Shown here: positions 1 through 64,000 of the stretch, one piece after another
Layout of the letters: the number at the start of each line of letters is the position of its first letter
Position numbering within the stretch: the first letter of the stretch is position 1
Origin: Promethearchaeota archaeon
GTDB taxonomy: Archaea > Asgardarchaeota > Lokiarchaeia > Sigyniarchaeales > SOKP01
Direction of reading: 5' to 3'
Assembly (NCBI GenBank): GCA_019058245.1
Contig: JAHPZJ010000013.1
Coordinates: 265,166-329,165 of the forward strand
Length of the DNA stretch: 64,000 nucleotides
Position numbers and translations under genes: made by a program
Notes under the pieces: model-generated
The model's input: only the letters and a program-made list of their open reading frames with translations
Told to the model about the DNA's origin: nothing
The model's database searches: none

Positions 1-151
1 GATTCAATCCAAGTGAAAGCCCTAAAAATGGCATAACAGGTATAACAATACTGAAACCTAAAATTTCAGTAAACATTATCATGAAAATTATAAAGATTTT
101 TTTTCTCAAATTATTCTTATTTGGATTTTCAGATGCCATTATTCTTTCCAT
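1..151 (-). CDS. MFS transporter (TetA/DHA1-like), 5' part only, runs off window
   Basis: Manual translation from ATG at 151: MERIMASENPNKNNLRKKIFIIFMIMFTEILGFSIVIPVMPFLGLSLGLN. The G-F-S-I-V-I-P-V-M-P stretch is typical of DHA1 TM1. Confidence 0.75.
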   Translation of the reverse strand, partial: MERIMASENPNKNNLRKKIFIIFMIMFTEILGFSIVIPVMPFLGLSLGLN

Positions 152-274
152 TTAATACCTTATCTTTTGATCTTAAAGCATTAAAGAAATAATAAGTTTT
201 CAGATTATAAAATATTTAGAGTTAGTGGGGAAATTTTATTTTTATAAGACAAAAGAATTTAGTGGAAAGGATAA

Positions 275-1045
275 TCATTTAAATCCTTGACAAAAGGAAT
301 CTACATTTTTAGGTAAAACAGTGTGATTATAACCCCCTTCAAGTAAAGCATAACGTCTTCCCTTACATAACTTTTCAGAATAATTTTTCATAAGATTGCC
401 TAATTCATGATAATCTTCCGGGTATAATAAATTACCCCAATCATCAATACCTTGATCGAATCCTGCGCTAGCAACAAAAATATCAATATCATGCAATTTA
501 TTCATATAGCTTTCTACTTCTTTAATATAATTAACATGACCACTTGAACTTGGATTAAGAATTTTAACTCTGAAATCATCCTCTCTATTTGTAAGGATAT
601 TGATATTTCCATCTCCTGTATGAAGATCAAAGTCTAAGATAAAGGCAGATTTTATCTTTGACATAGAATATAATTTTAAAAGGCTTATACTGATATTATT
701 AAAAAAACAAAATCCCCAACAAGAGTCTGTGGATGCATGATGCCCTGGTGGTCGAATGACAGCAAATGTTGGATTACCATTATATCCTTCTTGAGCAGCT
801 AAAATTGATCCTCCTGCTGCTAATGAAGCTAACTCGAATAAAAATTTATCTCTCTTTATATACTGAAGAAGTCTTTTAGTATGAACTCTTAAAATATCTT
901 CTTCAGAAGCGGGTTTAGGTTCTATTATTTCATATTCTTTATTAGCCTTTAATCGATCCATAATACCTTCTAGACGTCCTGGTGAAGCAGCCGGGTCCAT
1001 TGAATAATCAGAAGTAAAATATCGTTCATGGAACACAATTTTCAT
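275..1045 (-). CDS. Histone deacetylase family (Zn-dependent amidohydrolase)
   Basis: RPPGHHA, GFCFFNN, DFDLHTGDG, SAGFD and LEGGY motifs. Confidence 0.93.
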   Translation of the reverse strand: MKIVFHERYFTSDYSMDPAASPGRLEGIMDRLKANKEYEIIEPKPASEEDILRVHTKRLLQYIKRDKFLFELASLAAGGSILAAQEGYNGNPTFAVIRPPGHHASTDSCWGFCFFNNISISLLKLYSMSKIKSAFILDFDLHTGDGNINILTNREDDFRVKILNPSSSGHVNYIKEVESYMNKLHDIDIFVASAGFDQGIDDWGNLLYPEDYHELGNLMKNYSEKLCKGRRYALLEGGYNHTVLPKNVDSFCQGFK

Positions 1046-1137
1046 TGATCTATATTCCTCATATAAATGATTTTGAATTATATTTAAAAAAATATAGATT
1101 CAATACGTTTTAATAGTTTTTATATTTTTAAAAAATT

Positions 1138-2082
1138 CTATAATCTCTTACTCAAGATATCAATCATATCTTTAGTCATAGATTCAAGATTATAACTAGG
1201 GTTCCAACCCCATTCTTCCCGAGCAAGTGAATCATCAATTGATTTTGGCCAAGAATCAGCAATTTCTTGTCGAAAATCAGGTTTATATTCTATTTGAAAT
1301 TCAGGAATGTGATTTTTTATTTCTGTGGCTATCTCTTCAGCAGAGAAACTCATCCCAGTTACATTATATACTCTACGTTTTAATTTAGAGTTATCTGTTT
1401 CTAATAAATCTGTCATACATTTAAGGCAATCAGGCATGTACATCATAGGTAAAATTGTATCTTTCTTAAGAAAGCAATTATATTCCTTTTTTTTGATTGC
1501 TTCATAGAAAATCTCAACAGCATAGTCAGTTGTACCACCTCCAGGTAGTGTCTCACTACTTATTATTCCTGGAAGTCTTATCGAACGAACATCTAATTCA
1601 AATTTTTTATAATAATATTCTGCTAATAATTCTCCCGCAACTTTGGTGATACCATACATTGTTGTAGGTTGTAATATCGTCGTATTAGGTGTATTATCTC
1701 TAGGAGTAGTAGGCCCAAAAACTGCAATTGAGCTTGGCCAAATTATATTTTTTATATTATATTTTCTACTCATTTCAAGAACATTGATTAATCCATTCAT
1801 ATTTATGTTCCAAGCAGTTTGAGGCATCTTTTCTCCTGTTGCTGAGAGAATCGAAGCCAGATGATATACTGTATCAACTTCATATTCATTGAAAAGTTTT
1901 GAAATTATATTATTGTCTAAAGCATCCAAATAAACCACTGGACCGGATTTTTTTATCGAATCTTGAAGTAGTGTTTTTCTATAAGTAGCAATCACATTAT
2001 CATTACCATATTTATTTCTTAAGAATGGTACTAATTCACTTCCTATTTGACCTGCAGCACCTATTACAATAATTTTTCGCAT
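1138..2082 (-). CDS. tdh: L-threonine 3-dehydrogenase (SDR/GalE-like)
   Basis: GAAGQIG Rossmann motif, YGITK, PGGGTTDY signature, PMMYMPD; divergent from kbl. Confidence 0.9.
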   Translation of the reverse strand: MRKIIVIGAAGQIGSELVPFLRNKYGNDNVIATYRKTLLQDSIKKSGPVVYLDALDNNIISKLFNEYEVDTVYHLASILSATGEKMPQTAWNINMNGLINVLEMSRKYNIKNIIWPSSIAVFGPTTPRDNTPNTTILQPTTMYGITKVAGELLAEYYYKKFELDVRSIRLPGIISSETLPGGGTTDYAVEIFYEAIKKKEYNCFLKKDTILPMMYMPDCLKCMTDLLETDNSKLKRRVYNVTGMSFSAEEIATEIKNHIPEFQIEYKPDFRQEIADSWPKSIDDSLAREEWGWNPSYNLESMTKDMIDILSKRL

Positions 2083-2262
2083 TTTTGTCAGACTTTAGAT
2101 TAAGTAATTAATAGTATAAAGCATAATTTTTTCCATAAAAAAAGTTTTATTTATAATCGTCCCGCATTATTCCCCTAAAAATAATAGAAGTAAAACTCAA
2201 ATACTATTTAAAATTCAAATAAAATAAAAATTTACCAAGAATTTTTAAAAAATAAAGGTGTT

Positions 2263-3456
2263 ATGATAATGATGCGAGATCCTGTTGCGTTTCTCAAGGA
2301 AGAAATGACTGAATTAAGGAAAAATAATCTTGAATGGATTATTAGATATCTTGAACAAGGTTCCAAACCTCATTCTGTTGTAGATGGTAAAGAAGTCTTA
2401 ATGCTTAATACTAATAATTATCTTGGCTTAGCAACTCATCCAAAAATAATACAAGCAGCAATTGATGCTACAAAAAAATATGGTGCTGGGGCAGGAGCAG
2501 TTCCAGTTATTGCTGGTTCTTTCGATTTAACTGAACAATTTGAAGAAAAATTCGCAGAATTTAAAGAAGTTGAGGCTTCTATTCTCTGTCAGACTGGATT
2601 TGCCGTTAATTCAGGATTAATTCCCATGTTAGTTGGAAAACCAGATATAGTTGTATCAGATGAATTAAATCATGGTTCAATCATTGATGGAGTTAGATTA
2701 TCAGGAGCTAAAAGAATTATTTATAAACATTGTGATGTTGGAGATTTAGAAAAACAGTTAAGAGAAGCTGAAAAAGAAGGAGCTAGAAGAATTTGTATTA
2801 TAACAGATGGTGTTTTTAGTATGGATGGAGATATAGCACCATTAGATAATATTGCTAAAATAGCGAAAGAATTTGGAGCTATGATTTTCGTTGACGACTG
2901 CCATGGTGAGGGTGTACTTGGAGAAGGAAGAGGTATAGTCGCCCATTATAATCTACAGGGAAAAGTTCATGTGGAAGGTGGATCAATGAGTAAAGGGTTT
3001 GGAGTTTTCGGGGGGACTGTTGCAGGTTCAAAAGATTTAATTGAATTTTGTAAGAATAAGAGTCGAACTTATCTTCTTAGTACTGCACATCCACCAGGTA
3101 TTGTTGCTGCAAATAAAGCCTCTATTGAAGTAGTTGAGAGTGAACCTGAACATGTCAAAAGAGTCTGGGAACATACAAATTATTTTAAAAAAGAAGTTCA
3201 GAGTATGGGTTATAATACTGGTAATTCAGCAACGCCTATTATTCCTTTAATTATAGGTGATCCTGGAAAAGCTCAAGAATTAGCACGAGTTCTTTTTGAA
3301 GAAGAGAATATTTATGGTACACCTATTGTATTTCCTATGGTTGCTAAGGAATTATCAAGAATTAGAGTTCAGATGAATGCATTACTTACTAAAGATGATT
3401 TAACAATAGCTCTGAGTGCTATCGAAAAAGTAGGAAAAAAATTGAATATAATATAA
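2263..3456 (+). CDS. kbl: Glycine C-acetyltransferase (2-amino-3-ketobutyrate CoA ligase), PLP class II
   Basis: NNYLGLA, SDELNHGSIIDG, DGVFSMDGD, DDCHG, SMSK PLP lysine; adjacent to tdh. Confidence 0.88.
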   Translation: MIMMRDPVAFLKEEMTELRKNNLEWIIRYLEQGSKPHSVVDGKEVLMLNTNNYLGLATHPKIIQAAIDATKKYGAGAGAVPVIAGSFDLTEQFEEKFAEFKEVEASILCQTGFAVNSGLIPMLVGKPDIVVSDELNHGSIIDGVRLSGAKRIIYKHCDVGDLEKQLREAEKEGARRICIITDGVFSMDGDIAPLDNIAKIAKEFGAMIFVDDCHGEGVLGEGRGIVAHYNLQGKVHVEGGSMSKGFGVFGGTVAGSKDLIEFCKNKSRTYLLSTAHPPGIVAANKASIEVVESEPEHVKRVWEHTNYFKKEVQSMGYNTGNSATPIIPLIIGDPGKAQELARVLFEEENIYGTPIVFPMVAKELSRIRVQMNALLTKDDLTIALSAIEKVGKKLNII

Positions 3457-3513
3457 ATTTAATTTTTTTTCATTATAATAATATCGCTAAATTTCACTTT
3501 AATCCATTCTCAA

Positions 3514-4098
3514 TTAAAGTGGTTTAGCTAATATTGCTTTCACTCGCAATGTTTTGAATTCACTTGTAGGTGCAGGCTTTATTAAACATACTGTATCCGC
3601 TCCTCTCCCTGTTCCTCCTACAACAATAATATCTCTATTAATGTCAGGAATTAAACCTGCATCAACAACGGTACTCGAGATTTCTATACAAACTTTAACG
3701 CCTTGACTAAATTGCCACCCTAACATCTTAGCTAGCATATCTACAAAAATCCATGCTTCTTTATTTAATCGTAAACCCCTTTCAATTCCACTCATAGCAT
3801 GGGTACCGATATGAAATTTTAGTCCTTTATTCTCCAATTCCTTTAATTTTTCTTCTGGAAACTCTTGTCGAGTATTTCCATTGACGAAATAATAACAATG
3901 AGTAATGATTACAACATTGTACTCATTTGGATTAAAAATTTGAGATGCCTTTTCAGCTACAGTTCCAGTGGTACTAGCGAGGACAATATCTTTTATATTA
4001 AATTGGTCAGCATATTTTTTGGCAATTTCTAATGCTTTATCAGTGTTATGGGCTCCGGCTTTTTCAAAATATGTAACTTCAAGATTTAAATCAGTCAT
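3514..4098 (-). CDS. Pyruvate-kinase C-terminal-like alpha/beta domain protein (MTH1675-like)
   Basis: YFEKAGxxNT, LASTTG, QGVKVCIEI, VDAG and GGTGRGADT motifs. Confidence 0.8.
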   Translation of the reverse strand: MTDLNLEVTYFEKAGAHNTDKALEIAKKYADQFNIKDIVLASTTGTVAEKASQIFNPNEYNVVIITHCYYFVNGNTRQEFPEEKLKELENKGLKFHIGTHAMSGIERGLRLNKEAWIFVDMLAKMLGWQFSQGVKVCIEISSTVVDAGLIPDINRDIIVVGGTGRGADTVCLIKPAPTSEFKTLRVKAILAKPL

Positions 4099-4371
4099 AT
4101 TTTATCAAACCTATTATATTATTATTTAAACAATTATTTTACTATTAGAAAATAAAATGATTCCAATTAAATGAATATTATTGAGATTAAAGCTTTTCCA
4201 GAAATAATGTACTTTCTTATATATTCTCTTTTAATTAGGAAAAAGTGAAATATACTGGTTTGTAAATATTTTATATTTTCAATTTTTAAGGATTATCAAT
4301 AAAAAAGTATTGAGAGTTAGTTTTATCTTCTATAAAAATTAATTAAAAAAAAAAATAAGAAATAAAATAAT

Positions 4372-5892
4372 TTATTTTACTTTTGATTCTATGACTAATT
4401 TTTTATCTTTTTTCATTTCATCATTTAAAGAATCATCGATTCCCGCTATTCTTTTTACCATGTCTTTTCTAGCTTCAATATCATATTGAGTTGTAATTGC
4501 TATATTCTCCATAATTGGGCTTCCTCCTCCATGATAGCTTCCAAAAAGATGAATACCGCCTCTAGCCGAACAAATTTGATCACCAACATATCTCCAAAAT
4601 TGCGCTGCATTTTTAGGAGAAATTTGAGGATTTCTAACCGTATATTTATAGAGTAATTCTTTTAATTCAGGATTGGCAAAATCTCTTTCATATGGAAAAG
4701 TCGCAGGAACACCACCTGAAATATCACAGATAATTTCAGCTTCACGAAATACAGCTTCTCCTGAAAGACATCTTCCAACGTTGCAGTAAATTGAATTAGG
4801 AATATAACTTCCTGGTCCGTATGGAACAAAACCTACACCAGGCATATATACTTCAGGTCTACCTAAATCTGAAGCTGTATATCCTGCCGCATAGCCAAGT
4901 TCGGTTACCAAAATTACTTCAGCTAATGCGCTTCTTACATGATTGGCTCGATGGATATTATTATATTCTGCAGCTAAAGCTGTTGTTCCACAAACTAAAT
5001 CTCCAATAGCGGGTTTACAACCAGAATAACTATGTCTATGAAATAAGGCAAATAATAAAGCAAGAACACCCGCATGCTGATTTTCCCCACAAAGAAAAAC
5101 TCTTTCCCATGGAACAAATACATCATCAAAAATTATATATGAATCTGTAGCTCCAGGTGTAAAACCACGTTTGAATATTTCTCTTTCTCTAAGATTATGA
5201 ACAGTGACTACTTGTTTTACGCCCTCATAATCAGCAGGTACAGCAAATGCTACAGCATAATCTTTATCTTCAGGTCTTAATGCTCTTGTAGGAACAGTAA
5301 GAATTTCATCAGATACAGAAGCTTCAGAAATATGAAGTTTGCATCCGCGAACTATTATTCCATCTTGTTTCTTTTCCACAACACGAACATACATATCCGG
5401 ATCTTCTTGATCTGCAGGACGTTTTATTCGGTTCCCTTTAACATCAGTCTGAGCACAAGCTGCAACAAGATCTTCATTTTGAAATCGAGTTAACCATTTT
5501 TTATAGTTTTCATGATAATTAGTTTTACCATCATTAGATTTATCTGCTTCATAACTTACAGCATATATAGCATTAGCAGCATCACATCCCATACAACGTT
5601 GAATACAACCTCCAACTAATCGACAAAGTGTTCTTACCATATCTTGTTTTTTATGGAGATCTTCTGTACTATGAGCTATATGTGTAAATCGGTTAATAGT
5701 ATTACCTGTTAGATGAGATTTTGCAAGCATTAAATCCGCGTATTTTGGATCTTCAGCCGCATCGAATGTTGTTCCCATCACATCAAGAGTAGCCAATTGG
5801 ACTTCATCTAAACGGTCAATTATTTTACCATTATAGTAGAGATTAGGTTTCATTTTACTGAGATCTTTCATCCATTGTTCTTTCGTTCTCAT
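4372..5892 (-). CDS. 4-hydroxybutyryl-CoA dehydratase-like protein (AbfD/HpaB family)
   Basis: CIQRCMGCD and HRHSYSGCK Fe-S ligand motifs, QTDVKGNR, IFDDVFVPWERVF, HGGGSP. Confidence 0.85.
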   Translation of the reverse strand: MRTKEQWMKDLSKMKPNLYYNGKIIDRLDEVQLATLDVMGTTFDAAEDPKYADLMLAKSHLTGNTINRFTHIAHSTEDLHKKQDMVRTLCRLVGGCIQRCMGCDAANAIYAVSYEADKSNDGKTNYHENYKKWLTRFQNEDLVAACAQTDVKGNRIKRPADQEDPDMYVRVVEKKQDGIIVRGCKLHISEASVSDEILTVPTRALRPEDKDYAVAFAVPADYEGVKQVVTVHNLREREIFKRGFTPGATDSYIIFDDVFVPWERVFLCGENQHAGVLALLFALFHRHSYSGCKPAIGDLVCGTTALAAEYNNIHRANHVRSALAEVILVTELGYAAGYTASDLGRPEVYMPGVGFVPYGPGSYIPNSIYCNVGRCLSGEAVFREAEIICDISGGVPATFPYERDFANPELKELLYKYTVRNPQISPKNAAQFWRYVGDQICSARGGIHLFGSYHGGGSPIMENIAITTQYDIEARKDMVKRIAGIDDSLNDEMKKDKKLVIESKVK

Positions 5893-5950
5893 TTAAAATA
5901 CCTCGTATTAAATTTAATATTATTTTATATTTTCAACTACTTTAAAAATA

Positions 5951-6000
5951 TTAATTGTATTAGTGAACTCTTTTTTTAGATGAGTTCACTTTACATTTAA
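5951..6000. promoter_or_regulatory. Inverted repeat, candidate operator in the divergent abfD-like/MFS intergenic region
   Basis: AGTGAACTC-N11-GAGTTCACT (5962-5990), with imperfect outer arms TTAATTGTA/TACATTTAA. Confidence 0.5.
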
Positions 6001-6213
6001 ATGAAATAAGATTTTATAACTTATATTGCTTTTCCAAATGAAAAATAATCAAGATTCCTAAATACTAATAAATTCTATAATTTTACCATTAAGGATGAAT
6101 TTTAATTGGAGAAAAAATAATTTTTATAAATATTAAAATAGATATAAATACATCAAAATTTACTATATTAGATTAAATAAAATTACAGATTAGTATAGAG
6201 ATGTGGCACTTTT

Positions 6214-7665
6214 ATGAGTGAAAGAGAAATACCATTAAAAGAAAAAATATTATTTGGTCTCAGTGCTTTCCCAGATCAGCTCACTTATCAAGCATTTACG
6301 ATTTATGTATTTACCTATTATTTTGCAGTTGTTCATCTATCCATGCCTGAAATGTGGATAGGATTTACCCTTTGGGGCATTTGGAATATGATTAATGATC
6401 CTCTTTTGGGTGCATTAAGTGAGAAAACCAAACAGAAAGGTAAATTAGGAAAACGTAAGTTTTATTTGATAATTTCATTTATCCCGCTCGCATTGATTAT
6501 GATTTTTCTTTTTGTGATAGCAGCACGAAATCCACTAAGTAGTTCAAAATTTACTTTTCACTTCTGGTATTTCATGTTCATAATTTTTACATTCGAATTC
6601 TTTTATACAATGTTTTCAGTAAATACTAATGCTGTTTTTCCAGAAATGTTTCCTACAGAGAATCAGAGAGGAGCCGTAAACCAATTTATAAAAGCATTTA
6701 CAATGATTGCTGTAATACTTGCTTCAGTCATTCCCACTTTTATTGTATCTCCAAATTTAGTCCCAAAAATTGATCCGAACGTTGATCCCACTGGTTATTC
6801 CGCAGAAGTTGCTAGTATTCAATCAGGATTTATTATTTCTGGTATTGTATATGCTGTAATAATATTGATCACAGCAATACTATTTATTTTCTTAGGTGTG
6901 AAAGAAAAAGAAGAACAAATTAGTGATTTTGAAAAAAGACCAGGATTTATTGATTCATTGAAAATAACATTTTCAAATCGAACATTTATAAAATTTACAC
7001 TTGGAAATATGCTTATCTGGTATTGTTTTAATCTGTTGTTATCAGTATTTCCACTGTATGCCGTTTATGTATTGGGAAGAACTGAAGATGCTTTCTTAAT
7101 TGGAGTTACTTTAATGCTAGCATTATTATCTGCTGCAGCGCTTATGCCAGTTCAAATGCGGATTAGAAAAAAATTTGGTACTCGTAAAGGATTGATGATT
7201 GGCTTAGGAATTTGGATAGTAACATTATTTCCTTTAACTCTTTTATCAAATAATGAAATAAGTAGAACGTTATCATTTCTTGTTTTTATATCAATAGGAT
7301 TTGGATTATCCGCTGCATTATTTTTCGTTGATTTAATTCATGGTGATGTAATTGACCAAGACGCTCTTAAGTTTGGGGTAAGAAGAGCCTCGAGTTATTA
7401 TGGTGTAAATGCTTTTATACATAGATTTTCGATGATACTTGGAATAACAACTATTTATATCGTATTCTCTGGAACAGGGTGGAGTTCATATGAACCTGTT
7501 GTTAATAACCCAGTCTTACTAGATCTTGGTATAAAATCATTGATGTTTCTCTTTCCTTCAATAGCACTTATCGGTTCAATTCTCTTCTTTAAATTTTATG
7601 ATTTACATGGTGAAAAGCTCGAAAAAATGAGACAGGAATTGGAGAAACATCCAGACTTAAAATAA
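6214..7665 (+). CDS. MFS transporter, glycoside-pentoside-hexuronide (MelB-like) family
   Basis: About 12 TM segments; WNMINDPLLGALSEKT, GKRK, FPEMF and DVIDQD motifs. Confidence 0.88.
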   Translation: MSEREIPLKEKILFGLSAFPDQLTYQAFTIYVFTYYFAVVHLSMPEMWIGFTLWGIWNMINDPLLGALSEKTKQKGKLGKRKFYLIISFIPLALIMIFLFVIAARNPLSSSKFTFHFWYFMFIIFTFEFFYTMFSVNTNAVFPEMFPTENQRGAVNQFIKAFTMIAVILASVIPTFIVSPNLVPKIDPNVDPTGYSAEVASIQSGFIISGIVYAVIILITAILFIFLGVKEKEEQISDFEKRPGFIDSLKITFSNRTFIKFTLGNMLIWYCFNLLLSVFPLYAVYVLGRTEDAFLIGVTLMLALLSAAALMPVQMRIRKKFGTRKGLMIGLGIWIVTLFPLTLLSNNEISRTLSFLVFISIGFGLSAALFFVDLIHGDVIDQDALKFGVRRASSYYGVNAFIHRFSMILGITTIYIVFSGTGWSSYEPVVNNPVLLDLGIKSLMFLFPSIALIGSILFFKFYDLHGEKLEKMRQELEKHPDLK

Positions 7666-7674
7666 GTATTAGAA

Positions 7675-8454
7675 TTATTTAGTTATTTTCTTAACAGGGT
7701 TCGTATGAGAACAAGGAAGTCCACAAGCACATTTCCCACACACATCTGCTATACCTAAATGAGAATAAATTTGGCTATTTTCTAAGCAAATATTATAACA
7801 TTTATGTCGTTCAAATGATTTAAGAGTTAAAATATCATAAAAGCAATTTTCAATACACTTAGTACATGATTTATTATGAAAATATAAGCAATATTCTTGT
7901 TCTAGGCGTTTTGTTGGCTCAATTTGTGCGGATGTTATTAAGCTGCCTAATCTACCACAACATCCTTTTTCAGTTATTAACATTTTATGCAAACCAAATT
8001 TACCTAAACCAGCGATATAGGCTATATGCTTTTGGGACCAAGAAGAAATCAACTTTTTTTCATCGAAATTAAGTTCATCTGGAATTTTTACAGAATCAAT
8101 AGCTTCTTTCTTCAATTCTCTTCTTAGAAAAGTATTCAATTTTAGCATCAGTTTATTAGTTTCAACATAAGCAATTGCCCATTCTTTGGATGCTATTTTT
8201 CCTTTAGTATTGCTCAAAATAATTTTCTTATTAAATGGTATAAAATATGAAATAACAGTTTTAGCTTTATTTAATAGTTCAGTTGGTAATTTATGGCTTT
8301 TGTCTATTTTTTCTTTTAATTTAAAGAATAATGGATCTGTTGCATCTGCAAAACCTACTATTGGTTCTTCCCAATCAGTTCTACAATTTGAGAAATTCTT
8401 GTAGTCTTCAATATAATTTATGATCAAATTTTTTATATACAATTGTATATTCAT
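7675..8454 (-). CDS. QueG/reductive-dehalogenase-like cobalamin Fe-S protein
   Basis: SQKHIAYIAGLGKFG, RLGSLIT, CTKCIENC, CGKC...PC. Confidence 0.75.
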   Translation of the reverse strand: MNIQLYIKNLIINYIEDYKNFSNCRTDWEEPIVGFADATDPLFFKLKEKIDKSHKLPTELLNKAKTVISYFIPFNKKIILSNTKGKIASKEWAIAYVETNKLMLKLNTFLRRELKKEAIDSVKIPDELNFDEKKLISSWSQKHIAYIAGLGKFGLHKMLITEKGCCGRLGSLITSAQIEPTKRLEQEYCLYFHNKSCTKCIENCFYDILTLKSFERHKCYNICLENSQIYSHLGIADVCGKCACGLPCSHTNPVKKITK

Positions 8455-8582
8455 AGTTTTAATTTTTCAATTTTTAAGATTGATTTGAAATAACTATTGA
8501 TGATAAAGAAAAAATTATAAAGTTTTTAAATTTAAAAGATAATATCAACTTAAAAAAATAAAATCATAGGAGTTAAGGAAGT

Positions 8583-8816
8583 TTGACCATATGTTTTGTT
8601 CTAATGAATATTCAAGCGGGATTTGTAGAATCTGTTTATGAAAGTTTGGAAAAAATAGAGGAAGTTATAGAAACCTATACTGTGACCGGAGGAATCGATA
8701 TTATAATTAAAGTAGAAGGTCCTGATGTTGAAACAATAGCAAAAACAATATTAGCAAAGATTCATAGTATAGAGGGAGTTTCGAAGACAACGACTCATAT
8801 TGTTGTTCCATTATAG
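8583..8816 (+). CDS. Stand-alone Lrp/AsnC ligand-binding (RAM) domain protein
   Basis: VTGGIDIIIKV and IHSIEGVSKTTT; SD-like GGAG upstream of a TTG start. Confidence 0.88.
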   Translation: MTICFVLMNIQAGFVESVYESLEKIEEVIETYTVTGGIDIIIKVEGPDVETIAKTILAKIHSIEGVSKTTTHIVVPL

Positions 8817-9059
8817 TATAACAAATAATTTTTTTTTAATCTGTATATTTCTATTATGTAAGATATTACAAACTATGCTTAAGCTTATTATACCAAATAT
8901 TTTGGTACTTATTAATAATAAATCGAAGATGTTCAACATAAAAAACCTTTTTTAAAATATATTAAATTATTAAAAGAGAATTAAAGAATAATATTTATAT
9001 TCGAAAAAGTTTGATATTTTAAATTATATAAACATTCTAAAAAAAGAAAAGAAAATCTA

Positions 9060-9611
9060 ATGAGTAATAGTAGAGAAAAATTTACATTTAAAGTTACAGT
9101 TATTGGTGATGGCGCAGTTGGGAAGACTTCTTTAATAAGAAAATTTACTAAAGGAAATTTCCAAGAACAATATATTCAAACTATCGGAGCTCAATTTTCT
9201 AAATTTATTGAAGAAATAGAGGGGGATAGATGCAAATTATTTTTCTGGGATATTGCAGGTCAAGATACGTTTCATTTTTTAAGACCTGCTTTTTACAAGG
9301 CAAGCGTAGCTGCGATAATTGTGTTTTCTCTTGAAGAGAATGATTTTGGAAAGGAAAGTTTTAATCATGTAACTAATTGGCAGAATGAAATAACCAAATT
9401 CTGTGGAGACATTCCCATTTTATTATTCGGAAATAAAGTTGATTTAGTTGATGAAGAAAAATTAGACGATAGCAGTATATTAAAATTAGTAGAAGAAAAA
9501 ACAATGTTAGGGTATTATCGAACTTCTGCGAAAACAGGTCAAGGAGTTCATAAAGCTTTTCAAAAAATAATAAATGATTTATATTCTAAATTTAAGACGG
9601 TATCTGTGTAA
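9060..9611 (+). CDS. Rab-like small GTPase
   Basis: G1 GDGAVGKT, switch I YIQTIG, G3 WDIAGQ, G4 NKVD, G5 TSAKTG; no C-terminal Cys. Confidence 0.93.
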   Translation: MSNSREKFTFKVTVIGDGAVGKTSLIRKFTKGNFQEQYIQTIGAQFSKFIEEIEGDRCKLFFWDIAGQDTFHFLRPAFYKASVAAIIVFSLEENDFGKESFNHVTNWQNEITKFCGDIPILLFGNKVDLVDEEKLDDSSILKLVEEKTMLGYYRTSAKTGQGVHKAFQKIINDLYSKFKTVSV

Positions 9612-9692
9612 CCTGTGATTCTTGAGTATAAAATTTTTATATTATTATAAGAATATGGGAAATTCTGAGCTCAAAATTTTGAACAATAAAAT

Positions 9693-10268
9693 TTAGAAAA
9701 TCTTGTAAATTATATCATTTAAAGATCTTTTGGGAACATGAATTTCGCCTGTATCATCTTTCCAATAATCAAATGATTTTTCATATGGTTCTAAAACAGA
9801 ATTTTCATCTGGATATCCTATACTAATAACCTGCATTATTTCATAATACGCAGGGATTTCAAATAATTCTCTAATTTTTCCTCTATCTATTGCTGCCATC
9901 CAGCAAGATCCTAAACCAAAATTTACTGCTCCGAGAAGAATATTTTCAACAGAAGCACCAACATCAAAGTTATAAAAGGTTTTCTTAATTTTTGTATTAT
10001 TCAATACTATAAAATAAGCAGTAGGTTCCCTCCCCTTTTCAGGAGTCCTTTGGTCTTCTGGAAGTGAAGCTGCCCATCTCAATAAGGGAAACAACTTTTC
10101 CTTGAATTCAGGCTTCTGGACAATAACGAATTCAACACCTTGAACATTCCTCGCCATAGGAGCGACTCGAGCGTACTCGATTAATTTTCTTAAAATGTCT
10201 ATTGATATTGGTGTTTGTTTAAATCTTCTTATTGTCCTTCTTTTAAAAATCACTTCTTCAAAATCCAT
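9693..10268 (-). CDS. Nitroreductase family protein
   Basis: RRTIRRF, APMARNVQ, GLGSCW, ISIGYPDE. Confidence 0.92.
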   Translation of the reverse strand: MDFEEVIFKRRTIRRFKQTPISIDILRKLIEYARVAPMARNVQGVEFVIVQKPEFKEKLFPLLRWAASLPEDQRTPEKGREPTAYFIVLNNTKIKKTFYNFDVGASVENILLGAVNFGLGSCWMAAIDRGKIRELFEIPAYYEIMQVISIGYPDENSVLEPYEKSFDYWKDDTGEIHVPKRSLNDIIYKIF

Positions 10269-10286
10269 TATTATTACAGTTAATTA

Positions 10287-11330
10287 TTATTTTTTAGAAT
10301 GTAATAACGTTTTTGCCAACTTATAAAAACTTTCTTCTACATTTTTACCAGTTAATGCTGAGGTTTCTATATATTCTAAGTTCAGTTCTTCTGCTATCTT
10401 TGCAGCATCATTTATTGGTACTTTTCTTTCATTTAGTAAATCTTCTTTATTACCTAATATAAATCCTATTAATTTTTTTTGTGTTCTACCTATATTTTTA
10501 AAGACATCATTATACCAATTAGGAATACTCTCAAATGATTTAGGATTTGTTAGATCAAAGATTAAAATGACACCTTCTGAGCCTTGATAGAAGTGACGAC
10601 GCATAAGCTCAAATTTACTCTGACCAGCAATATCCCATAGAATTAAATTAATTAAAATATTATCTAAGTTTATATTTTTTTCTGAAACTGATACGCCAAG
10701 TGTTGGTATGTAAGTACGCATAAATGCATTATCAGTAAATCTAAGAATTGTGCTTGTTTTCCCTACACCAGGATCACCACAGACTACAATTTTAAAATGA
10801 TACCCATATTTTTTTCTTCGAAGTTTTGTATCTTCAGGAAATGCTTTTAATTCAGATTTTTGCTTCTCTTTGTTGAACAGATCATTTAAGATTTCTGATA
10901 CTTTTTTTTTCAATTTTATGATTTCAGCATAGATTTCATCTGATTCTACTTGATTGTTTTCTAATTCTATAATATTTTGAGCACTGTCATTGAAAGCAGA
11001 TTCAAGATAACCTAAGTATTTATAAAATATAGAATCATCTGATTCTCCAAAAAGCAATGTGAGTGATGATAACGCAACACCTCCACGTTTAGTTTCATCT
11101 GGACGTTCAATATATTTTGTTACACCTTTTAAATTTAACATGGGAAAAGGATAAATTACTAAAGATTGAGGAACAGCCCCTTGATCAGTAGAGAGCATAG
11201 TAACTGATTTAATACCTACTGACATACAAATATCATCAGATAAATCAATTGGATCCCATAGAAACGGTTTTGGGCCAATAATTTCATCTAATAATGTGTA
11301 AACTACAGCAGTAATTATTTCTTTTGACAT
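10287..11330 (-). CDS. uDENN/longin domain fused to Rab-like GTPase
   Basis: N-terminal LDEIIGPKP...DETKRGG; C-terminal GDPGVGKT, YIPTLG, WDIAGQ, NKED, ETSALTG. Confidence 0.85.
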   Translation of the reverse strand: MSKEIITAVVYTLLDEIIGPKPFLWDPIDLSDDICMSVGIKSVTMLSTDQGAVPQSLVIYPFPMLNLKGVTKYIERPDETKRGGVALSSLTLLFGESDDSIFYKYLGYLESAFNDSAQNIIELENNQVESDEIYAEIIKLKKKVSEILNDLFNKEKQKSELKAFPEDTKLRRKKYGYHFKIVVCGDPGVGKTSTILRFTDNAFMRTYIPTLGVSVSEKNINLDNILINLILWDIAGQSKFELMRRHFYQGSEGVILIFDLTNPKSFESIPNWYNDVFKNIGRTQKKLIGFILGNKEDLLNERKVPINDAAKIAEELNLEYIETSALTGKNVEESFYKLAKTLLHSKK

Positions 11331-11698
11331 TGTTGAGCGTAAAAGATAAAGTATAAAAAAAATCTAACTTATTTGTGTTTTCTTTTGATAAATTAAAAAA
11401 CTTAAAATTAATAAAAATTTGTAAAAGCAAAGATTATCTAAGTTTTAGCAAAAATTTTATAACGCTAATTTTGGAAGATTAAAATACAAGATTAAATTTT
11501 GATTTTCTAAATTTATTTAATTTTATATATTTCATTACCGTTCTGTTAATTAGATAAAACTAATATTAAATGATATAAGTATTGACAGTTCGTGAAACGT
11601 GCCTTTCACGTTAAATTCTATATATCAGCATAATACTTATTATTCAAAATGTTTTATCTCGATTTATAGCCAGATTCATTTTAAATATTCCTAAAAAC

Positions 11699-12742
11699 TC
11701 AAATATATGATTTGAATAAATGATTTGCGATAGTTGAGAAGGCATAATTAACATTTTCACCCAAGAGTGCCGAAGTCTCGATAAATTTCATTCTTAATTG
11801 ATCTGCTAATTGAGTTGCCATTTCGGATGTTACTTTCCTTTGTTCCACTAAATCTCTTTTATTACCAATAATAAATCCCTTAAATTTTGAAAACCTATAT
11901 TTTAACTGTTCAATTACATCTGAATACCATTTAAGTATATTATTAAAAGAGTCAATATGGGTTAAATCAAAAACGAAGAATACAGCATCGGACCCTTGAT
12001 AAAAATCCTGTCTCATAGTTTGAAATTTTTGTTGACCACCAATATCCCAGAGTGCTAATTGAACAATAGATTCATTGATTTTAAAGACCTTGTCCGAAAC
12101 CTGAACGCCAAGGGTAGGTACGTAGTTTCTCCTAAATGCGTTATTTGTATATCGTAATATTAAGGAGGTTTTTCCGACACCAGCATCACCAACAATTATT
12201 ATTTTAAATTTATAATCAATTAAACTTCGATCCTTGATTTTTATTGTTGGAAATTCTTCTTGTTCTTGTTGCGAAATCTCTTGAAGTTTTAATTCTTCTA
12301 AAAGGCTTTTTATGTTAAATTCAAGATGTTCTAATATTTGTATAAAATCTTCTCTAAAACTAGTTGATTTTTCTAAATTTATTATTGCTTGAGTTAGATT
12401 GTCAAAGGGGATAGAGAGATCATTAATATATTTATAAAAAATTGCATCATTAATATCCTGAAATAATAGAATTATTGCGGATTGACCAATTCCTCCACGT
12501 CTAGAAGCATCGTCCCATTTAATGTATTTTACCAATCCTTTTAATTTCATTGAAGTAAAGGGAAGGATCACTAAAGTCTTAGGAACAAGTCCTTGTTCTC
12601 CAGTTAAGATTGTTAAGGTTTTTATACTTATTTGAAGTAGTTCCATCTTTGAATATTGAGTACTAAGCCAAGCTACAGGATTTGGGCCTAACTTATCATT
12701 TAATTCTACATAAATAATGCCCGCTATTAATTGGCGCTCCAT
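11699..12742 (-). CDS. uDENN/longin domain fused to Rab-like GTPase (tandem paralogue B)
   Basis: LNDKLGPNP...DASRRGG; GDAGVGKT, WDIGGQ, NKRD, ETSALLG. Confidence 0.85.
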   Translation of the reverse strand: MERQLIAGIIYVELNDKLGPNPVAWLSTQYSKMELLQISIKTLTILTGEQGLVPKTLVILPFTSMKLKGLVKYIKWDDASRRGGIGQSAIILLFQDINDAIFYKYINDLSIPFDNLTQAIINLEKSTSFREDFIQILEHLEFNIKSLLEELKLQEISQQEQEEFPTIKIKDRSLIDYKFKIIIVGDAGVGKTSLILRYTNNAFRRNYVPTLGVQVSDKVFKINESIVQLALWDIGGQQKFQTMRQDFYQGSDAVFFVFDLTHIDSFNNILKWYSDVIEQLKYRFSKFKGFIIGNKRDLVEQRKVTSEMATQLADQLRMKFIETSALLGENVNYAFSTIANHLFKSYI

Positions 12743-12800
12743 GATTTTTAGAAACTTATCTTAATAAAGAATTAAAATTAGAATGATTATTTCTACAAAC

Positions 12801-13844
12801 TCAAGTATATGATTTGTATAAATGATTCGCGATTGTTGAAAATGCATAATTAACATTTTCACCCAAGAGTGCCGAAGTCTCAACAAATTTCAGCTCTAAT
12901 TGTTCTGCTAATTGCGTTGCCATATCAGAAGTTATCTTTCTTTGATCAGCTAAATCTCTTTTATTTCCAATAATAAATCCCTTTAATTCTGGAGATCTAT
13001 CTTTTACCTGTTCTATTACATCTGAATACCACTTAGGTATATTATTGAAAGATTCAATACGGGTTAAATCAAAAACGAAAAATACGGCATCAGACCCTTT
13101 ATAAAAATGCTGTCTCATAGTTTGAAATTTTTGCTGGCCACCAATATCCCAGAGTGTTAATTGAATAATAGATTCATCGATTTTAAAGACTTTATCGCTT
13201 ACCATAACACCTAAAGTTGGTACGTAATTTCTCCTAAAGGCGTTATTGGTATATCGTAATATTAAGGAGGTTTTTCCGACACTTGGATCGCCAACAATTA
13301 TTATTTTAAATTGATAATCGATTAAACTTCGATCCTTGATTTTTATTGCTGGGAATTCTTCTTGTTCTTGTTGTGAAATCTCTTGAAGTTTTAATTCTTC
13401 TAAGAGACTTTTTGTATTAAATTCAAGATGCTCTAATATATGTATGAAATCCTCTCTAGAACTAGTTGATTTTTCTAAATTTATTATGGCTTGAGTAAGA
13501 TTGTCAAAAGGAATAGATAGATCATTAATATATTTATAAAAAATTACATCATCAATATCTTGAAATAATAGAATTATTGCTGATTGACCAATTCCTCCAC
13601 GTCTAGAAGCATCGTCCCATTTAATGTATTTAACCAATCCTTTTAAATTCATTGAAGTAAAGGGAAGGATCACTAAAGTCTTAGGAACAAGGCCTTGTTC
13701 TCCAGTTAAAATCGTTAAGGTTTTTATACTTATTTGGATTAATTCCATCTGTGTAAATTGAGTACCAAGCCAAGCTACAGGATTTGGGCCCAATTCCTCA
13801 TTCATTTCTACATAAATAATACCAGTTATTAATTGTCGCTCCAT
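12801..13844 (-). CDS. uDENN/longin domain fused to Rab-like GTPase (tandem paralogue A)
   Basis: MNEELGPNP...DASRRGG; GDPSVGKT, WDIGGQ, NKRD, ETSALLG. Confidence 0.85.
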   Translation of the reverse strand: MERQLITGIIYVEMNEELGPNPVAWLGTQFTQMELIQISIKTLTILTGEQGLVPKTLVILPFTSMNLKGLVKYIKWDDASRRGGIGQSAIILLFQDIDDVIFYKYINDLSIPFDNLTQAIINLEKSTSSREDFIHILEHLEFNTKSLLEELKLQEISQQEQEEFPAIKIKDRSLIDYQFKIIIVGDPSVGKTSLILRYTNNAFRRNYVPTLGVMVSDKVFKIDESIIQLTLWDIGGQQKFQTMRQHFYKGSDAVFFVFDLTRIESFNNIPKWYSDVIEQVKDRSPELKGFIIGNKRDLADQRKITSDMATQLAEQLELKFVETSALLGENVNYAFSTIANHLYKSYT

Positions 13845-14175
13845 GATTTTTAGATACTTTCTTTATAAAATATATAAAAAAACAAATTTTCCATATATTT
13901 TACATTTACCATATAAAATAATTATATTGATAGTAAATATAATCTTTGAAAAAAAGAATATTGGAATATATTTTATTAAAAAAATATAAAAATAAGATAA
14001 TTATGAAACTTGATTTTATTTTTTTATTCATATTGATATATGATATGATTAAAAGGTTCTAAACAATGTCTGTATATATAAAATGAATATTGATTACAAA
14101 ATTGTAATAGCTTTTGATTATGATTATTGGCTCTATATCGAATATGCAAAGAAAAAAGCAATAAATAATACCCTC

Positions 14176-14451
14176 TTAATCTTTAACATTTTCTAAGATT
14201 GAGATGATTCTATAAACTGTAGTTCTCGCATGAAATGGTATGTTCGCATCTTGGGCAAGATCATCGACCATGTACATTACATTGCTGGCACGTATACCAG
14301 GAGTGTCTTCTTCGTTATGTAATTCATTAATACTTCTTTGTGCAATCCTTTTGATATTTCGAGGCACACTACGATCATTTATCATTCCATTTAAAAGATA
14401 TTCAACATTTTCAAAGGCTTTTTTTTCTTCTTCAGTTATTGCCCTTGGCAT
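14176..14451 (-). CDS. UPF0147 family protein
   Basis: INDRSVPRNIKR and QDANIPFHART; ATG at 14451 preferred over upstream TTG at 14466. Confidence 0.9.
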   Translation of the reverse strand: MPRAITEEEKKAFENVEYLLNGMINDRSVPRNIKRIAQRSINELHNEEDTPGIRASNVMYMVDDLAQDANIPFHARTTVYRIISILENVKD

Positions 14452-14546
14452 TAAAAAAATCACCAAAAAGAGTGTTATAAATCAGTAAAACGTTTACAAA
14501 TAAGAATTTTTTATAAAATATAATTTTTTTGATTTTAGGAGTTTTT

Positions 14547-17459
14547 TCAATATATTCCGAATTCACGTATTTTCTTTTTGAGATTAGGAATTTTCTCACT
14601 AAATTCTTTCAATTGATTTTGATAATTTTTGAAAAAATCATCAAAATTCTTAATTTCTCCCTTATCAATATCTTGTACAAAACCATGTGAGATTTGTTGA
14701 ATTTTATCGAATATATGATTAAATTGTTCCGTAATTTCCATAAGATTTTGATTTTCTATTTCACTTTGTTTTCTTACCATATTTCGAAGTTTACCTCGTG
14801 GAATCCGAATTTTGTTTATTAGTATATCACATTCATTTAAAAATTCATAAGATTGTGCTTTATTTTTTTCAGATAATTTAGCTTCAATTTTTTCAGTTCT
14901 CCAGGTATTCATCCTTCCTCTAGCAAATGTGTCAAAGTTTAATGAAAGGGAATCAATTCCTTCTCTCACGAGGAATCTAAGAAAATCAGGATCATCACTC
15001 GGAGCTTGACCACAAATTCCAACTTTTTTACCATTTTGATGAGCAGTTTTTATTAAATGACTAACTGACCTCCTAATAGCTTCACTATTGGTATTGTAAT
15101 TATAAGTATTCATTAAGGGAATCATTTTTTCATTATCACGTCCAACACCATAGGTTAGTTGCGTCAGATCATTACTTCCAATACTAAAACCGTCAAAATA
15201 TTGACAAAAAATATCCGCACATAATATATTAGAAGGGATTTCAGCCATGACATAAACTTTTAATCCATTCTGACCTCGAATTAATCCTTCACTCTCCATA
15301 ATATCCATGATTTTTTTAGCCTCTTCAGGACTTCTACAAAAGGGTAGCATTGGAATAATATTTGTTAATCCCCAATCACGAGCTTTTTTAATTGCTCTTA
15401 ATTCTAACATAAATGCATTTTGAAATTCGTCATGTACATATCTAGAACAACCTCTGAATCCTAACATTGGATTATTTTCTTCGCCCTCATAAATCCAACC
15501 TCCTACTAGGTTTGCATATTCATTTGTTTTAAAATCTGAAAGCCTTACTACACATTCTGCTAAATTTTCATCTTCCAATACTTTCCAAACACCAGCAGAA
15601 ATAGTAGCGATTCCTTCTGCTAATTTTTGTACATAATATTCTTCTTTATTATCATAACCAACTGTTATTTCCCTAATTTTATCTAGTGTCTGCTTTAATT
15701 TCAAAATCTCTTGGTTAAAAGGATCTTTATGATAAAGGTCACTTTTTTTTATATTTTCTATTCTTTTTCTTTGTTCTACTAGAATATCATATCTCATAAT
15801 TAATGCTTCAAAATCTATCAATGCATTAGGGTGAATTTGAATCTCATCATTTATAATAAATTCTAATCTTGCTAATCCTGTCCCATCAGGATATTTTCCA
15901 GAAGATAATGCTCCCTTTGGGATACCTAGATTAACCAAAACTTTTGTTTTTGTATTTGGTAATTTCGAGAATTCAATAGTATCCGAATCATATTCTACAT
16001 CTTTTAACCAAATCCTCGATTCACCCTCGCTGCAATCAATAGTTACATATTCAATCTCATCTCGCTGTTTTTCCTTGATAATTTGCACGATATTATCAGC
16101 ACCAACAATAGATGCTATATTCAATTCTCTTGAAACAATTGCAGCATGACAAGTAGGGCCTCCTCTCTCAGTAATAACGCCCCCCAGATTCTGCATGTAA
16201 GATGTCCAATCTGGATTTGTTTCCTCTGTTACAAGAATATCCCCTTGTTGTAATAAATGAGCATCATTTATTGATTCTATGACTTTAACCTTCCCATATC
16301 CAATTCTTCGCCCAATAGCAATACCAGAATTTTCTATTAATAAATTTTGATTGATTAATTCTTCAGGATCTTCAAGTAAATAAAAAATCTCTTCTACATC
16401 ACCTTTAATACTATGAACCGTTTCAGGACGAGCTTGCACAATATATACTTTATTATCATTTCCAAGAGCCCATTCAATATCCATTCTTTTTTTGTAATGT
16501 TCTCTAATTTTTTGAGCATATTGAGCTAAAATCATAACTTCCTCTTCATTTAGGCAATATCTCATTTGCTTTTCTTGAGGTACTGGTATTATATCAGTTC
16601 CAATTTTTGCAGAACCTTTAGAAAATATCATCATTTTCTCTTTTTTAACAAGTTCCCTTCGAATAATTCTAAGACTTTTAGGATCATGTTTAAAAACAAT
16701 AAATTCATCGCCTTTTTCAACGCCTTGCACAATTAATTCACCTAATCCCCAAGTACCCCTAATAACAATTACATTGGGATTACCACTATCAGGATCTTCC
16801 GTAAACATCACACCAGAAGCTTTTACTCCTCCTAATCCACCAGCCATTTGTTGAACTCCGACACTTAATTTAACTGAGAAATGATCGAATCCCGCTCGTT
16901 CACGATACATAGTTGCCCGTGTGGTAAACACAGATGCCATATCTTTCAAAATATACTCTAAAATTTCCTTCTCTCCAGAAATATTTAAATGAGTATCTTG
17001 TTGTCCAGCGAATGACGCATCAGGCAGATCCTCTGCTGTTGCTGAACTTCTTATTGCAAAAGTTGATTCTCTACCAATTTTTTTTATTAAAATATCATAT
17101 GCATTTAGGATCTCATCTGCTAAAGAATCTGGAATTTTTGCTTGTTCAATAAGATATCTTATATTTGCACAAATTTTATCAACTTTTTCTACTGCTTTAA
17201 TGTCTTCTAATTTCAATTCATTAGAAATCTTCTTAATATCCCTTTCAATTAGTTCTCTTAAAGAAATTTCTTCTTCTTTAATTGTATAAAAATTAGTATC
17301 TAAAACATAATCATAAGCCTTTGAAGTTATCGCAAATCCTAATGGAACAGAGATTCCAAAACTTAACAATTCTCCTAAGGAAGCATTTTTACCACCAACC
17401 AGGGGAACATCATTCGCTCTAACATCTTCAAAAAATCTTATATACCTATAATCAGCCAT
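14547..17459 (-). CDS. ppsA: Phosphoenolpyruvate synthase (pyruvate, water dikinase)
   Basis: VGGKNASLGE, RSSATAEDLPDASFAGQQDT, GGPTCHAAIVSRE phospho-His motif, FSIGSNDLTQ, GICGQAPSD. Confidence 0.95.
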   Translation of the reverse strand: MADYRYIRFFEDVRANDVPLVGGKNASLGELLSFGISVPLGFAITSKAYDYVLDTNFYTIKEEEISLRELIERDIKKISNELKLEDIKAVEKVDKICANIRYLIEQAKIPDSLADEILNAYDILIKKIGRESTFAIRSSATAEDLPDASFAGQQDTHLNISGEKEILEYILKDMASVFTTRATMYRERAGFDHFSVKLSVGVQQMAGGLGGVKASGVMFTEDPDSGNPNVIVIRGTWGLGELIVQGVEKGDEFIVFKHDPKSLRIIRRELVKKEKMMIFSKGSAKIGTDIIPVPQEKQMRYCLNEEEVMILAQYAQKIREHYKKRMDIEWALGNDNKVYIVQARPETVHSIKGDVEEIFYLLEDPEELINQNLLIENSGIAIGRRIGYGKVKVIESINDAHLLQQGDILVTEETNPDWTSYMQNLGGVITERGGPTCHAAIVSRELNIASIVGADNIVQIIKEKQRDEIEYVTIDCSEGESRIWLKDVEYDSDTIEFSKLPNTKTKVLVNLGIPKGALSSGKYPDGTGLARLEFIINDEIQIHPNALIDFEALIMRYDILVEQRKRIENIKKSDLYHKDPFNQEILKLKQTLDKIREITVGYDNKEEYYVQKLAEGIATISAGVWKVLEDENLAECVVRLSDFKTNEYANLVGGWIYEGEENNPMLGFRGCSRYVHDEFQNAFMLELRAIKKARDWGLTNIIPMLPFCRSPEEAKKIMDIMESEGLIRGQNGLKVYVMAEIPSNILCADIFCQYFDGFSIGSNDLTQLTYGVGRDNEKMIPLMNTYNYNTNSEAIRRSVSHLIKTAHQNGKKVGICGQAPSDDPDFLRFLVREGIDSLSLNFDTFARGRMNTWRTEKIEAKLSEKNKAQSYEFLNECDILINKIRIPRGKLRNMVRKQSEIENQNLMEITEQFNHIFDKIQQISHGFVQDIDKGEIKNFDDFFKNYQNQLKEFSEKIPNLKKKIREFGIY

Positions 17460-17570
17460 AGTAATGCAAAATTTCTTTGAATTAAAATGATGAAATTATC
17501 TTGAAATAATAATAACTCTCCTTCTTATTATTAATTCAACTATCATAAAAAAAGTAACGACAAAAAAGGA

Positions 17571-18089
17571 TTATTTTAATTCCTTTTCAAATATATCAAA
17601 ATCAGAAATGGTATATAAGCAAAAAATAACTTTTTCTATTTGAGTATTACCTTGTAAATATTCTTTAGCGGTGTTTATCATAATTTTCGAACATCGTTCT
17701 ATTGGAAAGCCGAAAATACCAGTAGATATCGCAGGAAATGCGATAGTCTTTAGTTTATATTCATCCATTAATTTTAAACTATTTAATGTTGCATTTTTTA
17801 ATTTATGATCTTCATCTCCTTCTCCCATTCTAGGACCTACAGCATGAATTACATACTTAGCCTTTAAACCACCTCCTGTCGTAATTACAGCTCCACCTAC
17901 AAAAGTACTACCAATTTTATTACATTCTTCTTGAATAGTAGGTCCACCCTTTTTCCTGACAGCTCCAGCAACTCCTCCCCCTAGTATAAGTTGGGCATTA
18001 GCTGCATTAACAATAACATCAACATTTAATTCAGTAATATCTCCTTGTTCCAAAATTAACAAAGAGTCGTTTATCTTTAGTTCTTTCAT
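17571..18089 (-). CDS. Macro domain protein (O-acetyl-ADP-ribose deacetylase/ADP-ribosylhydrolase)
   Basis: QGDIT, IVNAAN, GGGVAGA, VIHAVGP, FPAISTGIFGFP; likely start at ATG 18089. Confidence 0.93.
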   Translation of the reverse strand: MKELKINDSLLILEQGDITELNVDVIVNAANAQLILGGGVAGAVRKKGGPTIQEECNKIGSTFVGGAVITTGGGLKAKYVIHAVGPRMGEGDEDHKLKNATLNSLKLMDEYKLKTIAFPAISTGIFGFPIERCSKIMINTAKEYLQGNTQIEKVIFCLYTISDFDIFEKELK

Positions 18090-18141
18090 TATAACGCTCA
18101 GATTTTCTTTATTTATAAATAGATAAAAAAAAAATATTTTT

Positions 18142-18846
18142 TTATTCGACTTCACGTTCTTTTTTAAAGATCTCGTCCAATTTAGCTCTATCTTCATCAG
18201 ACATTTTACTCATTGCTTCCATATTTTGCCGCATTAAATCCATCATAATTTTTTGTGATATAAGTTGATTCAATACAGGTAATGCGATTCTCATTCTAGT
18301 TAATTCATAATGCATGGTTTTTGCAGTTTCTCGCATTTCTTTTAATTCATCTATTGTCATCCCTTCTTCACCAATACCAGGGCAATCTGCATCTACTACT
18401 ATAAAGTTTTTTCCATCAAATTCTAATGGATAGGTTCGACAACTTAGTGGGCGGTTTTCATAGACTAAACATTTTTTATCGTCCTTATTATATAGGGGGC
18501 ATTTTACATCTAATAACTCTTCGATAGGTACAGTACCAAATGGATCTTTAGGAGGTGATTCATCTTCTCCCTCTTTTGGAGGTGGAGCTAAAGGTTTCAA
18601 TATTAAATCAATTCCCCCATCAGGTTTTTGATAAATATCTAAATATGGCATAAAGTTGGCTACAACCCCATTTCGAGCCCACATTTCAAGATCCCAAAAA
18701 GTAATAGGGATAGGTCCTCTAGCAGCGCAACAATTATCGCATCGAGTGCATTTAAAAGAAAACTTTGCTTTTGGTTTATCATCTGAAGTTTCTTTTTCAC
18801 TTTCATTTACTTCAGAATTTTGAGGTTCTTTATCTTCTTCGGACAT
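18142..18846 (-). CDS. YkgJ-family Cys-cluster (Zn/Fe-S) protein
   Basis: FKCTRCDNCC, CPLY...CLVYENRPLSCRTYP, CPGIG. Confidence 0.88.
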   Translation of the reverse strand: MSEEDKEPQNSEVNESEKETSDDKPKAKFSFKCTRCDNCCAARGPIPITFWDLEMWARNGVVANFMPYLDIYQKPDGGIDLILKPLAPPPKEGEDESPPKDPFGTVPIEELLDVKCPLYNKDDKKCLVYENRPLSCRTYPLEFDGKNFIVVDADCPGIGEEGMTIDELKEMRETAKTMHYELTRMRIALPVLNQLISQKIMMDLMRQNMEAMSKMSDEDRAKLDEIFKKEREVE

Positions 18847-19194
18847 AAAAATTTCACTTAATAATTTGATATTTTTAATTTACTATGACATAAGGGAATT
18901 TAACCTAAAAAAAAAATTTTAGCTTTACTTTTAAATGAATAAACTGATCTTTTTAGGATATTAAAATTGATTAAATAATACATTTATGTCTATTTAACTA
19001 TTTAATGAATAAAAAAATTACTATTAACCCAAGACATGAAAATAGTATTCTATTATAATCTAAAAAACTCTCAATTTAATAAAATTATTAGTCATTTATT
19101 TTAAACCATAAATTTAAATATCTATCTAATTAAATTTCTATTAAATAAATCAGAATCGCAATGATTTTCTTTTATATAAAATTAGGGAAAAATT

Positions 19195-19788
19195 ATGTCT
19201 AAAATTGTGAGAAAAGAACTACAAATTTTGATTGATGAAAAGTCAGGACAATTATTTTTAGGTGATAAAAAGAAAGACGTTCGCTTATTAATGTTAAGAC
19301 CAATTGACTTAATTGAATTTTCAGAATTTGCCGGAACGAATGCAGATGATATCATAATTTGGGTAGGGAAATCTATTGGTAAAGCGTATATAGACAAATT
19401 CTTCTCTGATAAGGATTGGAAAAAGGAAACAATGGCAATAAAAGTAGAAATAATTACAGTAATTCTTGAAGCATTAGAAGTAATGGGATTTGGACATTTA
19501 ATCCCAACATTTAAAAAAAAATATGTTTTAATAGAAATTGAAGAACCTTTATCTTTAGATGAATATAATAACATTATGGCAAAAAATCTATGTTTGCTTA
19601 ATCAAGGAATTTTTGCAGGAATATTTGATGCGTTAGAAATTGATGTTGATGGAAAGGAAATAGAATGTGTTTTATTGGATGATGACAAATGTATATTCAG
19701 GTACGATTTACTCTATGATGAAATAGATGAAAGTCTCATAAAAAAAGAAGAGGAAAAAGTATATTCCTTTTCATTACGAGATTTATAA
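19195..19788 (+). CDS. V4R / Bet3-like domain protein
   Basis: MGFG, C-x4-GIFAGIF and EIEC-x6-C-x-F V4R pattern. Confidence 0.78.
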   Translation: MSKIVRKELQILIDEKSGQLFLGDKKKDVRLLMLRPIDLIEFSEFAGTNADDIIIWVGKSIGKAYIDKFFSDKDWKKETMAIKVEIITVILEALEVMGFGHLIPTFKKKYVLIEIEEPLSLDEYNNIMAKNLCLLNQGIFAGIFDALEIDVDGKEIECVLLDDDKCIFRYDLLYDEIDESLIKKEEEKVYSFSLRDL

Positions 19789-20071
19789 AAGAGATATATG
19801 CCATTAGAATTTAACTTAACTCGAATTATTTCGATTTTTTTTTATAAGAGGGTTAATATCGTTAAAATCAACTTTAAGGGAGTTATACTCTTATACTAGT
19901 GAACTCATCTATGAAAAATGTTATATGCTAAATATTTTATATTCAATCTACAAAATTAAGTATTGGAAAGTAATCATAAAAATTAAAATATATTAAGATT
20001 TCACCTTTCTAATAAAGGTTTTTATTTCATATTAATTATAGTTTTTATATAAAGGTTATAGTGTACCAGTT

Positions 20072-20305
20072 ATGAAACCAATAATCTTAAAGAAAATAAT
20101 TATTTGGTTATTATTAACTCTTAATCTATTATTTGCTTTTGTAATTGGTTTGACAATTCCCTTATTGGAATCAAAAAGTAATTATAATCTTGGAATTGTA
20201 ATGATTCCATTATTAATAATTCTCAATTATATAATTTTAGACAGGTTTCATTATTATCTAAAGCATATAAAGGATAGCGAGGGTGAATTGGATCCAAAAA
20301 CATAA
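20072..20305 (+). CDS. Small two-TM membrane protein, archaeosortase-associated
   Basis: Two hydrophobic helices; overlaps the start of the archaeosortase ORF. Confidence 0.65.
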   Translation: MKPIILKKIIIWLLLTLNLLFAFVIGLTIPLLESKSNYNLGIVMIPLLIILNYIILDRFHYYLKHIKDSEGELDPKT

Positions 20306-21182
20306 GCAGTTGTCAAGGAAAATTAAACACTTGAGCAAGATAAAAAAGCCTACGATTGAATTTAATAATAGAAAGTACGTTTTTACTATATGGTCTATAC
20401 TCTTATTAGCCATTGGAGCGCCACTTTCTGCTTACTTAATTTACTTGTTTTTTGATTGGAAGGCTCAATTCTGGTTGCACGAGATTGTAGTAAAACAGAC
20501 AGTTTATTTCCTGAATATTTTCTTTAATATGGGTGCTAAAGCTGAATTCGCTCCAAGTGGGAAATATTTTTGGAGGTTTTCAATTCCAGGTAGGAGTCCA
20601 ATATACTTTGAAACATTTTGTACTGGAATTCAGGCGATATGCATTTTTGCCGGGATTATCATTTTTACTCCTCATAGTCAAGACCCAAAGACTAGAGAGG
20701 ATATTGTTTGGAGGAAAACAAAAGCTCTTATTGTTTCATCAGTAATTTTTTATGTTGTAAATATTATTAGAATGCTAATTCAAATTGATTTATATTATAT
20801 TGGATATGAGTGGAATGATATACATTTTTCGATAAGTGCCGCAAGCTCTTTTATTGCGGTTATAATAGTAATTTTAATGCATAGATGGATCCCTGAATTT
20901 ATTATCTCTATAATATATACTGGCACTCTAGTGAGTGAACCTGTAAAACAAAAGAGAAAGAAAAAAGTAATGGAAATGGTTGAAAGTTCAAATAAAGCGG
21001 AATTAAAACAGATGGGTAAAATTTTAAGAATGGAAAAAAAGACTTTTTTAAGAGATATTTCAAGTTGGGCAGATGATTTTGGTTACACCATTGAAGAAGA
21101 TTATTTAATTATTCCACCAGATAAGATATCTAAATTTATACAGATGTTAATGCAAGATAAACCATTTAAAGATGAAAGCTGA
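20283..21182 (+). CDS. Archaeosortase/exosortase family protein (Lokiarchaeal type) with C-terminal soluble domain
   Basis: Catalytic-type Cys in ETFCTGIQA, Arg in VNIIRM, His in WNDIH; multi-TM. Confidence 0.82.
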   Translation: MNWIQKHKQLSRKIKHLSKIKKPTIEFNNRKYVFTIWSILLLAIGAPLSAYLIYLFFDWKAQFWLHEIVVKQTVYFLNIFFNMGAKAEFAPSGKYFWRFSIPGRSPIYFETFCTGIQAICIFAGIIIFTPHSQDPKTREDIVWRKTKALIVSSVIFYVVNIIRMLIQIDLYYIGYEWNDIHFSISAASSFIAVIIVILMHRWIPEFIISIIYTGTLVSEPVKQKRKKKVMEMVESSNKAELKQMGKILRMEKKTFLRDISSWADDFGYTIEEDYLIIPPDKISKFIQMLMQDKPFKDES

Positions 21183-21239
21183 TATATTTCAACTTCTTCT
21201 TTTAATATATTATAATAAAAAGAGAGATTTTATTGAATT

Positions 21240-22142
21240 ATGTTGAATTTTAAATCTGAACAAAAGATATTTAAAATAGGTAATGTTCTATTTGGAGGTC
21301 AACCAGGAGAAAATCCAATTGTAATGATAGCTACAGTTTTCTACACGAAACATGCTGCATTATTGGATGAAAAACTTGGAAAATTTGACAAAAATATTCT
21401 AGAAAAAGAATTAAGTGATTATACAGAAATCATTGAAGAAACAAAATTACAAGGAGTAATAGATGTAATTGGAGCATATCCAGAAGCATTAATAAAAGAA
21501 TGTGAATTTATAGCAGATAGCGTAGAATATCCCTTTTTAGTTGATGGATTAAATGATTCCTCAAGGATCCCCGCAATGGAAGGATTAAAGGAAATTGGAT
21601 TAATGGATCGAGCTATATTAAATAGTATTGATGAAAATACTAATGATGAAAATTTAGAGAAATTAAAGCAAATTGGGGTGAAAAACGCAGTATTATTAAC
21701 ATTTGGAAATAAATATATATTCCCCCAACAAAAATTAAAATTCTTACAAGAGATATTGATTCCAAAAGCTAAAAAAGCAAATATTGAAAATATAATAGTT
21801 GATACAGCGGTTTTAGATTTACCCTCAATTTCTATTAATTTCGAAACAGCGGGGTTAGTAAAGAAGGAATTAGGATTACCGACTGGATTTGCTCCTTCTA
21901 ATGCAATTTATGGATGGACTTTTATCAAAAAATTTGGGGAAGTTGCTCGATGTGGAGCAATTGCTTCAATTATGACATATTGTGCCACAGCTCCTAGTGA
22001 TTTTATTTTATTTGGCCCAATTAAATTTGCAAAATGTATTGTACCCGCAGTTGCTTTAATTTCTGGAGTTAATTCTTATTTTCGAAAAAGAGTAAAAAGA
22101 CAGAAAATATCTGAACGCACACCCCTAAAAACAATTTTTTAA
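21240..22142 (+). CDS. MtrH/MtgA-like pterin-binding methyltransferase
   Basis: EQKIFKIG...GGQPGENP, RAILNSI, LPTGFAPSNA, FILFGPI. Confidence 0.85.
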   Translation: MLNFKSEQKIFKIGNVLFGGQPGENPIVMIATVFYTKHAALLDEKLGKFDKNILEKELSDYTEIIEETKLQGVIDVIGAYPEALIKECEFIADSVEYPFLVDGLNDSSRIPAMEGLKEIGLMDRAILNSIDENTNDENLEKLKQIGVKNAVLLTFGNKYIFPQQKLKFLQEILIPKAKKANIENIIVDTAVLDLPSISINFETAGLVKKELGLPTGFAPSNAIYGWTFIKKFGEVARCGAIASIMTYCATAPSDFILFGPIKFAKCIVPAVALISGVNSYFRKRVKRQKISERTPLKTIF

Positions 22143-23638
22143 GCTATGTATCGTAAAAGCAAATCTTTTGTTTGAAATAAAAATTGTGCTAATTGTTTAT
22201 TAATTATTTTTTTTTTCTTTTCATTATCTACCAAAAACAAAATAAACATACTATTATCTTCAATTTGGATTCTTTTGAAAAGAATAATTGAATTCGCTAC
22301 TTTAAATATTGCTTCTTCTTTCTGTAAAGCTTTGAATTTTGAAAATATTTTAAATAGCATAGCAAATTGTGGCGCAGTTATTTCAAATACGTTCATAACT
22401 TCTGATTTTGGTATTGTAATAAATTCCATTATCTCTGAACTGTAAAAGTCCGCTAAAACTAATCCATCAATACTTAATAACAAAGATAAATAAGATGAAG
22501 TTGCTAAAGAAAAATTTTTAAGATTATGATTAATCAAATCTCTATTTGGACTTAATTTTGATATACCTGAGGAAAATGCTCTTAAAATTGTAAAAATTTG
22601 GAAAATACTTGTAATATATATTTCAAGCGGTTCATTAGAAGGTATTTCAGATAATTTTTTTTTGATATACTCTATATTATCTTTAATTTCTCCAGATTTT
22701 AGTATATCAGAATCTCCTTTAGATAAGATATAAACAATTGGAGTATTTTGATTGAATTTATTTAATACATTTTTTAAATTCTGAAGATAATCAATACTTT
22801 CTTCAAATCTATTGCGATTTTTGATATCAATAAAATAAAAAAGTAAATCTGCTTCATATAAATAAATTTCTGCTTTAGTTATATATTTCTTTCTAAACTT
22901 ATATTGCCCTCCTAAATCCCATAAAAAGATTGTTGCCCCTAAAGCTTCAATGGATTTGATACTGGCTCCAGATGTAGGTTTTAACCCAATTAGTTTACTG
23001 TATTTTCGATCGACTGATAATAAAAAACTTGTTTTTCCGCTATCATCCAATCCTGCAAATAAGATTTTCATTTTTCTATGGGTTGTAATAGGAGTTGAAG
23101 GACTTTGTTCAATTTTCACTAATTTTAATAAAAAACTGTGGAACATTGATGAAACATCTTCACGTGGAGGATAATATTTCTCTATCTTTTCATCAAAAGT
23201 TTTGAAAAATTCATAAACTATGGGCTTTATTCGATTTATATTATTGTAAAGAAAACTCCGACTATTTTCTTCTATTAATATAGAAAATGCCGTAGCTACA
23301 GGGCGTTCCGAGCCTAATCTAATAAAGTGGAAATATGTGAGGGCAGTAGATTTAAAATCAGGATATGGTAAAATTGCGAAATATTGTATTTTTTTAAGAT
23401 CTTTCTCTCGAGATATTATCTTATCACTAATAAACAGGCTTAAATTTTTAATTGAAATTTGAGTTATATCTCGCATAGACAATATTAGTTCATTTTCCTT
23501 TTTAGATGTCTCATTAATTTCCTTTAGTTCTTTCTCAGTATAGTAATCTGGAAAGCAATAAATAGGTGCTGGACCAAGTTCACCATAAACGCTTAAAACA
23601 AAACCCTTCACAATTGAAGCTTTGAATAATTCTTCCAT
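22139..23638 (-). CDS. uDENN/longin + Rag/Arf-like GTPase + roadblock fusion protein
   Basis: VYGELGPAP longin start; GLDDSGKT, PTSG, WDLGGQ, SKGD, TSIFQ; C-terminal LLSIDGLVLADF roadblock-like segment. Confidence 0.8.
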   Translation of the reverse strand: MEELFKASIVKGFVLSVYGELGPAPIYCFPDYYTEKELKEINETSKKENELILSMRDITQISIKNLSLFISDKIISREKDLKKIQYFAILPYPDFKSTALTYFHFIRLGSERPVATAFSILIEENSRSFLYNNINRIKPIVYEFFKTFDEKIEKYYPPREDVSSMFHSFLLKLVKIEQSPSTPITTHRKMKILFAGLDDSGKTSFLLSVDRKYSKLIGLKPTSGASIKSIEALGATIFLWDLGGQYKFRKKYITKAEIYLYEADLLFYFIDIKNRNRFEESIDYLQNLKNVLNKFNQNTPIVYILSKGDSDILKSGEIKDNIEYIKKKLSEIPSNEPLEIYITSIFQIFTILRAFSSGISKLSPNRDLINHNLKNFSLATSSYLSLLLSIDGLVLADFYSSEIMEFITIPKSEVMNVFEITAPQFAMLFKIFSKFKALQKEEAIFKVANSIILFKRIQIEDNSMFILFLVDNEKKKKIINKQLAQFLFQTKDLLLRYIA

Positions 23639-23732
23639 TATATTAAATAACTATTTTTGAATTTTAAGATGTAAATTTCTTTATTTTATTTATGCAAATT
23701 TTATTATTAATAGGTTTATATTTAAATCATAA

Positions 23733-24695
23733 ATGTTTTTAAAAAAAATTGCTGATAGCATTAGGAATAATCAATTCATTATAGAAAAAAAAGAGATAAG
23801 TCCTATCGTACAATATATCAATAAAAATTCTTTTAAAAGTAGTAAAATCTTCAGGGATATGGGTGAAGACTCTGCAGCAATAAACGATAGTGAAAAATTA
23901 ATTTTACTTACGACTGATAGAATTAGAACTTCATTCATTGAGAAATTTCCATTTGGTGCGGGATTCAGCTCAGTTTTAGTTAGTGTAGATGATATTTATG
24001 CATGTGGTGGTACCCCATTAGCAGCAAGTATTATAATTTCAGTTAAAGATCCAAAAATCTGTAATAGATTATTAGAAGGCCTATGCGAAGGTTCAAAAAA
24101 ATTTCAAGTTCCAATCGTTAGAGGACATACTAATATGAACAGTAAATGTTATGAATTAAGTTCTACAATGGTTGGTGAAATAGACAAAAGAGATTATATT
24201 TCTGCCGGAAATGCTCAGAAGGATGATAAAATTATTCTAGCTGTTGATTTCGATGGAAAAGTTGGAAAAGCTAGTAAGTTTTATTATGATACAACAACAT
24301 TTAAAGATTCAGAGATTATCTTAAAGAAAAGAAGAAGCATGAATGTTATCGCAAAAAAACATCTTGTTAATGCATCAAAAGATGTTTCAAATGGAGGAAT
24401 ATTTGGGACTTTATTACAATTAATCAAATATTCTCAGGTTGGCGCAGATGTGAACATTAATCAAATTCAAATTCCACCAATATTAATTGAAAGTAAATAT
24501 GATTTAGATACCTATCTAAAAATGTATCTTACAACTTCATTTGTACTAACTGCTCCAGAAAGTAATTGTAAGGAAACAATTAAAGTATTTAATGAATATG
24601 GATTAGAAGCTCATATCATAGGACAAATTATAGGTGAAAAAAAGCTATTGAAAATAAATGATGGGGAAAATTCAATTAATGTAATTCGATTTTAA
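23733..24695 (+). CDS. AIR synthase-related (PurM/ThiL/SelD/HypE superfamily) protein, methanogenesis-marker-2-like
   Basis: GEDSAAI, DDIYACGGTP, VPIVRGHT, KDVSNGGIFGTL. Confidence 0.82.
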   Translation: MFLKKIADSIRNNQFIIEKKEISPIVQYINKNSFKSSKIFRDMGEDSAAINDSEKLILLTTDRIRTSFIEKFPFGAGFSSVLVSVDDIYACGGTPLAASIIISVKDPKICNRLLEGLCEGSKKFQVPIVRGHTNMNSKCYELSSTMVGEIDKRDYISAGNAQKDDKIILAVDFDGKVGKASKFYYDTTTFKDSEIILKKRRSMNVIAKKHLVNASKDVSNGGIFGTLLQLIKYSQVGADVNINQIQIPPILIESKYDLDTYLKMYLTTSFVLTAPESNCKETIKVFNEYGLEAHIIGQIIGEKKLLKINDGENSINVIRF

Positions 24696-24821
24696 TTTTT
24701 TTTATTAATTTTCCGCTCTTATTTAACAATTAATTCAGAAAAAATAGCAGATTTCTTGTATATATCGGAACATTTTTTAATTTCTTTATATTTCCGAATG
24801 ATTATTATTGTAATTCTTTGA

Positions 24822-25496
24822 TTATAAAAGATTACAGTGGCATTTGTGGCAAATGGAGCTTGTACTATCGTTTATTTCCCCACACACTTTACAGATAATT
24901 TTTTTTGATTTTTTTACAATAATTTCAGCTTCCTTTTCAGCTTTAAATTTAGCCATTTTTTCAGCTAATTCTCTCGCTTCTTTTTCTCTTGCTTCCTTTT
25001 CAGCTTGTTGTTTCGCAATTACCATCTCTCTTTCCTTAGTCTCCCTTTCAGCTTTCTCTTTAGCTTCTCTTTCAGCTTTTTCTCTAGCTTCTCTTTCAAC
25101 TTTTTCTCTAGCTTCTCTTTCAGCTTTCTCTTTTGCTTCTCTTTCAGCTTTCTCTTTAGCTTCTCTTTTAGCTTTCTCTTTAGCTTCTCTTTCAGCTTTC
25201 TCTTTAGCCTCTCTCTCTGCTTTTTCCTTAGCCTCTCTTTCAGCTTTTTTTATAGCTTCTTTTTCGGTTTTTTCTACTTCTTTTTTTTCTTTTCTTGCCT
25301 CTAACTTATATTTAGCTTTCTCCTTAGTCTCACTTGCTTTTTCTTTAATTTTTGAAGCAAATTTACTTAATCGTTCTTTACTCCCACCTATTTTGTCTTT
25401 GAACGTAGATTTAGAAGAACTTTCTGATTCTTGATTTTTATCTTCTGAATCAGCAGAAGTATCAGCAATTTCTTCTTCATTATTGGATTCATTCAT
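24822..25496 (-). CDS. E/K/R-rich repeat (single alpha-helix-like) protein with C-terminal zinc ribbon
   Basis: Nine AEREAKEK-type octads; C-terminal CKVCG...CHKCHC. Confidence 0.8.
   Translation of the reverse strand: MNESNNEEEIADTSADSEDKNQESESSSKSTFKDKIGGSKERLSKFASKIKEKASETKEKAKYKLEARKEKKEVEKTEKEAIKKAEREAKEKAEREAKEKAEREAKEKAKREAKEKAEREAKEKAEREAREKVEREAREKAEREAKEKAERETKEREMVIAKQQAEKEAREKEARELAEKMAKFKAEKEAEIIVKKSKKIICKVCGEINDSTSSICHKCHCNLL
25029..25244. repeat. Coding tandem repeat, 9 x 24 bp
   Basis: Encodes (A/V)(E/K)RE(A/T)(K/R)E(K/R) nine times on the minus strand. Confidence 0.92.
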
Positions 25497-25637
25497 TTGA
25501 TTTTACCTAATTCAATTAGTTTTATTAGTTAAGATTAATATCAATTAGATTAATATTTTATTCTTTTCATAATAATTAGCTATTAATAAGTTAAATAGTA
25601 TAGTAATTATCAAAAAATAATACATAAGTAAAGTAAT

Positions 25638-26162
25638 ATGAATTTTAATTTTAAAAAGGATTTTAACGGTGTGATTTCTGTTATTGGAGCTAGTGAAATT
25701 GATAAAGAAACAGAAAAAAAAACATTTGAAATTGGGAAATTACTTGCTCAAAACAGATATATTGTTGCATGTGGTGGATTATCTGGGGTAATGAAAGCTG
25801 TTTGTAAAGGCGTAAAAAGTGAAAACGGTTTGACAATTGGAATAATTCCTTTTGTAGAGAAATCAGCAGCAAATAAATATGTTGATATTATCATTCCATG
25901 CCCATTTTCCCAAGCAAGAAATATAATTGTGGTTCTTAGTGGTGATGCATGCGTAGCCATTAGTGGTAAAGCAGGAACTTTATCAGAAATTTGTTTTGCA
26001 TGGATTTATCAAAAACCAATAGTAGCTTTATCCAGTGTTAGAGGATGGTCATCAAAAATAGCCAATCAAAAGTTAGATGATAGAAGACTTGATAAGATCT
26101 ATGGCGTTGAGACCCCTCAAGAAGTAATTTCTAAATTAAAGGAACTTCTAAAAACTCAATAA
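25638..26162 (+). CDS. LOG/SLOG family Rossmann-fold protein (TIGR00725-like)
   Basis: CGGLSGVM, GLTIGIIP, ARNIIVV, GKAGTLSEI. Confidence 0.88.
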   Translation: MNFNFKKDFNGVISVIGASEIDKETEKKTFEIGKLLAQNRYIVACGGLSGVMKAVCKGVKSENGLTIGIIPFVEKSAANKYVDIIIPCPFSQARNIIVVLSGDACVAISGKAGTLSEICFAWIYQKPIVALSSVRGWSSKIANQKLDDRRLDKIYGVETPQEVISKLKELLKTQ

Positions 26163-26326
26163 AGATACATGTTTAGTTTTGAGAATATACAAAGTATATA
26201 TATCAAATTATATCTGAAAAATAGGAAAGAATAAAAAAAATAAAATAGGATGAAATTATTTTATAACTTACAAAAAAAATATATTTATAATTACATTACT
26301 CTTATAAATCTAGGTGAAATTTAACT

Positions 26327-27295
26327 GTGGAAAAAGATCTCAAACAATCAATATTATATTTAAAGAAAGAAGAACCTTCTAAACCAGAAGTCTCAAAATT
26401 AATGTTCACGGGGCTTGACGATGCAGGCAAAACAAGCATAATTTTGTCGCTTCAAAGAGAATTCTCAAAGATCGCAATACTTTCTCCGACAAGAGGTGCA
26501 CAAAGAAGAATTTTTAGTTTTTTGGGAAAAGAGATTGCGGAATGGGATCTTGGAGGGCAATTAGCTTATCGGATTGCCTATTTAAAAAATCCAGGTAAAT
26601 ATTTTGAGGGAACAGAGATTGCTATATATGTAATTGATATTCAAAACAAAGAAAGATTCTCAGAGGCTATTAGTTATTTTAAGGATGTAATAAAACAGTT
26701 TGAAGAATTAGAGATTGAGCCTCCAATATATGTTTTTCTTCATAAATTTGATCCCGCACTAAAAAGAAATGCCCAAAATGAGATGAACGCATTAATTATT
26801 GATTTAAAAGATAAATTAAAAGCAACTAAGTATAAAAAATTATTCTATTATGAAACTTCTATTTACAATTTTGGTTCAATAATTGCTGCTATGTCTGAAA
26901 TTCTTTTAGATTTATATCCAAAATCAGAATTAATAGAAAAGACAATTTTCGAATTTGCAAAAAAAGTTGAATCTGAGGGAGTTGTGATTATTGATGATAA
27001 TTCACTTATTATAGGATCATACTATAAAGATGACGAAATAAAACATCTCCTCACTGCAAGTGTTCCATATTTCCTTACTTTGCACGAATCATTCCAATTC
27101 ACAAATCCCATGGAAGAAAAATATGGAGATCGGATGTTAATTCAGCGTTTTGGCAAAAATTTCATATTTAAACAATTTCAATTAAAGAAAGAAACAACAC
27201 CATATTATTTACTACTTGTAAAGGAGGAACCTGTTTTTAATAAGGAAGACCTCGAATCTTTTGCAAACTTATTACAGGAAATTCTTTATAAATAA
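26327..27295 (+). CDS. Rag-like (Arf-related) small GTPase with C-terminal roadblock domain
   Basis: GLDDAGKT, PTRG, WDLGGQ, Rag-type HKFD and TSIY; C-terminal VVIIDDNSLIIGSY. Confidence 0.85.
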   Translation: MEKDLKQSILYLKKEEPSKPEVSKLMFTGLDDAGKTSIILSLQREFSKIAILSPTRGAQRRIFSFLGKEIAEWDLGGQLAYRIAYLKNPGKYFEGTEIAIYVIDIQNKERFSEAISYFKDVIKQFEELEIEPPIYVFLHKFDPALKRNAQNEMNALIIDLKDKLKATKYKKLFYYETSIYNFGSIIAAMSEILLDLYPKSELIEKTIFEFAKKVESEGVVIIDDNSLIIGSYYKDDEIKHLLTASVPYFLTLHESFQFTNPMEEKYGDRMLIQRFGKNFIFKQFQLKKETTPYYLLLVKEEPVFNKEDLESFANLLQEILYK

Positions 27296-27469
27296 TTATA
27301 TAATTTATTTCTAATTGAAAATATTATATATTTAGTTTAGCATTGCTAATATTAATAAAATCTAATTTTTATTTATTTTATTATATAAAAACAAAAAAGC
27401 AAATTTGTTTGATAAAAATCTAAATAAATAAAGAGAGAAATCAAAAAGACAAAGAGTGAGAAATATCTA

Positions 27470-28546
27470 TTGATCATATGCCAGAATTGTGGAACGACGA
27501 ATAATGAACTTACTACGCGTGTTTGCAGGAATTGTGGAGCAATATTGCCAGTTTTCTCTAAAAGTAGTAGAGGAAGAAATAAAAAGGACGTGGTAGTGGA
27601 GAAGAAAAAAAAAAAAAAGGTAACTAAAAAGGTTGAAAATAAACCCATCGAACCAGAAAAAAAAATAAAAGAAGATTTAATGTTAGAGGAAATTCCAAAA
27701 GAGATAGAGAGAGATGAAAAAATTGGTAAATTACAAGAGATTCCAGCTACATTAGAAGAAGAATTTGAAAATCCAATTCGTGAAGAGAATAAAACTTCAA
27801 TCTTGCAAGAAATTCCAGCTCAACCTTTTAAAGGATCTATATTTAACTCTAAAATAAGCATGGAAAAGCCCTCACCATTACCGCTTCCATCTTCTCGATC
27901 CGAGAACGTAATTACAGATGCTTTTGCAGAACTTAAAAATTCTATTCTGGAGGATCAGAAAAAAGAAAAGGAATCTCCCGCATCACCGATATCTTTAGAG
28001 AGTGGAAAAATTGAAGAATCTATTTTAAAGCAAAAACAATTAGAAAAAGATATGACTGAAGTTTTAGGGTTTCTTTCGAAAAAAATTTCAGTTAAAAAAT
28101 TGGAAATTCCAAAAGTTAATAAAAAGGAAAAAGAAGAACCAAAGGAAGAAATAGCTCCTTCTAGTATGAATGAAATTTTGAATAGGCTATTAACATTAGA
28201 TTTAAATATTGAGGCTTCAGCCATTATAAAATCAGATGGAACAATATTAGCCTCAGCAACATCTAGTAGAATTTCTGATTCTTTATTTGCAACAATAGGA
28301 ATGAATTTATCAATGATAGGGACAGATATTATAGAAGGATTAAGCGCTGGGATATTAAAATCTATCTCTCTTAAAGCGACTGAAGGTGTATTAGATCTTG
28401 CGCCTATAGATAAAACAAACCCAAGTGTCAAAGATATGTTTTTAATATTATTTTCTCATTCGAAAGTTAAAAGTGGAATAATTTCTTTTGCGGTTAATAT
28501 CGTTAAAAAACAATTAAAAGAGTATTTAGGTTTAAAAAAGGCATAG
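27470..28546 (+). CDS. Zinc-ribbon + low-complexity linker + roadblock/LAMTOR-like domain protein
   Basis: CQNCG...CRNCG; C-terminal IEASAIIKSDGTILAS roadblock pattern. Confidence 0.8.
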   Translation: MIICQNCGTTNNELTTRVCRNCGAILPVFSKSSRGRNKKDVVVEKKKKKKVTKKVENKPIEPEKKIKEDLMLEEIPKEIERDEKIGKLQEIPATLEEEFENPIREENKTSILQEIPAQPFKGSIFNSKISMEKPSPLPLPSSRSENVITDAFAELKNSILEDQKKEKESPASPISLESGKIEESILKQKQLEKDMTEVLGFLSKKISVKKLEIPKVNKKEKEEPKEEIAPSSMNEILNRLLTLDLNIEASAIIKSDGTILASATSSRISDSLFATIGMNLSMIGTDIIEGLSAGILKSISLKATEGVLDLAPIDKTNPSVKDMFLILFSHSKVKSGIISFAVNIVKKQLKEYLGLKKA

Positions 28547-28579
28547 GCCTCAAGTATAATAAATTTAACCGAGATTAAC

Positions 28580-29374
28580 TCAAAATAATCTTTTCTGTAT
28601 ATTAATTTTATTAATTTGAATAGTTTTGAAATAAGATAAATTATTTTGTAATTCTTGCAAAAATGAGTTAATTTCATAAATTGAAACAAGAGGAATTTGA
28701 TTTTCATTAATTCTAAACCTATTGTCTTCAAGAGTTACTATTAATGGAATTAAAATAAAAGGTAATCGTTTTTTTAGGTTTATTCTATTCCCTAATAATT
28801 CTTGAATCAACCGTGAGAAGATATCAGGATTTTTTCTTAATGCGATGGCTCGTTGAAGTTGTAAATTTGCTGCTTTATTAATAGAACCAAACGAATCTCT
28901 ACGTTTCCATTGTTTTGCATCAATTAATAGAATATTATTTGAATAAATTCCAATTACATCGATTTCATAACGTTTTTGTGATGTTTCAGCTTTAAAATTT
29001 GATCTATCTGAAAACCTAAAATTCTTTTTGGTGATATAATTATTTCTTGATAAAATTTCTAAAACTAAGATTTCAAATCCATTATAATTTAAGATATCAG
29101 AATAATGTTTTATATCAACCTCTAAAGTGTTGATACTATTTAAGATGAATAATATTTTATTAATTACAATATAATCTTGGTAATTTCCTCTTTGAATATA
29201 AATAAAATCAAAATTCTTTAAGAATTCTCTTAGCTCAGAAGATTTAAATTGATTAAGGAATGATATTTCTGATATTTCCCACCATGTTTCAATAACATTT
29301 GTATCAGTTTCCAGCAAAATTTGAAATATCTCCCTATAAAATTGCCTTAATGATAAAAGAGAAGAAGTTTTCAT
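28580..29374 (-). CDS. PD-(D/E)XK restriction-endonuclease-like protein (Mrr/NERD-like)
   Basis: FE..V..IL, EIDVIG...LLIDAKQW; ATG at 29374 preferred over TTG 29410. Confidence 0.75.
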   Translation of the reverse strand: MKTSSLLSLRQFYREIFQILLETDTNVIETWWEISEISFLNQFKSSELREFLKNFDFIYIQRGNYQDYIVINKILFILNSINTLEVDIKHYSDILNYNGFEILVLEILSRNNYITKKNFRFSDRSNFKAETSQKRYEIDVIGIYSNNILLIDAKQWKRRDSFGSINKAANLQLQRAIALRKNPDIFSRLIQELLGNRINLKKRLPFILIPLIVTLEDNRFRINENQIPLVSIYEINSFLQELQNNLSYFKTIQINKINIQKRLF

Positions 29375-29667
29375 TAATTTAAAAATATTATTTTTACAAA
29401 ATAAATGCAAGAGAGTGTAATATTTCTGAAATTACCAGCAAATCTTTTTTCATCTAATCTTTTTCTCATGTACGTATGAAAACTCCCTTATAATAATCGG
29501 TAAAATTGCATTTTTTTTTATTTTTTAGATATTTCTCCGATTTTTTATTTCTTAGATAATCGTAGTTAACTTTTAATGAATGAATAATAATGTTATTTAT
29601 AGCCTTTCTGATGTTATTAATAAAGGTAATATTGAATATAATAAAAATAATTTAACAGGATATAAAT

Positions 29668-31476
29668 ATGGACTTATTACCTAAAGTCTTTAGAACTGAA
29701 GGAAGTATTACTGAATTCGACCCTAGCAAAATTTTTGAAAGTATTATTAAAGAAACTGGTATGAGTGAGACAGATGCAAAAAATATCACGGAATTAGTTG
29801 TAAGAAGAATAATTAGTTCTGGTATTAAATTTCTATCAGGACCTCATATAAGAGAAATTGTTTGTTCGATACTTTCAGAACAACATTTTGAAAATGAGCG
29901 AAAATTATATACTCGGATTGGAATGCCTTTAATGGATTATGAAGAATTGCTAGAGAAAGAATCTGGAACAACGCTAAATATATGGATAAATCCGGAAAAA
30001 ATCAATCACTCATCTGCAAATCAAATAGCGGAGGAATATGCTCATTTAAGAATACTTAGTAATGAGGAATCCAAAGCGCACTTGTATGGCGATATTCATA
30101 TTAATGGATTACGTTATTTTAATCTAAGACCATTCACTCAAATGTGGGATCCTCGAATAATTTTAAACAATGGATTTCCACCCTTTTATAGTCTAAATAA
30201 TCCATTTAAGCAAGATCCCCCAAAAGACCTTATTTCTGCTCTTTCTCAAATTTTAAGATGGTTTGAAACTGTTCAGAATGAATTTTATGGAACTCAAGGT
30301 TTAAATTTATTTTCTCTTTTTTTAGCTCCATATGTTACAAATTTATCAAAAGAAAAACTCAAACAAGAAATTCGAAAATTAATATCTGAGATAAATTTAT
30401 TACCAATTATAACTGGTCGAGAAATTCCATTAATAAAAATAACGTCAAGTAATTCTATCCTTAAATCCTTTTCTAAACTTCCTACTATTAATCCTAAAGG
30501 AAAAATTAATGATAATTATTCAGATTATCATAATGAATGTACAGAACTCTTTAAAACTCTAATCTTCATTTTTAAGGAAATTAGTGGCTATAATTTACAT
30601 TATCCAATCATTAAATTTCAGATATTAGTAAATAATAAATTTTTTGAAGTTATAGAAACGAATTACTCTAATTTCTGGGATGAAATTTATACTTTTAAAA
30701 ACCTTTTTTCAATCGATTTTTGTTTTGCCCCATATTATAATAAAAATCTTGAAAAAATTGCTGAAAAGAGAATATACAATTTTGGAACTCTTCAAAGTAT
30801 TACTCTAAATCTGCCAAGATACGCCTATAACAGTCAAGATGAAGAAATATTTCTGGAAATATTGCATTCGAAAGTTAAATTATGTTCTGGGATTTTACTA
30901 AAAAAATATGAAATGATTGAAAAAAGACTAAAATTGAAACATTTACCTTGTTGTAGCAGTAGTATTAATAATGAACCATTATTTAAATTGGAAAATCAAG
31001 ACCTATCATTTAGTCTAGTTGGATTAAATGAATCTATCAAAATATTAACAAATTATGAACTCCATCAAAATCCTGATGCCGTTAAGCTAGGTATGAAAAT
31101 ATTAAATGAATTAAATAATATATGTAATGAATTATCAGTAACTCATGGGAAAAATTTCTTATTAAGTGAAAACGTATCAGAAAAGGCAATAAAAAGATTT
31201 TCTAAATTAGATCTAAGACTTATTCCAGAAGGACTAAGAAAAATATCTACTAATCTGAATCGTGAATATACAAATTCAATTCACTTTCGTAATGACGTTG
31301 AGGTTGAATTATTCAAACGAATAGAAATTCAAGGAGAATTTCATCAGTATATTAAAAATGGCGCAATTGAATATATTTCTTTACATGATCTTGAAAACAA
31401 CAACTTATCTATTCAAGAATTTCTCAATATAATCAGTAAAAAGTCACCAATATCAAGCATAAATTTTTCTTCTTAA
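29668..31476 (+). CDS. ATP-cone + degenerate anaerobic ribonucleotide reductase (NrdD-like) protein lacking the glycyl-radical domain
   Basis: ATP cone (FDPSKI...SGPHIREIV); HLYGDIHI, GTLQSITLNLPR, VGLNE, YTNS retained; no C-terminal CxxC/RxxGY. Confidence 0.8.
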   Translation: MDLLPKVFRTEGSITEFDPSKIFESIIKETGMSETDAKNITELVVRRIISSGIKFLSGPHIREIVCSILSEQHFENERKLYTRIGMPLMDYEELLEKESGTTLNIWINPEKINHSSANQIAEEYAHLRILSNEESKAHLYGDIHINGLRYFNLRPFTQMWDPRIILNNGFPPFYSLNNPFKQDPPKDLISALSQILRWFETVQNEFYGTQGLNLFSLFLAPYVTNLSKEKLKQEIRKLISEINLLPIITGREIPLIKITSSNSILKSFSKLPTINPKGKINDNYSDYHNECTELFKTLIFIFKEISGYNLHYPIIKFQILVNNKFFEVIETNYSNFWDEIYTFKNLFSIDFCFAPYYNKNLEKIAEKRIYNFGTLQSITLNLPRYAYNSQDEEIFLEILHSKVKLCSGILLKKYEMIEKRLKLKHLPCCSSSINNEPLFKLENQDLSFSLVGLNESIKILTNYELHQNPDAVKLGMKILNELNNICNELSVTHGKNFLLSENVSEKAIKRFSKLDLRLIPEGLRKISTNLNREYTNSIHFRNDVEVELFKRIEIQGEFHQYIKNGAIEYISLHDLENNNLSIQEFLNIISKKSPISSINFSS

Positions 31477-31635
31477 AAAGATCAGATCTTTTAGATTTTT
31501 GGTAAAAAAAGTATTTAATAAGTATAATTGTTTTGATTATATTGAAGTATTATTAAGATATTAAATTATATTAAAATAAAGATAATTCATATTTTAGATA
31601 ATTTAAGATCTTTCTTATAGAATCATGGGGATTGT

Positions 31636-33099
31636 TTGACTAAATCAAAGGATAAAGAAAATCGGGATAAACAGACTGAAGAAGAAACCATTACTTCTAA
31701 ATCAGAAATTATTGAAACAATTGTATTAAGTATATTTGATGAAAACGGTCCAACTCCTAAAATATATTGGCCTCATGATTTAGACGAACAAGCAGGATTA
31801 TTAATTGCTATGAAAACCATTAGTCTATTAATGGGAGATTCAACTTATCAAGATGGAACGGAAATTGAAGGAGTTAATTATTTTGGAATATTACCTTTTC
31901 CTGATTTGAAATTGAATGGTTTAACATATTTTTTCTTAATCCCCGATGATAAAGCTCGTGGTAAAGCTTTAGCAGCAACAATTACAATATTAATAAAAGA
32001 AGAAAATAAAGTGTTTTTCTATGAAAATATGAAATACTTACGAGTTATAATGGATAAATCAGCAACTCAAATTCAGAAAAATAAGCAACTCAGTGAACGG
32101 GAACTCATTATGGAGGAATTTCGGGAGGAAATCTTCGAATTTGCTAGTGAAGTAAAAGATCCTTTTTCTACTAGAAGACATATCAAAATTCTTCTTGTAG
32201 GATTAGATAAAGCGGGTAAATCAAGTTTTTTATTTGGGATTAAGAGGAAATATTCTGAAATTATTAAATCTATGCCAACAAAAGGTGTCGAAAGATCAGA
32301 AGAAAACATTTTTGAGGAACAGAATTCCCAAATTTCAGTTTGGGATTTAGGAGGGCAACAACAATATCGAGAGAAATACCTAGAACAGAGTAAAATATAT
32401 TTGTATAATGTCGATCTAATATTTTATTTTATTGATATTCAAGACGTTGCCAGAATTGATGAAACTATTGAATTGTTTAGAAGAATCATAAATAAACTTA
32501 TAGATTTCGAAGAATTTCCACCGATTGTTGTTTGTTTAAATAAATTTGATCCTGATCTCAAGGGTTCTAAGGAGATTTTTAAAAATTTAGAAATAATCGC
32601 TAATGCAATAGAGTTAAATTCAGATAAATTCTTTATTAAAATTTTCCAGACAAGTATTTTTGACCATTGGAGTCTTATTTCAGCATACTCTTTTGGATTA
32701 TCTCAATTAAGTCCTAATCGAGAATTATTCAGGAATCAATTGAAAAAATTTGCAAAAAAAACAAATTCAGATGCTATTCTATTGTTAAATGAAAATGGGA
32801 TTATTCTATCAAATTTCTCCAAAACTGATATTTCTGGACAATTATTCGAAGTGAGTGCACCTCACTTTCAATCACTTTACAAGAACTTTAAAGAGTTTAA
32901 GTTATTAGAGCAAGATTTTATCGTATCTTCTGGGATAACAGAAAAATCTAAAAAAGTGATCTTTAAGCGAATAACCGTTGAGAAATATAATTTATATTTA
33001 CTCTTATTTTTAGAAAAATCACTTGAAATAGATAAAATAGAAAAAAATTTGCCAGAATTTTCAAAAAACCTTGTTGATTTAATCCATACATATATATAA
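31636..33099 (+). CDS. uDENN/longin + Rag-like GTPase + roadblock fusion protein
   Basis: IFDENGPTP, FFLIPDDKARG; GLDKAGKS, PTKG, WDLGGQ, NKFD, TSIFD; AILLLNENGIILS roadblock. Confidence 0.85.
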   Translation: MTKSKDKENRDKQTEEETITSKSEIIETIVLSIFDENGPTPKIYWPHDLDEQAGLLIAMKTISLLMGDSTYQDGTEIEGVNYFGILPFPDLKLNGLTYFFLIPDDKARGKALAATITILIKEENKVFFYENMKYLRVIMDKSATQIQKNKQLSERELIMEEFREEIFEFASEVKDPFSTRRHIKILLVGLDKAGKSSFLFGIKRKYSEIIKSMPTKGVERSEENIFEEQNSQISVWDLGGQQQYREKYLEQSKIYLYNVDLIFYFIDIQDVARIDETIELFRRIINKLIDFEEFPPIVVCLNKFDPDLKGSKEIFKNLEIIANAIELNSDKFFIKIFQTSIFDHWSLISAYSFGLSQLSPNRELFRNQLKKFAKKTNSDAILLLNENGIILSNFSKTDISGQLFEVSAPHFQSLYKNFKEFKLLEQDFIVSSGITEKSKKVIFKRITVEKYNLYLLLFLEKSLEIDKIEKNLPEFSKNLVDLIHTYI

Positions 33100-33122
33100 A
33101 AAAAAAAAAAGTCAACTTTAGA

Positions 33123-34379
33123 TTAGTAAGATATAATTTCTTTTTTACTTCCCTTTCTTAATGATAAGATTATTGCTAATATAATGACACTTAGTCCTAT
33201 AACTATAAAAATTACAACAAATATAGGAAATGGTTTAACAGGAATAAGATTCGCCTCAACAACTCTGATTTGTATGTTATAATTAGAATCAAAATTATTA
33301 CCTGTGTTCCATCCATATATTGGATTTCCAAATTCGCTAAATATACCTAATGGTGGAAAATAGAAATTAGCCCCTACATTAAGGCTAAATCTAAGAAAAT
33401 CGGTTCGACCAAAATAATCTAATTTTTGATTCCATGTAGGATCACAGGCTATCCATCCAATATTTTGGACATAAAATTCCACCCAGGCATGTCCTAATAA
33501 AGTTGAACTAATTTGATTCGCATTGAATTCCCAAATATTTCCAACTTTTGGTTTTGTCGATGGATTATTAGTTATTAAAAATCCACTGACTTTGCGAGCA
33601 GGAATTCCTTGAATTCTTAATAATGTAATCATTAAACTTGAAAACTCGCTACAATCACCTTGTTTTTGAGTGTACGCTTCTAACGCTCCAATCTCCTGAG
33701 ATGGCATTTCTTCATTATAAGTTAAATAATTAGATACCCAATCACATATTTTTTTTGCTTTCTCTACAGGATTATCTCCAGGACTTACTATACTATTAGA
33801 TTGACTAATTAAAGCAGAACTATTTATTTCATAGTAGGGTTCAGAATAATTACAATATAAGGCGAAGATCTCATCTGATGTATCATAAACTCCAATTTCT
33901 GAGTTATCAATATCTTCAAAAGTTATTGCATTTAGTGTTATATCATAGGTCTGATAAAATGTGACTCTTTCATCGACAGATAATGATGCATTAAAAGTAT
34001 CATACGTATTATTAAACCTATCAATCTGTCCAATTATAGTCTGACTAGGAATATTACCTGTTATACTATTCAAATTAAGTATACTTTCCTGATAGGGTGG
34101 ACAATATGGTGTTAATGGGGAATTAGGCATCCTGTTGTTAAGTCGAGTAAATTTAAAATAATACCTCCCATCCCCTGATTTATGAGTTAAGGTAAAATTG
34201 ACTACTACTTCATAACTTACGTTTTGTATAATATTATAATTAGAAACGCCATTTATTGTAGTAGATAATCGCGGAGAAGTAGTTTTTATATTATTAGATG
34301 TAAGAAAAGATATTCCAATTGAATTTACCAACGGAAAAATAAGTACGTATAAAACTATAAAAATAGATTTTTTCTTCAT
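33123..34379 (-). CDS. Membrane-anchored extracellular transglutaminase-like protein
   Basis: Signal peptide; Cys-His-Asp triad GDCSEFS / HAWVE / DPTW; C-terminal TM with basic tail. Confidence 0.88.
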   Translation of the reverse strand: MKKKSIFIVLYVLIFPLVNSIGISFLTSNNIKTTSPRLSTTINGVSNYNIIQNVSYEVVVNFTLTHKSGDGRYYFKFTRLNNRMPNSPLTPYCPPYQESILNLNSITGNIPSQTIIGQIDRFNNTYDTFNASLSVDERVTFYQTYDITLNAITFEDIDNSEIGVYDTSDEIFALYCNYSEPYYEINSSALISQSNSIVSPGDNPVEKAKKICDWVSNYLTYNEEMPSQEIGALEAYTQKQGDCSEFSSLMITLLRIQGIPARKVSGFLITNNPSTKPKVGNIWEFNANQISSTLLGHAWVEFYVQNIGWIACDPTWNQKLDYFGRTDFLRFSLNVGANFYFPPLGIFSEFGNPIYGWNTGNNFDSNYNIQIRVVEANLIPVKPFPIFVVIFIVIGLSVIILAIILSLRKGSKKEIISY

Positions 34380-34529
34380 GTTAAAATCATAGGATTTTGA
34401 AATTTTATATATTAGAAATAATAATCTCTATTTTTAATTTTAACTTTTATAAAAAAGGATAGTAATCATTCATAAGTATGAAGTTTTTTATTTTTTATAG
34501 ATAAAAAAAACTATTTTTCTTCTAAGATA

Positions 34530-35165
34530 TTGATTTATAAGATTTACTTAATTGATGCTGATAATGGGATATCCCTTTTTGAATCAACATTTAGAAAATT
34601 AGAAAAAATCCAAGATGATATTCTAACTGGATTCTTTAAAGCAATAAACACAACCATAGATGTTATTCAAAAATCGATGTCTAAAGGAAGAAGAGTAAAC
34701 GAGATGAATAGAGTTTTACAATCAGAAGATTCTACAATACTTATTTATTATCATCCTCTTTCAAGAATTCTTTTCTGCTCAATTTCTGATGCTGATGACA
34801 ATACTGAAAAAATTGAAGAAGTTACTCATAAAATTGCGAATCGATTTTGGAAGAAGCATCAATCTGATCTTAAAAATTTTAGAGTAACTACAGATAAAAG
34901 CAGATTTCATACTTTAATTGCGGATATTGAAAATTTAACAATTGGAGGACGTATTGCAGAAGTATTTCCTAAATTAATTATTGTTAAAAAAGTATTAGAA
35001 AAAGTTTTGACTATGGGAATGATAGATGATTTAGATTTTAAGGTGGCTATGCAATGCACAGGAAAGAATTCACCTCTAAAAATATCTAGAACTTTAGACA
35101 AAAAGCGAACAGCTATAAATGAAGTTCTGAAGAAATTAGAAGAATTAGATATTATTATGCTCTAA
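34530..35165 (+). CDS. Longin domain + C-terminal winged-helix protein
   Basis: IYLIDADNGISLF...LTGFFKAI longin pattern; KISRTL...INEVLKKLEELDII wHTH pattern. Confidence 0.72.
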   Translation: MIYKIYLIDADNGISLFESTFRKLEKIQDDILTGFFKAINTTIDVIQKSMSKGRRVNEMNRVLQSEDSTILIYYHPLSRILFCSISDADDNTEKIEEVTHKIANRFWKKHQSDLKNFRVTTDKSRFHTLIADIENLTIGGRIAEVFPKLIIVKKVLEKVLTMGMIDDLDFKVAMQCTGKNSPLKISRTLDKKRTAINEVLKKLEELDIIML

Positions 35166-35259
35166 ATTAACTATAAAATCTTTTAAGAAATCGAAAAGAA
35201 TAAAAATTTTCAAGTTTTTTCAAGATTAATTAAGATATTTTTAAAATCATTGATAAATC

Positions 35260-35859
35260 ATGGAAAAAGAACCTTCACTTATAGCTTTAGTTAATAGTCC
35301 AGCAAAAGATGCTCATAAAAGAAAGAGTTCAGGTTTTTCTTTAAAAGAAATTAAAGATGCTGGAAAAAAAATTCAATTATTAAAGAGTTTGAATATTAAA
35401 ATCGACTACTTTCGAAAATCGGCATATGCTACTAATATTGAGACATTAAAATCTCTAGAAAAGCCAAAAGGAAAAAAAAAGAAAAAGAAACCATTTGTTA
35501 TGAAAAAAAGGAAGAGGACACTATTTAAACCTAAAGTAGAAAAGCCTAAAAAAATGCGTAAAGAACCAACTGAAGTAGTATCTGAAATAATTACTGCTAA
35601 ACCAATTTCTAAACCTAAAAAGAAAGAAAAGATAGAACCTGCGGAATTAGAAAAAATTCCATCTGAAACAGTAGGAACTCCATTAACAGAATTATCTGGA
35701 TTAGGTGGAGCAACTGCAAAAAAGTTTATTGATCTTGGAGTTAATAATGTTGAAGATTTATGTAAAGAAAATCCTGAAGAATTGGCCCCCTTAATTAAGG
35801 GAGTCTCTTTAGATAGAATTAAAAAGTGGATAGATGAAGCAAATCAACTAAATAAATAA
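35260..35859 (+). CDS. rpl13e: Ribosomal protein eL13 with Lys-rich linker and C-terminal helix-hairpin-helix domain
   Basis: GFSLKEIKDAG...IDYFRKS...NIETLK matches eL13; LTELSGLGGATAKKF and IKGVS HhH motifs. Confidence 0.8.
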   Translation: MEKEPSLIALVNSPAKDAHKRKSSGFSLKEIKDAGKKIQLLKSLNIKIDYFRKSAYATNIETLKSLEKPKGKKKKKKPFVMKKRKRTLFKPKVEKPKKMRKEPTEVVSEIITAKPISKPKKKEKIEPAELEKIPSETVGTPLTELSGLGGATAKKFIDLGVNNVEDLCKENPEELAPLIKGVSLDRIKKWIDEANQLNK

Positions 35860-36004
35860 TATTCTCGCTTTTTTATATTTATCTTTTTAATGAATTTAAA
35901 ATTGATTATATGTATTTTTTTCATTAACGAAATTTTTTAAACCATAAATATATTTTAAGAGTAAATTTGTTTCCCGTTTTAAAAAAATATATGAGAAAAA
36001 TGCT

Positions 36005-36499
36005 ATGGAATATAATTATTTTGTGTATAATAAACCAGAATGCAAAATAGCTATTAATAGAATGCCAAAATGGTTCACTGAGGTAGAATACAATGGAGAT
36101 GAGAATCAAGGGACTATCACATTGCATTCACAAAAGGAATATGATGACATTTGGGGACCAGAATCTAAAATGGAGATTAATTGGGAAAAAAAAGATCGAA
36201 TGAACTTTTTTTATTATAAAGAAGTTCAGAATTCTATAGATGTTTATAATGCGATTGGAATAGTAGTCACGGAGAAGAATAGAGACTGGTTAATGAGTCA
36301 TGAGATAACCTTCTGGTATGGTCATCGAAATAAAATGATAAGAAAAAGATTTTACCATGAAAAGGGAATACATTGCATTTTTTATTGTGATATGACTGAA
36401 AGATTATTTAATATTCATACATCTATAATTGGAGATAATTATGAGAATTATAAACCATATATCCTAACTTCTTATAATTCTGTAATTTGTCACGAATGA
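36005..36499 (+). CDS. Hypothetical protein
   Basis: 164-aa ORF with plausible composition; no recognised motif. Confidence 0.7.
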   Translation: MEYNYFVYNKPECKIAINRMPKWFTEVEYNGDENQGTITLHSQKEYDDIWGPESKMEINWEKKDRMNFFYYKEVQNSIDVYNAIGIVVTEKNRDWLMSHEITFWYGHRNKMIRKRFYHEKGIHCIFYCDMTERLFNIHTSIIGDNYENYKPYILTSYNSVICHE

Positions 36500-37239
36500 G
36501 CAGATTTACGGGCTAAAACGAAAAAATTATCCTTCTCTGTAGGACCACCCGTTATCTTGAATTCAATAATATCAAGCATTTTTAATAATTTTCTAAGTTC
36601 ATGCTTAGAAAAGAAATGATAAAATCTATTAAATGTTTGTTGCTCTTTTGAAAGAGTCCAAGGGATATATTTATCTCCAAATTCTTCCAATCCAATAGTT
36701 TTTTGGTTTTTTCTATAATTCACACTTAATTTTCTTTTGAACCAATCATAGAAAAAATAATTTCGAAATTCTTCTTGCCATTTACGCCATACTGTAAGGA
36801 TTAGATAACCTTTTTTTTTTAATTGGGTATATATCTGTAAGATCGTATTTTTTCTTGTATTATATTTCTTCAAATGATGGAAGCTAGCTATGGAATAAAT
36901 ATTATGAAGAGAATTTTCTCTAAAAGGAGAACTTGTTATATCTCCAAGTATAAGTTGAATAAACTTTGACTCATATTTAGAAAATTGATTAATATCTTTT
37001 AAATTCATTTTAGCTATTTTTATTATTTCAAGAGAGATATCTAGACCTATTAATTTATTGGGAGGCGTATTCATTAATTTGAAATTCCTACCATTTCCAC
37101 ATCCTAAATCTAAAGAAATTCCTCTAAAAGTATAACCTTTCTTTTTTAAATGGTTAAGAAAAAAGATGAGAGGACGCCATGATTTCCTTCGTTTCAAATG
37201 ATAATCTTGTGCAAAATTATTAAAAGAATGGCTCTGCAT
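36490..37239 (-). CDS. Class I SAM methyltransferase, Trm9/ALKBH8-like
   Basis: LDLGCGNGR, SIASFHHL, LTVW, YIPW...RFYHFFS..EL. Confidence 0.8.
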   Translation of the reverse strand: MQSHSFNNFAQDYHLKRRKSWRPLIFFLNHLKKKGYTFRGISLDLGCGNGRNFKLMNTPPNKLIGLDISLEIIKIAKMNLKDINQFSKYESKFIQLILGDITSSPFRENSLHNIYSIASFHHLKKYNTRKNTILQIYTQLKKKGYLILTVWRKWQEEFRNYFFYDWFKRKLSVNYRKNQKTIGLEEFGDKYIPWTLSKEQQTFNRFYHFFSKHELRKLLKMLDIIEFKITGGPTEKDNFFVLARKSAHS

Positions 37240-37479
37240 TGGAAATTCAATCTATAAATGAAAATTTATTATTCCTCGTTTTTTATCCATATTGTACTTA
37301 TGATAGATTAATTAATCTATATTTTTATTAAGATATATTAATGAATTAAATTATTTTCAAATAATAAAGATTAACTATAAAGTAAAAAAAATAAATATAC
37401 AAAAACATAATAAAATTGGAAAAGAAAATAATTTTCAATATATCATACATCAAATAGGTTATTATAAAGAATTTAAGAT

Positions 37480-39120
37480 ATGAAGGAAATCACAGAGATT
37501 CTAACAGATTTTTTTGCAATAATGAAAGATGATATTTTAGAATATTATCATCGAAGTCATTCTTATTTAAAAGATTTAATTTTGTATAAAAAACTTGATT
37601 TAAATAGAAAAACTTCTAATGAACGTGAAAAGAATTTATCTTTAAATCTTAAAAAAATGTTAAAAGCAGTTAGAACAGGATTAAATACAATAGGAGTTCC
37701 AATTAATAAATTAAATAAATGCGAAAAGGATTTTATGGAAACTTTAGATAAAAATAGAGCGGAAATCCAAGATTATAACAATTATTTTCAAATTTATCTA
37801 ACGAATTATGTGAATAAAATATTATTTAATATACTGATTGATTATCTCCTTGAAGTGGATACTAAAAAACTTGAAAATGTAAATATATTTGATCTCTTAC
37901 CTCCATATTTTATTTCAAATTTAAATGATTTCAAGAAGAAACATTTTGATACTCCAGAGACTATTAATCTCTTTAAGCGACAAAATTTTGATAATTATAT
38001 TAATTTTTCAGATTCAACTCTAAAATCAGGAGAAGATTCAGAATTAAACATACTGAAACAATTACGAGAAGCAAAACAAGATATTATTGAGACTTTAAAG
38101 TTGCCTCAAAATGAACTGAATACATTAAAGATGGCCCCTCCCCAAGATAAAGCCATTTTAAAAGAAAAAATTTTACCAAGTAAAACGACTATACATCCAG
38201 AACAAGTTTTGCATACTGAATTAATCAGTAATACTTTCCTTGATTACTTTGGACAATTTCCACCGATTAATATTGATATTACAAATCGGTTTATCATTAA
38301 AAAAGACAATTTAATTAAATCAAAAGAATTCAATAAAGACATTTTCGATTTAGAAAATTTATACCATTATATTGCTATACTAAAAATGTTAAATATAAAA
38401 TTTCCTTTTACTAATGGTGAACTTCTTGGAACTGTTAGAGATTACGTAAATGGGAAGATTTTCAGTTCCTCAAAAGAGGATCTACCAGACTCAAAAAATA
38501 TTTTCTATGGTTTAGCTCTTTTTTCAGAATTAAATTTACTAAACAAAACAGATCTTATCGATCTTCAAAAACTTGAAAAATATCTAAAATCGGAAATAGA
38601 TAATTTCATTCCAGAAAAATTAGAATTTAATCTTTATTTAATACTATGTATAAAACTATTAGGAAAAAACTGTAAAATCAAGTTTAATAGAAAATTAATT
38701 TTGGAATTGCTTTTGAAAATAAATTTATCTACAATAGAAGATTTTATACCAAGTTTAGACATTTTTAACTATCTAGCTCTAATAAAATTATTAGATAAAG
38801 ATGTGAGTCTAGAACAATTCGAAATTTTTTTTACTAATGAGCTCAAGAAATTATTAACATCAGATGGCTCAATTAATGATTCAATAACTGAATCAGCAAG
38901 AGCGTTGCTTATATTTGACCTACTCAATTTAAAAGATCGAGAACCTGAATTATGCAATAAATTATTAAATTATATTTTAAATACTACCGATTTTTTCAGT
39001 AATAATAATCTCGATGAGAATTTTAATTGGCAAAATGATAAATTTGGTTTTAAAATCGAATTAGAAATTTTATATTGGGCTCTATTGGGTAGTTCTCAAT
39101 ATATTTCCAAGAATTCTTAA
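37480..39120 (+). CDS. Hypothetical alpha-helical protein, possible prenyltransferase-like repeats in the C-terminal half
   Basis: 546-aa ORF; repeated D/S-x3-4-Y-x-L-A-L-L-x-x-L helices. Confidence 0.65.
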   Translation: MKEITEILTDFFAIMKDDILEYYHRSHSYLKDLILYKKLDLNRKTSNEREKNLSLNLKKMLKAVRTGLNTIGVPINKLNKCEKDFMETLDKNRAEIQDYNNYFQIYLTNYVNKILFNILIDYLLEVDTKKLENVNIFDLLPPYFISNLNDFKKKHFDTPETINLFKRQNFDNYINFSDSTLKSGEDSELNILKQLREAKQDIIETLKLPQNELNTLKMAPPQDKAILKEKILPSKTTIHPEQVLHTELISNTFLDYFGQFPPINIDITNRFIIKKDNLIKSKEFNKDIFDLENLYHYIAILKMLNIKFPFTNGELLGTVRDYVNGKIFSSSKEDLPDSKNIFYGLALFSELNLLNKTDLIDLQKLEKYLKSEIDNFIPEKLEFNLYLILCIKLLGKNCKIKFNRKLILELLLKINLSTIEDFIPSLDIFNYLALIKLLDKDVSLEQFEIFFTNELKKLLTSDGSINDSITESARALLIFDLLNLKDREPELCNKLLNYILNTTDFFSNNNLDENFNWQNDKFGFKIELEILYWALLGSSQYISKNS

Positions 39121-39192
39121 AAATATCTCTTTTTTGAAATAGATACTTCTATTAAATTAGGATATATTATAATTTTATTAATATTAGAGTAA

Positions 39193-48831: not shown

Positions 48832-50982
48832 TTATTTTTTTATTGTAATTTTAATATCTACAGCACTATAACCTTTCATAAATGATAGTAGAGGATTAAT
48901 ATCTAGTTCAACTATCTCTGGAAAATCTGTTATGAGCTGTGAAAGTCTAAGCATAACATCTATGACTGCTTCAATATCAGATGGAGGTTCACCTCTTACT
49001 CCTTGTAAAAGACTAAAAATTTTTGTATTTTCAATTTGTTGTTTAACGATTTCTCTTGTATATTTATATCCTAATGCAAATGATACATCCTTCATAAAAT
49101 TGGCATAAATTCCTCCCGTTCCAAACATTAATATATTTCCGAAACATGGATCCTGTGACATTCCAATTATTATCTCATTGATTTTTTCTTGGGATTTGAA
49201 ATCAATCATCTCTTGTATTTCTACCCCATAAATCTTTGCATTTTGGGGACCATATTTTTTAGCATTATTGACAATTTGTATATAGGCTTCGAATGCATCT
49301 TGTTCTGTTTCAATATTTAATAAAATACCGCCGACATCTGTTTTATGAATTATTTGCGGACTTACAATTTTCATTACAGTTTTTCCAATTTGAGATTGTA
49401 ATTTCATTGCTTTTCTTGGAGTTTGGGCTAACCTTGATTTTGGCGATTTTATCCCATAGCAATCAAAAATTTCGCTAGTTTCAAAGCTTAATAAAACCGT
49501 TCTATTATCATCTCTTACGTTATCAAATATTTCCTTTACCCTTGCTTTATTTACTTTAAAAGAGGGAACTTCCAACATCTCTAGTGGTATACTATTCAAA
49601 TAGATACGTCGTTTTATCAATGTTTTCAAAGAATGAGCAGCTCTATCTGGGAAATGATAACAAGGAATATGATTTCTTTTTAAATAATCTCTACCTTCAG
49701 AAATATTCTTTCCACCAATAAAAGAACAAACAATAGGTATATCTTTTAAATGAGTGGAAGATATCCTATAAATAAGTTCCGCAACTTCAGAGGGTTTTGT
49801 TTGAGCTTGAGGTGTTACTATTATTAAAGCTCCTTGGGTAGTTATTTCGCCCAAATCTTGATTAGAATTAATTCCAAATATAATTTTCATAGTAAATTCA
49901 TAACGATCTGGGGCAGCATCTCCAACAATATCAATTGGATTAAAAATTGCAGCTTCTAAAGGTAAATTTTCTCTTAGTAAGTGCAAAATTTCTTCTGAAA
50001 AGCTTGAAAACTTTAATCCTTCACGTTCAAATGCATCTGTAGCAACAATTCCAGGACCACCTGCATTAGTAATTATAGCAAAAGAATTTTTTTGAGGAAT
50101 TGGTTGGTAAAGAAAGATTTCTCCATAATCGAAAAGATCTTCTATAGTATTTGCTCTGATTACTCCACATTTTTCAAAAGCTAAATCATACGCTAGATCT
50201 GCTCCTGCTAATGCCCCTGTATGGCTGGATGCGGCTCTAGCTCCTGCTTCACTTACTCCAGATTTTAAAATTACAATTGGTTTTTTTCTTGTTGCCTTTG
50301 GTAAAACTTCTAAGAATCTATCTCCATCCTTAATACTCTCCAAATAACATAAAATAACTTTTGTATTGTCATCATCTGATAGATATTCTATAAAATCTAC
50401 AGCACCTAAATCTGCTTTATTACCTAGACTTATATTACATGAGAATCCAAATGCTTGTGTCATAGAATAATCCATCATCCCCGTAAGCATGGCTCCAGAT
50501 TGTGAAATCATAGCTATCTCCCCGTTTTTAGGTGTTTCTGCAGCAAATGAACCATTATAGTTGAGTCCAATAAATCCTAAGCAATTTGGACCCAAAATTC
50601 TCATATTATATTTCTTCCCAATTTTAATTAGTTCCTCTTCTCTTTTAACTCCTTCCCCGCCAATTTCTTTAAATCCTGCTGAAATGATGATTAATCCTTT
50701 TACACCTTTTTTTCCACACTCTTTAGCAGCTAAATTTACGAATTTACTTGGTATAACAAAAATAGCAACATCAATATCTTCATTAATGTCTAATACAGTT
50801 TTAAAGCATAGAAGTTCGCAGATTTTATTTGATTTAGGATTAATGGGAAAAATTTTTCCTTTATATCCTGAATTAATGATATTTAATAACACAGTATTCC
50901 CAACTTTTCCTTTAGTTCCACTAGCTCCTATTACAGCTATGCTTTTTGGATCGAAGAAAAAAGAGATATCGTTTTTAGCCAT
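48832..50982 (-). CDS. Acetate--CoA ligase (ADP-forming), fused alpha/beta
   Basis: PKSIAVIGAS, GPNCLG, SQSGA, SHTG phospho-His, TNAGGPG, NPIDI, HKTDVGG, ELDINP. Confidence 0.93.
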   Translation of the reverse strand: MAKNDISFFFDPKSIAVIGASGTKGKVGNTVLLNIINSGYKGKIFPINPKSNKICELLCFKTVLDINEDIDVAIFVIPSKFVNLAAKECGKKGVKGLIIISAGFKEIGGEGVKREEELIKIGKKYNMRILGPNCLGFIGLNYNGSFAAETPKNGEIAMISQSGAMLTGMMDYSMTQAFGFSCNISLGNKADLGAVDFIEYLSDDDNTKVILCYLESIKDGDRFLEVLPKATRKKPIVILKSGVSEAGARAASSHTGALAGADLAYDLAFEKCGVIRANTIEDLFDYGEIFLYQPIPQKNSFAIITNAGGPGIVATDAFEREGLKFSSFSEEILHLLRENLPLEAAIFNPIDIVGDAAPDRYEFTMKIIFGINSNQDLGEITTQGALIIVTPQAQTKPSEVAELIYRISSTHLKDIPIVCSFIGGKNISEGRDYLKRNHIPCYHFPDRAAHSLKTLIKRRIYLNSIPLEMLEVPSFKVNKARVKEIFDNVRDDNRTVLLSFETSEIFDCYGIKSPKSRLAQTPRKAMKLQSQIGKTVMKIVSPQIIHKTDVGGILLNIETEQDAFEAYIQIVNNAKKYGPQNAKIYGVEIQEMIDFKSQEKINEIIIGMSQDPCFGNILMFGTGGIYANFMKDVSFALGYKYTREIVKQQIENTKIFSLLQGVRGEPPSDIEAVIDVMLRLSQLITDFPEIVELDINPLLSFMKGYSAVDIKITIKK

Positions 50983-51135
50983 TTTTGTATCTGATTTAAC
51001 TATAATCTAAAAAATTGTATATAAAAATTTATAATTGTAATTACTTTTAAAGTTTTCATTGATTAAAAATACATCTGAATCAAAGAAGTGGAAAAACATA
51101 ACTATTAAAAGGAAAGGAACTATTTTTCTTGTATA

Positions 51136-51612
51136 ATGACAAATATAGTTATTATTACTTCAAAAGGAAACATTAATTTAAGATTATTTGATAACGATGC
51201 CCCTAAGACCGTCGCTAGCTTTCTCTACTTAATAAACCAGAAATTTTATAACGGGATTGTTTTTCATCGTGTTATTACCGATTTTATGATACAAGTTGGC
51301 TGTCCTTTGGGACGGGGTACAGGCGGACCTAAGGATAAAGGAATTAATTCTTTTCCTTATCAAGGTCAACAAATTCCTTATCCTTTTGCGGATGAATTTC
51401 AGAGTGGAAGAATTTTTGATAAACCAGGCATTCTAGCTATGGCAAATGCAGGACCGAATACTAATGGCTCTCAAATCTTTATTACTCATGTACCAACACC
51501 ATGGTTAAATAATAAACATACGATTTTTGGAGAAGTAATAAGTGCAACAGATCAATCTGTAGTAGATACGATTGCCCAAGGAGATAAAATTCTTGAGATT
51601 AAGATAATTTAA
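51136..51612 (+). CDS. Cyclophilin-type peptidyl-prolyl isomerase
   Basis: FYNGIVFHRVI, LAMANAGPNTNGSQIFI, WLNNKHTIFG. Confidence 0.95.
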   Translation: MTNIVIITSKGNINLRLFDNDAPKTVASFLYLINQKFYNGIVFHRVITDFMIQVGCPLGRGTGGPKDKGINSFPYQGQQIPYPFADEFQSGRIFDKPGILAMANAGPNTNGSQIFITHVPTPWLNNKHTIFGEVISATDQSVVDTIAQGDKILEIKII

Positions 51613-51815
51613 AAAATTTAATCTTATTTTTTGGATAACTTGTTTTTTTCTTTTAACTTAAACTAATTCCAATCATAATTAAAAAATGCTTGAAATGAAA
51701 TTTAATTCATATTAAATCTATTAAGAAGACTAAAAATTTATAGATATGAACTTTATTAATAAGTTAGAAGCATCAATAATTTCTTGATTAAATCACTTGA
51801 TTGGATAATTAGAAC

Positions 51816-53096
51816 ATGAATAAAAATTTTATAGATAAAATTAATACGATTGAAAAAGAATCCAAATCAATTTCTGAATTAGAAGAAAAAATTCAGTCTT
51901 TAGAGGAAGAAATAAAGCGTCAGAGATTTACTATAAAAGAACAAAAACTATTAATAGAAAATCTACAAAATCAAATCAAAAATGATGAAGTGGAAAAAGC
52001 AGAATTACCGAGTGAAATAGATATATTAAAAGAGATTATCACTTCACAAAGACGAGATTTAGATAAAAAAACTAAAAAGCTTGAAAAACTAAATGATAAG
52101 TTATTTGAACTAAATTCGGGATTAGAAAGTGAGGAAAATTTAAAAACGCAATATGGAGAATCTGATGAATTTCTTGAAACTCAAAAATTAATTTCCCAAT
52201 TAACTGTTGAAAATGAAAATCAAAAGAATCAAATAGAGGATTTAAAAGCTCAAATAGATGAAATACAATCAGAAAAGAGTATTATTAAGGAAAGAATGGA
52301 AAAAGAAACTGCAGCTAAAATAAATGATGAGATAGCGAATTTTAAAAGATTAAACTTCGAATTAATGGAAGAAAATGGGACATTACGAAGAGAAATTGAA
52401 TCATTAAAAAATAAATTGAATTTACAAACAGAAGTAATAACTTCAGAAGAATTAACATTAGCAAATAATAAAATTAATATTCTCACATCAGAAATAGAAG
52501 ATCTTGAAGCTCAGATTAAATATCTTCAAGAAAATCAGAAAAAACCAGATGAGCCTGTAATAGTCTCAACTGAAGATGCATTAGAATTTACGAAATTAAG
52601 AGATAATTTTGACATTACTAAAGCAGAATTATTAAAAGAACAAAATGAAAATCAAAATCTAAGAGAAATCATAAATCAATTAAAAAAGGATATGATAAAA
52701 TATCGACAAAAAACTGAAATCAAATTACCTGAGGTTAAAAATCTCTCAAAACGTATGAAACAATCTCTATTTTTTAGAATGTATGAATTTTTGGATGAAT
52801 ACAATAGACATAAAGTAATTAATTATCTTATTCAAGATTTAAAGACAGGTAATTATCAAGTTAAGAGAAATTCTATAAAAATATTAAGTGTTCTGAAAAA
52901 TAAAAGAATTTATGATACCTTTTTAAAAATGATAAATGATAAAGATTGGATAGTAAGATATTGTATCATTAAAGCACTAAGTACATTTGAAGATAAAAAT
53001 AATGAGTTAAAACTGATTTTCCAAGGCTTTTTAAATGATGCTGATGTCGATGTGAGAGAACTCGCAATAAAAATTTTGAAAGAATTTCCTAAATAA
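51816..53096 (+). CDS. Long coiled-coil protein with C-terminal HEAT repeats
   Basis: Heptad-rich E/K/Q region; DKDWIVRYC..KAL and DADVDVRELA HEAT motifs. Confidence 0.8.
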   Translation: MNKNFIDKINTIEKESKSISELEEKIQSLEEEIKRQRFTIKEQKLLIENLQNQIKNDEVEKAELPSEIDILKEIITSQRRDLDKKTKKLEKLNDKLFELNSGLESEENLKTQYGESDEFLETQKLISQLTVENENQKNQIEDLKAQIDEIQSEKSIIKERMEKETAAKINDEIANFKRLNFELMEENGTLRREIESLKNKLNLQTEVITSEELTLANNKINILTSEIEDLEAQIKYLQENQKKPDEPVIVSTEDALEFTKLRDNFDITKAELLKEQNENQNLREIINQLKKDMIKYRQKTEIKLPEVKNLSKRMKQSLFFRMYEFLDEYNRHKVINYLIQDLKTGNYQVKRNSIKILSVLKNKRIYDTFLKMINDKDWIVRYCIIKALSTFEDKNNELKLIFQGFLNDADVDVRELAIKILKEFPK

Positions 53097-53193
53097 TGTC
53101 TTTAGTTGACAGATTTGTAATATAGTAATAGTGGTATTCATAAAAAATAATACTTTAATCTAATTAAAGGCTTTAACAAATGGATAATCAATT

Positions 53194-53457
53194 ATGGGTC
53201 GAAGGCTTTTCACAATCGATAGATGGAATTGGAGTCAAAAAGCAGAAAAATGGGTTTTTGTTGAACTAACTAAAAGTGGCAAGAAAAAATACCATTATCA
53301 AATAGAACCCCCCAAAGAATTCATTGAATTAACTATTAAAATGAAAGAACTAAATGAAAAATTATTGAACACTTCAGATCCTGGAGAAAATTCGAAAATT
53401 TTTGGTGAATTGATGATAGTGTCCCAAAAAATGCAGGAAATGGGTAAACCAAGTTAA
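53194..53457 (+). CDS. Hypothetical protein
   Basis: 87-aa ORF with ATG; plausible composition. Confidence 0.65.
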   Translation: MGRRLFTIDRWNWSQKAEKWVFVELTKSGKKKYHYQIEPPKEFIELTIKMKELNEKLLNTSDPGENSKIFGELMIVSQKMQEMGKPS

Positions 53458-54203
53458 TTATAATATTTAATATCCTTTCTTGAAAGATAATCTGCTAAAT
53501 AAAGAGGTTCAGGTTGTCTATGATTTATTGTAGTTGCTAAACAAATCTTTAAGGCTAGATTAAGTGAAATTTTATAACCCTCACTAATAAAAACAGGCTT
53601 ATTTCCACTATTCAAGCATACAGCATATCCTAATAAATCATTTGATTCTTCTTTACCCAAGTATTTGGGGTTTTTTGCCCATATTGAAGATTTATTTCCT
53701 TTAACTCTCTCAATTTTGTGCCAATCTGAAAATCCAATAAATGGGTTTTTTGCGATTCCTATGCTAGGAATATCTAAAGCATAACCTAAATGTACGGCTT
53801 CACCGAATCTTCTAGGATGAATTTTACCATGTCCATCACACATTATTAAATCAGGTTTATTTGGAACTTTTGAAATCACCTTAGCTAATAATTTACATTC
53901 TCTAAATCCTAAAAAACTTGGTTTATAAGGGAATTTAATAGGATCTTTGGTTGTTAAAAAATGACTTTCTTTTAAATTTTCTTTTAAATTCCAAATAACG
54001 GCACAAGCAATACCATATTCATTATTATTATCTTTAAAATATGAGATATCAACTCCAGCAATTGTATTAATATGCTTTATGCTAGTAAAATATTCATTCT
54101 TTGAGATTTTTTTCATTAAATTTTGATATTTAATTTGGATTGCTTCTGCCCGCTCAAATGAATAATCATCTCTTATTAATTCTTGAATAATGGTCATTCT
54201 CAA
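53454..54203 (-). CDS. nfi: Endonuclease V
   Basis: AGVDISY, FPYKPSFLGFRE, DGHGKIHPRRFG, IGIAK, QPEPLYLAD. Confidence 0.93.
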   Translation of the reverse strand: MRMTIIQELIRDDYSFERAEAIQIKYQNLMKKISKNEYFTSIKHINTIAGVDISYFKDNNNEYGIACAVIWNLKENLKESHFLTTKDPIKFPYKPSFLGFRECKLLAKVISKVPNKPDLIMCDGHGKIHPRRFGEAVHLGYALDIPSIGIAKNPFIGFSDWHKIERVKGNKSSIWAKNPKYLGKEESNDLLGYAVCLNSGNKPVFISEGYKISLNLALKICLATTINHRQPEPLYLADYLSRKDIKYYN

Positions 54204-54362
54204 AGAAATATTTTATATCTCTTATTTATTATTAAATTTAGACAGTTTATTATTATTATAGTTTAGAAATTTGCTCCAAATTTTTTAAATTTATAAAAAT
54301 AACATTTAATTTATCTCGAATTCTTATAAATTTATAATCTTAATTAATTTGGTTTTCTTTTT

Positions 54363-55166
54363 ATGAAATTAGCTGTATCAGGTAAAGGAGGAGTAGGAAA
54401 AACCTTAGTTGCTGGAATTTTAGCAAGAATGTTTGCAAAGGATGGCGTTAAAGTTCTAGCAATTGATAATGATTCTGCAATGAATCTGAGTTATACTTTA
54501 GGGATTGATGAAAAAACCAAAGAAAATATCATCCCAATTAAGGAAATGAAATCAATGATAGAAAAAAGGACTCTTGTAAAAGGTGGGGGTCCTGGAGTTT
54601 ATAATATAAACCCAGAAGTAGCTGACATACCCGATAGATATAAAGTATCCGGTCCAGACGGATTACAATTATTGGTTTTAGGAGGAATTGAAGAACCGGC
54701 AACAGGATGTTTATGCCCTGAAAATGCATTAATAAGAACTTTATTATATAACTTATTTGTTAAAAGAGATGAAGTCATAATTGTTGATTTTGAAGCAGGC
54801 ATTGAGCATTTAGGACGAGGGACAGCAAAAGGAATTGATTTAATGTTGGTAATAACAGAGCCCTCTCAAAAATCTTTAGATCTCTGTAAAAAAATAATAG
54901 ATTTATCAAAAAAATTGGGAGTAATAAACATTTATTTAATAGCCAATAAAATAACTGATGAAAGTCAAACAGAAATAATAAATCAAAAGATAAAAAATTG
55001 GGAAGTTCCACTTTATCATTCGATTCCTTTTGACCCTAATATAGCTAAAGCTGATTTAGAAGGTAAATCTCCAATTGATTTTAACTCAAATTCAAAAGGG
55101 ATTTTATCAATAAAAAATCTTTATGAGAAATTAAAAAAATTAAAAAAAGAATTATTTGATATATAA
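54363..55166 (+). CDS. cooC: CooC-type nickel-insertion ATPase
   Basis: SGKGGVGKT, GCLCPEN, DFEAGIEHLGRG. Confidence 0.9.
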   Translation: MKLAVSGKGGVGKTLVAGILARMFAKDGVKVLAIDNDSAMNLSYTLGIDEKTKENIIPIKEMKSMIEKRTLVKGGGPGVYNINPEVADIPDRYKVSGPDGLQLLVLGGIEEPATGCLCPENALIRTLLYNLFVKRDEVIIVDFEAGIEHLGRGTAKGIDLMLVITEPSQKSLDLCKKIIDLSKKLGVINIYLIANKITDESQTEIINQKIKNWEVPLYHSIPFDPNIAKADLEGKSPIDFNSNSKGILSIKNLYEKLKKLKKELFDI

Positions 55167-55197
55167 AGTACAAAAATTACCAGTTTAAACTCATTAA

Positions 55198-55734
55198 TTA
55201 AATAAAGGATTTATCGAATATACCTGAAAAAACAGGAATTATATAAAAAGATAATATTAATCCAATAAAAAGATGGATACTCCAATAAAGATATAGTGGT
55301 TTTCCAGAATTCAGTGTCTTATCGTTATTAGTTTCCCTTTCCTTATATTTATTAATAAAAAAATAAATAGTCACTAAAGCAATAATACAAATGGGTTGTA
55401 AGAATAAAAAAGAGACGTAAACTTGAATAGGAGGATCCCCCCCAAAACTCATATTTAAATGAGTTCCAATTATAATTGTATTAATTAATATTGTTGAAAT
55501 TATATAGGAAAGAGGATACATACCAATTATGAAAGCATATTCTAATTTTTCGCGATATAATTGAATCATAACAACTATTACTTCAAGAAGAATTATCAAA
55601 TTAATTAATGTCAAATAACTAAAAGTTGTCGGATAATAAAATAACTGTGAAATTACAAATATTATATAAGAAACCGCATAACCTAATAAAATTATATAAA
55701 AGTTCTCTTTTTTGAGATTTTGATTTTCTTGCAT
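55198..55734 (-). CDS. Hypothetical membrane protein (about 5 TM)
   Basis: Multiple hydrophobic segments. Confidence 0.68.
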   Translation of the reverse strand: MQENQNLKKENFYIILLGYAVSYIIFVISQLFYYPTTFSYLTLINLIILLEVIVVMIQLYREKLEYAFIIGMYPLSYIISTILINTIIIGTHLNMSFGGDPPIQVYVSFLFLQPICIIALVTIYFFINKYKERETNNDKTLNSGKPLYLYWSIHLFIGLILSFYIIPVFSGIFDKSFI

Positions 55735-55912
55735 TTTAATCTTCTATAATATGTAATTTAATTGGATTAATATATCTTTAAAAATATTGAATTTCAATAT
55801 AAAATTTACTTCGTTTCTCAATTAAACTTTTTTTTTTTAAGATTTAAAATGTTAAATAAAACGATTAAATAATATATACTATATAAGAATAAGAAAGAAT
55901 GACAAAATATTT

Positions 55913-56155
55913 TTAAACTATATCTGTAAAATCTAAATTCTGATCTTCTGCAATTTCCTTCCATTGTTCTATCGCTTCTAATGCGTCTTTTTCATCCATC
56001 ATCTCTATGGCATAACCGGCATGAACCACTACATATTTACCTATTTTTGGATTTTGAATTAATGCAATAATTACATTTTGTTTAATCCCATCAAAATCTA
56101 CTAAGGCAGAATTCTGATTGATTTCTAATATTTTACCAGGAATTGCTAAACACAT
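55913..56155 (-). CDS. hypC: Hydrogenase maturation chaperone HypC
   Basis: MCLAIPG and YVVVHAGYA. Confidence 0.95.
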   Translation of the reverse strand: MCLAIPGKILEINQNSALVDFDGIKQNVIIALIQNPKIGKYVVVHAGYAIEMMDEKDALEAIEQWKEIAEDQNLDFTDIV

Positions 56156-56258
56156 ATAAAATCTCTAATTGAAGCTTAATGTGTAATTTCTATAATTCTT
56201 TTAGATAAATAAAATTAATCCTTTTTATAAGAAAATTTTACAGATTTTATAACAAAAG

Positions 56259-57062
56259 CTAAGAGTTTGATGGTTTACCGGAGTAAAAATTGATTAAATC
56301 ATCCAACCAATTGAAAATTTCTACTTTAGTTAAATTATCAATATTAAACTTTAATCTTTCTAATTCTCTAACAATATTTCTTATATCTAAAGGAACTGAT
56401 TTTTGACAGAGTTCAAACATAAATTCATTGCTTTTAGATACTAAAGATTTTATTTCAGAATCCATAGGATCAAACATGGGCGTGTTATCGATTTCGTCCA
56501 CGCTTCTATCAAAATCTACAAGAAGATTTATTAAATCAAAAAGTCTTCCTGTTTCATTTCCCTTAAATGCTTTGTTAAATTGAAAGTAGTATCCTTTGTA
56601 ATCATCAATAGGGATTAATTCTGAATATTGGTTTGCTATTTTGATCACAGATTTGAAATGTTTATAAAGATTTGATGGAGACCATGAATATATATCAAAG
56701 CTCGTCTCTACTTCGTTACTTCGTATATCTAAATTAAATTTATGTTCATCTTTAAAATAACCAAATGGAATAATAACAAAATCTAATGAGTTTGTAGAAT
56801 TGTTTCTTAAATTAAAATTCAAATCATCAATAGTATATGCTTGATCAATTGAATGCTTATATAAATCAAATCTAACTTTTTTAATATCTGGTTTGTACAT
56901 ATAGAATATTAACCCTTCAAATCCTTGAAGACTAAATTCTATTGAAAACTCGACATTTTTTTTACTTTTCGCCTCATTATTAAATCTTGCATTAAGAAAT
57001 AGATGATAATAATTTTCAAGATGCTGAAAAAACCATGGAGTATCACGTTTTAAATTAAACAT
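56259..57062 (-). CDS. Hypothetical protein
   Basis: 267-aa ORF with upstream GGAG; no motif recognised. Confidence 0.68.
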   Translation of the reverse strand: MFNLKRDTPWFFQHLENYYHLFLNARFNNEAKSKKNVEFSIEFSLQGFEGLIFYMYKPDIKKVRFDLYKHSIDQAYTIDDLNFNLRNNSTNSLDFVIIPFGYFKDEHKFNLDIRSNEVETSFDIYSWSPSNLYKHFKSVIKIANQYSELIPIDDYKGYYFQFNKAFKGNETGRLFDLINLLVDFDRSVDEIDNTPMFDPMDSEIKSLVSKSNEFMFELCQKSVPLDIRNIVRELERLKFNIDNLTKVEIFNWLDDLINFYSGKPSNS

Positions 57063-57264
57063 TATTATATTAACTCCCTATTCCTTTTATTAACTTCCAT
57101 TTGATATTCCCTTAGATAAATACAAACAAGTGAATGAATTTTACATAATTATAAAATTTCAATTTATAAAATAATTTATTCTTATTTAAATCTTACAATC
57201 ATAATTCGAATGTTAAAGAAAATAAAAGAAAATAAAAAAAATAAAAAAATTTATTGATAGTAGC

Positions 57265-58146
57265 TTAGAGATTTTCAATAGCTGTATTTCGTCTAGTTCG
57301 ATGGTTTTTTAAACCAATCTCCTCAGAATTTACACCCATTGCTAAAGCTAATAATTCAGTTACATATAATACTGGAATATTATATTCAGATTCAAATTTC
57401 TTTGAAAGATTTCGCTGTTCACCATCCAACCGTTGAAAACACGCTGGACAATTTACAACGATACAATTAGCGCCAGCTTTTTTAATCGAATCAAGTTTTT
57501 GCTTCAATATTGCATCTCCATGTTCTGGAAAAGGTCCAGCAACAGCATTTCCACAACAAAGTCCTAATTCTTCGTAATCAACAACATTAGCTCCCGAAGC
57601 AGCAACAATTTCTTTCAAATTTTTTGGACGTAGAGGATCATCAGAATCCATCCATTCAACAGGTCTCATGTAATGACAACCTGGGTGGCAAGCAACCTTT
57701 AGATCACTCATCTGCTTTGTAATTCCTCCTTTTATTGCATTTAATTTTGATAGTAAAACATCAACAAAATGTTTTACATCAATGGAACCTTTATATTCCT
57801 TTCCAATCTTGGCCAATTCTTTGTTTATGGCCTCTTTTTTATTGGAATCATGCTTTAATTGATGTTGTACTCCACGAAGTGTATTAGCACAACCATTACA
57901 AAGCGAAATTATATCTTTACCTTCAGCTTCAGCCAAACATAAATTTCGAGCACCTAAAGCTAACCAAGTGGTATTATCAAAACTTTTAACTCCAGTAGGA
58001 TCTGGACAACATGCAAAAGGAGCTTGTGAAGTTTGCACTCCAATTTTATCAAAAACTTTTCTGGAAGCTGCTTCAATAAACGGAATTCTGTTTCCAATAG
58101 TACACCCTTCAAACATTTTATATTCTGTCATTTTGTTTTCCTCCAT
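57265..58146 (-). CDS. hdrB: Heterodisulfide reductase subunit B
   Basis: Two CCG domains: FEGC...CCP...CNGC and HPGCH...CCG...CPAC. Confidence 0.93.
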   Translation of the reverse strand: MEENKMTEYKMFEGCTIGNRIPFIEAASRKVFDKIGVQTSQAPFACCPDPTGVKSFDNTTWLALGARNLCLAEAEGKDIISLCNGCANTLRGVQHQLKHDSNKKEAINKELAKIGKEYKGSIDVKHFVDVLLSKLNAIKGGITKQMSDLKVACHPGCHYMRPVEWMDSDDPLRPKNLKEIVAASGANVVDYEELGLCCGNAVAGPFPEHGDAILKQKLDSIKKAGANCIVVNCPACFQRLDGEQRNLSKKFESEYNIPVLYVTELLALAMGVNSEEIGLKNHRTRRNTAIENL

Positions 58147-58670
58147 TATAATTTTTTATCAGCACCTACTGCTTTTAATAAAGTTTGAACTTCATTGACA
58201 TCTGGTGTAACAACACCAGGTAAGCCTAATTGCTCACGTCTTCTCTCGATAGCTGGTTGAGATGGAATTGCTTTACCACTTTCAAATACTGTTTTTGCTT
58301 GAGCTACAATATTATCAGGTGCCAGTCCTGCTCCTGTTGTAACGTTTTTTGCTAATGCTATTATTTCCGTAACCTCAATCGCCTGAGGACAAACAGTATC
58401 ACAAGTATCGCATACTGTACAACCCCATGGTATGATTGCAGATTTTGTGCCTGCTAACATCATTACTACATCTTTATATCCTAAAAGAGTTCCTAAAACA
58501 ATTAATCTAGGATCAAAAACGTTTTCATAAAAAGGATTAGCTACAGAGGCAACAGGACAATTATCCGTACATCTATTACATTGATAACAGTATTTGATTT
58601 TATCAGATCCAATATGAACGTCCATTATTAATTTCCTAAATTCAAAATCTATACCTACAGGTAATGCCAT
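58146..58670 (-). CDS. hdrC: Heterodisulfide reductase subunit C
   Basis: CYQCNRCTDNCP and CTVCDTCDTVCP; stop overlaps the hdrB start (TAATG). Confidence 0.92.
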   Translation of the reverse strand: MALPVGIDFEFRKLIMDVHIGSDKIKYCYQCNRCTDNCPVASVANPFYENVFDPRLIVLGTLLGYKDVVMMLAGTKSAIIPWGCTVCDTCDTVCPQAIEVTEIIALAKNVTTGAGLAPDNIVAQAKTVFESGKAIPSQPAIERRREQLGLPGVVTPDVNEVQTLLKAVGADKKL

Positions 58671-58720
58671 TTTTTTCACGTTTTTTTTGAGTTTTTTTCA
58701 TTTCATTTTTACTTATTTTT

Positions 58721-58795
58721 TGTTGGTTTTAACCCATGCAAGGGCAGTCATATCCAATCTATTATTTTTATTGGATAATTCATCCTAAACCAACA
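58721..58795 (-). promoter_or_regulatory. Eukaryote-type SECIS element of vhuU
   Basis: Minus-strand UGUUGGUUUagg-AUGAA-uUAUCCAAU-AAAAAuaauag-AUUGGAUA-UGAC...AAACCAACA: AUGA/GA core, 8-bp helix II, apical A-run, 9-bp outer helix. Confidence 0.8.
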
Positions 58796-58929
58796 TTTAG
58801 CTCACGAGAGTAAATTTCTTTACCCCTCTCATCAACAACAGTGATGTGAGCGGCACATGATAGTCAACAATCATAACATCGAACTATCATTTCCAAGACA
58901 TTTACTACTCCTTCTGGTATATCACTCAT
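58780..58929 (-). CDS. vhuU: Selenocysteine-containing [NiFeSe] hydrogenase small peptide VhuU (in-frame UGA at 58864-58866)
   Basis: Manual translation MSDIPEGVVNVLEMIVRCYDC-U-LSCAAHITVVDERGKEIYSRELNVGLG; supplies the C-terminal Ni-binding motif missing from the upstream large subunit. Confidence 0.92.
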
Positions 58930-58966
58930 TTTTTTTATTCACGCTCTATATTAATTTTGAATTAAT

Positions 58967-60274
58967 CTATTTAATCCATGGATCTGGTAATTTTAATCCG
59001 TCCAAGGCTTTATCTTCAAATACTTGCTTCGCTGAGTGCATTAAAGACTTTTCGATTCCTGCGATGTTATGATTTGTAGCAACTAAAAGATTCAACTTCT
59101 TACAAATACCTTCAGCATCAGACCAAATGTTATATAGGAGAAGTCCTCGTGGAGCTTCTGTAACTCCAACACCATTTCCTTCTCTTGGTTCAACATCGAG
59201 TGTTTTGCAATCAGGATTCACGATATCAGGATCTTTGAGTAATGTAGCAATCATCTCAATTGATTCTACCATTTCAATTATTCTCGCCCAGTGATATGCA
59301 AAAGTATGGTGTATTACATTAGTACCTATTTTTTCTCTCATTGCCTTTAACGCATCATCTGCTAATGGTGTAGCCATTTTGTCAGCACAATTAATCATTG
59401 CTAAAGTATTCGCTCGATAAATACCCTCAGGGTATCCCGCTGGCTTATAGTACATATGAGTTGCATAAGAATGTTTAGGAATATGTTCTCCAAGTGCTTC
59501 CAGATAATTTTGAGGTTTATAATCAAATTTCTCTCCGGTTGGAGAAACAATTCGGATATCACCATCATAAATATCATGAACACCATTTTTTGTTAACCCT
59601 ACATAATAAGTAGGCACAACACCGACATTAGCTACAACATCCCAATAATCTTCTACAACTTTTAAAGCAATATCAACCGTTTTCTTTGTAAATTCTATTT
59701 GTTCATCAATTACTTTTAAGAATTTATCACGTACGTCTTCATCTAAAGGCTTTTTCATGCCTCCAACTATCGCAGATATTGGATGAACAGCTTTACCACC
59801 TACTGCAGCACATAATTTCTGACCGAAATCCATCATCTTTAACGCCATAGCTCCAACATCAGGCATTTTATTTATTACATGAACAACATTTCTTAAAGCC
59901 GGATCTGCGAAAGGTCCTAATAAGAAATCAGGAGCCGCAAGAGCATAGAAATGAATAACATGTGATGAATATTGTTTCGCATTGATTAATAACTGTCGTA
60001 ATTTATATGCGGGGGTAGGTATCTGAACACCCCAAGCGTCTTCTACTGCTTTAGTGGGTGTTAGATGATGAGGAATTGGACAAATACCACAAATTCTTGG
60101 AGTTATTCGAGGTACATGTTCGCAATAACGTCCCTCGACAAATTTCTCAAAAAATCTTGTTGATTGGATATTGAATTGAACATCCTTTACTGTACCATCA
60201 TCTCCAAGTACTACCCTCAACCCACCATGACCCTCTAATCGGGTAACAGGTTCAACTTCTATTTCTTTTACCAT
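58967..60274 (-). CDS. vhuA: F420-non-reducing (group 3c) hydrogenase large subunit, split type lacking the C-terminal motif
   Basis: EPVTRLEGHG, RICGICPIPH L1 motif, EAPRG, LVAT; ends at PDPWIK without DPCxxC. Confidence 0.92.
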   Translation of the reverse strand: MVKEIEVEPVTRLEGHGGLRVVLGDDGTVKDVQFNIQSTRFFEKFVEGRYCEHVPRITPRICGICPIPHHLTPTKAVEDAWGVQIPTPAYKLRQLLINAKQYSSHVIHFYALAAPDFLLGPFADPALRNVVHVINKMPDVGAMALKMMDFGQKLCAAVGGKAVHPISAIVGGMKKPLDEDVRDKFLKVIDEQIEFTKKTVDIALKVVEDYWDVVANVGVVPTYYVGLTKNGVHDIYDGDIRIVSPTGEKFDYKPQNYLEALGEHIPKHSYATHMYYKPAGYPEGIYRANTLAMINCADKMATPLADDALKAMREKIGTNVIHHTFAYHWARIIEMVESIEMIATLLKDPDIVNPDCKTLDVEPREGNGVGVTEAPRGLLLYNIWSDAEGICKKLNLLVATNHNIAGIEKSLMHSAKQVFEDKALDGLKLPDPWIK

Positions 60275-60277
60275 TTA

Positions 60278-61603
60278 TTATGCACCTCCTTTTCTTGATG
60301 CTAATGTAAATTTCTCAAAAGTACCAATAGGATCTTTGACTTGGGAAAGCAATTCCTCTTTAGATAAGCTTATGTTAAATCCTTTCAGTACTGTATCAGC
60401 AAACCTCTCTGCTTGATTAACACCCCATTTGGTCTGTCCATAACAACCCGTACATGGAGCATTAACTTTAATGCATAAGGCACCACAGCCAGCTTGAGTT
60501 ACAGGACCCATACAAATATAACCTTGTTCAAGTAAACAATCTTCCATATTTGGTATTCCTTCGTAATCTCGCTTAACCCTTGTCATTGTAGATTTACTTC
60601 CAATGATTCTTGGACATGTATCACAGACATTTGAAATTTCATGGAAATCAGGATTATCTCTTAAGAAGCTCATTAAATTCGAAGCAATTTCCTCAGTTGT
60701 AGGGGGAAGATTTGCTAATTGTGTCTCTGGAGCACCATGTTTCTTTATTTGTTTTAAAATATCACCAGCAAGATCAAAACCAGCCATTAAAGGAAGATTT
60801 AAAAACAGTGGTAAAAATTCAAAAATACTCTTTTTATCACCTGAACTTATGGCTCCAAGATCTTTTGTCATACTATTTAATTTTTCAGCTCTAACACCTA
60901 CTGTCTTAGCCGGTCCCATACAACCTAAACATGGAGATCCATTATTTGGACATTTCAATGAACATCCAATGCTTGTAATTGGTCCGAAACACAATTTACC
61001 TGCATCTAATAGACATCCAGATTGATTTAATGCACAATCATTACAAAATGCCAAATCATTCATAGGGAATGGCTTTTGACCGAGTAAAAACCCAATTGCA
61101 CTATATATTTGTTGTGATTTTGGAGGACACCCCGACATATATGCATCCACTTTGATTACCCTATCTACGGGTACAATCTTGGATTCAAAACCAGGAACAT
61201 GTTCCGTTGGTTCTCCACCACTTTCATCTGCAATACTCTCTACTTGTGAGAATTTTCTGTCAATTAACTCTTGTATATCCCATTGGTTAGCTAATCCATG
61301 TACATTTCCATAACATGAACAACTACCAAAAGCTACAATAATAGCACATTTTTGACGCATTAATTTTGTACCTTCAACATCTTGTTTAGTTCGAAGGCTC
61401 CCTTCTATAAATCCAACAACAATTTCACCATCTTCTCTAGCTTCCAACGAATTATACTTGAAATCAACTACTGCTGGCCAATAGACAATCTCTAGCGCTG
61501 GTAAGACTGGCAAAAGGGCTAGATGTAAATCAATTAAACTCTGATGACAACCCCAACAGTCACTATTTTGCCAAAATGCAACCTTAACAGGTATAGAGAT
61601 CAC
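60278..61603 (-). CDS. vhuG: F420-non-reducing hydrogenase small subunit with duplicated C-terminal Fe-S module
   Basis: CWGC, FIEGS, AFGSCSCYG, GCPP, then two CxxC...CLL..G..C.GP.T..GC...C......C.GC.G modules. Confidence 0.88.
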   Translation of the reverse strand: MISIPVKVAFWQNSDCWGCHQSLIDLHLALLPVLPALEIVYWPAVVDFKYNSLEAREDGEIVVGFIEGSLRTKQDVEGTKLMRQKCAIIVAFGSCSCYGNVHGLANQWDIQELIDRKFSQVESIADESGGEPTEHVPGFESKIVPVDRVIKVDAYMSGCPPKSQQIYSAIGFLLGQKPFPMNDLAFCNDCALNQSGCLLDAGKLCFGPITSIGCSLKCPNNGSPCLGCMGPAKTVGVRAEKLNSMTKDLGAISSGDKKSIFEFLPLFLNLPLMAGFDLAGDILKQIKKHGAPETQLANLPPTTEEIASNLMSFLRDNPDFHEISNVCDTCPRIIGSKSTMTRVKRDYEGIPNMEDCLLEQGYICMGPVTQAGCGALCIKVNAPCTGCYGQTKWGVNQAERFADTVLKGFNISLSKEELLSQVKDPIGTFEKFTLASRKGGA

Positions 61604-61707
61604 CTCTTTTAATTTTAGCAGTTTTTACAGCCATTTTATTTTTCACTTTTGTTGTTTTTTTTTGATTTTAAATTATCTAATTTGTTATAAAAATAATTAG
61701 TTGAGAT

Positions 61708-61788
61708 AGTTTATTCATAACTTTATTAAAAACTTCTGATTAAGTTTATGATTAGACAGATTTATTTAAATTCAAGTTTATGAATAAA
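61708..61788. promoter_or_regulatory. Phased repeated motif in the hydrogenase/Lrp divergent promoter
   Basis: AAGTTTATGA at 61742 and 61774 (32 bp apart) plus a near-inverted copy TTATTCATAACTT at 61711. Confidence 0.4.
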
Positions 61789-62420
61789 TATTCAAAATAC
61801 TTAGTGAGTTAATTTGAATCGTTTTTTTAAATACGAAATTGATAGTACGTTTTAATAATTAAAAAATGATTTTCTGTCAAATTGTCATAAAAATATAATC
61901 TAATTTTATTATTTTTTTAAAAAATATATTTTCTGTTTTGCTTATTAAAATTAAACTATACGTCCTTCCTTAATCAATTCAGCTATTATTTGTCGATCAA
62001 CATTATCTAATAGCATTTTTAAATACTGAGATTAATTTTATTAATTATAACTTTATTGCAAGTTTTTAAAAATTGTTGATTATAAAAATTCAATTAGCTT
62101 ATATCTTTAATAAATAAATTAGTATATTCCTCTTTTATATTAAAAAAGCCATCGCTTCTTAAACTATATTGAAATAAATCGGTAATACATAGTTTATATT
62201 GATTATTATTAATGATTTGTAACAATTTTCATTACTTCATTTAAAAATTAAGTATATCATTATTATTTTTATTGTCATACAAAATTTCAACTTTCAATTT
62301 GAAATTTTTTATAGAATTTTGTTGCAGAATGAAACTAGAAGGCAATAAACTGTTTAAAGCTTCCTAAATCCTTATAAGGAATCAATTTTTTTTTATATAA
62401 GCATTTCTAATAATATAATT

Positions 62421-62984
62421 ATGCCTTTAGATCAAATTGATAGACAAATTCTAAAATTATTATTTGAAAATGGTCGAGAAAGCTTAAGCTCATTGAGTTT
62501 AAACGTTTTAAAATCAAACAAAGAAACAATGAGTCATGCAGGTATTGCAAAAAGAATTTCAAAATTGGAGGATGAGCGTATACTTAAAATACAAGGTAAT
62601 ATTGGTATTAAGAATTTAAACTATTTTGCCGCATTTATCTTGATTGAAATGAAAAATTATGATGAACTACAAAATATAATTGAAGCTTATTCAGAATGTC
62701 CAAGAGTTTTTCTGCTGGCACAAGTTACAGGTCAATATAATTTGATATTAGGGATTATCGGGCAAAATGTGGATGTTTTACATCGATATATTAATTATTG
62801 TGGTCCTACAAATAAAAAAGGAATTTTACACTCTATGGTAATGTTCACATCCGAAATAATAGTACCTCAATTTCTTCCCCTTAATCTCTTTAGTGGTATA
62901 AGTAAGGAAGATAAATGTAGCAACATTTGTTGTGATTGTGCAGCATTTCTTGATAAAAAATGCAGTGGATGTGGTAACTTTTAA
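62421..62984 (+). CDS. Lrp/AsnC transcriptional regulator with C-terminal Cys cluster
   Basis: LDQIDRQILKLL..NGR wHTH, VTGQYNL RAM domain, CSNICCDC...CSGC tail. Confidence 0.88.
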   Translation: MPLDQIDRQILKLLFENGRESLSSLSLNVLKSNKETMSHAGIAKRISKLEDERILKIQGNIGIKNLNYFAAFILIEMKNYDELQNIIEAYSECPRVFLLAQVTGQYNLILGIIGQNVDVLHRYINYCGPTNKKGILHSMVMFTSEIIVPQFLPLNLFSGISKEDKCSNICCDCAAFLDKKCSGCGNF

Positions 62985-63307
62985 AATTAGGACTATATCT
63001 TAGTTTATATAACATCAACTAAATATTTTGGGTAATTTCTTTCTAAAACCTCATATAGAATAATAAATAGGATTTTTGTATATAAGTTTGTACCATTTTT
63101 GGACAAATTAAATAGCAATAAAAGAATGAAAGCGTTGTTTCATATTGAAACTTTATTTTCTATATTGTTGAAATTTGAAACAAGACTTATTTCTGAGGTT
63201 TAAATTATCCAATTTAAGAAATGCTTATAAGTAAGCTATTTCTTTTAAGTTTAAAGTAATCTTTTTAAAAAAAATAAATATCTTTAAATTTAAAAGTGAT
63301 TCTGAAA

Positions 63308-63970
63308 ATGAACAAGAAAATTTTGAGATTGTTCATTATATTCTTCTTTGTTTTTGCAACTATAGGAACTGTTAGTGCTTGGCCTGGATATATGACAGAA
63401 TGGGACGAAACTGATCATGGATCATGTCATGCGGGAACCTATACTGAGTCTACAGGTACATTATCTGCAACAATTACTCCTGTAAATACCACAACTGTTA
63501 CACTCGATCCTGGAACTACCTTTAATGTTACCCTTGATATTACAGGATTTACTGCGGCAGCAAATATGCACGTTTTAGTTGGTATATCTGCTAAAATTAG
63601 TGATAATCATGATTTTTTTTTTGGTGTTCATAATGATACAGGAGAGCTTGGGGCAACTGCCTTTGAGATTGGATTAGACGCCTCTGGAAATGCTAATAAC
63701 ACAGTAACTATTATTACATTCGCTCCTACTACTGGTGGTTCTCATACATTAACAATTGTGGCTGTTGAAGGAGGAGAATCATTCTCTACTTATCACCCAT
63801 TTAATTACATTAAAACTGAAATAACAGTTACAGTTAAATCTACAAGTAGTGGTGGTATTCCAGGATACAGTATTTTCTTCATTATTTCAGCAGGGATTAT
63901 AACTACTGTACCAATAGTATTAATTATACTTCGTAAAAGAAAAAATCATAAAGGAGTTGAGTTCAATTGA
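63308..63970 (+). CDS. Secreted Ig/Reeler-like protein with IPGY (Loki-CTERM/PGF-CTERM-like) sorting tail
   Basis: Signal peptide; Thr-rich beta domain; SSGGIPGY + TM + RKRK; ATG at 63308 (track start GTG 63296). Confidence 0.8.
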   Translation: MNKKILRLFIIFFFVFATIGTVSAWPGYMTEWDETDHGSCHAGTYTESTGTLSATITPVNTTTVTLDPGTTFNVTLDITGFTAAANMHVLVGISAKISDNHDFFFGVHNDTGELGATAFEIGLDASGNANNTVTIITFAPTTGGSHTLTIVAVEGGESFSTYHPFNYIKTEITVTVKSTSSGGIPGYSIFFIISAGIITTVPIVLIILRKRKNHKGVEFN

Positions 63971-64000
63971 AGAAGAATAAAATGATTGTGTTAGCTGTAA

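Follow-up and report, generated by a model that had tools for sequence, protein, structure and literature searches.

Does a single archaeal protein carry both a Rag-like GTPase and the arginine finger that would switch such a GTPase off and, if so, on which GTPase would the finger act? The question is raised by gene A, a 487-residue product encoded near the middle of a 64,000-nucleotide stretch (the window) of a lokiarchaeal contig. An initial annotation had described the gene as a three-part open reading frame in which a longin domain of the folliculin (FLCN)/SMCR8 type precedes a Rag-type GTPase and a roadblock-like domain, had equated its Arg108 with the catalytic Arg164 of FLCN and had proposed a one-chain forerunner of the Rag/FLCN switch. 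The reading frame is real, all three domains were recovered and the Arg108 codon lies where it had been placed (Table 1). As for the interpretation, the class of the longin, the register with R164, the conservation of the arginine and the Rag type of the GTPase were borne out, while the forerunner was not.

Table 1. Features of gene A and of related genes in the window (positions in the window; residues numbered in the gene A product)
Feature	Position	Strand	Description or basis
Gene A: longin, Rag-like G domain, roadblock	31636..33099	+	487 aa, TTG start, Lokiarchaeia
FLCN/NPRL2/SMCR8-class longin	31711..32151	+	residues ~26-172; model pLDDT 93.7
GP motif G38-P39, opens strand beta2	31747..31752	+	sequence and longin model
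Arg108, candidate arginine finger, beta4-beta5 loop	31957..31959	+	CGT within DDKARG
Longin/G-domain linker, ~10 aa	32152..32181	+	length almost constant; motif spacing
Rag-type G domain	32182..32703	+	intact G1-G5, catalytic Gln241
TSIFD (G5)	32650..32664	+	sequence
Roadblock (Rag C-terminal) domain	32713..33096	+	secondary-structure order, Foldseek
Gene B: sister paralogue, same three domains	22139..23638	-	GP present, RG lost; loop at ~23297-23323
Gene C: Rag-like G domain and roadblock	26327..27295	+	LokiRagO (PDB 8YL2) orthologue, E 3e-85
Three tandem longin, Rab-like GTPase fusions	10287..13844	-	GP, RG and G3 Gln present

Structural comparison supports the assignment of the modelled N-terminal domain to the FLCN/NPRL2/SMCR8 class of longins. 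The model, based on a 126-sequence alignment, shows longin topology and places R108 between beta4 and beta5, which is where the fingers of DENN/longin GAPs sit (bioRxiv 10.64898/2026.01.05.697756). Its best match is the Lokiarchaeal longin 8YQG (Z 18.6, rmsd 2.0, 138 aligned), followed by the GAP-class longins at Z 11-13.6, namely Lst4 (Z 13.6), FLCN (8DHB_J; Z 13.1, rmsd 2.7, 134 aligned) and the chains of GATOR1 and C9orf72-SMCR8 (Z 11-12.4), with the TRAPP and adaptin longins ranking below them (Z < 9.6). As FLCN is inseparable from the non-catalytic Lst4 in this ranking, structure gives the class of the longin and not the member. No DENN domain follows the longin; the G domain comes directly after it according to Pfam, the model and Foldseek, and gene A therefore differs from folliculin proper, which is longin plus DENN. 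The solved relative 8YQG, described as a dimer, has the GP motif without the arginine and is a further non-catalytic longin type.

The register of R108 with FLCN R164 is likewise supported, at the level of sequence. When Asgard longins, gene A among them, are combined in a profile, the invariant RG aligns with R164-G165 in the DSLARG of human FLCN (6ULG_L, residues 151-202; the top eukaryotic match), at an E of 0.051 that is weak and, the profile having been built partly from proteins chosen by Pfam Folliculin (PF11704), not fully independent. This match emerged only once stand-alone Asgard longins had joined the profile, and direct searches for FLCN with profiles A3 and A6 and with one orthologue returned only 8YQG or noise. 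Weak as it is, the alignment nevertheless agrees with the loop position of R108 in the longin model, and the proposed equivalence with R164 is upheld by the two together. PF11704 itself matches gene A at residues 96-158 below its cut-off (E 0.002); gene A is the sole match in the source genome, none of 14 control genomes has one, and orthologues of gene A in six genomes pass the cut-off.

Lack of conservation of Arg108 among orthologues had been named at the outset as one of the findings that would refute the proposal. The residue is kept in all 120 close homologues, with A-R-G invariant, and in all 66 wider orthologues, down to 34-42% identity. Within clade A, both R108 (85 sequences) and G38-P39 are invariant while residues 105, 106 and 110 beside R108 vary, a pattern that goes beyond chance. 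About ten other GP+RG longins were found in the source genome, however, so the motif may be inherited rather than catalytic, and the RG loop is also seen in many Asgard longins elsewhere, including stand-alone ones and the tails of very large proteins. On this reading the whole family would use the arginine for structure or binding, the longin would serve for docking or in a GEF-like role, and gene A would be a modular GTPase of a kind ordinary in Asgard archaea, in keeping with the failure of structure to separate FLCN from Lst4 and with the fact that longin pairs are mostly GEFs (PMC10933270). This is judged unlikely, given that R108 appears in register with a proven catalytic residue, that the whole clade of the paralogue B (see below) lost the arginine specifically, with GP and alpha1 conserved, and that arginine and GP have been lost together in longin-Rab fusions. 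Among 55 such fusions the arginine is lost in five, all five also without GP, and GP is present in 46 of the 50 that retain it (Fisher p 4e-5, kinship ignored). Four stand-alone GP+RG longins of 160-175 aa located elsewhere in the source genome (C1:19101-19577, C14:106836-107327, C24:6480-7001 and C10:129453-129950) are further candidate GAP subunits.

The remainder of gene A is Rag-like, as had been claimed from its TSIFD G5 motif. G1-G5 are intact, Gtr1_RagA is the best Pfam family for residues 184-393 (E 1e-25), and the G domain together with the C-terminal part aligns over ~300 columns with LokiRagO and eukaryotic Rag/Gtr structures, the first 38 Foldseek matches being all Rag-family. The C-terminal secondary structure follows the roadblock order. 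The named homologues of gene A are nearly all Asgard, chiefly Promethearchaeota/Lokiarchaeia, and a search for longer homologues gave clade A alone. A direct orthologue, WP_147663355.1, is encoded in 'Ca. Prometheoarchaeum syntrophicum' MK-D1 (41% identity, ARG kept). A promoter scan gave a result at chance level.

Gene B, a paralogue with 32% identity to gene A, bears directly on the role of the arginine. GP is found in 69 of 70 B-clade sequences and RG in none of the 70, with the alpha1 residues conserved. In trees restricted to archaeal rows, A and B form sister clades for the longin and for the GTPase (98/96 and 99/98; 97/92 in a further tree), and their agreement across separately treed domains shows a whole-gene duplication with subsequent loss of the finger in one copy. 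Arg112 of the source-genome B, which a small alignment had offered as the equivalent of R108, was rejected: only 7 of 70 B sequences have arginine at the corresponding place, and in none of them does it form RG.

Both genes were found in most genomes of the order, mainly as single copies, and they lie no more than 23 kb apart in 68 of the 69 tallied genomes having both on one contig; the median distance on a shared contig is 8.8 kb. Synteny is no stronger for A and B than for the housekeeping genes nearby, so the linkage alone is weak evidence, and synteny was discounted as a sign of function since unrelated neighbours are conserved to the same degree. A-type and B-like genes were also seen tail-to-tail, 6 bp apart, in a distant lineage with different neighbours (L247:8936-11916); in the two members seen of that B-like clade, Val replaces the Pro before the G2 Thr.

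Prediction of an A:B complex gave a score of 0.45 (best control 0.01), within a range, up to 0.60, in which the mark applied is reached by only 7 of 80 solved complexes, yet by both of the mismatches that reach it at any score (2 of 110, compared with 58 of the 80 solved complexes). The runs share at least 89% of contacts, with a partner pLDDT of at least 77, and the score may stem from likeness to solved Rag dimers. The modelling thus gives weak support to a complex of A and B, which on all the evidence is judged somewhat more likely than not. By no test run did A and B match RagA and RagC.

The best explanation of the whole, which in our estimation is evenly poised between being right and being wrong, is that A and B are the two unequal members of a longin GAP, with A as the catalytic one; that A has GAP activity of some kind is probable. 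The A longin would pair with the Arg-less B longin as SMCR8 does with C9orf72 and FLCN with FNIP, and the roadblock domains of the two would probably pair as in Rag dimers. The two alpha1 helices would make up a pocket that receives the switch regions of a GTPase with GTP bound; there R108 would stabilise the transition state and B would supply the opposite wall. In eukaryotic longin pairs the GTPase is touched by each of the two members, and neither can be dispensed with (bioRxiv 2021.04.13.439632; 2022.06.28.498039); in FLCN-FNIP2 and C9orf72-SMCR8 the GTPase lies in a two-longin pocket, and mutation of the non-catalytic longin abolishes activity.

The substrate would most likely be met in trans, either as the G domain of a second A-type chain or as a separate Rag such as the product of gene C. 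The latter, which is also the orthologue of MK-D1 WP_147663357.1 and sits between A and B wherever one locus spans the two, is a candidate substrate of A. The G domain of B would be a less likely target: the catalytic Gln is present in 83 of 85 A but only 68 of 78 B sequences, and B of MK-D1 has a Lys at this position, which makes a general substrate role for it unlikely. A more specific version, in which the A+B two-chain module is an asymmetric longin GAP and a Rag-like dimer at once, with R108 turning off one of the module's own G domains, is put forward tentatively and as the lesser possibility. If true, A+B would be a GTPase pair that times itself, and an Asgard GAP longin would have gained an identified target.

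The conserved Arg-less paralogue fits such a two-chain GAP better than it fits a self-GAP, as the initial annotation had it, in which the G domain served by R108 would be the one in the same chain, in cis, or one within an A:A homodimer, and B would be unneeded. The better preservation of the catalytic Gln in A than in B, the occurrence of A in family f3 genomes where no B was detected, the description of 8YQG as a dimer and the modelling of longin-GTPases as homodimers (Tran 2024; PMC10933270) all agree with a self-GAP, as does the activity of an engineered ARF1-SMCR8 fusion, though this was obtained via a 50-residue linker. The linker of gene A, at ~10 residues, renders cis action doubtful; judging from known longin topology, it would emerge from the face opposite the GTPase pocket. 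The motif spacing across it is 61-63 in clade A, compared with 79-90 in longin-Rab fusions. Furthermore, the full-length monomer model (pTM 0.49) has disordered switches and packs its domains without confidence, the solved FLCN-FNIP2 and C9orf72-SMCR8 complexes have a two-longin pocket, and f3 has, one gene away from A, a stand-alone longin that lacks the arginine. Self-GAP action is regarded as rather unlikely, and a strict cis action of R108 as improbable.

The genomes apparently lacking B deserve separate mention. Gene B was not found in three A-bearing genomes of family f3, which are 78-88% complete, nor in one other A-bearing genome that is 66% complete. The neighbouring stand-alone longin of f3, of ~169 aa (L046:12350-12859, L044:9452-9982 and L042:3-524), is a possible substitute partner of A. 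It was also considered as part of a split B and rejected, as its long branch attaches outside A+B and no tested GTPase-roadblock protein of f3 groups with B.

Elsewhere in the window, the three tandem longin-Rab fusions carry a longin of gene A's family on a different GTPase. With a linker ~22 residues longer than that of A, they are more plausible candidates for cis action; in the complete genome G055 no such fusion was found. The gene at 29668-31476 (+) is NrdD-like, scoring 194 bits against an NCBIfam cut-off of 326, with no glycyl-radical motif visible at its end; it adjoins A in family f1 and is missing or a remnant at other loci. Following gene C, co-oriented with it and syntenic in f1, is a gene for a protein with a Zn-ribbon, a long charged linker and a roadblock-like C-terminus (27470-28546, +). 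On the other side of A, a small protein (34530-35165, +) has a weak TrmB-type helix-turn-helix match at its end, and the cytoplasmic tail of a 1409-aa membrane protein (39847-44076, -) resembles it by eye; the GP/RG longin profile had no match in either.

The distribution of the fusion has consequences for its proposed ancestry. Longin, Rag-type G domain and roadblock were found fused in one taxonomic order only, in a sample that is small outside the class. The longin of gene A is also fused to Rab-like GTPases across Lokiarchaeia, and its occurrence on two GTPase classes points to domain shuffling; in the other Asgard groups checked, GP+Arg longins are stand-alone or lie within much longer proteins. 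That both modules of A resemble eukaryotic counterparts would suit an ancestral one-chain form, later split into the eukaryotic FLCN and Rags. Such an origin is nevertheless very improbable, as the fusions seen in the other Lokiarchaeia that were checked are of longin with Rab, six genomes of other Asgard groups (seven with G187) have longins without GTPase fusion, and one longin type is shared by two GTPase classes. The forerunner suggested at the outset thus finds no support from a fusion found only in a single taxonomic order, and this distribution, in a small sample, points to a lineage-specific product.

Parts of this picture have been published. Tran 2024 (PMC10933270) described MK-D1 GTPases fused between longin and roadblock (LGR), noted that these may require GAPs and found the partners of longin-fused GTPases hard to assign. 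The MK-D1 LGR GTPase WP_147663355.1 is orthologous to gene A, with the same domain order, and in the accessible portion of the supplement it matches the A orthologue in genome G105. No longin arginine finger is described there for LGR GTPases, and the B orthologue WP_147663364.1 is labelled XGR, its N-terminal domain being given as unknown. Asgard longins of the FLCN/SMCR8 type with a GP motif and an arginine finger, both in the same structural positions as in gene A, are reported in the available part of PMC12290439 (Traffic 2025), so the finger as such is already on record for Asgard longins. No fusion to a GTPase is described in that text, which does not settle the target GTPase, whereas gene A is a Rag-like fusion with an Arg-less twin. 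The literature search found no paper placing an arginine finger in Asgard longin-GTPase fusions and none on 8YQG, 8YL2, 8ZLA or 9M28 in this context, though such papers may exist beyond the literature covered. The LGR architecture and the Asgard arginine finger are each known, and it is their combination, together with the Arg-less twin, that appears to be new.

In this family a single chain combines the arginine finger with a Rag-like GTPase, and the Arg-less B is a natural control. The family bears on the question, raised in PMC12290439, of the GTPase targets of Asgard longins that have an arginine finger, and on the suggestion that longin-fused GTPases may need GAPs (PMC10933270). Orthologues of A, B and C all occur in the cultured MK-D1 (WP_147663355.1, WP_147663364.1 and WP_147663357.1), one of them with a structure (8YL2), and the A/B asymmetry makes the open question testable in that strain. 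Should the GAP activity prove true, arginine-finger longin GAP chemistry, and perhaps asymmetric pairing, would predate eukaryotes; even then the fusion would not become the ancestor of FLCN or of the Rags.

Among known systems, the Rag/Gtr proteins and LokiRagO/LokiRagM (PDB 8YL2, 8ZLA, 9M28) are the best matches in sequence and structure, sharing the G domain, the roadblock and a TSI-type G5, to which gene A adds the N-terminal longin. The monomeric DENN GAPs Avl9 and DENND6A have the finger between beta4 and beta5 as in gene A (bioRxiv 10.64898/2026.01.05.697756) and show that some longin GAPs can dispense with a partner longin; unlike gene A, they possess a full DENN module and no fused GTPase. 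FLCN-FNIP2, the GAP of RagC (PDB 8DHB, 6NZD), C9orf72-SMCR8, the GAP of ARF1 (7MGE), and NPRL2-NPRL3 of GATOR1, the GAP of RagA, share with gene A the longin fold, the beta4-beta5 arginine and GP, and A and B are a candidate counterpart of their catalytic/non-catalytic pairs. In C9orf72-SMCR8, GP occurs on both longins and the arginine on one (PMC12290439), which is the motif pattern of A and B. Compared with FLCN, SMCR8 and GATOR1, the longin of gene A is followed by neither a DENN nor a winged-helix part, and its GTPase lies in the same chain.

What the first reader, a model, noticed from the sequence alone, without database searches (positions are those of the whole stretch)
58780..58929. 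Hidden selenoprotein VhuU completes a split [NiFeSe] hydrogenase
Seen: the large subunit stops before its C-terminal metal-binding motif. 37 nt later a 49-codon frame absent from the ORF track reads ...RCYDC-UGA-LSCAAH-ITVV..., with UGA exactly at the Ni-ligating Cys position. Established: Methanococcus VhuA/VhuU is split in this way with Sec, and Sec-containing VhuU has been reported in Lokiarchaeota. Standard annotation will miss it. The 21-aa tail after His implies endopeptidase processing.
Basis: partly seen in the sequence, partly recalled or inferred. Interest (0 to 1): 0.78.

Follow-up and report, generated by a model that had tools for sequence, protein, structure and literature searches.

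The report
Hidden selenocysteine hydrogenase subunit VhuU
A 49-codon gene that ordinary gene callers miss supplies, through a UGA read as selenocysteine, the missing nickel-binding end of a split hydrogenase in a Loki-type Asgard archaeon; it is real, but it was described for this lineage in 2016.

Summary
On the minus strand, a VhuA-type [NiFe] hydrogenase large subunit (58967-60274) stops before its C-terminal metal motif. A 49-codon frame (58783-58929) starts 37 nt later. It carries R-C-Y-D-C-[TGA]-L-S-C-A-A-H and a 21-residue tail.

The TGA (58864-58866) aligns with the first Cys of DPCxxCxxH in solved MvhA, and with the selenocysteine of the solved 27-residue VhuU of Methanococcus maripaludis (PDB 9sfi). 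It is invariant in all 100 related loci where the frame could be examined. Sequence after it evolves as coding sequence, and rare Cys versions exist.

The gene's UGA stop lies inside the AUGA core of a eukaryote-like 'lokiSECIS' hairpin. That hairpin shows compensatory changes.

The genome (76% complete) holds SepSecS, EFSec, a PSTK-like kinase, three VhuD-like genes with two TGAs each, and a tRNA-Sec that standard tools missed because two introns split it. selD was not found in this assembly, but 20 of 20 relatives have it.

The gene, the stop/SECIS overlap and its spread in Asgard archaea are already published (Mariotti 2016; ISME J 2024). An overlapping window of this scan noted the same stretch. 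The lesser points I did not find described are a CxxC-Sec motif, the second tRNA-Sec intron, and duplicate operons without vhuU.

The parts
60278..61603 (-). vhuG-like hydrogenase small subunit (441 aa), first gene of the cluster. It has a second copy of the Cys-rich Fe-S module.
   Evidence: Pfam Oxidored_q6, E 2.5e-21. Best NCBIfam hit is VhuG at 233 bits, below the cut-off of 450. Translation.
58967..60274 (-). vhuA-like [NiFe(Se)] hydrogenase large subunit (435 aa). It has the RICGIC N-terminal ligands and lacks the C-terminal DPCxxCxxH motif.
   Evidence: PDB 9sfi_g, E 9e-123 over residues 4-419; MvhA 5odc_F, E 3e-101. Best NCBIfam hit is VhuA at 465 bits, covering 3-417 of 418 model positions, below the cut-off of 800.
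58930..58966 (-). 37-nt spacer between the vhuA stop (TAA) and the vhuU ATG. The two genes are in different frames.
   Evidence: Sequence.
58783..58929 (-). vhuU coding sequence: 49 codons including one Sec codon. Motif R-C-Y-D-C-U-L-S-C-A-A-H plus a 21-residue tail.
   Evidence: Translation. NCBIfam VhuU NF041786, E 5e-14, 51.8 bits. PDB alignments. Conservation.
58864..58866 (-). In-frame UGA read as selenocysteine, at the position of the terminal Ni-ligating Cys.
   Evidence: Aligned with X of 9sfi_M and with the first Cys of DPC in 5odc, 7t2r and 9sw2. TGA in 30/30 and 70/70 loci. Cys in four rare homologs.
58780..58782 (-). UGA stop codon of vhuU. Together with A58783 it forms the AUGA of the SECIS core.
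   Evidence: Sequence. TGA at the same spot is the stop in 64 of the 69 loci scored. The same overlap is reported for Loki VhuU.1 in PMC4989117.
58748..58783 (-). lokiSECIS (eukaryote-like, type I). AUGA 58783-58780; 8-bp helix 58777-58770 with 58758-58751, plus a U-U at its base; 11-nt apical loop AAAAAUAAUAG 58769-58759; 3' GA 58749-58748.
   Evidence: Fold. Alignment fold with compensatory pairs in the stem. Matches the published description of 9-bp stem, 11-nt loop, A-rich start, terminal G and AUGA/GA. The same pattern lies downstream of two VhuD-like two-TGA genes of this genome.
58722..58794 (-). Whole conserved RNA structure. An outer 8-bp helix (58787-58794 with 58722-58729) starts inside the last vhuU codons. 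It encloses the SECIS hairpin and a small CCC/GGG hairpin (58742-58744 with 58733-58735).
   Evidence: RNAalifold on 17 genus sequences gives 19 pairs. Four pairs have changes on both sides, two of them in the outer helix (UA to AU, UA to CG).
58146..58679 (-). hdrC-like gene (4Fe-4S dicluster) immediately downstream. The likely start is ATG 58670.
   Evidence: Pfam Fer4_8. Best NCBIfam hit is HdrC TIGR03290, E 1.5e-19, below cut-off.
57265..58146 (-). hdrB-like gene (two CCG domains).
   Evidence: Pfam CCG, E 1.8e-26. Best NCBIfam hit is HdrB TIGR03288 at 262 bits, below the cut-off of 345.

Best explanation
The frame 58783-58929 (minus strand) is vhuU. It encodes the separately translated C-terminal piece of a group 3c (Mvh/Vhu-type) [NiFeSe] hydrogenase large subunit in a Loki-type Asgard archaeon (Promethearchaeota).

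Shown here:
- The cluster vhuG-vhuA-vhuU-hdrC-hdrB lies on one strand.
- vhuA lacks the C-terminal ligands and vhuU supplies them.
- Codon 22 is an invariant UGA flanked by sequence under purifying selection in that frame.
- A conserved eukaryote-like SECIS hairpin starts about 80 nt after this UGA. Its AUGA core contains the gene's own UGA stop.
- The genome encodes tRNA-Sec, SepSecS, EFSec and a PSTK-like kinase, and carries further TGA-containing VhuD-like genes.

Inferred from Methanococcus Vhu and other [NiFe(Se)] enzymes:
- EFSec with Sec-tRNA(Sec) recodes the first UGA under the direction of the SECIS.
- The second UGA terminates because it sits inside the SECIS core and is too close to be recoded.
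- VhuU docks on VhuA, so that Sec22 and Cys25 join the two N-terminal cysteines of VhuA (RICGIC) around the Ni-Fe centre.
- The 21-residue tail after His28 is removed by a HycI-family endopeptidase once nickel is inserted.
- The enzyme feeds electrons from H2, via VhuG and a VhuD/HdrA pair encoded elsewhere, to HdrBC.
For: - Anatomy.
- Homology: 9sfi_g at E 9e-123, with a separate VhuU chain in the same entry. The peptide aligns to residues 425-451 of unsplit MvhA, and its TGA falls on the X of 9sfi_M. The best NCBIfam hits are VhuA, VhuG and VhuU.
- Conservation: TGA in 30/30 loci across four families and in 70/70 further Promethearchaeota loci. 207 of 400 genomes of the phylum have the gene, and all but one of about 150 listed matches have exactly one TGA.
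- Coding signal after the TGA: variable sites at codon positions 1/2/3 are 0/0/5 in LSCAAH and 6/2/19 in the tail. Ser switches between TCN and AGY.
- Sec/Cys pairs: P0014 and P0029-P0031 read D-C-C.
- TGA is otherwise an ordinary stop: 159 of 1143 long ORFs end in it.
- SECIS. It matches the description in PMC4989117.
- Machinery: SepSecS at 371 bits. EFSec at 236 bits, about 4 kb from tRNA-Sec on the opposite strand, as in Loki. The best hit of the kinase is PSTK. tRNA-Sec lies at C14:82523-82679, and ARAGORN calls it tRNA-SeC(tca) once two insertions are removed.
- Other selenoprotein genes: three VhuD-like genes with 2 TGA each, two of them followed by the same SECIS pattern.
- Endopeptidase: C20, TIGR00072 at 64 bits, above its cut-off.
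Against: - selD (selenophosphate synthetase) was not found in this assembly. The best TIGR00476 score is 56 bits against a cut-off of 125, and tblastx with relatives' selD loci found nothing. The assembly is only 76% complete, and 20 of 20 relatives have selD.
- The PSTK, VhuA, VhuG and VhuU scores are all below NCBIfam's equivalog cut-offs.
- No Rfam family matches the SECIS.
- The SECIS hairpin alone is not more stable than shuffled sequence (z -0.95). Its support is conservation and covariation, not energy.
- There is no protein-level evidence of selenium in any Asgard VhuU.
Confidence: 0.93

Rival explanations
1. The UGA is decoded, but not as selenocysteine. Near-cognate or suppressor read-through would insert Cys or Trp, giving a [NiFe] rather than a [NiFeSe] site in this organism.
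For: selD was not found in the assembly. Cys versions of the peptide exist in nature, so a Cys enzyme is viable.
Against: - tRNA-Sec, SepSecS, EFSec and a PSTK-like kinase are all present.
- A conserved SECIS sits at the expected place.
- All 20 relatives searched carry selD, itself with one TGA.
- If Cys were intended, TGT or TGC would be one mutation away, yet it occurs in 0 of 100 examined loci.
Confidence: 0.04
2. The UGA is a true stop. The 49-codon frame would be the decaying remnant of the large subunit's C-terminus, and the hydrogenase would be inactive or would use other ligands.
For: About nine related loci have the same truncated vhuA followed directly by hdrC with no vhuU. This shows that a vhuA gene can persist without an adjacent vhuU.
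Against: - The frame downstream of the TGA is conserved with a third-position substitution pattern, and Ser codon-family switches keep the residue.
- The metal-binding residues C-x-x-H are invariant in 100 loci.
- The structured SECIS is conserved.
- The vhuU-less loci are recent duplicates in genomes that also carry a vhuU-bearing copy.
Confidence: 0.02
3. The TGA is an assembly or sequencing error in this MAG.
For: None specific. MAGs do carry errors.
Against: The identical codon is found at the same position in independent assemblies from many studies and sites.
Confidence: 0.01

Closest known systems
Lokiarchaeota VhuU (VhuU.1) with its lokiSECIS (Mariotti et al. 2016, Mol Biol Evol, PMC4989117). 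Surveyed across Asgard archaea as the 'FrhA/MvhA/VhuU' selenoprotein family (ISME J 2024, PMC11227280).
   Same: Same lineage and same peptide of about 50 aa with a single Sec. The SECIS is the same type: AUGA, 9-bp stem, 11-nt loop starting AAAAA and ending G. The AUGA of the SECIS overlaps the UGA stop in the same way. EFSec lies a few kb from tRNA-Sec on the opposite strand, and tRNA-Sec has a T-loop intron.
   Different: - The 3' core dinucleotide here is GA. The paper reports AA for its VhuU set, and the AA form does occur in half of the genus.
- One extra A separates AUGA from the stem, and the base pair of the stem is U-U.
- An outer helix reaching into the coding sequence and a CCC/GGG hairpin were not mentioned in the passages I read.
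- tRNA-Sec here has a second, D-arm insertion.
Methanococcus VhuA/VhuU, the split F420-non-reducing [NiFeSe] hydrogenase. Solved as VhuADGU in the M. maripaludis Hdr-Vhu-Fwd super-assembly (PDB 9sfi, PMC13518236).
   Same: The large subunit is cut at the same point: a 418-aa VhuA against 435 aa here, E 9e-123. A separate small peptide carries Sec-x-x-Cys-x-x-His, and Sec falls in the same column. Both associate with Hdr.
   Different: - The Methanococcus motif is R-A-Y-D-P-Sec. Here it is R-C-Y-D-C-Sec, with two extra cysteines forming CxxC-Sec.
- The SECIS is eukaryote-like, not the methanogen type.
- The gene neighbours are hdrC and hdrB, not vhuD and vhuB.
- The small subunit is 441 aa with a duplicated Fe-S module.
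- The host is not a methanogen.
- Scores lie below NCBIfam's equivalog cut-offs.
Unsplit MvhA of Methanothermococcus thermolithotrophicus (PDB 5odc) and other group 3 [NiFe] large subunits.
   Same: Same fold family (E 3e-101). The VhuU peptide aligns to residues 425-452, which include DPCLSCATH.
   Different: MvhA is one polypeptide with Cys, not Sec.

Membership tests
VhuU (selenoprotein subunit of F420-non-reducing hydrogenase; NCBIfam NF041786) | A peptide of about 45-50 residues that matches the family profile. | tested here: inconclusive
   Best NCBIfam hit, E 5.1e-14, 51.8 bits over model positions 4-39 of 45. This is below the curated equivalog cut-off of 70, which is tuned to Methanococcales.
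VhuU | An in-frame UGA at the first Cys of the C-terminal D-P-C-x-x-C-x-x-H nickel-binding motif. | tested here: met
   The TGA aligns with X of 9sfi_M and with the Cys of DPC in 5odc, 7t2r and 9sw2. The Pro is replaced by Cys.
VhuU | Encoded directly after a large-subunit gene that lacks the C-terminal motif. | tested here: met
   vhuA ends 37 nt upstream and matches 3-417 of the 418-position VhuA model.
VhuU | A C-terminal extension after His that is removed by a maturation endopeptidase. | tested here: inconclusive
   A 21-residue tail is present and conserved. A HycI-family protease gene is in the genome, TIGR00072 at 64 bits against a cut-off of 47. Cleavage itself cannot be tested here. 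One relative (L027) has a stop 6 codons after His.
Archaeal/eukaryotic selenoprotein gene | A SECIS element 3' of the Sec codon. | tested here: met
   The lokiSECIS features are all present at 58748-58783. The structure is conserved with 4 compensatory pairs and fits the published description. No Rfam model exists for it.
Archaeal/eukaryotic selenoprotein gene | Homologs with Cys at the UGA position. | tested here: met
   P0014 and P0029-P0031 read D-C-C-L-[ST]-C-A-[AS]-H. One Cys copy occurs in G216.
Archaeal/eukaryotic selenoprotein gene | Sec machinery in the genome: tRNA-Sec, PSTK, SepSecS, EFSec and SelD. | tested here: inconclusive
   - SepSecS: 371 bits, above cut-off.
- EFSec: 236 bits against a cut-off of 242.
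- PSTK: best hit, 143 bits against a cut-off of 290.
- tRNA-Sec: found only after removing two insertions; Rfam gives 27.9 bits locally.
- SelD: not found in the 76% complete assembly, but present in 20/20 relatives.
Group 3c [NiFe] hydrogenase (Mvh/Vhu) | A large subunit with the N-terminal RxCGxC ligands, a small subunit of the Oxidored_q6 type, and closest relatives among Mvh/Vhu. | tested here: met
   RICGIC is present. The top PDB hits are Vhu and Mvh. The best NCBIfam hits are VhuG and VhuA.
Group 3c [NiFe] hydrogenase (Mvh/Vhu) | Association with MvhD/VhuD and HdrABC. | tested here: inconclusive
   hdrC and hdrB follow in the same cluster. No vhuD or hdrA is adjacent. There are 15 MvhD-domain matches elsewhere in the genome, three of them with 2 TGA. 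Physical association cannot be tested here.

The most novel reading that the evidence does not exclude
The Loki-type VhuU replaces the near-universal R-A-Y-D-P-[Cys/Sec] with R-C-[YF]-D-C-Sec, so a CxxC pair abuts the Ni-ligating selenocysteine. The motif is kept in families f1 and f2 and in the rare Cys versions (D-C-C). It is absent from genus g5 (D-P-U) and family f4 (D-F-U).

The most novel reading is that the vicinal Cys forms a reversible selenenyl-sulfide with Sec, as in the thioredoxin-reductase G-C-U-G motif. Such a bond could protect the [NiFeSe] site from oxidation or gate it, or serve during nickel insertion. I did not find this remarked in the passages of the 2016 and 2024 papers that I searched.
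Probability: 0.12. Interest if true: 0.6.

Novelty: already known. Interest (0 to 1): 0.27.

Why it matters
It confirms that this hydrogenase is complete and selenium-dependent, not truncated. That matters for metabolic reconstruction of Loki-type Asgard archaea, whose H2 metabolism is central to syntrophy models of eukaryogenesis. It also gives a concrete example of what annotation pipelines lose here. The peptide is missing or mistranslated in public protein sets, and the tRNA-Sec is invisible to Rfam and ARAGORN because of introns. As biology it repeats published work. Only the CxxC-Sec motif, the second tRNA-Sec intron and the vhuU-less duplicate operons add small new questions.

Tried and rejected
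- Rfam at gathering score over the window, and at E<=10 over 58100-59000, found no SECIS family. Rfam seems to hold no model of the Asgard SECIS.
- Rfam tRNA-Sec over the whole genome gave only tRNA-Gly and tRNA-Ser look-alikes.
- ARAGORN over the genome finds few tRNAs. With introns allowed it calls a 'tRNA-SeC' with a 2923-nt intron on C15, which I reject as spurious. The real gene came from blastn with relatives' tRNA-Sec.
- selD: the four weak TIGR00476 hits (at most 56 bits) are other AIR-synthase-type proteins, not SelD. tblastx with two same-genus selD loci, flanks included, found nothing. The whole region is therefore unassembled; this does not show that the gene was lost.
- Reassignment of TGA genome-wide is rejected: 14% of long ORFs end in TGA.
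- Folding energy of the SECIS alone is uninformative (z -0.95).
- The careful tree of large subunits did not finish, so the quick tree was used.
- No structure was predicted. The tools fold single chains, and a 49-residue peptide alone would be meaningless.

Full report
**1. What is in the sequence**

The feature lies on the minus strand.

- A 435-residue ORF (58967-60274) ends ...LPDPWIK-TAA.
- After a 37-nt gap (58930-58966), in another frame, an ATG at 58929 opens a frame of 49 sense codons.
- That frame reads M-S-D-I-P-E-G-V-V-N-V-L-E-M-I-V-R-C-Y-D-C-[TGA]-L-S-C-A-A-H, followed by 21 more residues ending G-L-G, then a second TGA (58782-58780).
- The internal TGA is at 58866-58864.
- The ORF listing at a 40-aa minimum does not list this frame.

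Every number in the finding is correct.

**2. What the neighbours are**

Five genes lie head to tail on the minus strand.

| Coordinates | Length | Assignment | Evidence |
|---|---|---|---|
| 60278-61603 | 441 aa | Small subunit | Oxidored_q6; best NCBIfam hit VhuG |
| 58967-60274 | 435 aa | Large subunit | Best NCBIfam hit VhuA, 465 bits, covering 3-417 of a 418-position model |
| 58783-58929 | 49 codons | Small frame (vhuU) | See sections 3-4 |
| 58146-58679 | 177 aa | HdrC-like | Best NCBIfam hit HdrC |
| 57265-58146 | 293 aa | HdrB-like | Best NCBIfam hit HdrB |

All of these scores are below NCBIfam's equivalog cut-offs, as expected for a lineage far from the methanogens on which the models were built.

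The large subunit keeps the N-terminal RICGIC nickel ligands. It has no C-terminal DPCxxCxxH.

**3. Identity of the small frame**

- Against solved structures, the large subunit's best match is chain g of 9sfi (418 aa, E 9e-123). Next are the unsplit MvhA chains 5odc_F and 9sw2_F.
- Entry 9sfi is the Methanococcus maripaludis Hdr-Vhu-Fwd super-assembly (PMC13518236). It holds a separate 27-residue chain M, the VhuU subunit.
- The window's peptide aligns to residues 425-451 of the unsplit MvhA chains: ...E-M-[LV]-I-R-A-Y-D-P-C-L-S-C-A-T-H.
- It also aligns to chain M...L-R-A-Y-D-P-X-Y-S-C-A-A-H-M. The TGA falls on the X, which is Sec, and on the first Cys of DPC.
- By established knowledge of [NiFe] and [NiFeSe] hydrogenases, that position is the terminal nickel ligand that is Sec in [NiFeSe] enzymes.
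- NCBIfam's VhuU model is the peptide's best hit (E 5e-14, 51.8 bits, cut-off 70).

**4. Is the TGA translated?**

- Order-level sample. I fetched orthologous loci from 30 genomes of the same order, spanning four families, with large subunits 55-98% identical. All 30 have the small frame, and all 30 have TGA at the same codon.
- Wider scan. A scan of species-representative genomes gave 80 more loci, almost all titled Promethearchaeota or Promethearchaeia.
  - 70 carry the frame with TGA, and none has TGT or TGC.
  - One ends at the contig edge.
  - Nine have no vhuU at all.
- Coding signal. Within the genus, the 21 codons before the TGA vary at 4/1/13 sites by codon position. The six codons after it vary at 0/0/5, and the tail at 6/2/19. 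Across the order, the Ser after the TGA switches between TCN and AGY codons. The sequence after the TGA is therefore under selection as protein in this frame.
- Cys homologs. The public protein collection holds four rare homologs with Cys at the TGA position (D-C-C-L-S-C-A-A-H). This is the classical Sec/Cys criterion.
- No reassignment. TGA is otherwise an ordinary stop here, ending 159 of 1143 long ORFs.
- Phylum level. 207 of 400 genomes have the gene. Of about 150 listed matches, all but one contain exactly one TGA.

**5. The SECIS**

- Directly at the end of the gene, G-G-A-U-G-A gives an AUGA (58783-58780) whose UGA is the stop codon.
- An 8-bp helix follows (58777-58770 with 58758-58751), with a U-U at its base.
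- The 11-nt apical loop reads A-A-A-A-A-U-A-A-U-A-G.
- A 3' G-A lies at 58749-58748.

This is the 'lokiSECIS' of Mariotti et al. 2016. That paper describes AUGA, a 9-bp stem, an 11-nt loop beginning with adenines and ending in G, and then GA (AA in their VhuU set). It also notes that in VhuU.1 the AUGA doubles as the stop codon (PMC4989117).

In 17 sequences of the genus, RNAalifold finds 19 pairs in three helices. Four pairs are changed on both sides. Two of these lie in an outer helix (58787-58794 with 58722-58729), whose 5' strand is the last codons of vhuU. A small CCC/GGG hairpin follows the SECIS and recurs, in G+C-rich form, in the other families. Half of the genus has the published AA form and half, including this window, has GA.

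The hairpin's folding energy alone is not significant (z -0.95). The support is conservation, covariation and the match to the published element.

A simple pattern for the element finds 31 places in the genome. They include this one and sites just downstream of two of the three VhuD-like genes that carry two in-frame TGAs.

**6. Sec machinery**

The genome is a 3.09-Mb, 29% G+C assembly rated 76% complete.

| Component | Result |
|---|---|
| SepSecS | C14:82902-84059, 371 bits, above cut-off |
| EFSec / SelB | C14:77365-78255, 236 bits, cut-off 242 |
| PSTK-like kinase | C31, best hit selen_PSTK, 143 bits, cut-off 290 |
| HycI-family endopeptidase | C20, above the superfamily cut-off |
| tRNA-Sec | Missed by Rfam and ARAGORN; found by blastn (see below) |
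| selD | Not found (see below) |

- tRNA-Sec. Rfam and ARAGORN did not find it. Blastn with the intron-less tRNA-Sec of same-genus relatives located it at C14:82523-82679, just upstream of SepSecS. It is interrupted by a 34-nt insertion in the D-arm and a 30-nt insertion in the T-loop. With both removed in silico, ARAGORN calls a 93-nt tRNA-SeC with anticodon TCA. The precursor folds with a 9-bp acceptor stem. Mariotti et al. reported a 31-nt T-loop intron and EFSec about 6 kb away on the opposite strand. The D-arm insertion is additional.
- selD. The best score was 56 bits against a cut-off of 125, and tblastx with relatives' selD loci found nothing. All 20 relatives searched have selD, each with one TGA.

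**7. How it most likely works**

Shown here:
- The gene arrangement.
- The invariant UGA within a translated frame.
- The SECIS.
- The machinery genes.
- The Cys homologs.

Inferred from Methanococcus Vhu and from [NiFe(Se)] enzymology:
- EFSec with Sec-tRNA(Sec) recodes UGA-22, about 80 nt upstream of the SECIS core.
- The terminal UGA, inside the core, is too close to be recoded and therefore terminates. This is the argument made in PMC4989117.
- VhuU binds VhuA, so that Sec22 and Cys25 complete the Ni-Fe site together with the RICGIC cysteines.
- The 21-residue tail is cleaved after metal insertion.
- Electrons pass through VhuG to an Hdr module, of which the C and B subunits are encoded next door and the HdrA/VhuD pairs elsewhere.

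**8. Rivals**

- Read-through as Cys or Trp without selenium (0.04). This rests only on the missing selD. It is opposed by the dedicated machinery, by the SECIS, and by the total absence of TGT or TGC.
- A true stop or a pseudogene (0.02). This is excluded by the coding signal after the TGA.
- A sequencing error (0.01). This is excluded by independent assemblies.

**9. Comparison and novelty**

This is the VhuU selenoprotein gene of Lokiarchaeota described in 2016. A 2024 survey found the family in 68% of Sec-using Asgard archaea (PMC11227280). Features already in the literature:
- the stop/SECIS overlap;
- the AUGA...GA/AA core;
- the intron-bearing tRNA-Sec;
- the EFSec neighbourhood.

I therefore rate the finding as already known.

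Only 27 unnamed clusters exist in 5.8 billion. Most of those I read were translated with W at both TGAs, as by a wrong genetic code.

**10. What is left that I did not find described**

- **(a) CxxC-Sec motif.** The motif is R-C-[YF]-D-C-Sec where Methanococcus VhuU has R-A-Y-D-P-Sec and unsplit MvhA has R-A-Y-D-P-Cys. It is kept in the Cys variants but not in all families. A selenenyl-sulfide switch is possible but untested.
- **(b) Second tRNA-Sec intron.** This is the D-arm insertion.
- **(c) Operons without vhuU.** About nine loci have the truncated vhuA followed directly by hdrC. Several are second copies in a MAG that also has a vhuU-bearing operon, and they are scattered on the large-subunit tree.
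- **(d) Extended RNA structure.** This is the outer helix and the extra hairpin around the SECIS.

None of these changes the verdict.

Noticed in passing
G000 contig C14:82523-82679 (+), = L003:1122-1278: tRNA-Sec is split by two insertions, 34 nt in the D-arm and 30 nt in the T-loop. Rfam and ARAGORN therefore miss it. Same-genus relatives (for example L053, L054, L056, L057) have an uninterrupted 89-nt gene. Published Loki tRNA-Sec has only the T-loop intron.
   Followed up: partly
58852-58878 (-); loci L014-L043: The Sec is preceded by C-x-x-C (R-C-Y-D-C-U) in place of the canonical R-A-Y-D-P-[C/U]. Genus g5 has D-P-U and family f4 has D-F-U. The Cys variants keep D-C-C.
   Followed up: partly
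L096, L098, L103, L110, L120, L122, L127, L140, L142: A truncated vhuA (84-88% identical to the window's) is followed directly by an hdrC-like gene with no vhuU between. Several are second copies in MAGs that also have a vhuU-bearing operon (L101/L103, L110/L125, L098/L132, L127/L133). They are scattered on the tree, so they are recent duplicates that lost vhuU or use it in trans.
   Followed up: partly
L027 (G012:C49): This vhuU has an in-frame TAA six codons after the His, with the SECIS still downstream. It is a natural truncation of the tail that is presumed to be cleaved off.
   Followed up: no
60278-61603 (-): The small subunit is 441 aa, against about 290 aa for VhuG, and carries two copies of the Cys-rich C-x-x-C...C-x-G-P...G-C...C...P-C-x-G-C module. 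The C-terminal 250 residues have no Pfam hit.
   Followed up: no
G000 C13:38121-38489, C17:90686-91054, C28:244065-244427: Three MvhD/VhuD-like genes carry two in-frame TGAs each, among 15 MvhD-domain matches in the genome. A lokiSECIS-pattern hairpin lies just downstream of the C17 and C28 copies. Further pattern hits with 11-nt loops ending AG occur at C10:58290 and 60085, C13:146168, and C27:41928 and 42395.
   Followed up: partly
56259-57062 (-): A 267-aa ORF directly after hdrB has no Pfam or NCBIfam match. It may belong to the same operon.
   Followed up: no
G216:C96:5423-5566: This is the only match without a TGA among about 150 listed in the phylum scan. It is a Cys-type vhuU in a genome that also has the Sec type, so possibly a Sec/Cys isoenzyme pair as in Methanococcus.
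   Followed up: no
L069, L075, L086, L108, L128 (record titles): Several contigs with 86-95% identical vhuA are titled Odinarchaeota, Thorarchaeota, Hodarchaeota, Thermoplasmata or Nanopelagicaceae. On the large-subunit tree they sit among the Promethearchaeota loci, so these are probably mislabelled or misbinned records.
   Followed up: no

What the first reader, a model, noticed from the sequence alone, without database searches (positions are those of the whole stretch)
58721..58795. Eukaryote-type SECIS whose AUGA core is the gene's own stop codon
Seen: the terminal codons GGA-UGA supply the AUGA of the core (58780-58783). Then come UAUCCAAU/AUUGGAUA (8 bp), an apical AAAAA, and the 3' UGAC. 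The outer helix UGUUGGUUU/AAACCAACA begins inside the coding sequence, and a small extra CCC/GGG hairpin lies on the 3' side. The Sec UGA is about 80 nt upstream. A backup UAA lies four codons after the stop, and every other gene of the operon ends in UAA or UAG. Inference: one short cistron uses UGA three ways (Sec, stop, RNA structure). Distance to the SECIS would decide Sec versus stop. A terminating ribosome must melt the SECIS, which could limit recoding inside a polycistronic mRNA.
Basis: partly seen in the sequence, partly recalled or inferred. Interest (0 to 1): 0.8.

Follow-up and report, generated by a model that had tools for sequence, protein, structure and literature searches.

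The report
Loki SECIS sharing vhuU's stop codon
The RNA signal that lets this Loki-type Asgard archaeon read UGA as selenocysteine in a tiny hydrogenase gene really does use that gene's own UGA stop codon as part of its core. The same thing was published in 2016 for the same gene in the same group of archaea.

Summary
On the minus strand, vhuU (58929-58780, 49 codons) has Sec UGA at codon 22. It ends GGA-UGA, and that A-UGA (58783-58780) is the AUGA core of a three-armed hairpin (58795-58721).

The element is a real lokiSECIS:
- A covariance model built only from four other SECIS elements of the same genome hits it full length (37 bits, E 7e-6).
- In 54 distinct vhuU orthologues, a structure-blind alignment gives the same three helices. 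90% of cells pair, 16 of 21 pairs show compensatory changes, and 0 of 500 shuffles do as well.
- A Cys paralogue ends in UAA and has no such fold.

The shared UGA is kept throughout the window's family. It is replaced in other Lokiarchaeia lineages by UAA/UAG with the SECIS 8-32 nt downstream, and in three close relatives by a UAG just before AUGA. So the overlap is stable but dispensable.

This is already known. Mariotti et al. 2016 state it for Lokiarchaeota VhuU.1, and Huang et al. 2024 call such overlaps frequent. The "backup UAA" and the "other genes end UAA/UAG" points carry no weight. Sec insertion itself is untested. Another report of this scan had already noted the third arm of this SECIS type elsewhere in this genome.

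The parts
60278..61603 (-). vhuG-like hydrogenase small subunit, first gene of the operon; ends UAA
   Evidence: Pfam Oxidored_q6, E 2.5e-21; stop codon read
58967..60274 (-). vhuA-like [NiFe(Se)] hydrogenase large subunit without its C-terminal metal-binding piece; ends UAG
   Evidence: Pfam NiFeSe_Hases, E 3e-28, N-terminal part only
58780..58929 (-). vhuU: 49 codons plus UGA stop; the split-off C-terminal piece of the large subunit
   Evidence: Translation. Aligns to residues 425-452 of MvhA (5odc_F) and to a 27-aa VhuU chain (9sfi_M). Found with one in-frame TGA in 135 of 161 genomes of the class
58864..58866 (-). Sec codon UGA (codon 22), at the first Cys position of the DPCxxCxxH-type motif
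   Evidence: Conserved as TGA in nearly all orthologues
58721..58795 (-). whole three-armed lokiSECIS
   Evidence: MFE fold; covariance-model hit at 37.1 bits, E 6.6e-6; covariation
58787..58795 (-). outer helix, 5' strand, inside the vhuU coding sequence (codons for N-V-G-L)
   Evidence: Synonymous third-position changes (GGU to GGC, GUU to GUA) are compensated on the 3' strand: pair 11-83 UA 33 / CG 12, pair 8-86 UA 42 / AU 3
58780..58783 (-). AUGA core; its UGA (58782-58780) is the vhuU stop codon
   Evidence: AUGA at the stop in 27 of the 30 nearest orthologues and 60 of 67 vhuA-linked loci
58770..58778 (-). helix II, 5' strand (8 Watson-Crick pairs plus a U.U at the core end). One extra A (58779) lies between AUGA and the stem
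   Evidence: All 9 pairs show compensatory changes
58759..58769 (-). 11-nt apical loop AAAAAUAAUAG (five leading A, terminal AG)
   Evidence: 30 of 54 orthologues have an 11-nt loop starting AAAAA and ending AG. Matches the lokiSECIS description
58750..58758 (-). helix II, 3' strand
58748..58749 (-). 3' GA of the core, able to form tandem G.A/A.G with the GA of AUGA
   Evidence: GA in 36 and AA in 11 of 54 orthologues
58732..58745 (-). third arm: small G+C hairpin with a UUGCAU loop on the 3' side of the junction
   Evidence: Present in all six SECIS found in this genome and in vhuU orthologues across the class
58721..58729 (-). outer helix, 3' strand
58146..58670 (-). hdrC-like ferredoxin gene; its ATG lies 50 nt after the SECIS; ends UAA
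   Evidence: Pfam Fer4_8
57265..58146 (-). hdrB-like gene (CCG domains), last gene of the operon; ends UAA
   Evidence: Pfam CCG, E 1.8e-26

Best explanation
The hairpin at 58795-58721 (minus strand) is the selenocysteine insertion element of vhuU in a Lokiarchaeia genome. It is the published lokiSECIS type: a lower helix, then an AUGA...GA kink-turn-like core, a 9-position upper stem, and an 11-nt A-rich loop. It also carries a small third arm.

Inferred mechanism:
- When a ribosome has the Sec UGA (58866-58864) in its A site, the element starts 71 nt further on. It is therefore folded and can recruit the Sec-specific elongation factor with Sec-tRNA, through a still unknown binding protein.
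- The ribosome then translates 27 more codons and has to unwind the lower helix and the core.
- When the second UGA reaches the A site, no SECIS exists and the codon is read as stop.

The same three bases therefore serve as stop codon and as the G.A-forming part of the core. What is shown here: the structure, its conservation and its link to Sec-containing vhuU. What is inferred: Sec insertion, the binding partner, and the melt-then-terminate order.
For: 1. The fold is the MFE and centroid structure, z -3.6.
2. A model built from four non-vhuU SECIS of the same genome hits 58719-58797(-) over its full length at 37.1 bits, E 6.6e-6. It also finds the equivalent element in 45 orthologous loci.
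3. A structure-blind MAFFT alignment of 54 distinct orthologues gives the same three helices with RNAalifold.
4. On that alignment 90.2% of cells pair, 16 of 21 pairs have changes on both sides, 0 of 500 shuffles reach the observed values, and slid registers pair at only 27-51%.
5. vhuU keeps its in-frame TGA in 135 of 161 genomes of the class.
6. The Cys paralogue in a congeneric genome (L077) ends GGU-UAA, has no model hit and folds at only -7.5 kcal/mol.
7. SepSecS is present in the genome.
8. The Sec aligns with the first Cys of the C-terminal metal site of solved hydrogenases.
9. UGA is the vhuU stop in 57 of the 69 Sec-type vhuU loci sampled, against 14% of long ORFs genome-wide.
10. Published description of the same arrangement: PMC4989117 and PMC11227280.
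Against: No experiment exists for any lokiSECIS; function is inferred from comparative data only. tRNA-Sec was not found above the Rfam cut-off in this 76%-complete assembly. Relative to the published 9-bp consensus, this copy has one extra base after AUGA and a U.U at the first stem position. Eukaryotic SECIS models do not recognise it. Occasional Sec insertion at the terminal UGA cannot be excluded.
Confidence: 0.88

Rival explanations
1. The terminal UGA is itself decoded as Sec. VhuU would then carry a second Sec and end at the next in-frame stop (here U-I-I-Q, then UAA).
For: A SECIS is nearby and an in-frame UAA follows after three codons in this window. The C-terminal stretch after the His is expected, from general knowledge of [NiFe] hydrogenase maturation, to be cleaved off, so an extension would be harmless.
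Against: The next in-frame stop lies anywhere from 1 to 32 codons away in orthologues, and at 4 codons in only 17 of 67. What is conserved downstream is base pairing, not codons. Relatives with UAA or UAG end at the same ...G-x-G residue. A ribosome at this codon has already unwound the lower helix and the core (inference).
Confidence: 0.06
2. Besides or instead of Sec insertion, the structure mainly acts between cistrons: as an mRNA processing or stability element, or as a device coupling vhuU termination to hdrC initiation 50 nt downstream.
For: It lies between two cistrons of one operon. Termination inside a stable structure could affect downstream initiation (inference).
Against: The same three-armed fold follows unrelated UGA-containing genes elsewhere in the genome, including last genes. 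The Cys paralogue in the same vhuU-hdrC context lacks it. The sense strand after it is A-rich and has no U tract, so it is not terminator-like.
Confidence: 0.04
3. It is a chance hairpin in AT-rich DNA; the AUGA/stop coincidence has no meaning.
For: The genome is 29% G+C. AUGA is the commonest context of UGA stops (68 of 159).
Against: Compensatory changes in 16 of 21 pairs, with 0 of 500 shuffles as good. An independent covariance model hits it. It is conserved over a whole class.
Confidence: 0.01

Closest known systems
lokiSECIS of Lokiarchaeota VhuU.1 (Mariotti et al. 2016, PMC4989117); type I eSECIS-like structure of Asgard frhA/vhuU genes (Huang et al. 2024, PMC11227280)
   Same: Same gene, same clade and same architecture: AUGA, a 9-position stem, an 11-nt loop starting AAAAA and ending AG, then GA or AA. 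The paper states that in VhuU.1 the AUGA motif also works as the UGA stop codon. Huang et al. say such overlaps are frequent, and they report [U/C]GG_C[C/U][A/G] pairs in the lower stem of frhA elements, which fits UGG/CCA here.
   Different: This copy has GA, not the AA reported for VhuU, and one extra base after AUGA. In the family the extra base always goes with GA (24 of 24). The third arm is not mentioned in the text of either paper; I could not see their figures or supplements.
Eukaryotic type I SECIS (Rfam RF00031 SECIS_1)
   Same: [quoted passage not shown]
   Different: No Rfam hit at E<=10. The upper stem has 9 positions, shorter than in eukaryotic SECIS elements (Mariotti). A third arm sits on the 3' side of the junction. 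No SBP2 is found in Asgard archaea. The mRNA is polycistronic.
Methanococcales/Methanopyrus archaeal SECIS (GAA_A bulge type)
   Same: It serves the orthologous vhuU gene and lies just behind the coding sequence. The UGA-SECIS distance is similar: 88 nt in M. maripaludis fruA (PMC9622424) against 71 nt here. In M. maripaludis the SECIS can directly follow the coding region without loss of function.
   Different: No GAA_A pattern is present in 58600-58870, and the consensus is different.
SECIS inside an open reading frame: fowlpox virus GPx4 and designed in-frame SECIS (Mix et al. 2007, PMC1802603); bacterial SECIS
   Same: These show that a SECIS which ribosomes must unwind on every passage can still support Sec insertion.
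   Different: There the whole element is coding. Here only the lower-helix 5' strand and the core overlap the reading frame, and the core supplies the stop.
Kink-turn, and three-way 'k-junction' variants of it (recalled from the literature, not tested here)
   Same: The tandem G.A/A.G potential next to a regular helix, with a third helix leaving the non-bulged strand, resembles what I recall of k-junctions.
   Different: Five unpaired bases lie between the lower helix and the G of the core, instead of three. No structural or protein-binding data exist.

Membership tests
lokiSECIS (Mariotti 2016) | AUGA directly 5' of the upper stem | tested here: met
   AUGA at 58783-58780. One extra A separates it from the 9-position stem, a subtype shared by 25 of 54 orthologues.
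lokiSECIS (Mariotti 2016) | 9-bp upper stem | tested here: met
   8 Watson-Crick pairs plus a U.U at the core-proximal position. The same position is A-U in 33 of 54 orthologues, and all 9 pairs covary.
lokiSECIS (Mariotti 2016) | 11-nt apical loop, first five bases A, last base G preceded by A | tested here: met
   AAAAAUAAUAG; the commonest form among orthologues.
lokiSECIS (Mariotti 2016) | GA (AA in VhuU) directly 3' of the stem | tested here: met
   GA at 58749-58748.
lokiSECIS (Mariotti 2016) | Lies at the end of a gene with an in-frame UGA aligned to Cys in homologues | tested here: met
   vhuU codon 22 aligns with the first Cys of the DPCxxCxxH-type motif of MvhA and Frh.
lokiSECIS (Mariotti 2016) | Scores with a sequence-and-structure model of other lokiSECIS | tested here: met
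   Model R1, built from four non-vhuU elements of this genome: 37.1 bits, E 6.6e-6, full length.
lokiSECIS (Mariotti 2016) | Directs Sec insertion | not testable with these tools
   No experimental test of any lokiSECIS is reported in the papers read.
Eukaryotic SECIS (Rfam SECIS_1) | Match to the curated covariance model | tested here: not met
   No SECIS family hit at E<=10 in 54000-64000. This agrees with published failures of SECISearch3 on these elements.
Methanococcales-type archaeal SECIS | Two stems separated by a GAA_A bulge | tested here: not met
   A scan with the pattern published by Huang et al. gave 0 hits in 58600-58870.
Bacterial SECIS | Hairpin immediately 3' of the Sec UGA | tested here: not met
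   58870-58796 folds no better than shuffles (z -1.3).
Kink-turn bound by L7Ae-family proteins | Tandem sheared G.A pairs next to a 3-nt bulge; protein binding | not testable with these tools
   The sequence allows G.A/A.G pairs (58781-58780 with 58749-58748). Geometry and binding are unknown.

The most novel reading that the evidence does not exclude
Two things go beyond the text of the papers I could read. (1) The Lokiarchaeial SECIS is a three-way junction. A short G+C hairpin with a GCAA-like loop leaves the 3' strand between the GA of the core and the lower helix. It is present in all six elements found in this genome and in vhuU elements across the class, so it may be a required part of the recognition surface. 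(2) The stop/core overlap is a movable feature: shared UGA, UAG abutting AUGA, or UAA/UAG 8-32 nt upstream of the element, all with the Sec codon kept. Nature has thus already run the 'separate stop' experiment, and the overlap looks like a neutral or compaction-driven state rather than a regulatory device.
Probability: 0.4. Interest if true: 0.4.

Novelty: already known. Interest (0 to 1): 0.2.

Why it matters
Lokiarchaeial SECIS elements are the proposed bridge between archaeal and eukaryotic selenocysteine decoding. A UGA that means Sec at one place and stop 84 nt later in the same short cistron, while also forming the RNA core, illustrates decoding by position. That point is already in the literature (2016, 2024), so this locus adds another instance, not a discovery. 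The useful additions here are: a quantitative covariation test of all three helices; evidence that coding and pairing constraints coexist in the last codons; a map of natural variants showing the overlap is dispensable; and a warning that the proposed UGA-to-UAA swap would be confounded.

Tried and rejected
- An Rfam scan at E<=10 over 54000-64000 found no SECIS family, only two weak unrelated hits.
- My first regex scan of the genome missed the element because greedy matching returned one parse per start. A rewritten explicit enumeration fixed this.
- MAFFT misaligned the C17 vhuD element (12-nt loop), so I left it out of the model seed. Model R1 did not recover it with default filters.
- R1 gave weak hits at window 16295-16359, 50072-50148 and 37595-37650 (15-20 bits, E 0.08-0.9). 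The one alignment shown (16295-16359) has no AUGA, and I treat all three as noise.
- aragorn's tRNA-SeC call has a 2.9-kb 'intron' and is an artefact. The Rfam tRNA-Sec model found only sub-threshold hits that coincide with aragorn's tRNA-Gly and tRNA-Ser calls.
- There is no bacterial-type hairpin after the Sec UGA and no GAA_A-type SECIS.
- The 'backup UAA' and the 'other genes avoid UGA' points were tested and found uninformative.
- The supplement of Mariotti et al. is not held, so I could not check whether their alignments include the third arm.

Full report
**What is there.** The minus strand of 57265-61603 carries an operon of five genes. They are vhuG (Oxidored_q6), vhuA (NiFeSe_Hases, N-terminal part only), a 49-codon vhuU, an hdrC-like ferredoxin gene and an hdrB-like CCG gene. 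vhuU starts at 58929 and has UGA at codon 22 (58866-58864) in the motif D-C-U-L-S-C-A-A-H. It aligns with the last about 28 residues of solved MvhA and Frh large subunits and with a 27-residue VhuU chain. The UGA falls on the first Cys of the C-terminal metal site. The gene ends GGA-UGA at 58785-58780.

**The observation.**
- the outer helix, 58795-58787 paired with 58729-58721;
- AGG, then AUGA at 58783-58780;
- one extra A;
- a stem of eight Watson-Crick pairs plus a U.U;
- the 11-nt loop AAAAAUAAUAG;
- UGAC on the 3' side;
- a small G+C hairpin at 58745-58732.

This fold is both the minimum-free-energy and the centroid structure, at -21 kcal/mol, z -3.6. The two UGAs are 84 nt apart. The Sec UGA is 71 nt from the first base of the outer helix. 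The hdrC ATG follows 50 nt after the element.

**Is it a SECIS?** Rfam has no hit, eukaryotic SECIS included. This matches published experience with these elements. I scanned the whole genome (3.09 Mb, 29% G+C) for the published lokiSECIS signature. Besides the vhuU element I found five more: two behind vhuD genes with several in-frame UGAs, two in tandem on C27, and one behind a small UGA-containing ORF on C13. All six fold on their own into the same three-armed shape. I built a covariance model from four of them, leaving vhuU out. It hits 58719-58797(-) over its full length at 37.1 bits, E 6.6e-6. That is an independent test, because the model never saw a vhuU element.

**Orthologues.** vhuU with one in-frame TGA occurs in 135 of 161 genomes of the class. 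The nearest named relatives are Promethearchaeota/Promethearchaeia, the current NCBI names for the Loki lineage. SepSecS is present in the genome. tRNA-Sec was not found above threshold in this 76%-complete assembly.

I aligned 54 distinct vhuU 3' ends with MAFFT, which knows nothing of structure. RNAalifold returned the same three helices. Counting the full 21-pair structure on that alignment gives these results:

| Measure | Result |
|---|---|
| Cells paired | 90.2% |
| Pairs with changes on both sides | 16 of 21 |
| Shuffles reaching the observed values | 0 of 500 |
| Pairing when the register is slid | 27-51% |

The 5' strand of the outer helix is coding. Synonymous third-position changes there (GGU to GGC, GUU to GUA) are matched by the complementary change on the 3' strand: pair 11-83 is UA 33 / CG 12, and pair 8-86 is UA 42 / AU 3. 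A Cys paralogue of vhuU in a genome of the same genus ends GGU-UAA. It gets no model hit, and its downstream region folds at only -7.5 kcal/mol.

**The shared UGA.**
- All 30 nearest orthologues end in UGA at this place: 27 as AUGA and 3 as UUGA.
- In a wider sample of 40 loci, 27 share the UGA (26 AUGA, 1 CUGA). These include members of four other families of the class. One of them takes the A from CAA instead of GGA.
- Twelve other Sec-containing vhuU genes in that sample end in UAA or UAG. A three-armed element begins 8-32 nt further on in the ten that have a recognisable AUGA.
- Among 67 vhuA-linked loci, 62 end in UGA. Three close relatives have UUA-UAG placed just before an intact AUGA.

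The overlap is therefore stable in the window's family, recurs elsewhere, and is not required for a Sec-containing vhuU. UGA ends only 14% of long ORFs in this genome, so its dominance in vhuU is explained by the core, not by stop-codon preference.

**Details that do not hold up as evidence.** The in-frame UAA four codons after the stop comes from the stem ending in U followed by the A-rich loop. It is at that distance in 17 of 67 orthologues, and the next stop otherwise lies 1 to 32 codons away. With 86% of stops being UAA or UAG, four other operon genes all avoiding UGA is expected about 55% of the time.

**Mechanism.** Shown here: a conserved, covarying three-way junction with an AUGA...GA core, tied to Sec-containing vhuU. 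Inferred: it recruits the Sec-specific elongation factor while the ribosome sits at UGA-22, when the element is still 71 nt ahead and folded. The ribosome then unwinds the outer helix and core over the last codons, so the second UGA meets release factor. This is the argument of Mariotti et al.. Two published findings fit it. In M. maripaludis a SECIS may directly follow the coding region, with a natural spacing of 88 nt in fruA. In-frame SECIS elements also function in animal cells. Whether repeated melting limits Sec insertion in polysomes is speculation. The natural variants with a separate stop suggest any such cost is small.

**Comparison and novelty.** Mariotti et al. 2016 write that in VhuU.1 the overlap is so extensive that the AUGA motif also works as the stop codon. 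Huang et al. 2024 state that UGA stops of Lokiarchaeial selenoprotein genes often overlap the AUGA motif, and they describe lower-stem pairs that fit this element. So the finding is already known, and this is another copy.

- the subtype with one extra base after AUGA always carries GA, while the others carry AA or GA;
- the range of stop placements described above;
- the third arm, which none of the texts I could read mention.

I saw the third arm. I then found that an earlier report of this scan on another part of this genome (e1-5570553) had already noted it.

Noticed in passing
window 58732-58745 (-); also L004, L005, L006, L007 and the vhuU orthologue loci L009-L076: A third arm sits between the core GA and the lower helix: a short G+C hairpin, often with a GCAA-type loop. 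It is present in all six SECIS elements found in this genome and in vhuU elements across the class, including lineages where the stem sequence differs (CCCC/GGGG against CUCUU/AAGAG). It is not mentioned in the text of the papers read.
   Followed up: partly
L110, L117, L124, L134, L136, L154, L156 (about 2480-2760): In several relatives a vhuA that is 85-89% identical is followed directly by hdrC, with no vhuU and no SECIS. At that locus the large subunit has no C-terminal metal-binding piece next to it.
   Followed up: no
L077 (G076:C96:5014-5957): A Cys-type vhuU paralogue (D-C-C-L-S-C-S-A-H) in a genome of the same genus ends GGU-UAA and lacks any SECIS-like fold. It serves as a natural negative control.
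   Followed up: yes
L099, L105, L128: Three close relatives end vhuU one codon early with UAG placed one or two bases before an intact AUGA core. They are natural 'separate stop' variants.
   Followed up: partly
alignment A7, columns 20 and 54-55: An extra base after AUGA always goes with a 3' GA (24 of 24). Elements without it carry AA (11) or GA (12).
   Followed up: partly
G000 whole genome: SepSecS is present (371 bits), but no tRNA-Sec reaches the Rfam cut-off. The best hits fall on genes that aragorn calls tRNA-Gly and tRNA-Ser. The assembly is 76% complete.
   Followed up: partly
G000:C13:146100-146400 (-), locus L004: A lokiSECIS lies 15 nt behind a small ORF with an in-frame UGA in G-G-U-G-C after a hydrophobic stretch. 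It is not one of the five published Loki selenoprotein families, as far as I checked.
   Followed up: no
window 61640-62420: About 800 nt of very AT-rich sequence without a long ORF lies upstream of vhuG, between it and a divergent gene.
   Followed up: no
window 55197-55249 (+): Weak Rfam match to RAGATH-30 (25.7 bits against a gathering score of 59.5, E 0.18). Probably noise.
   Followed up: no
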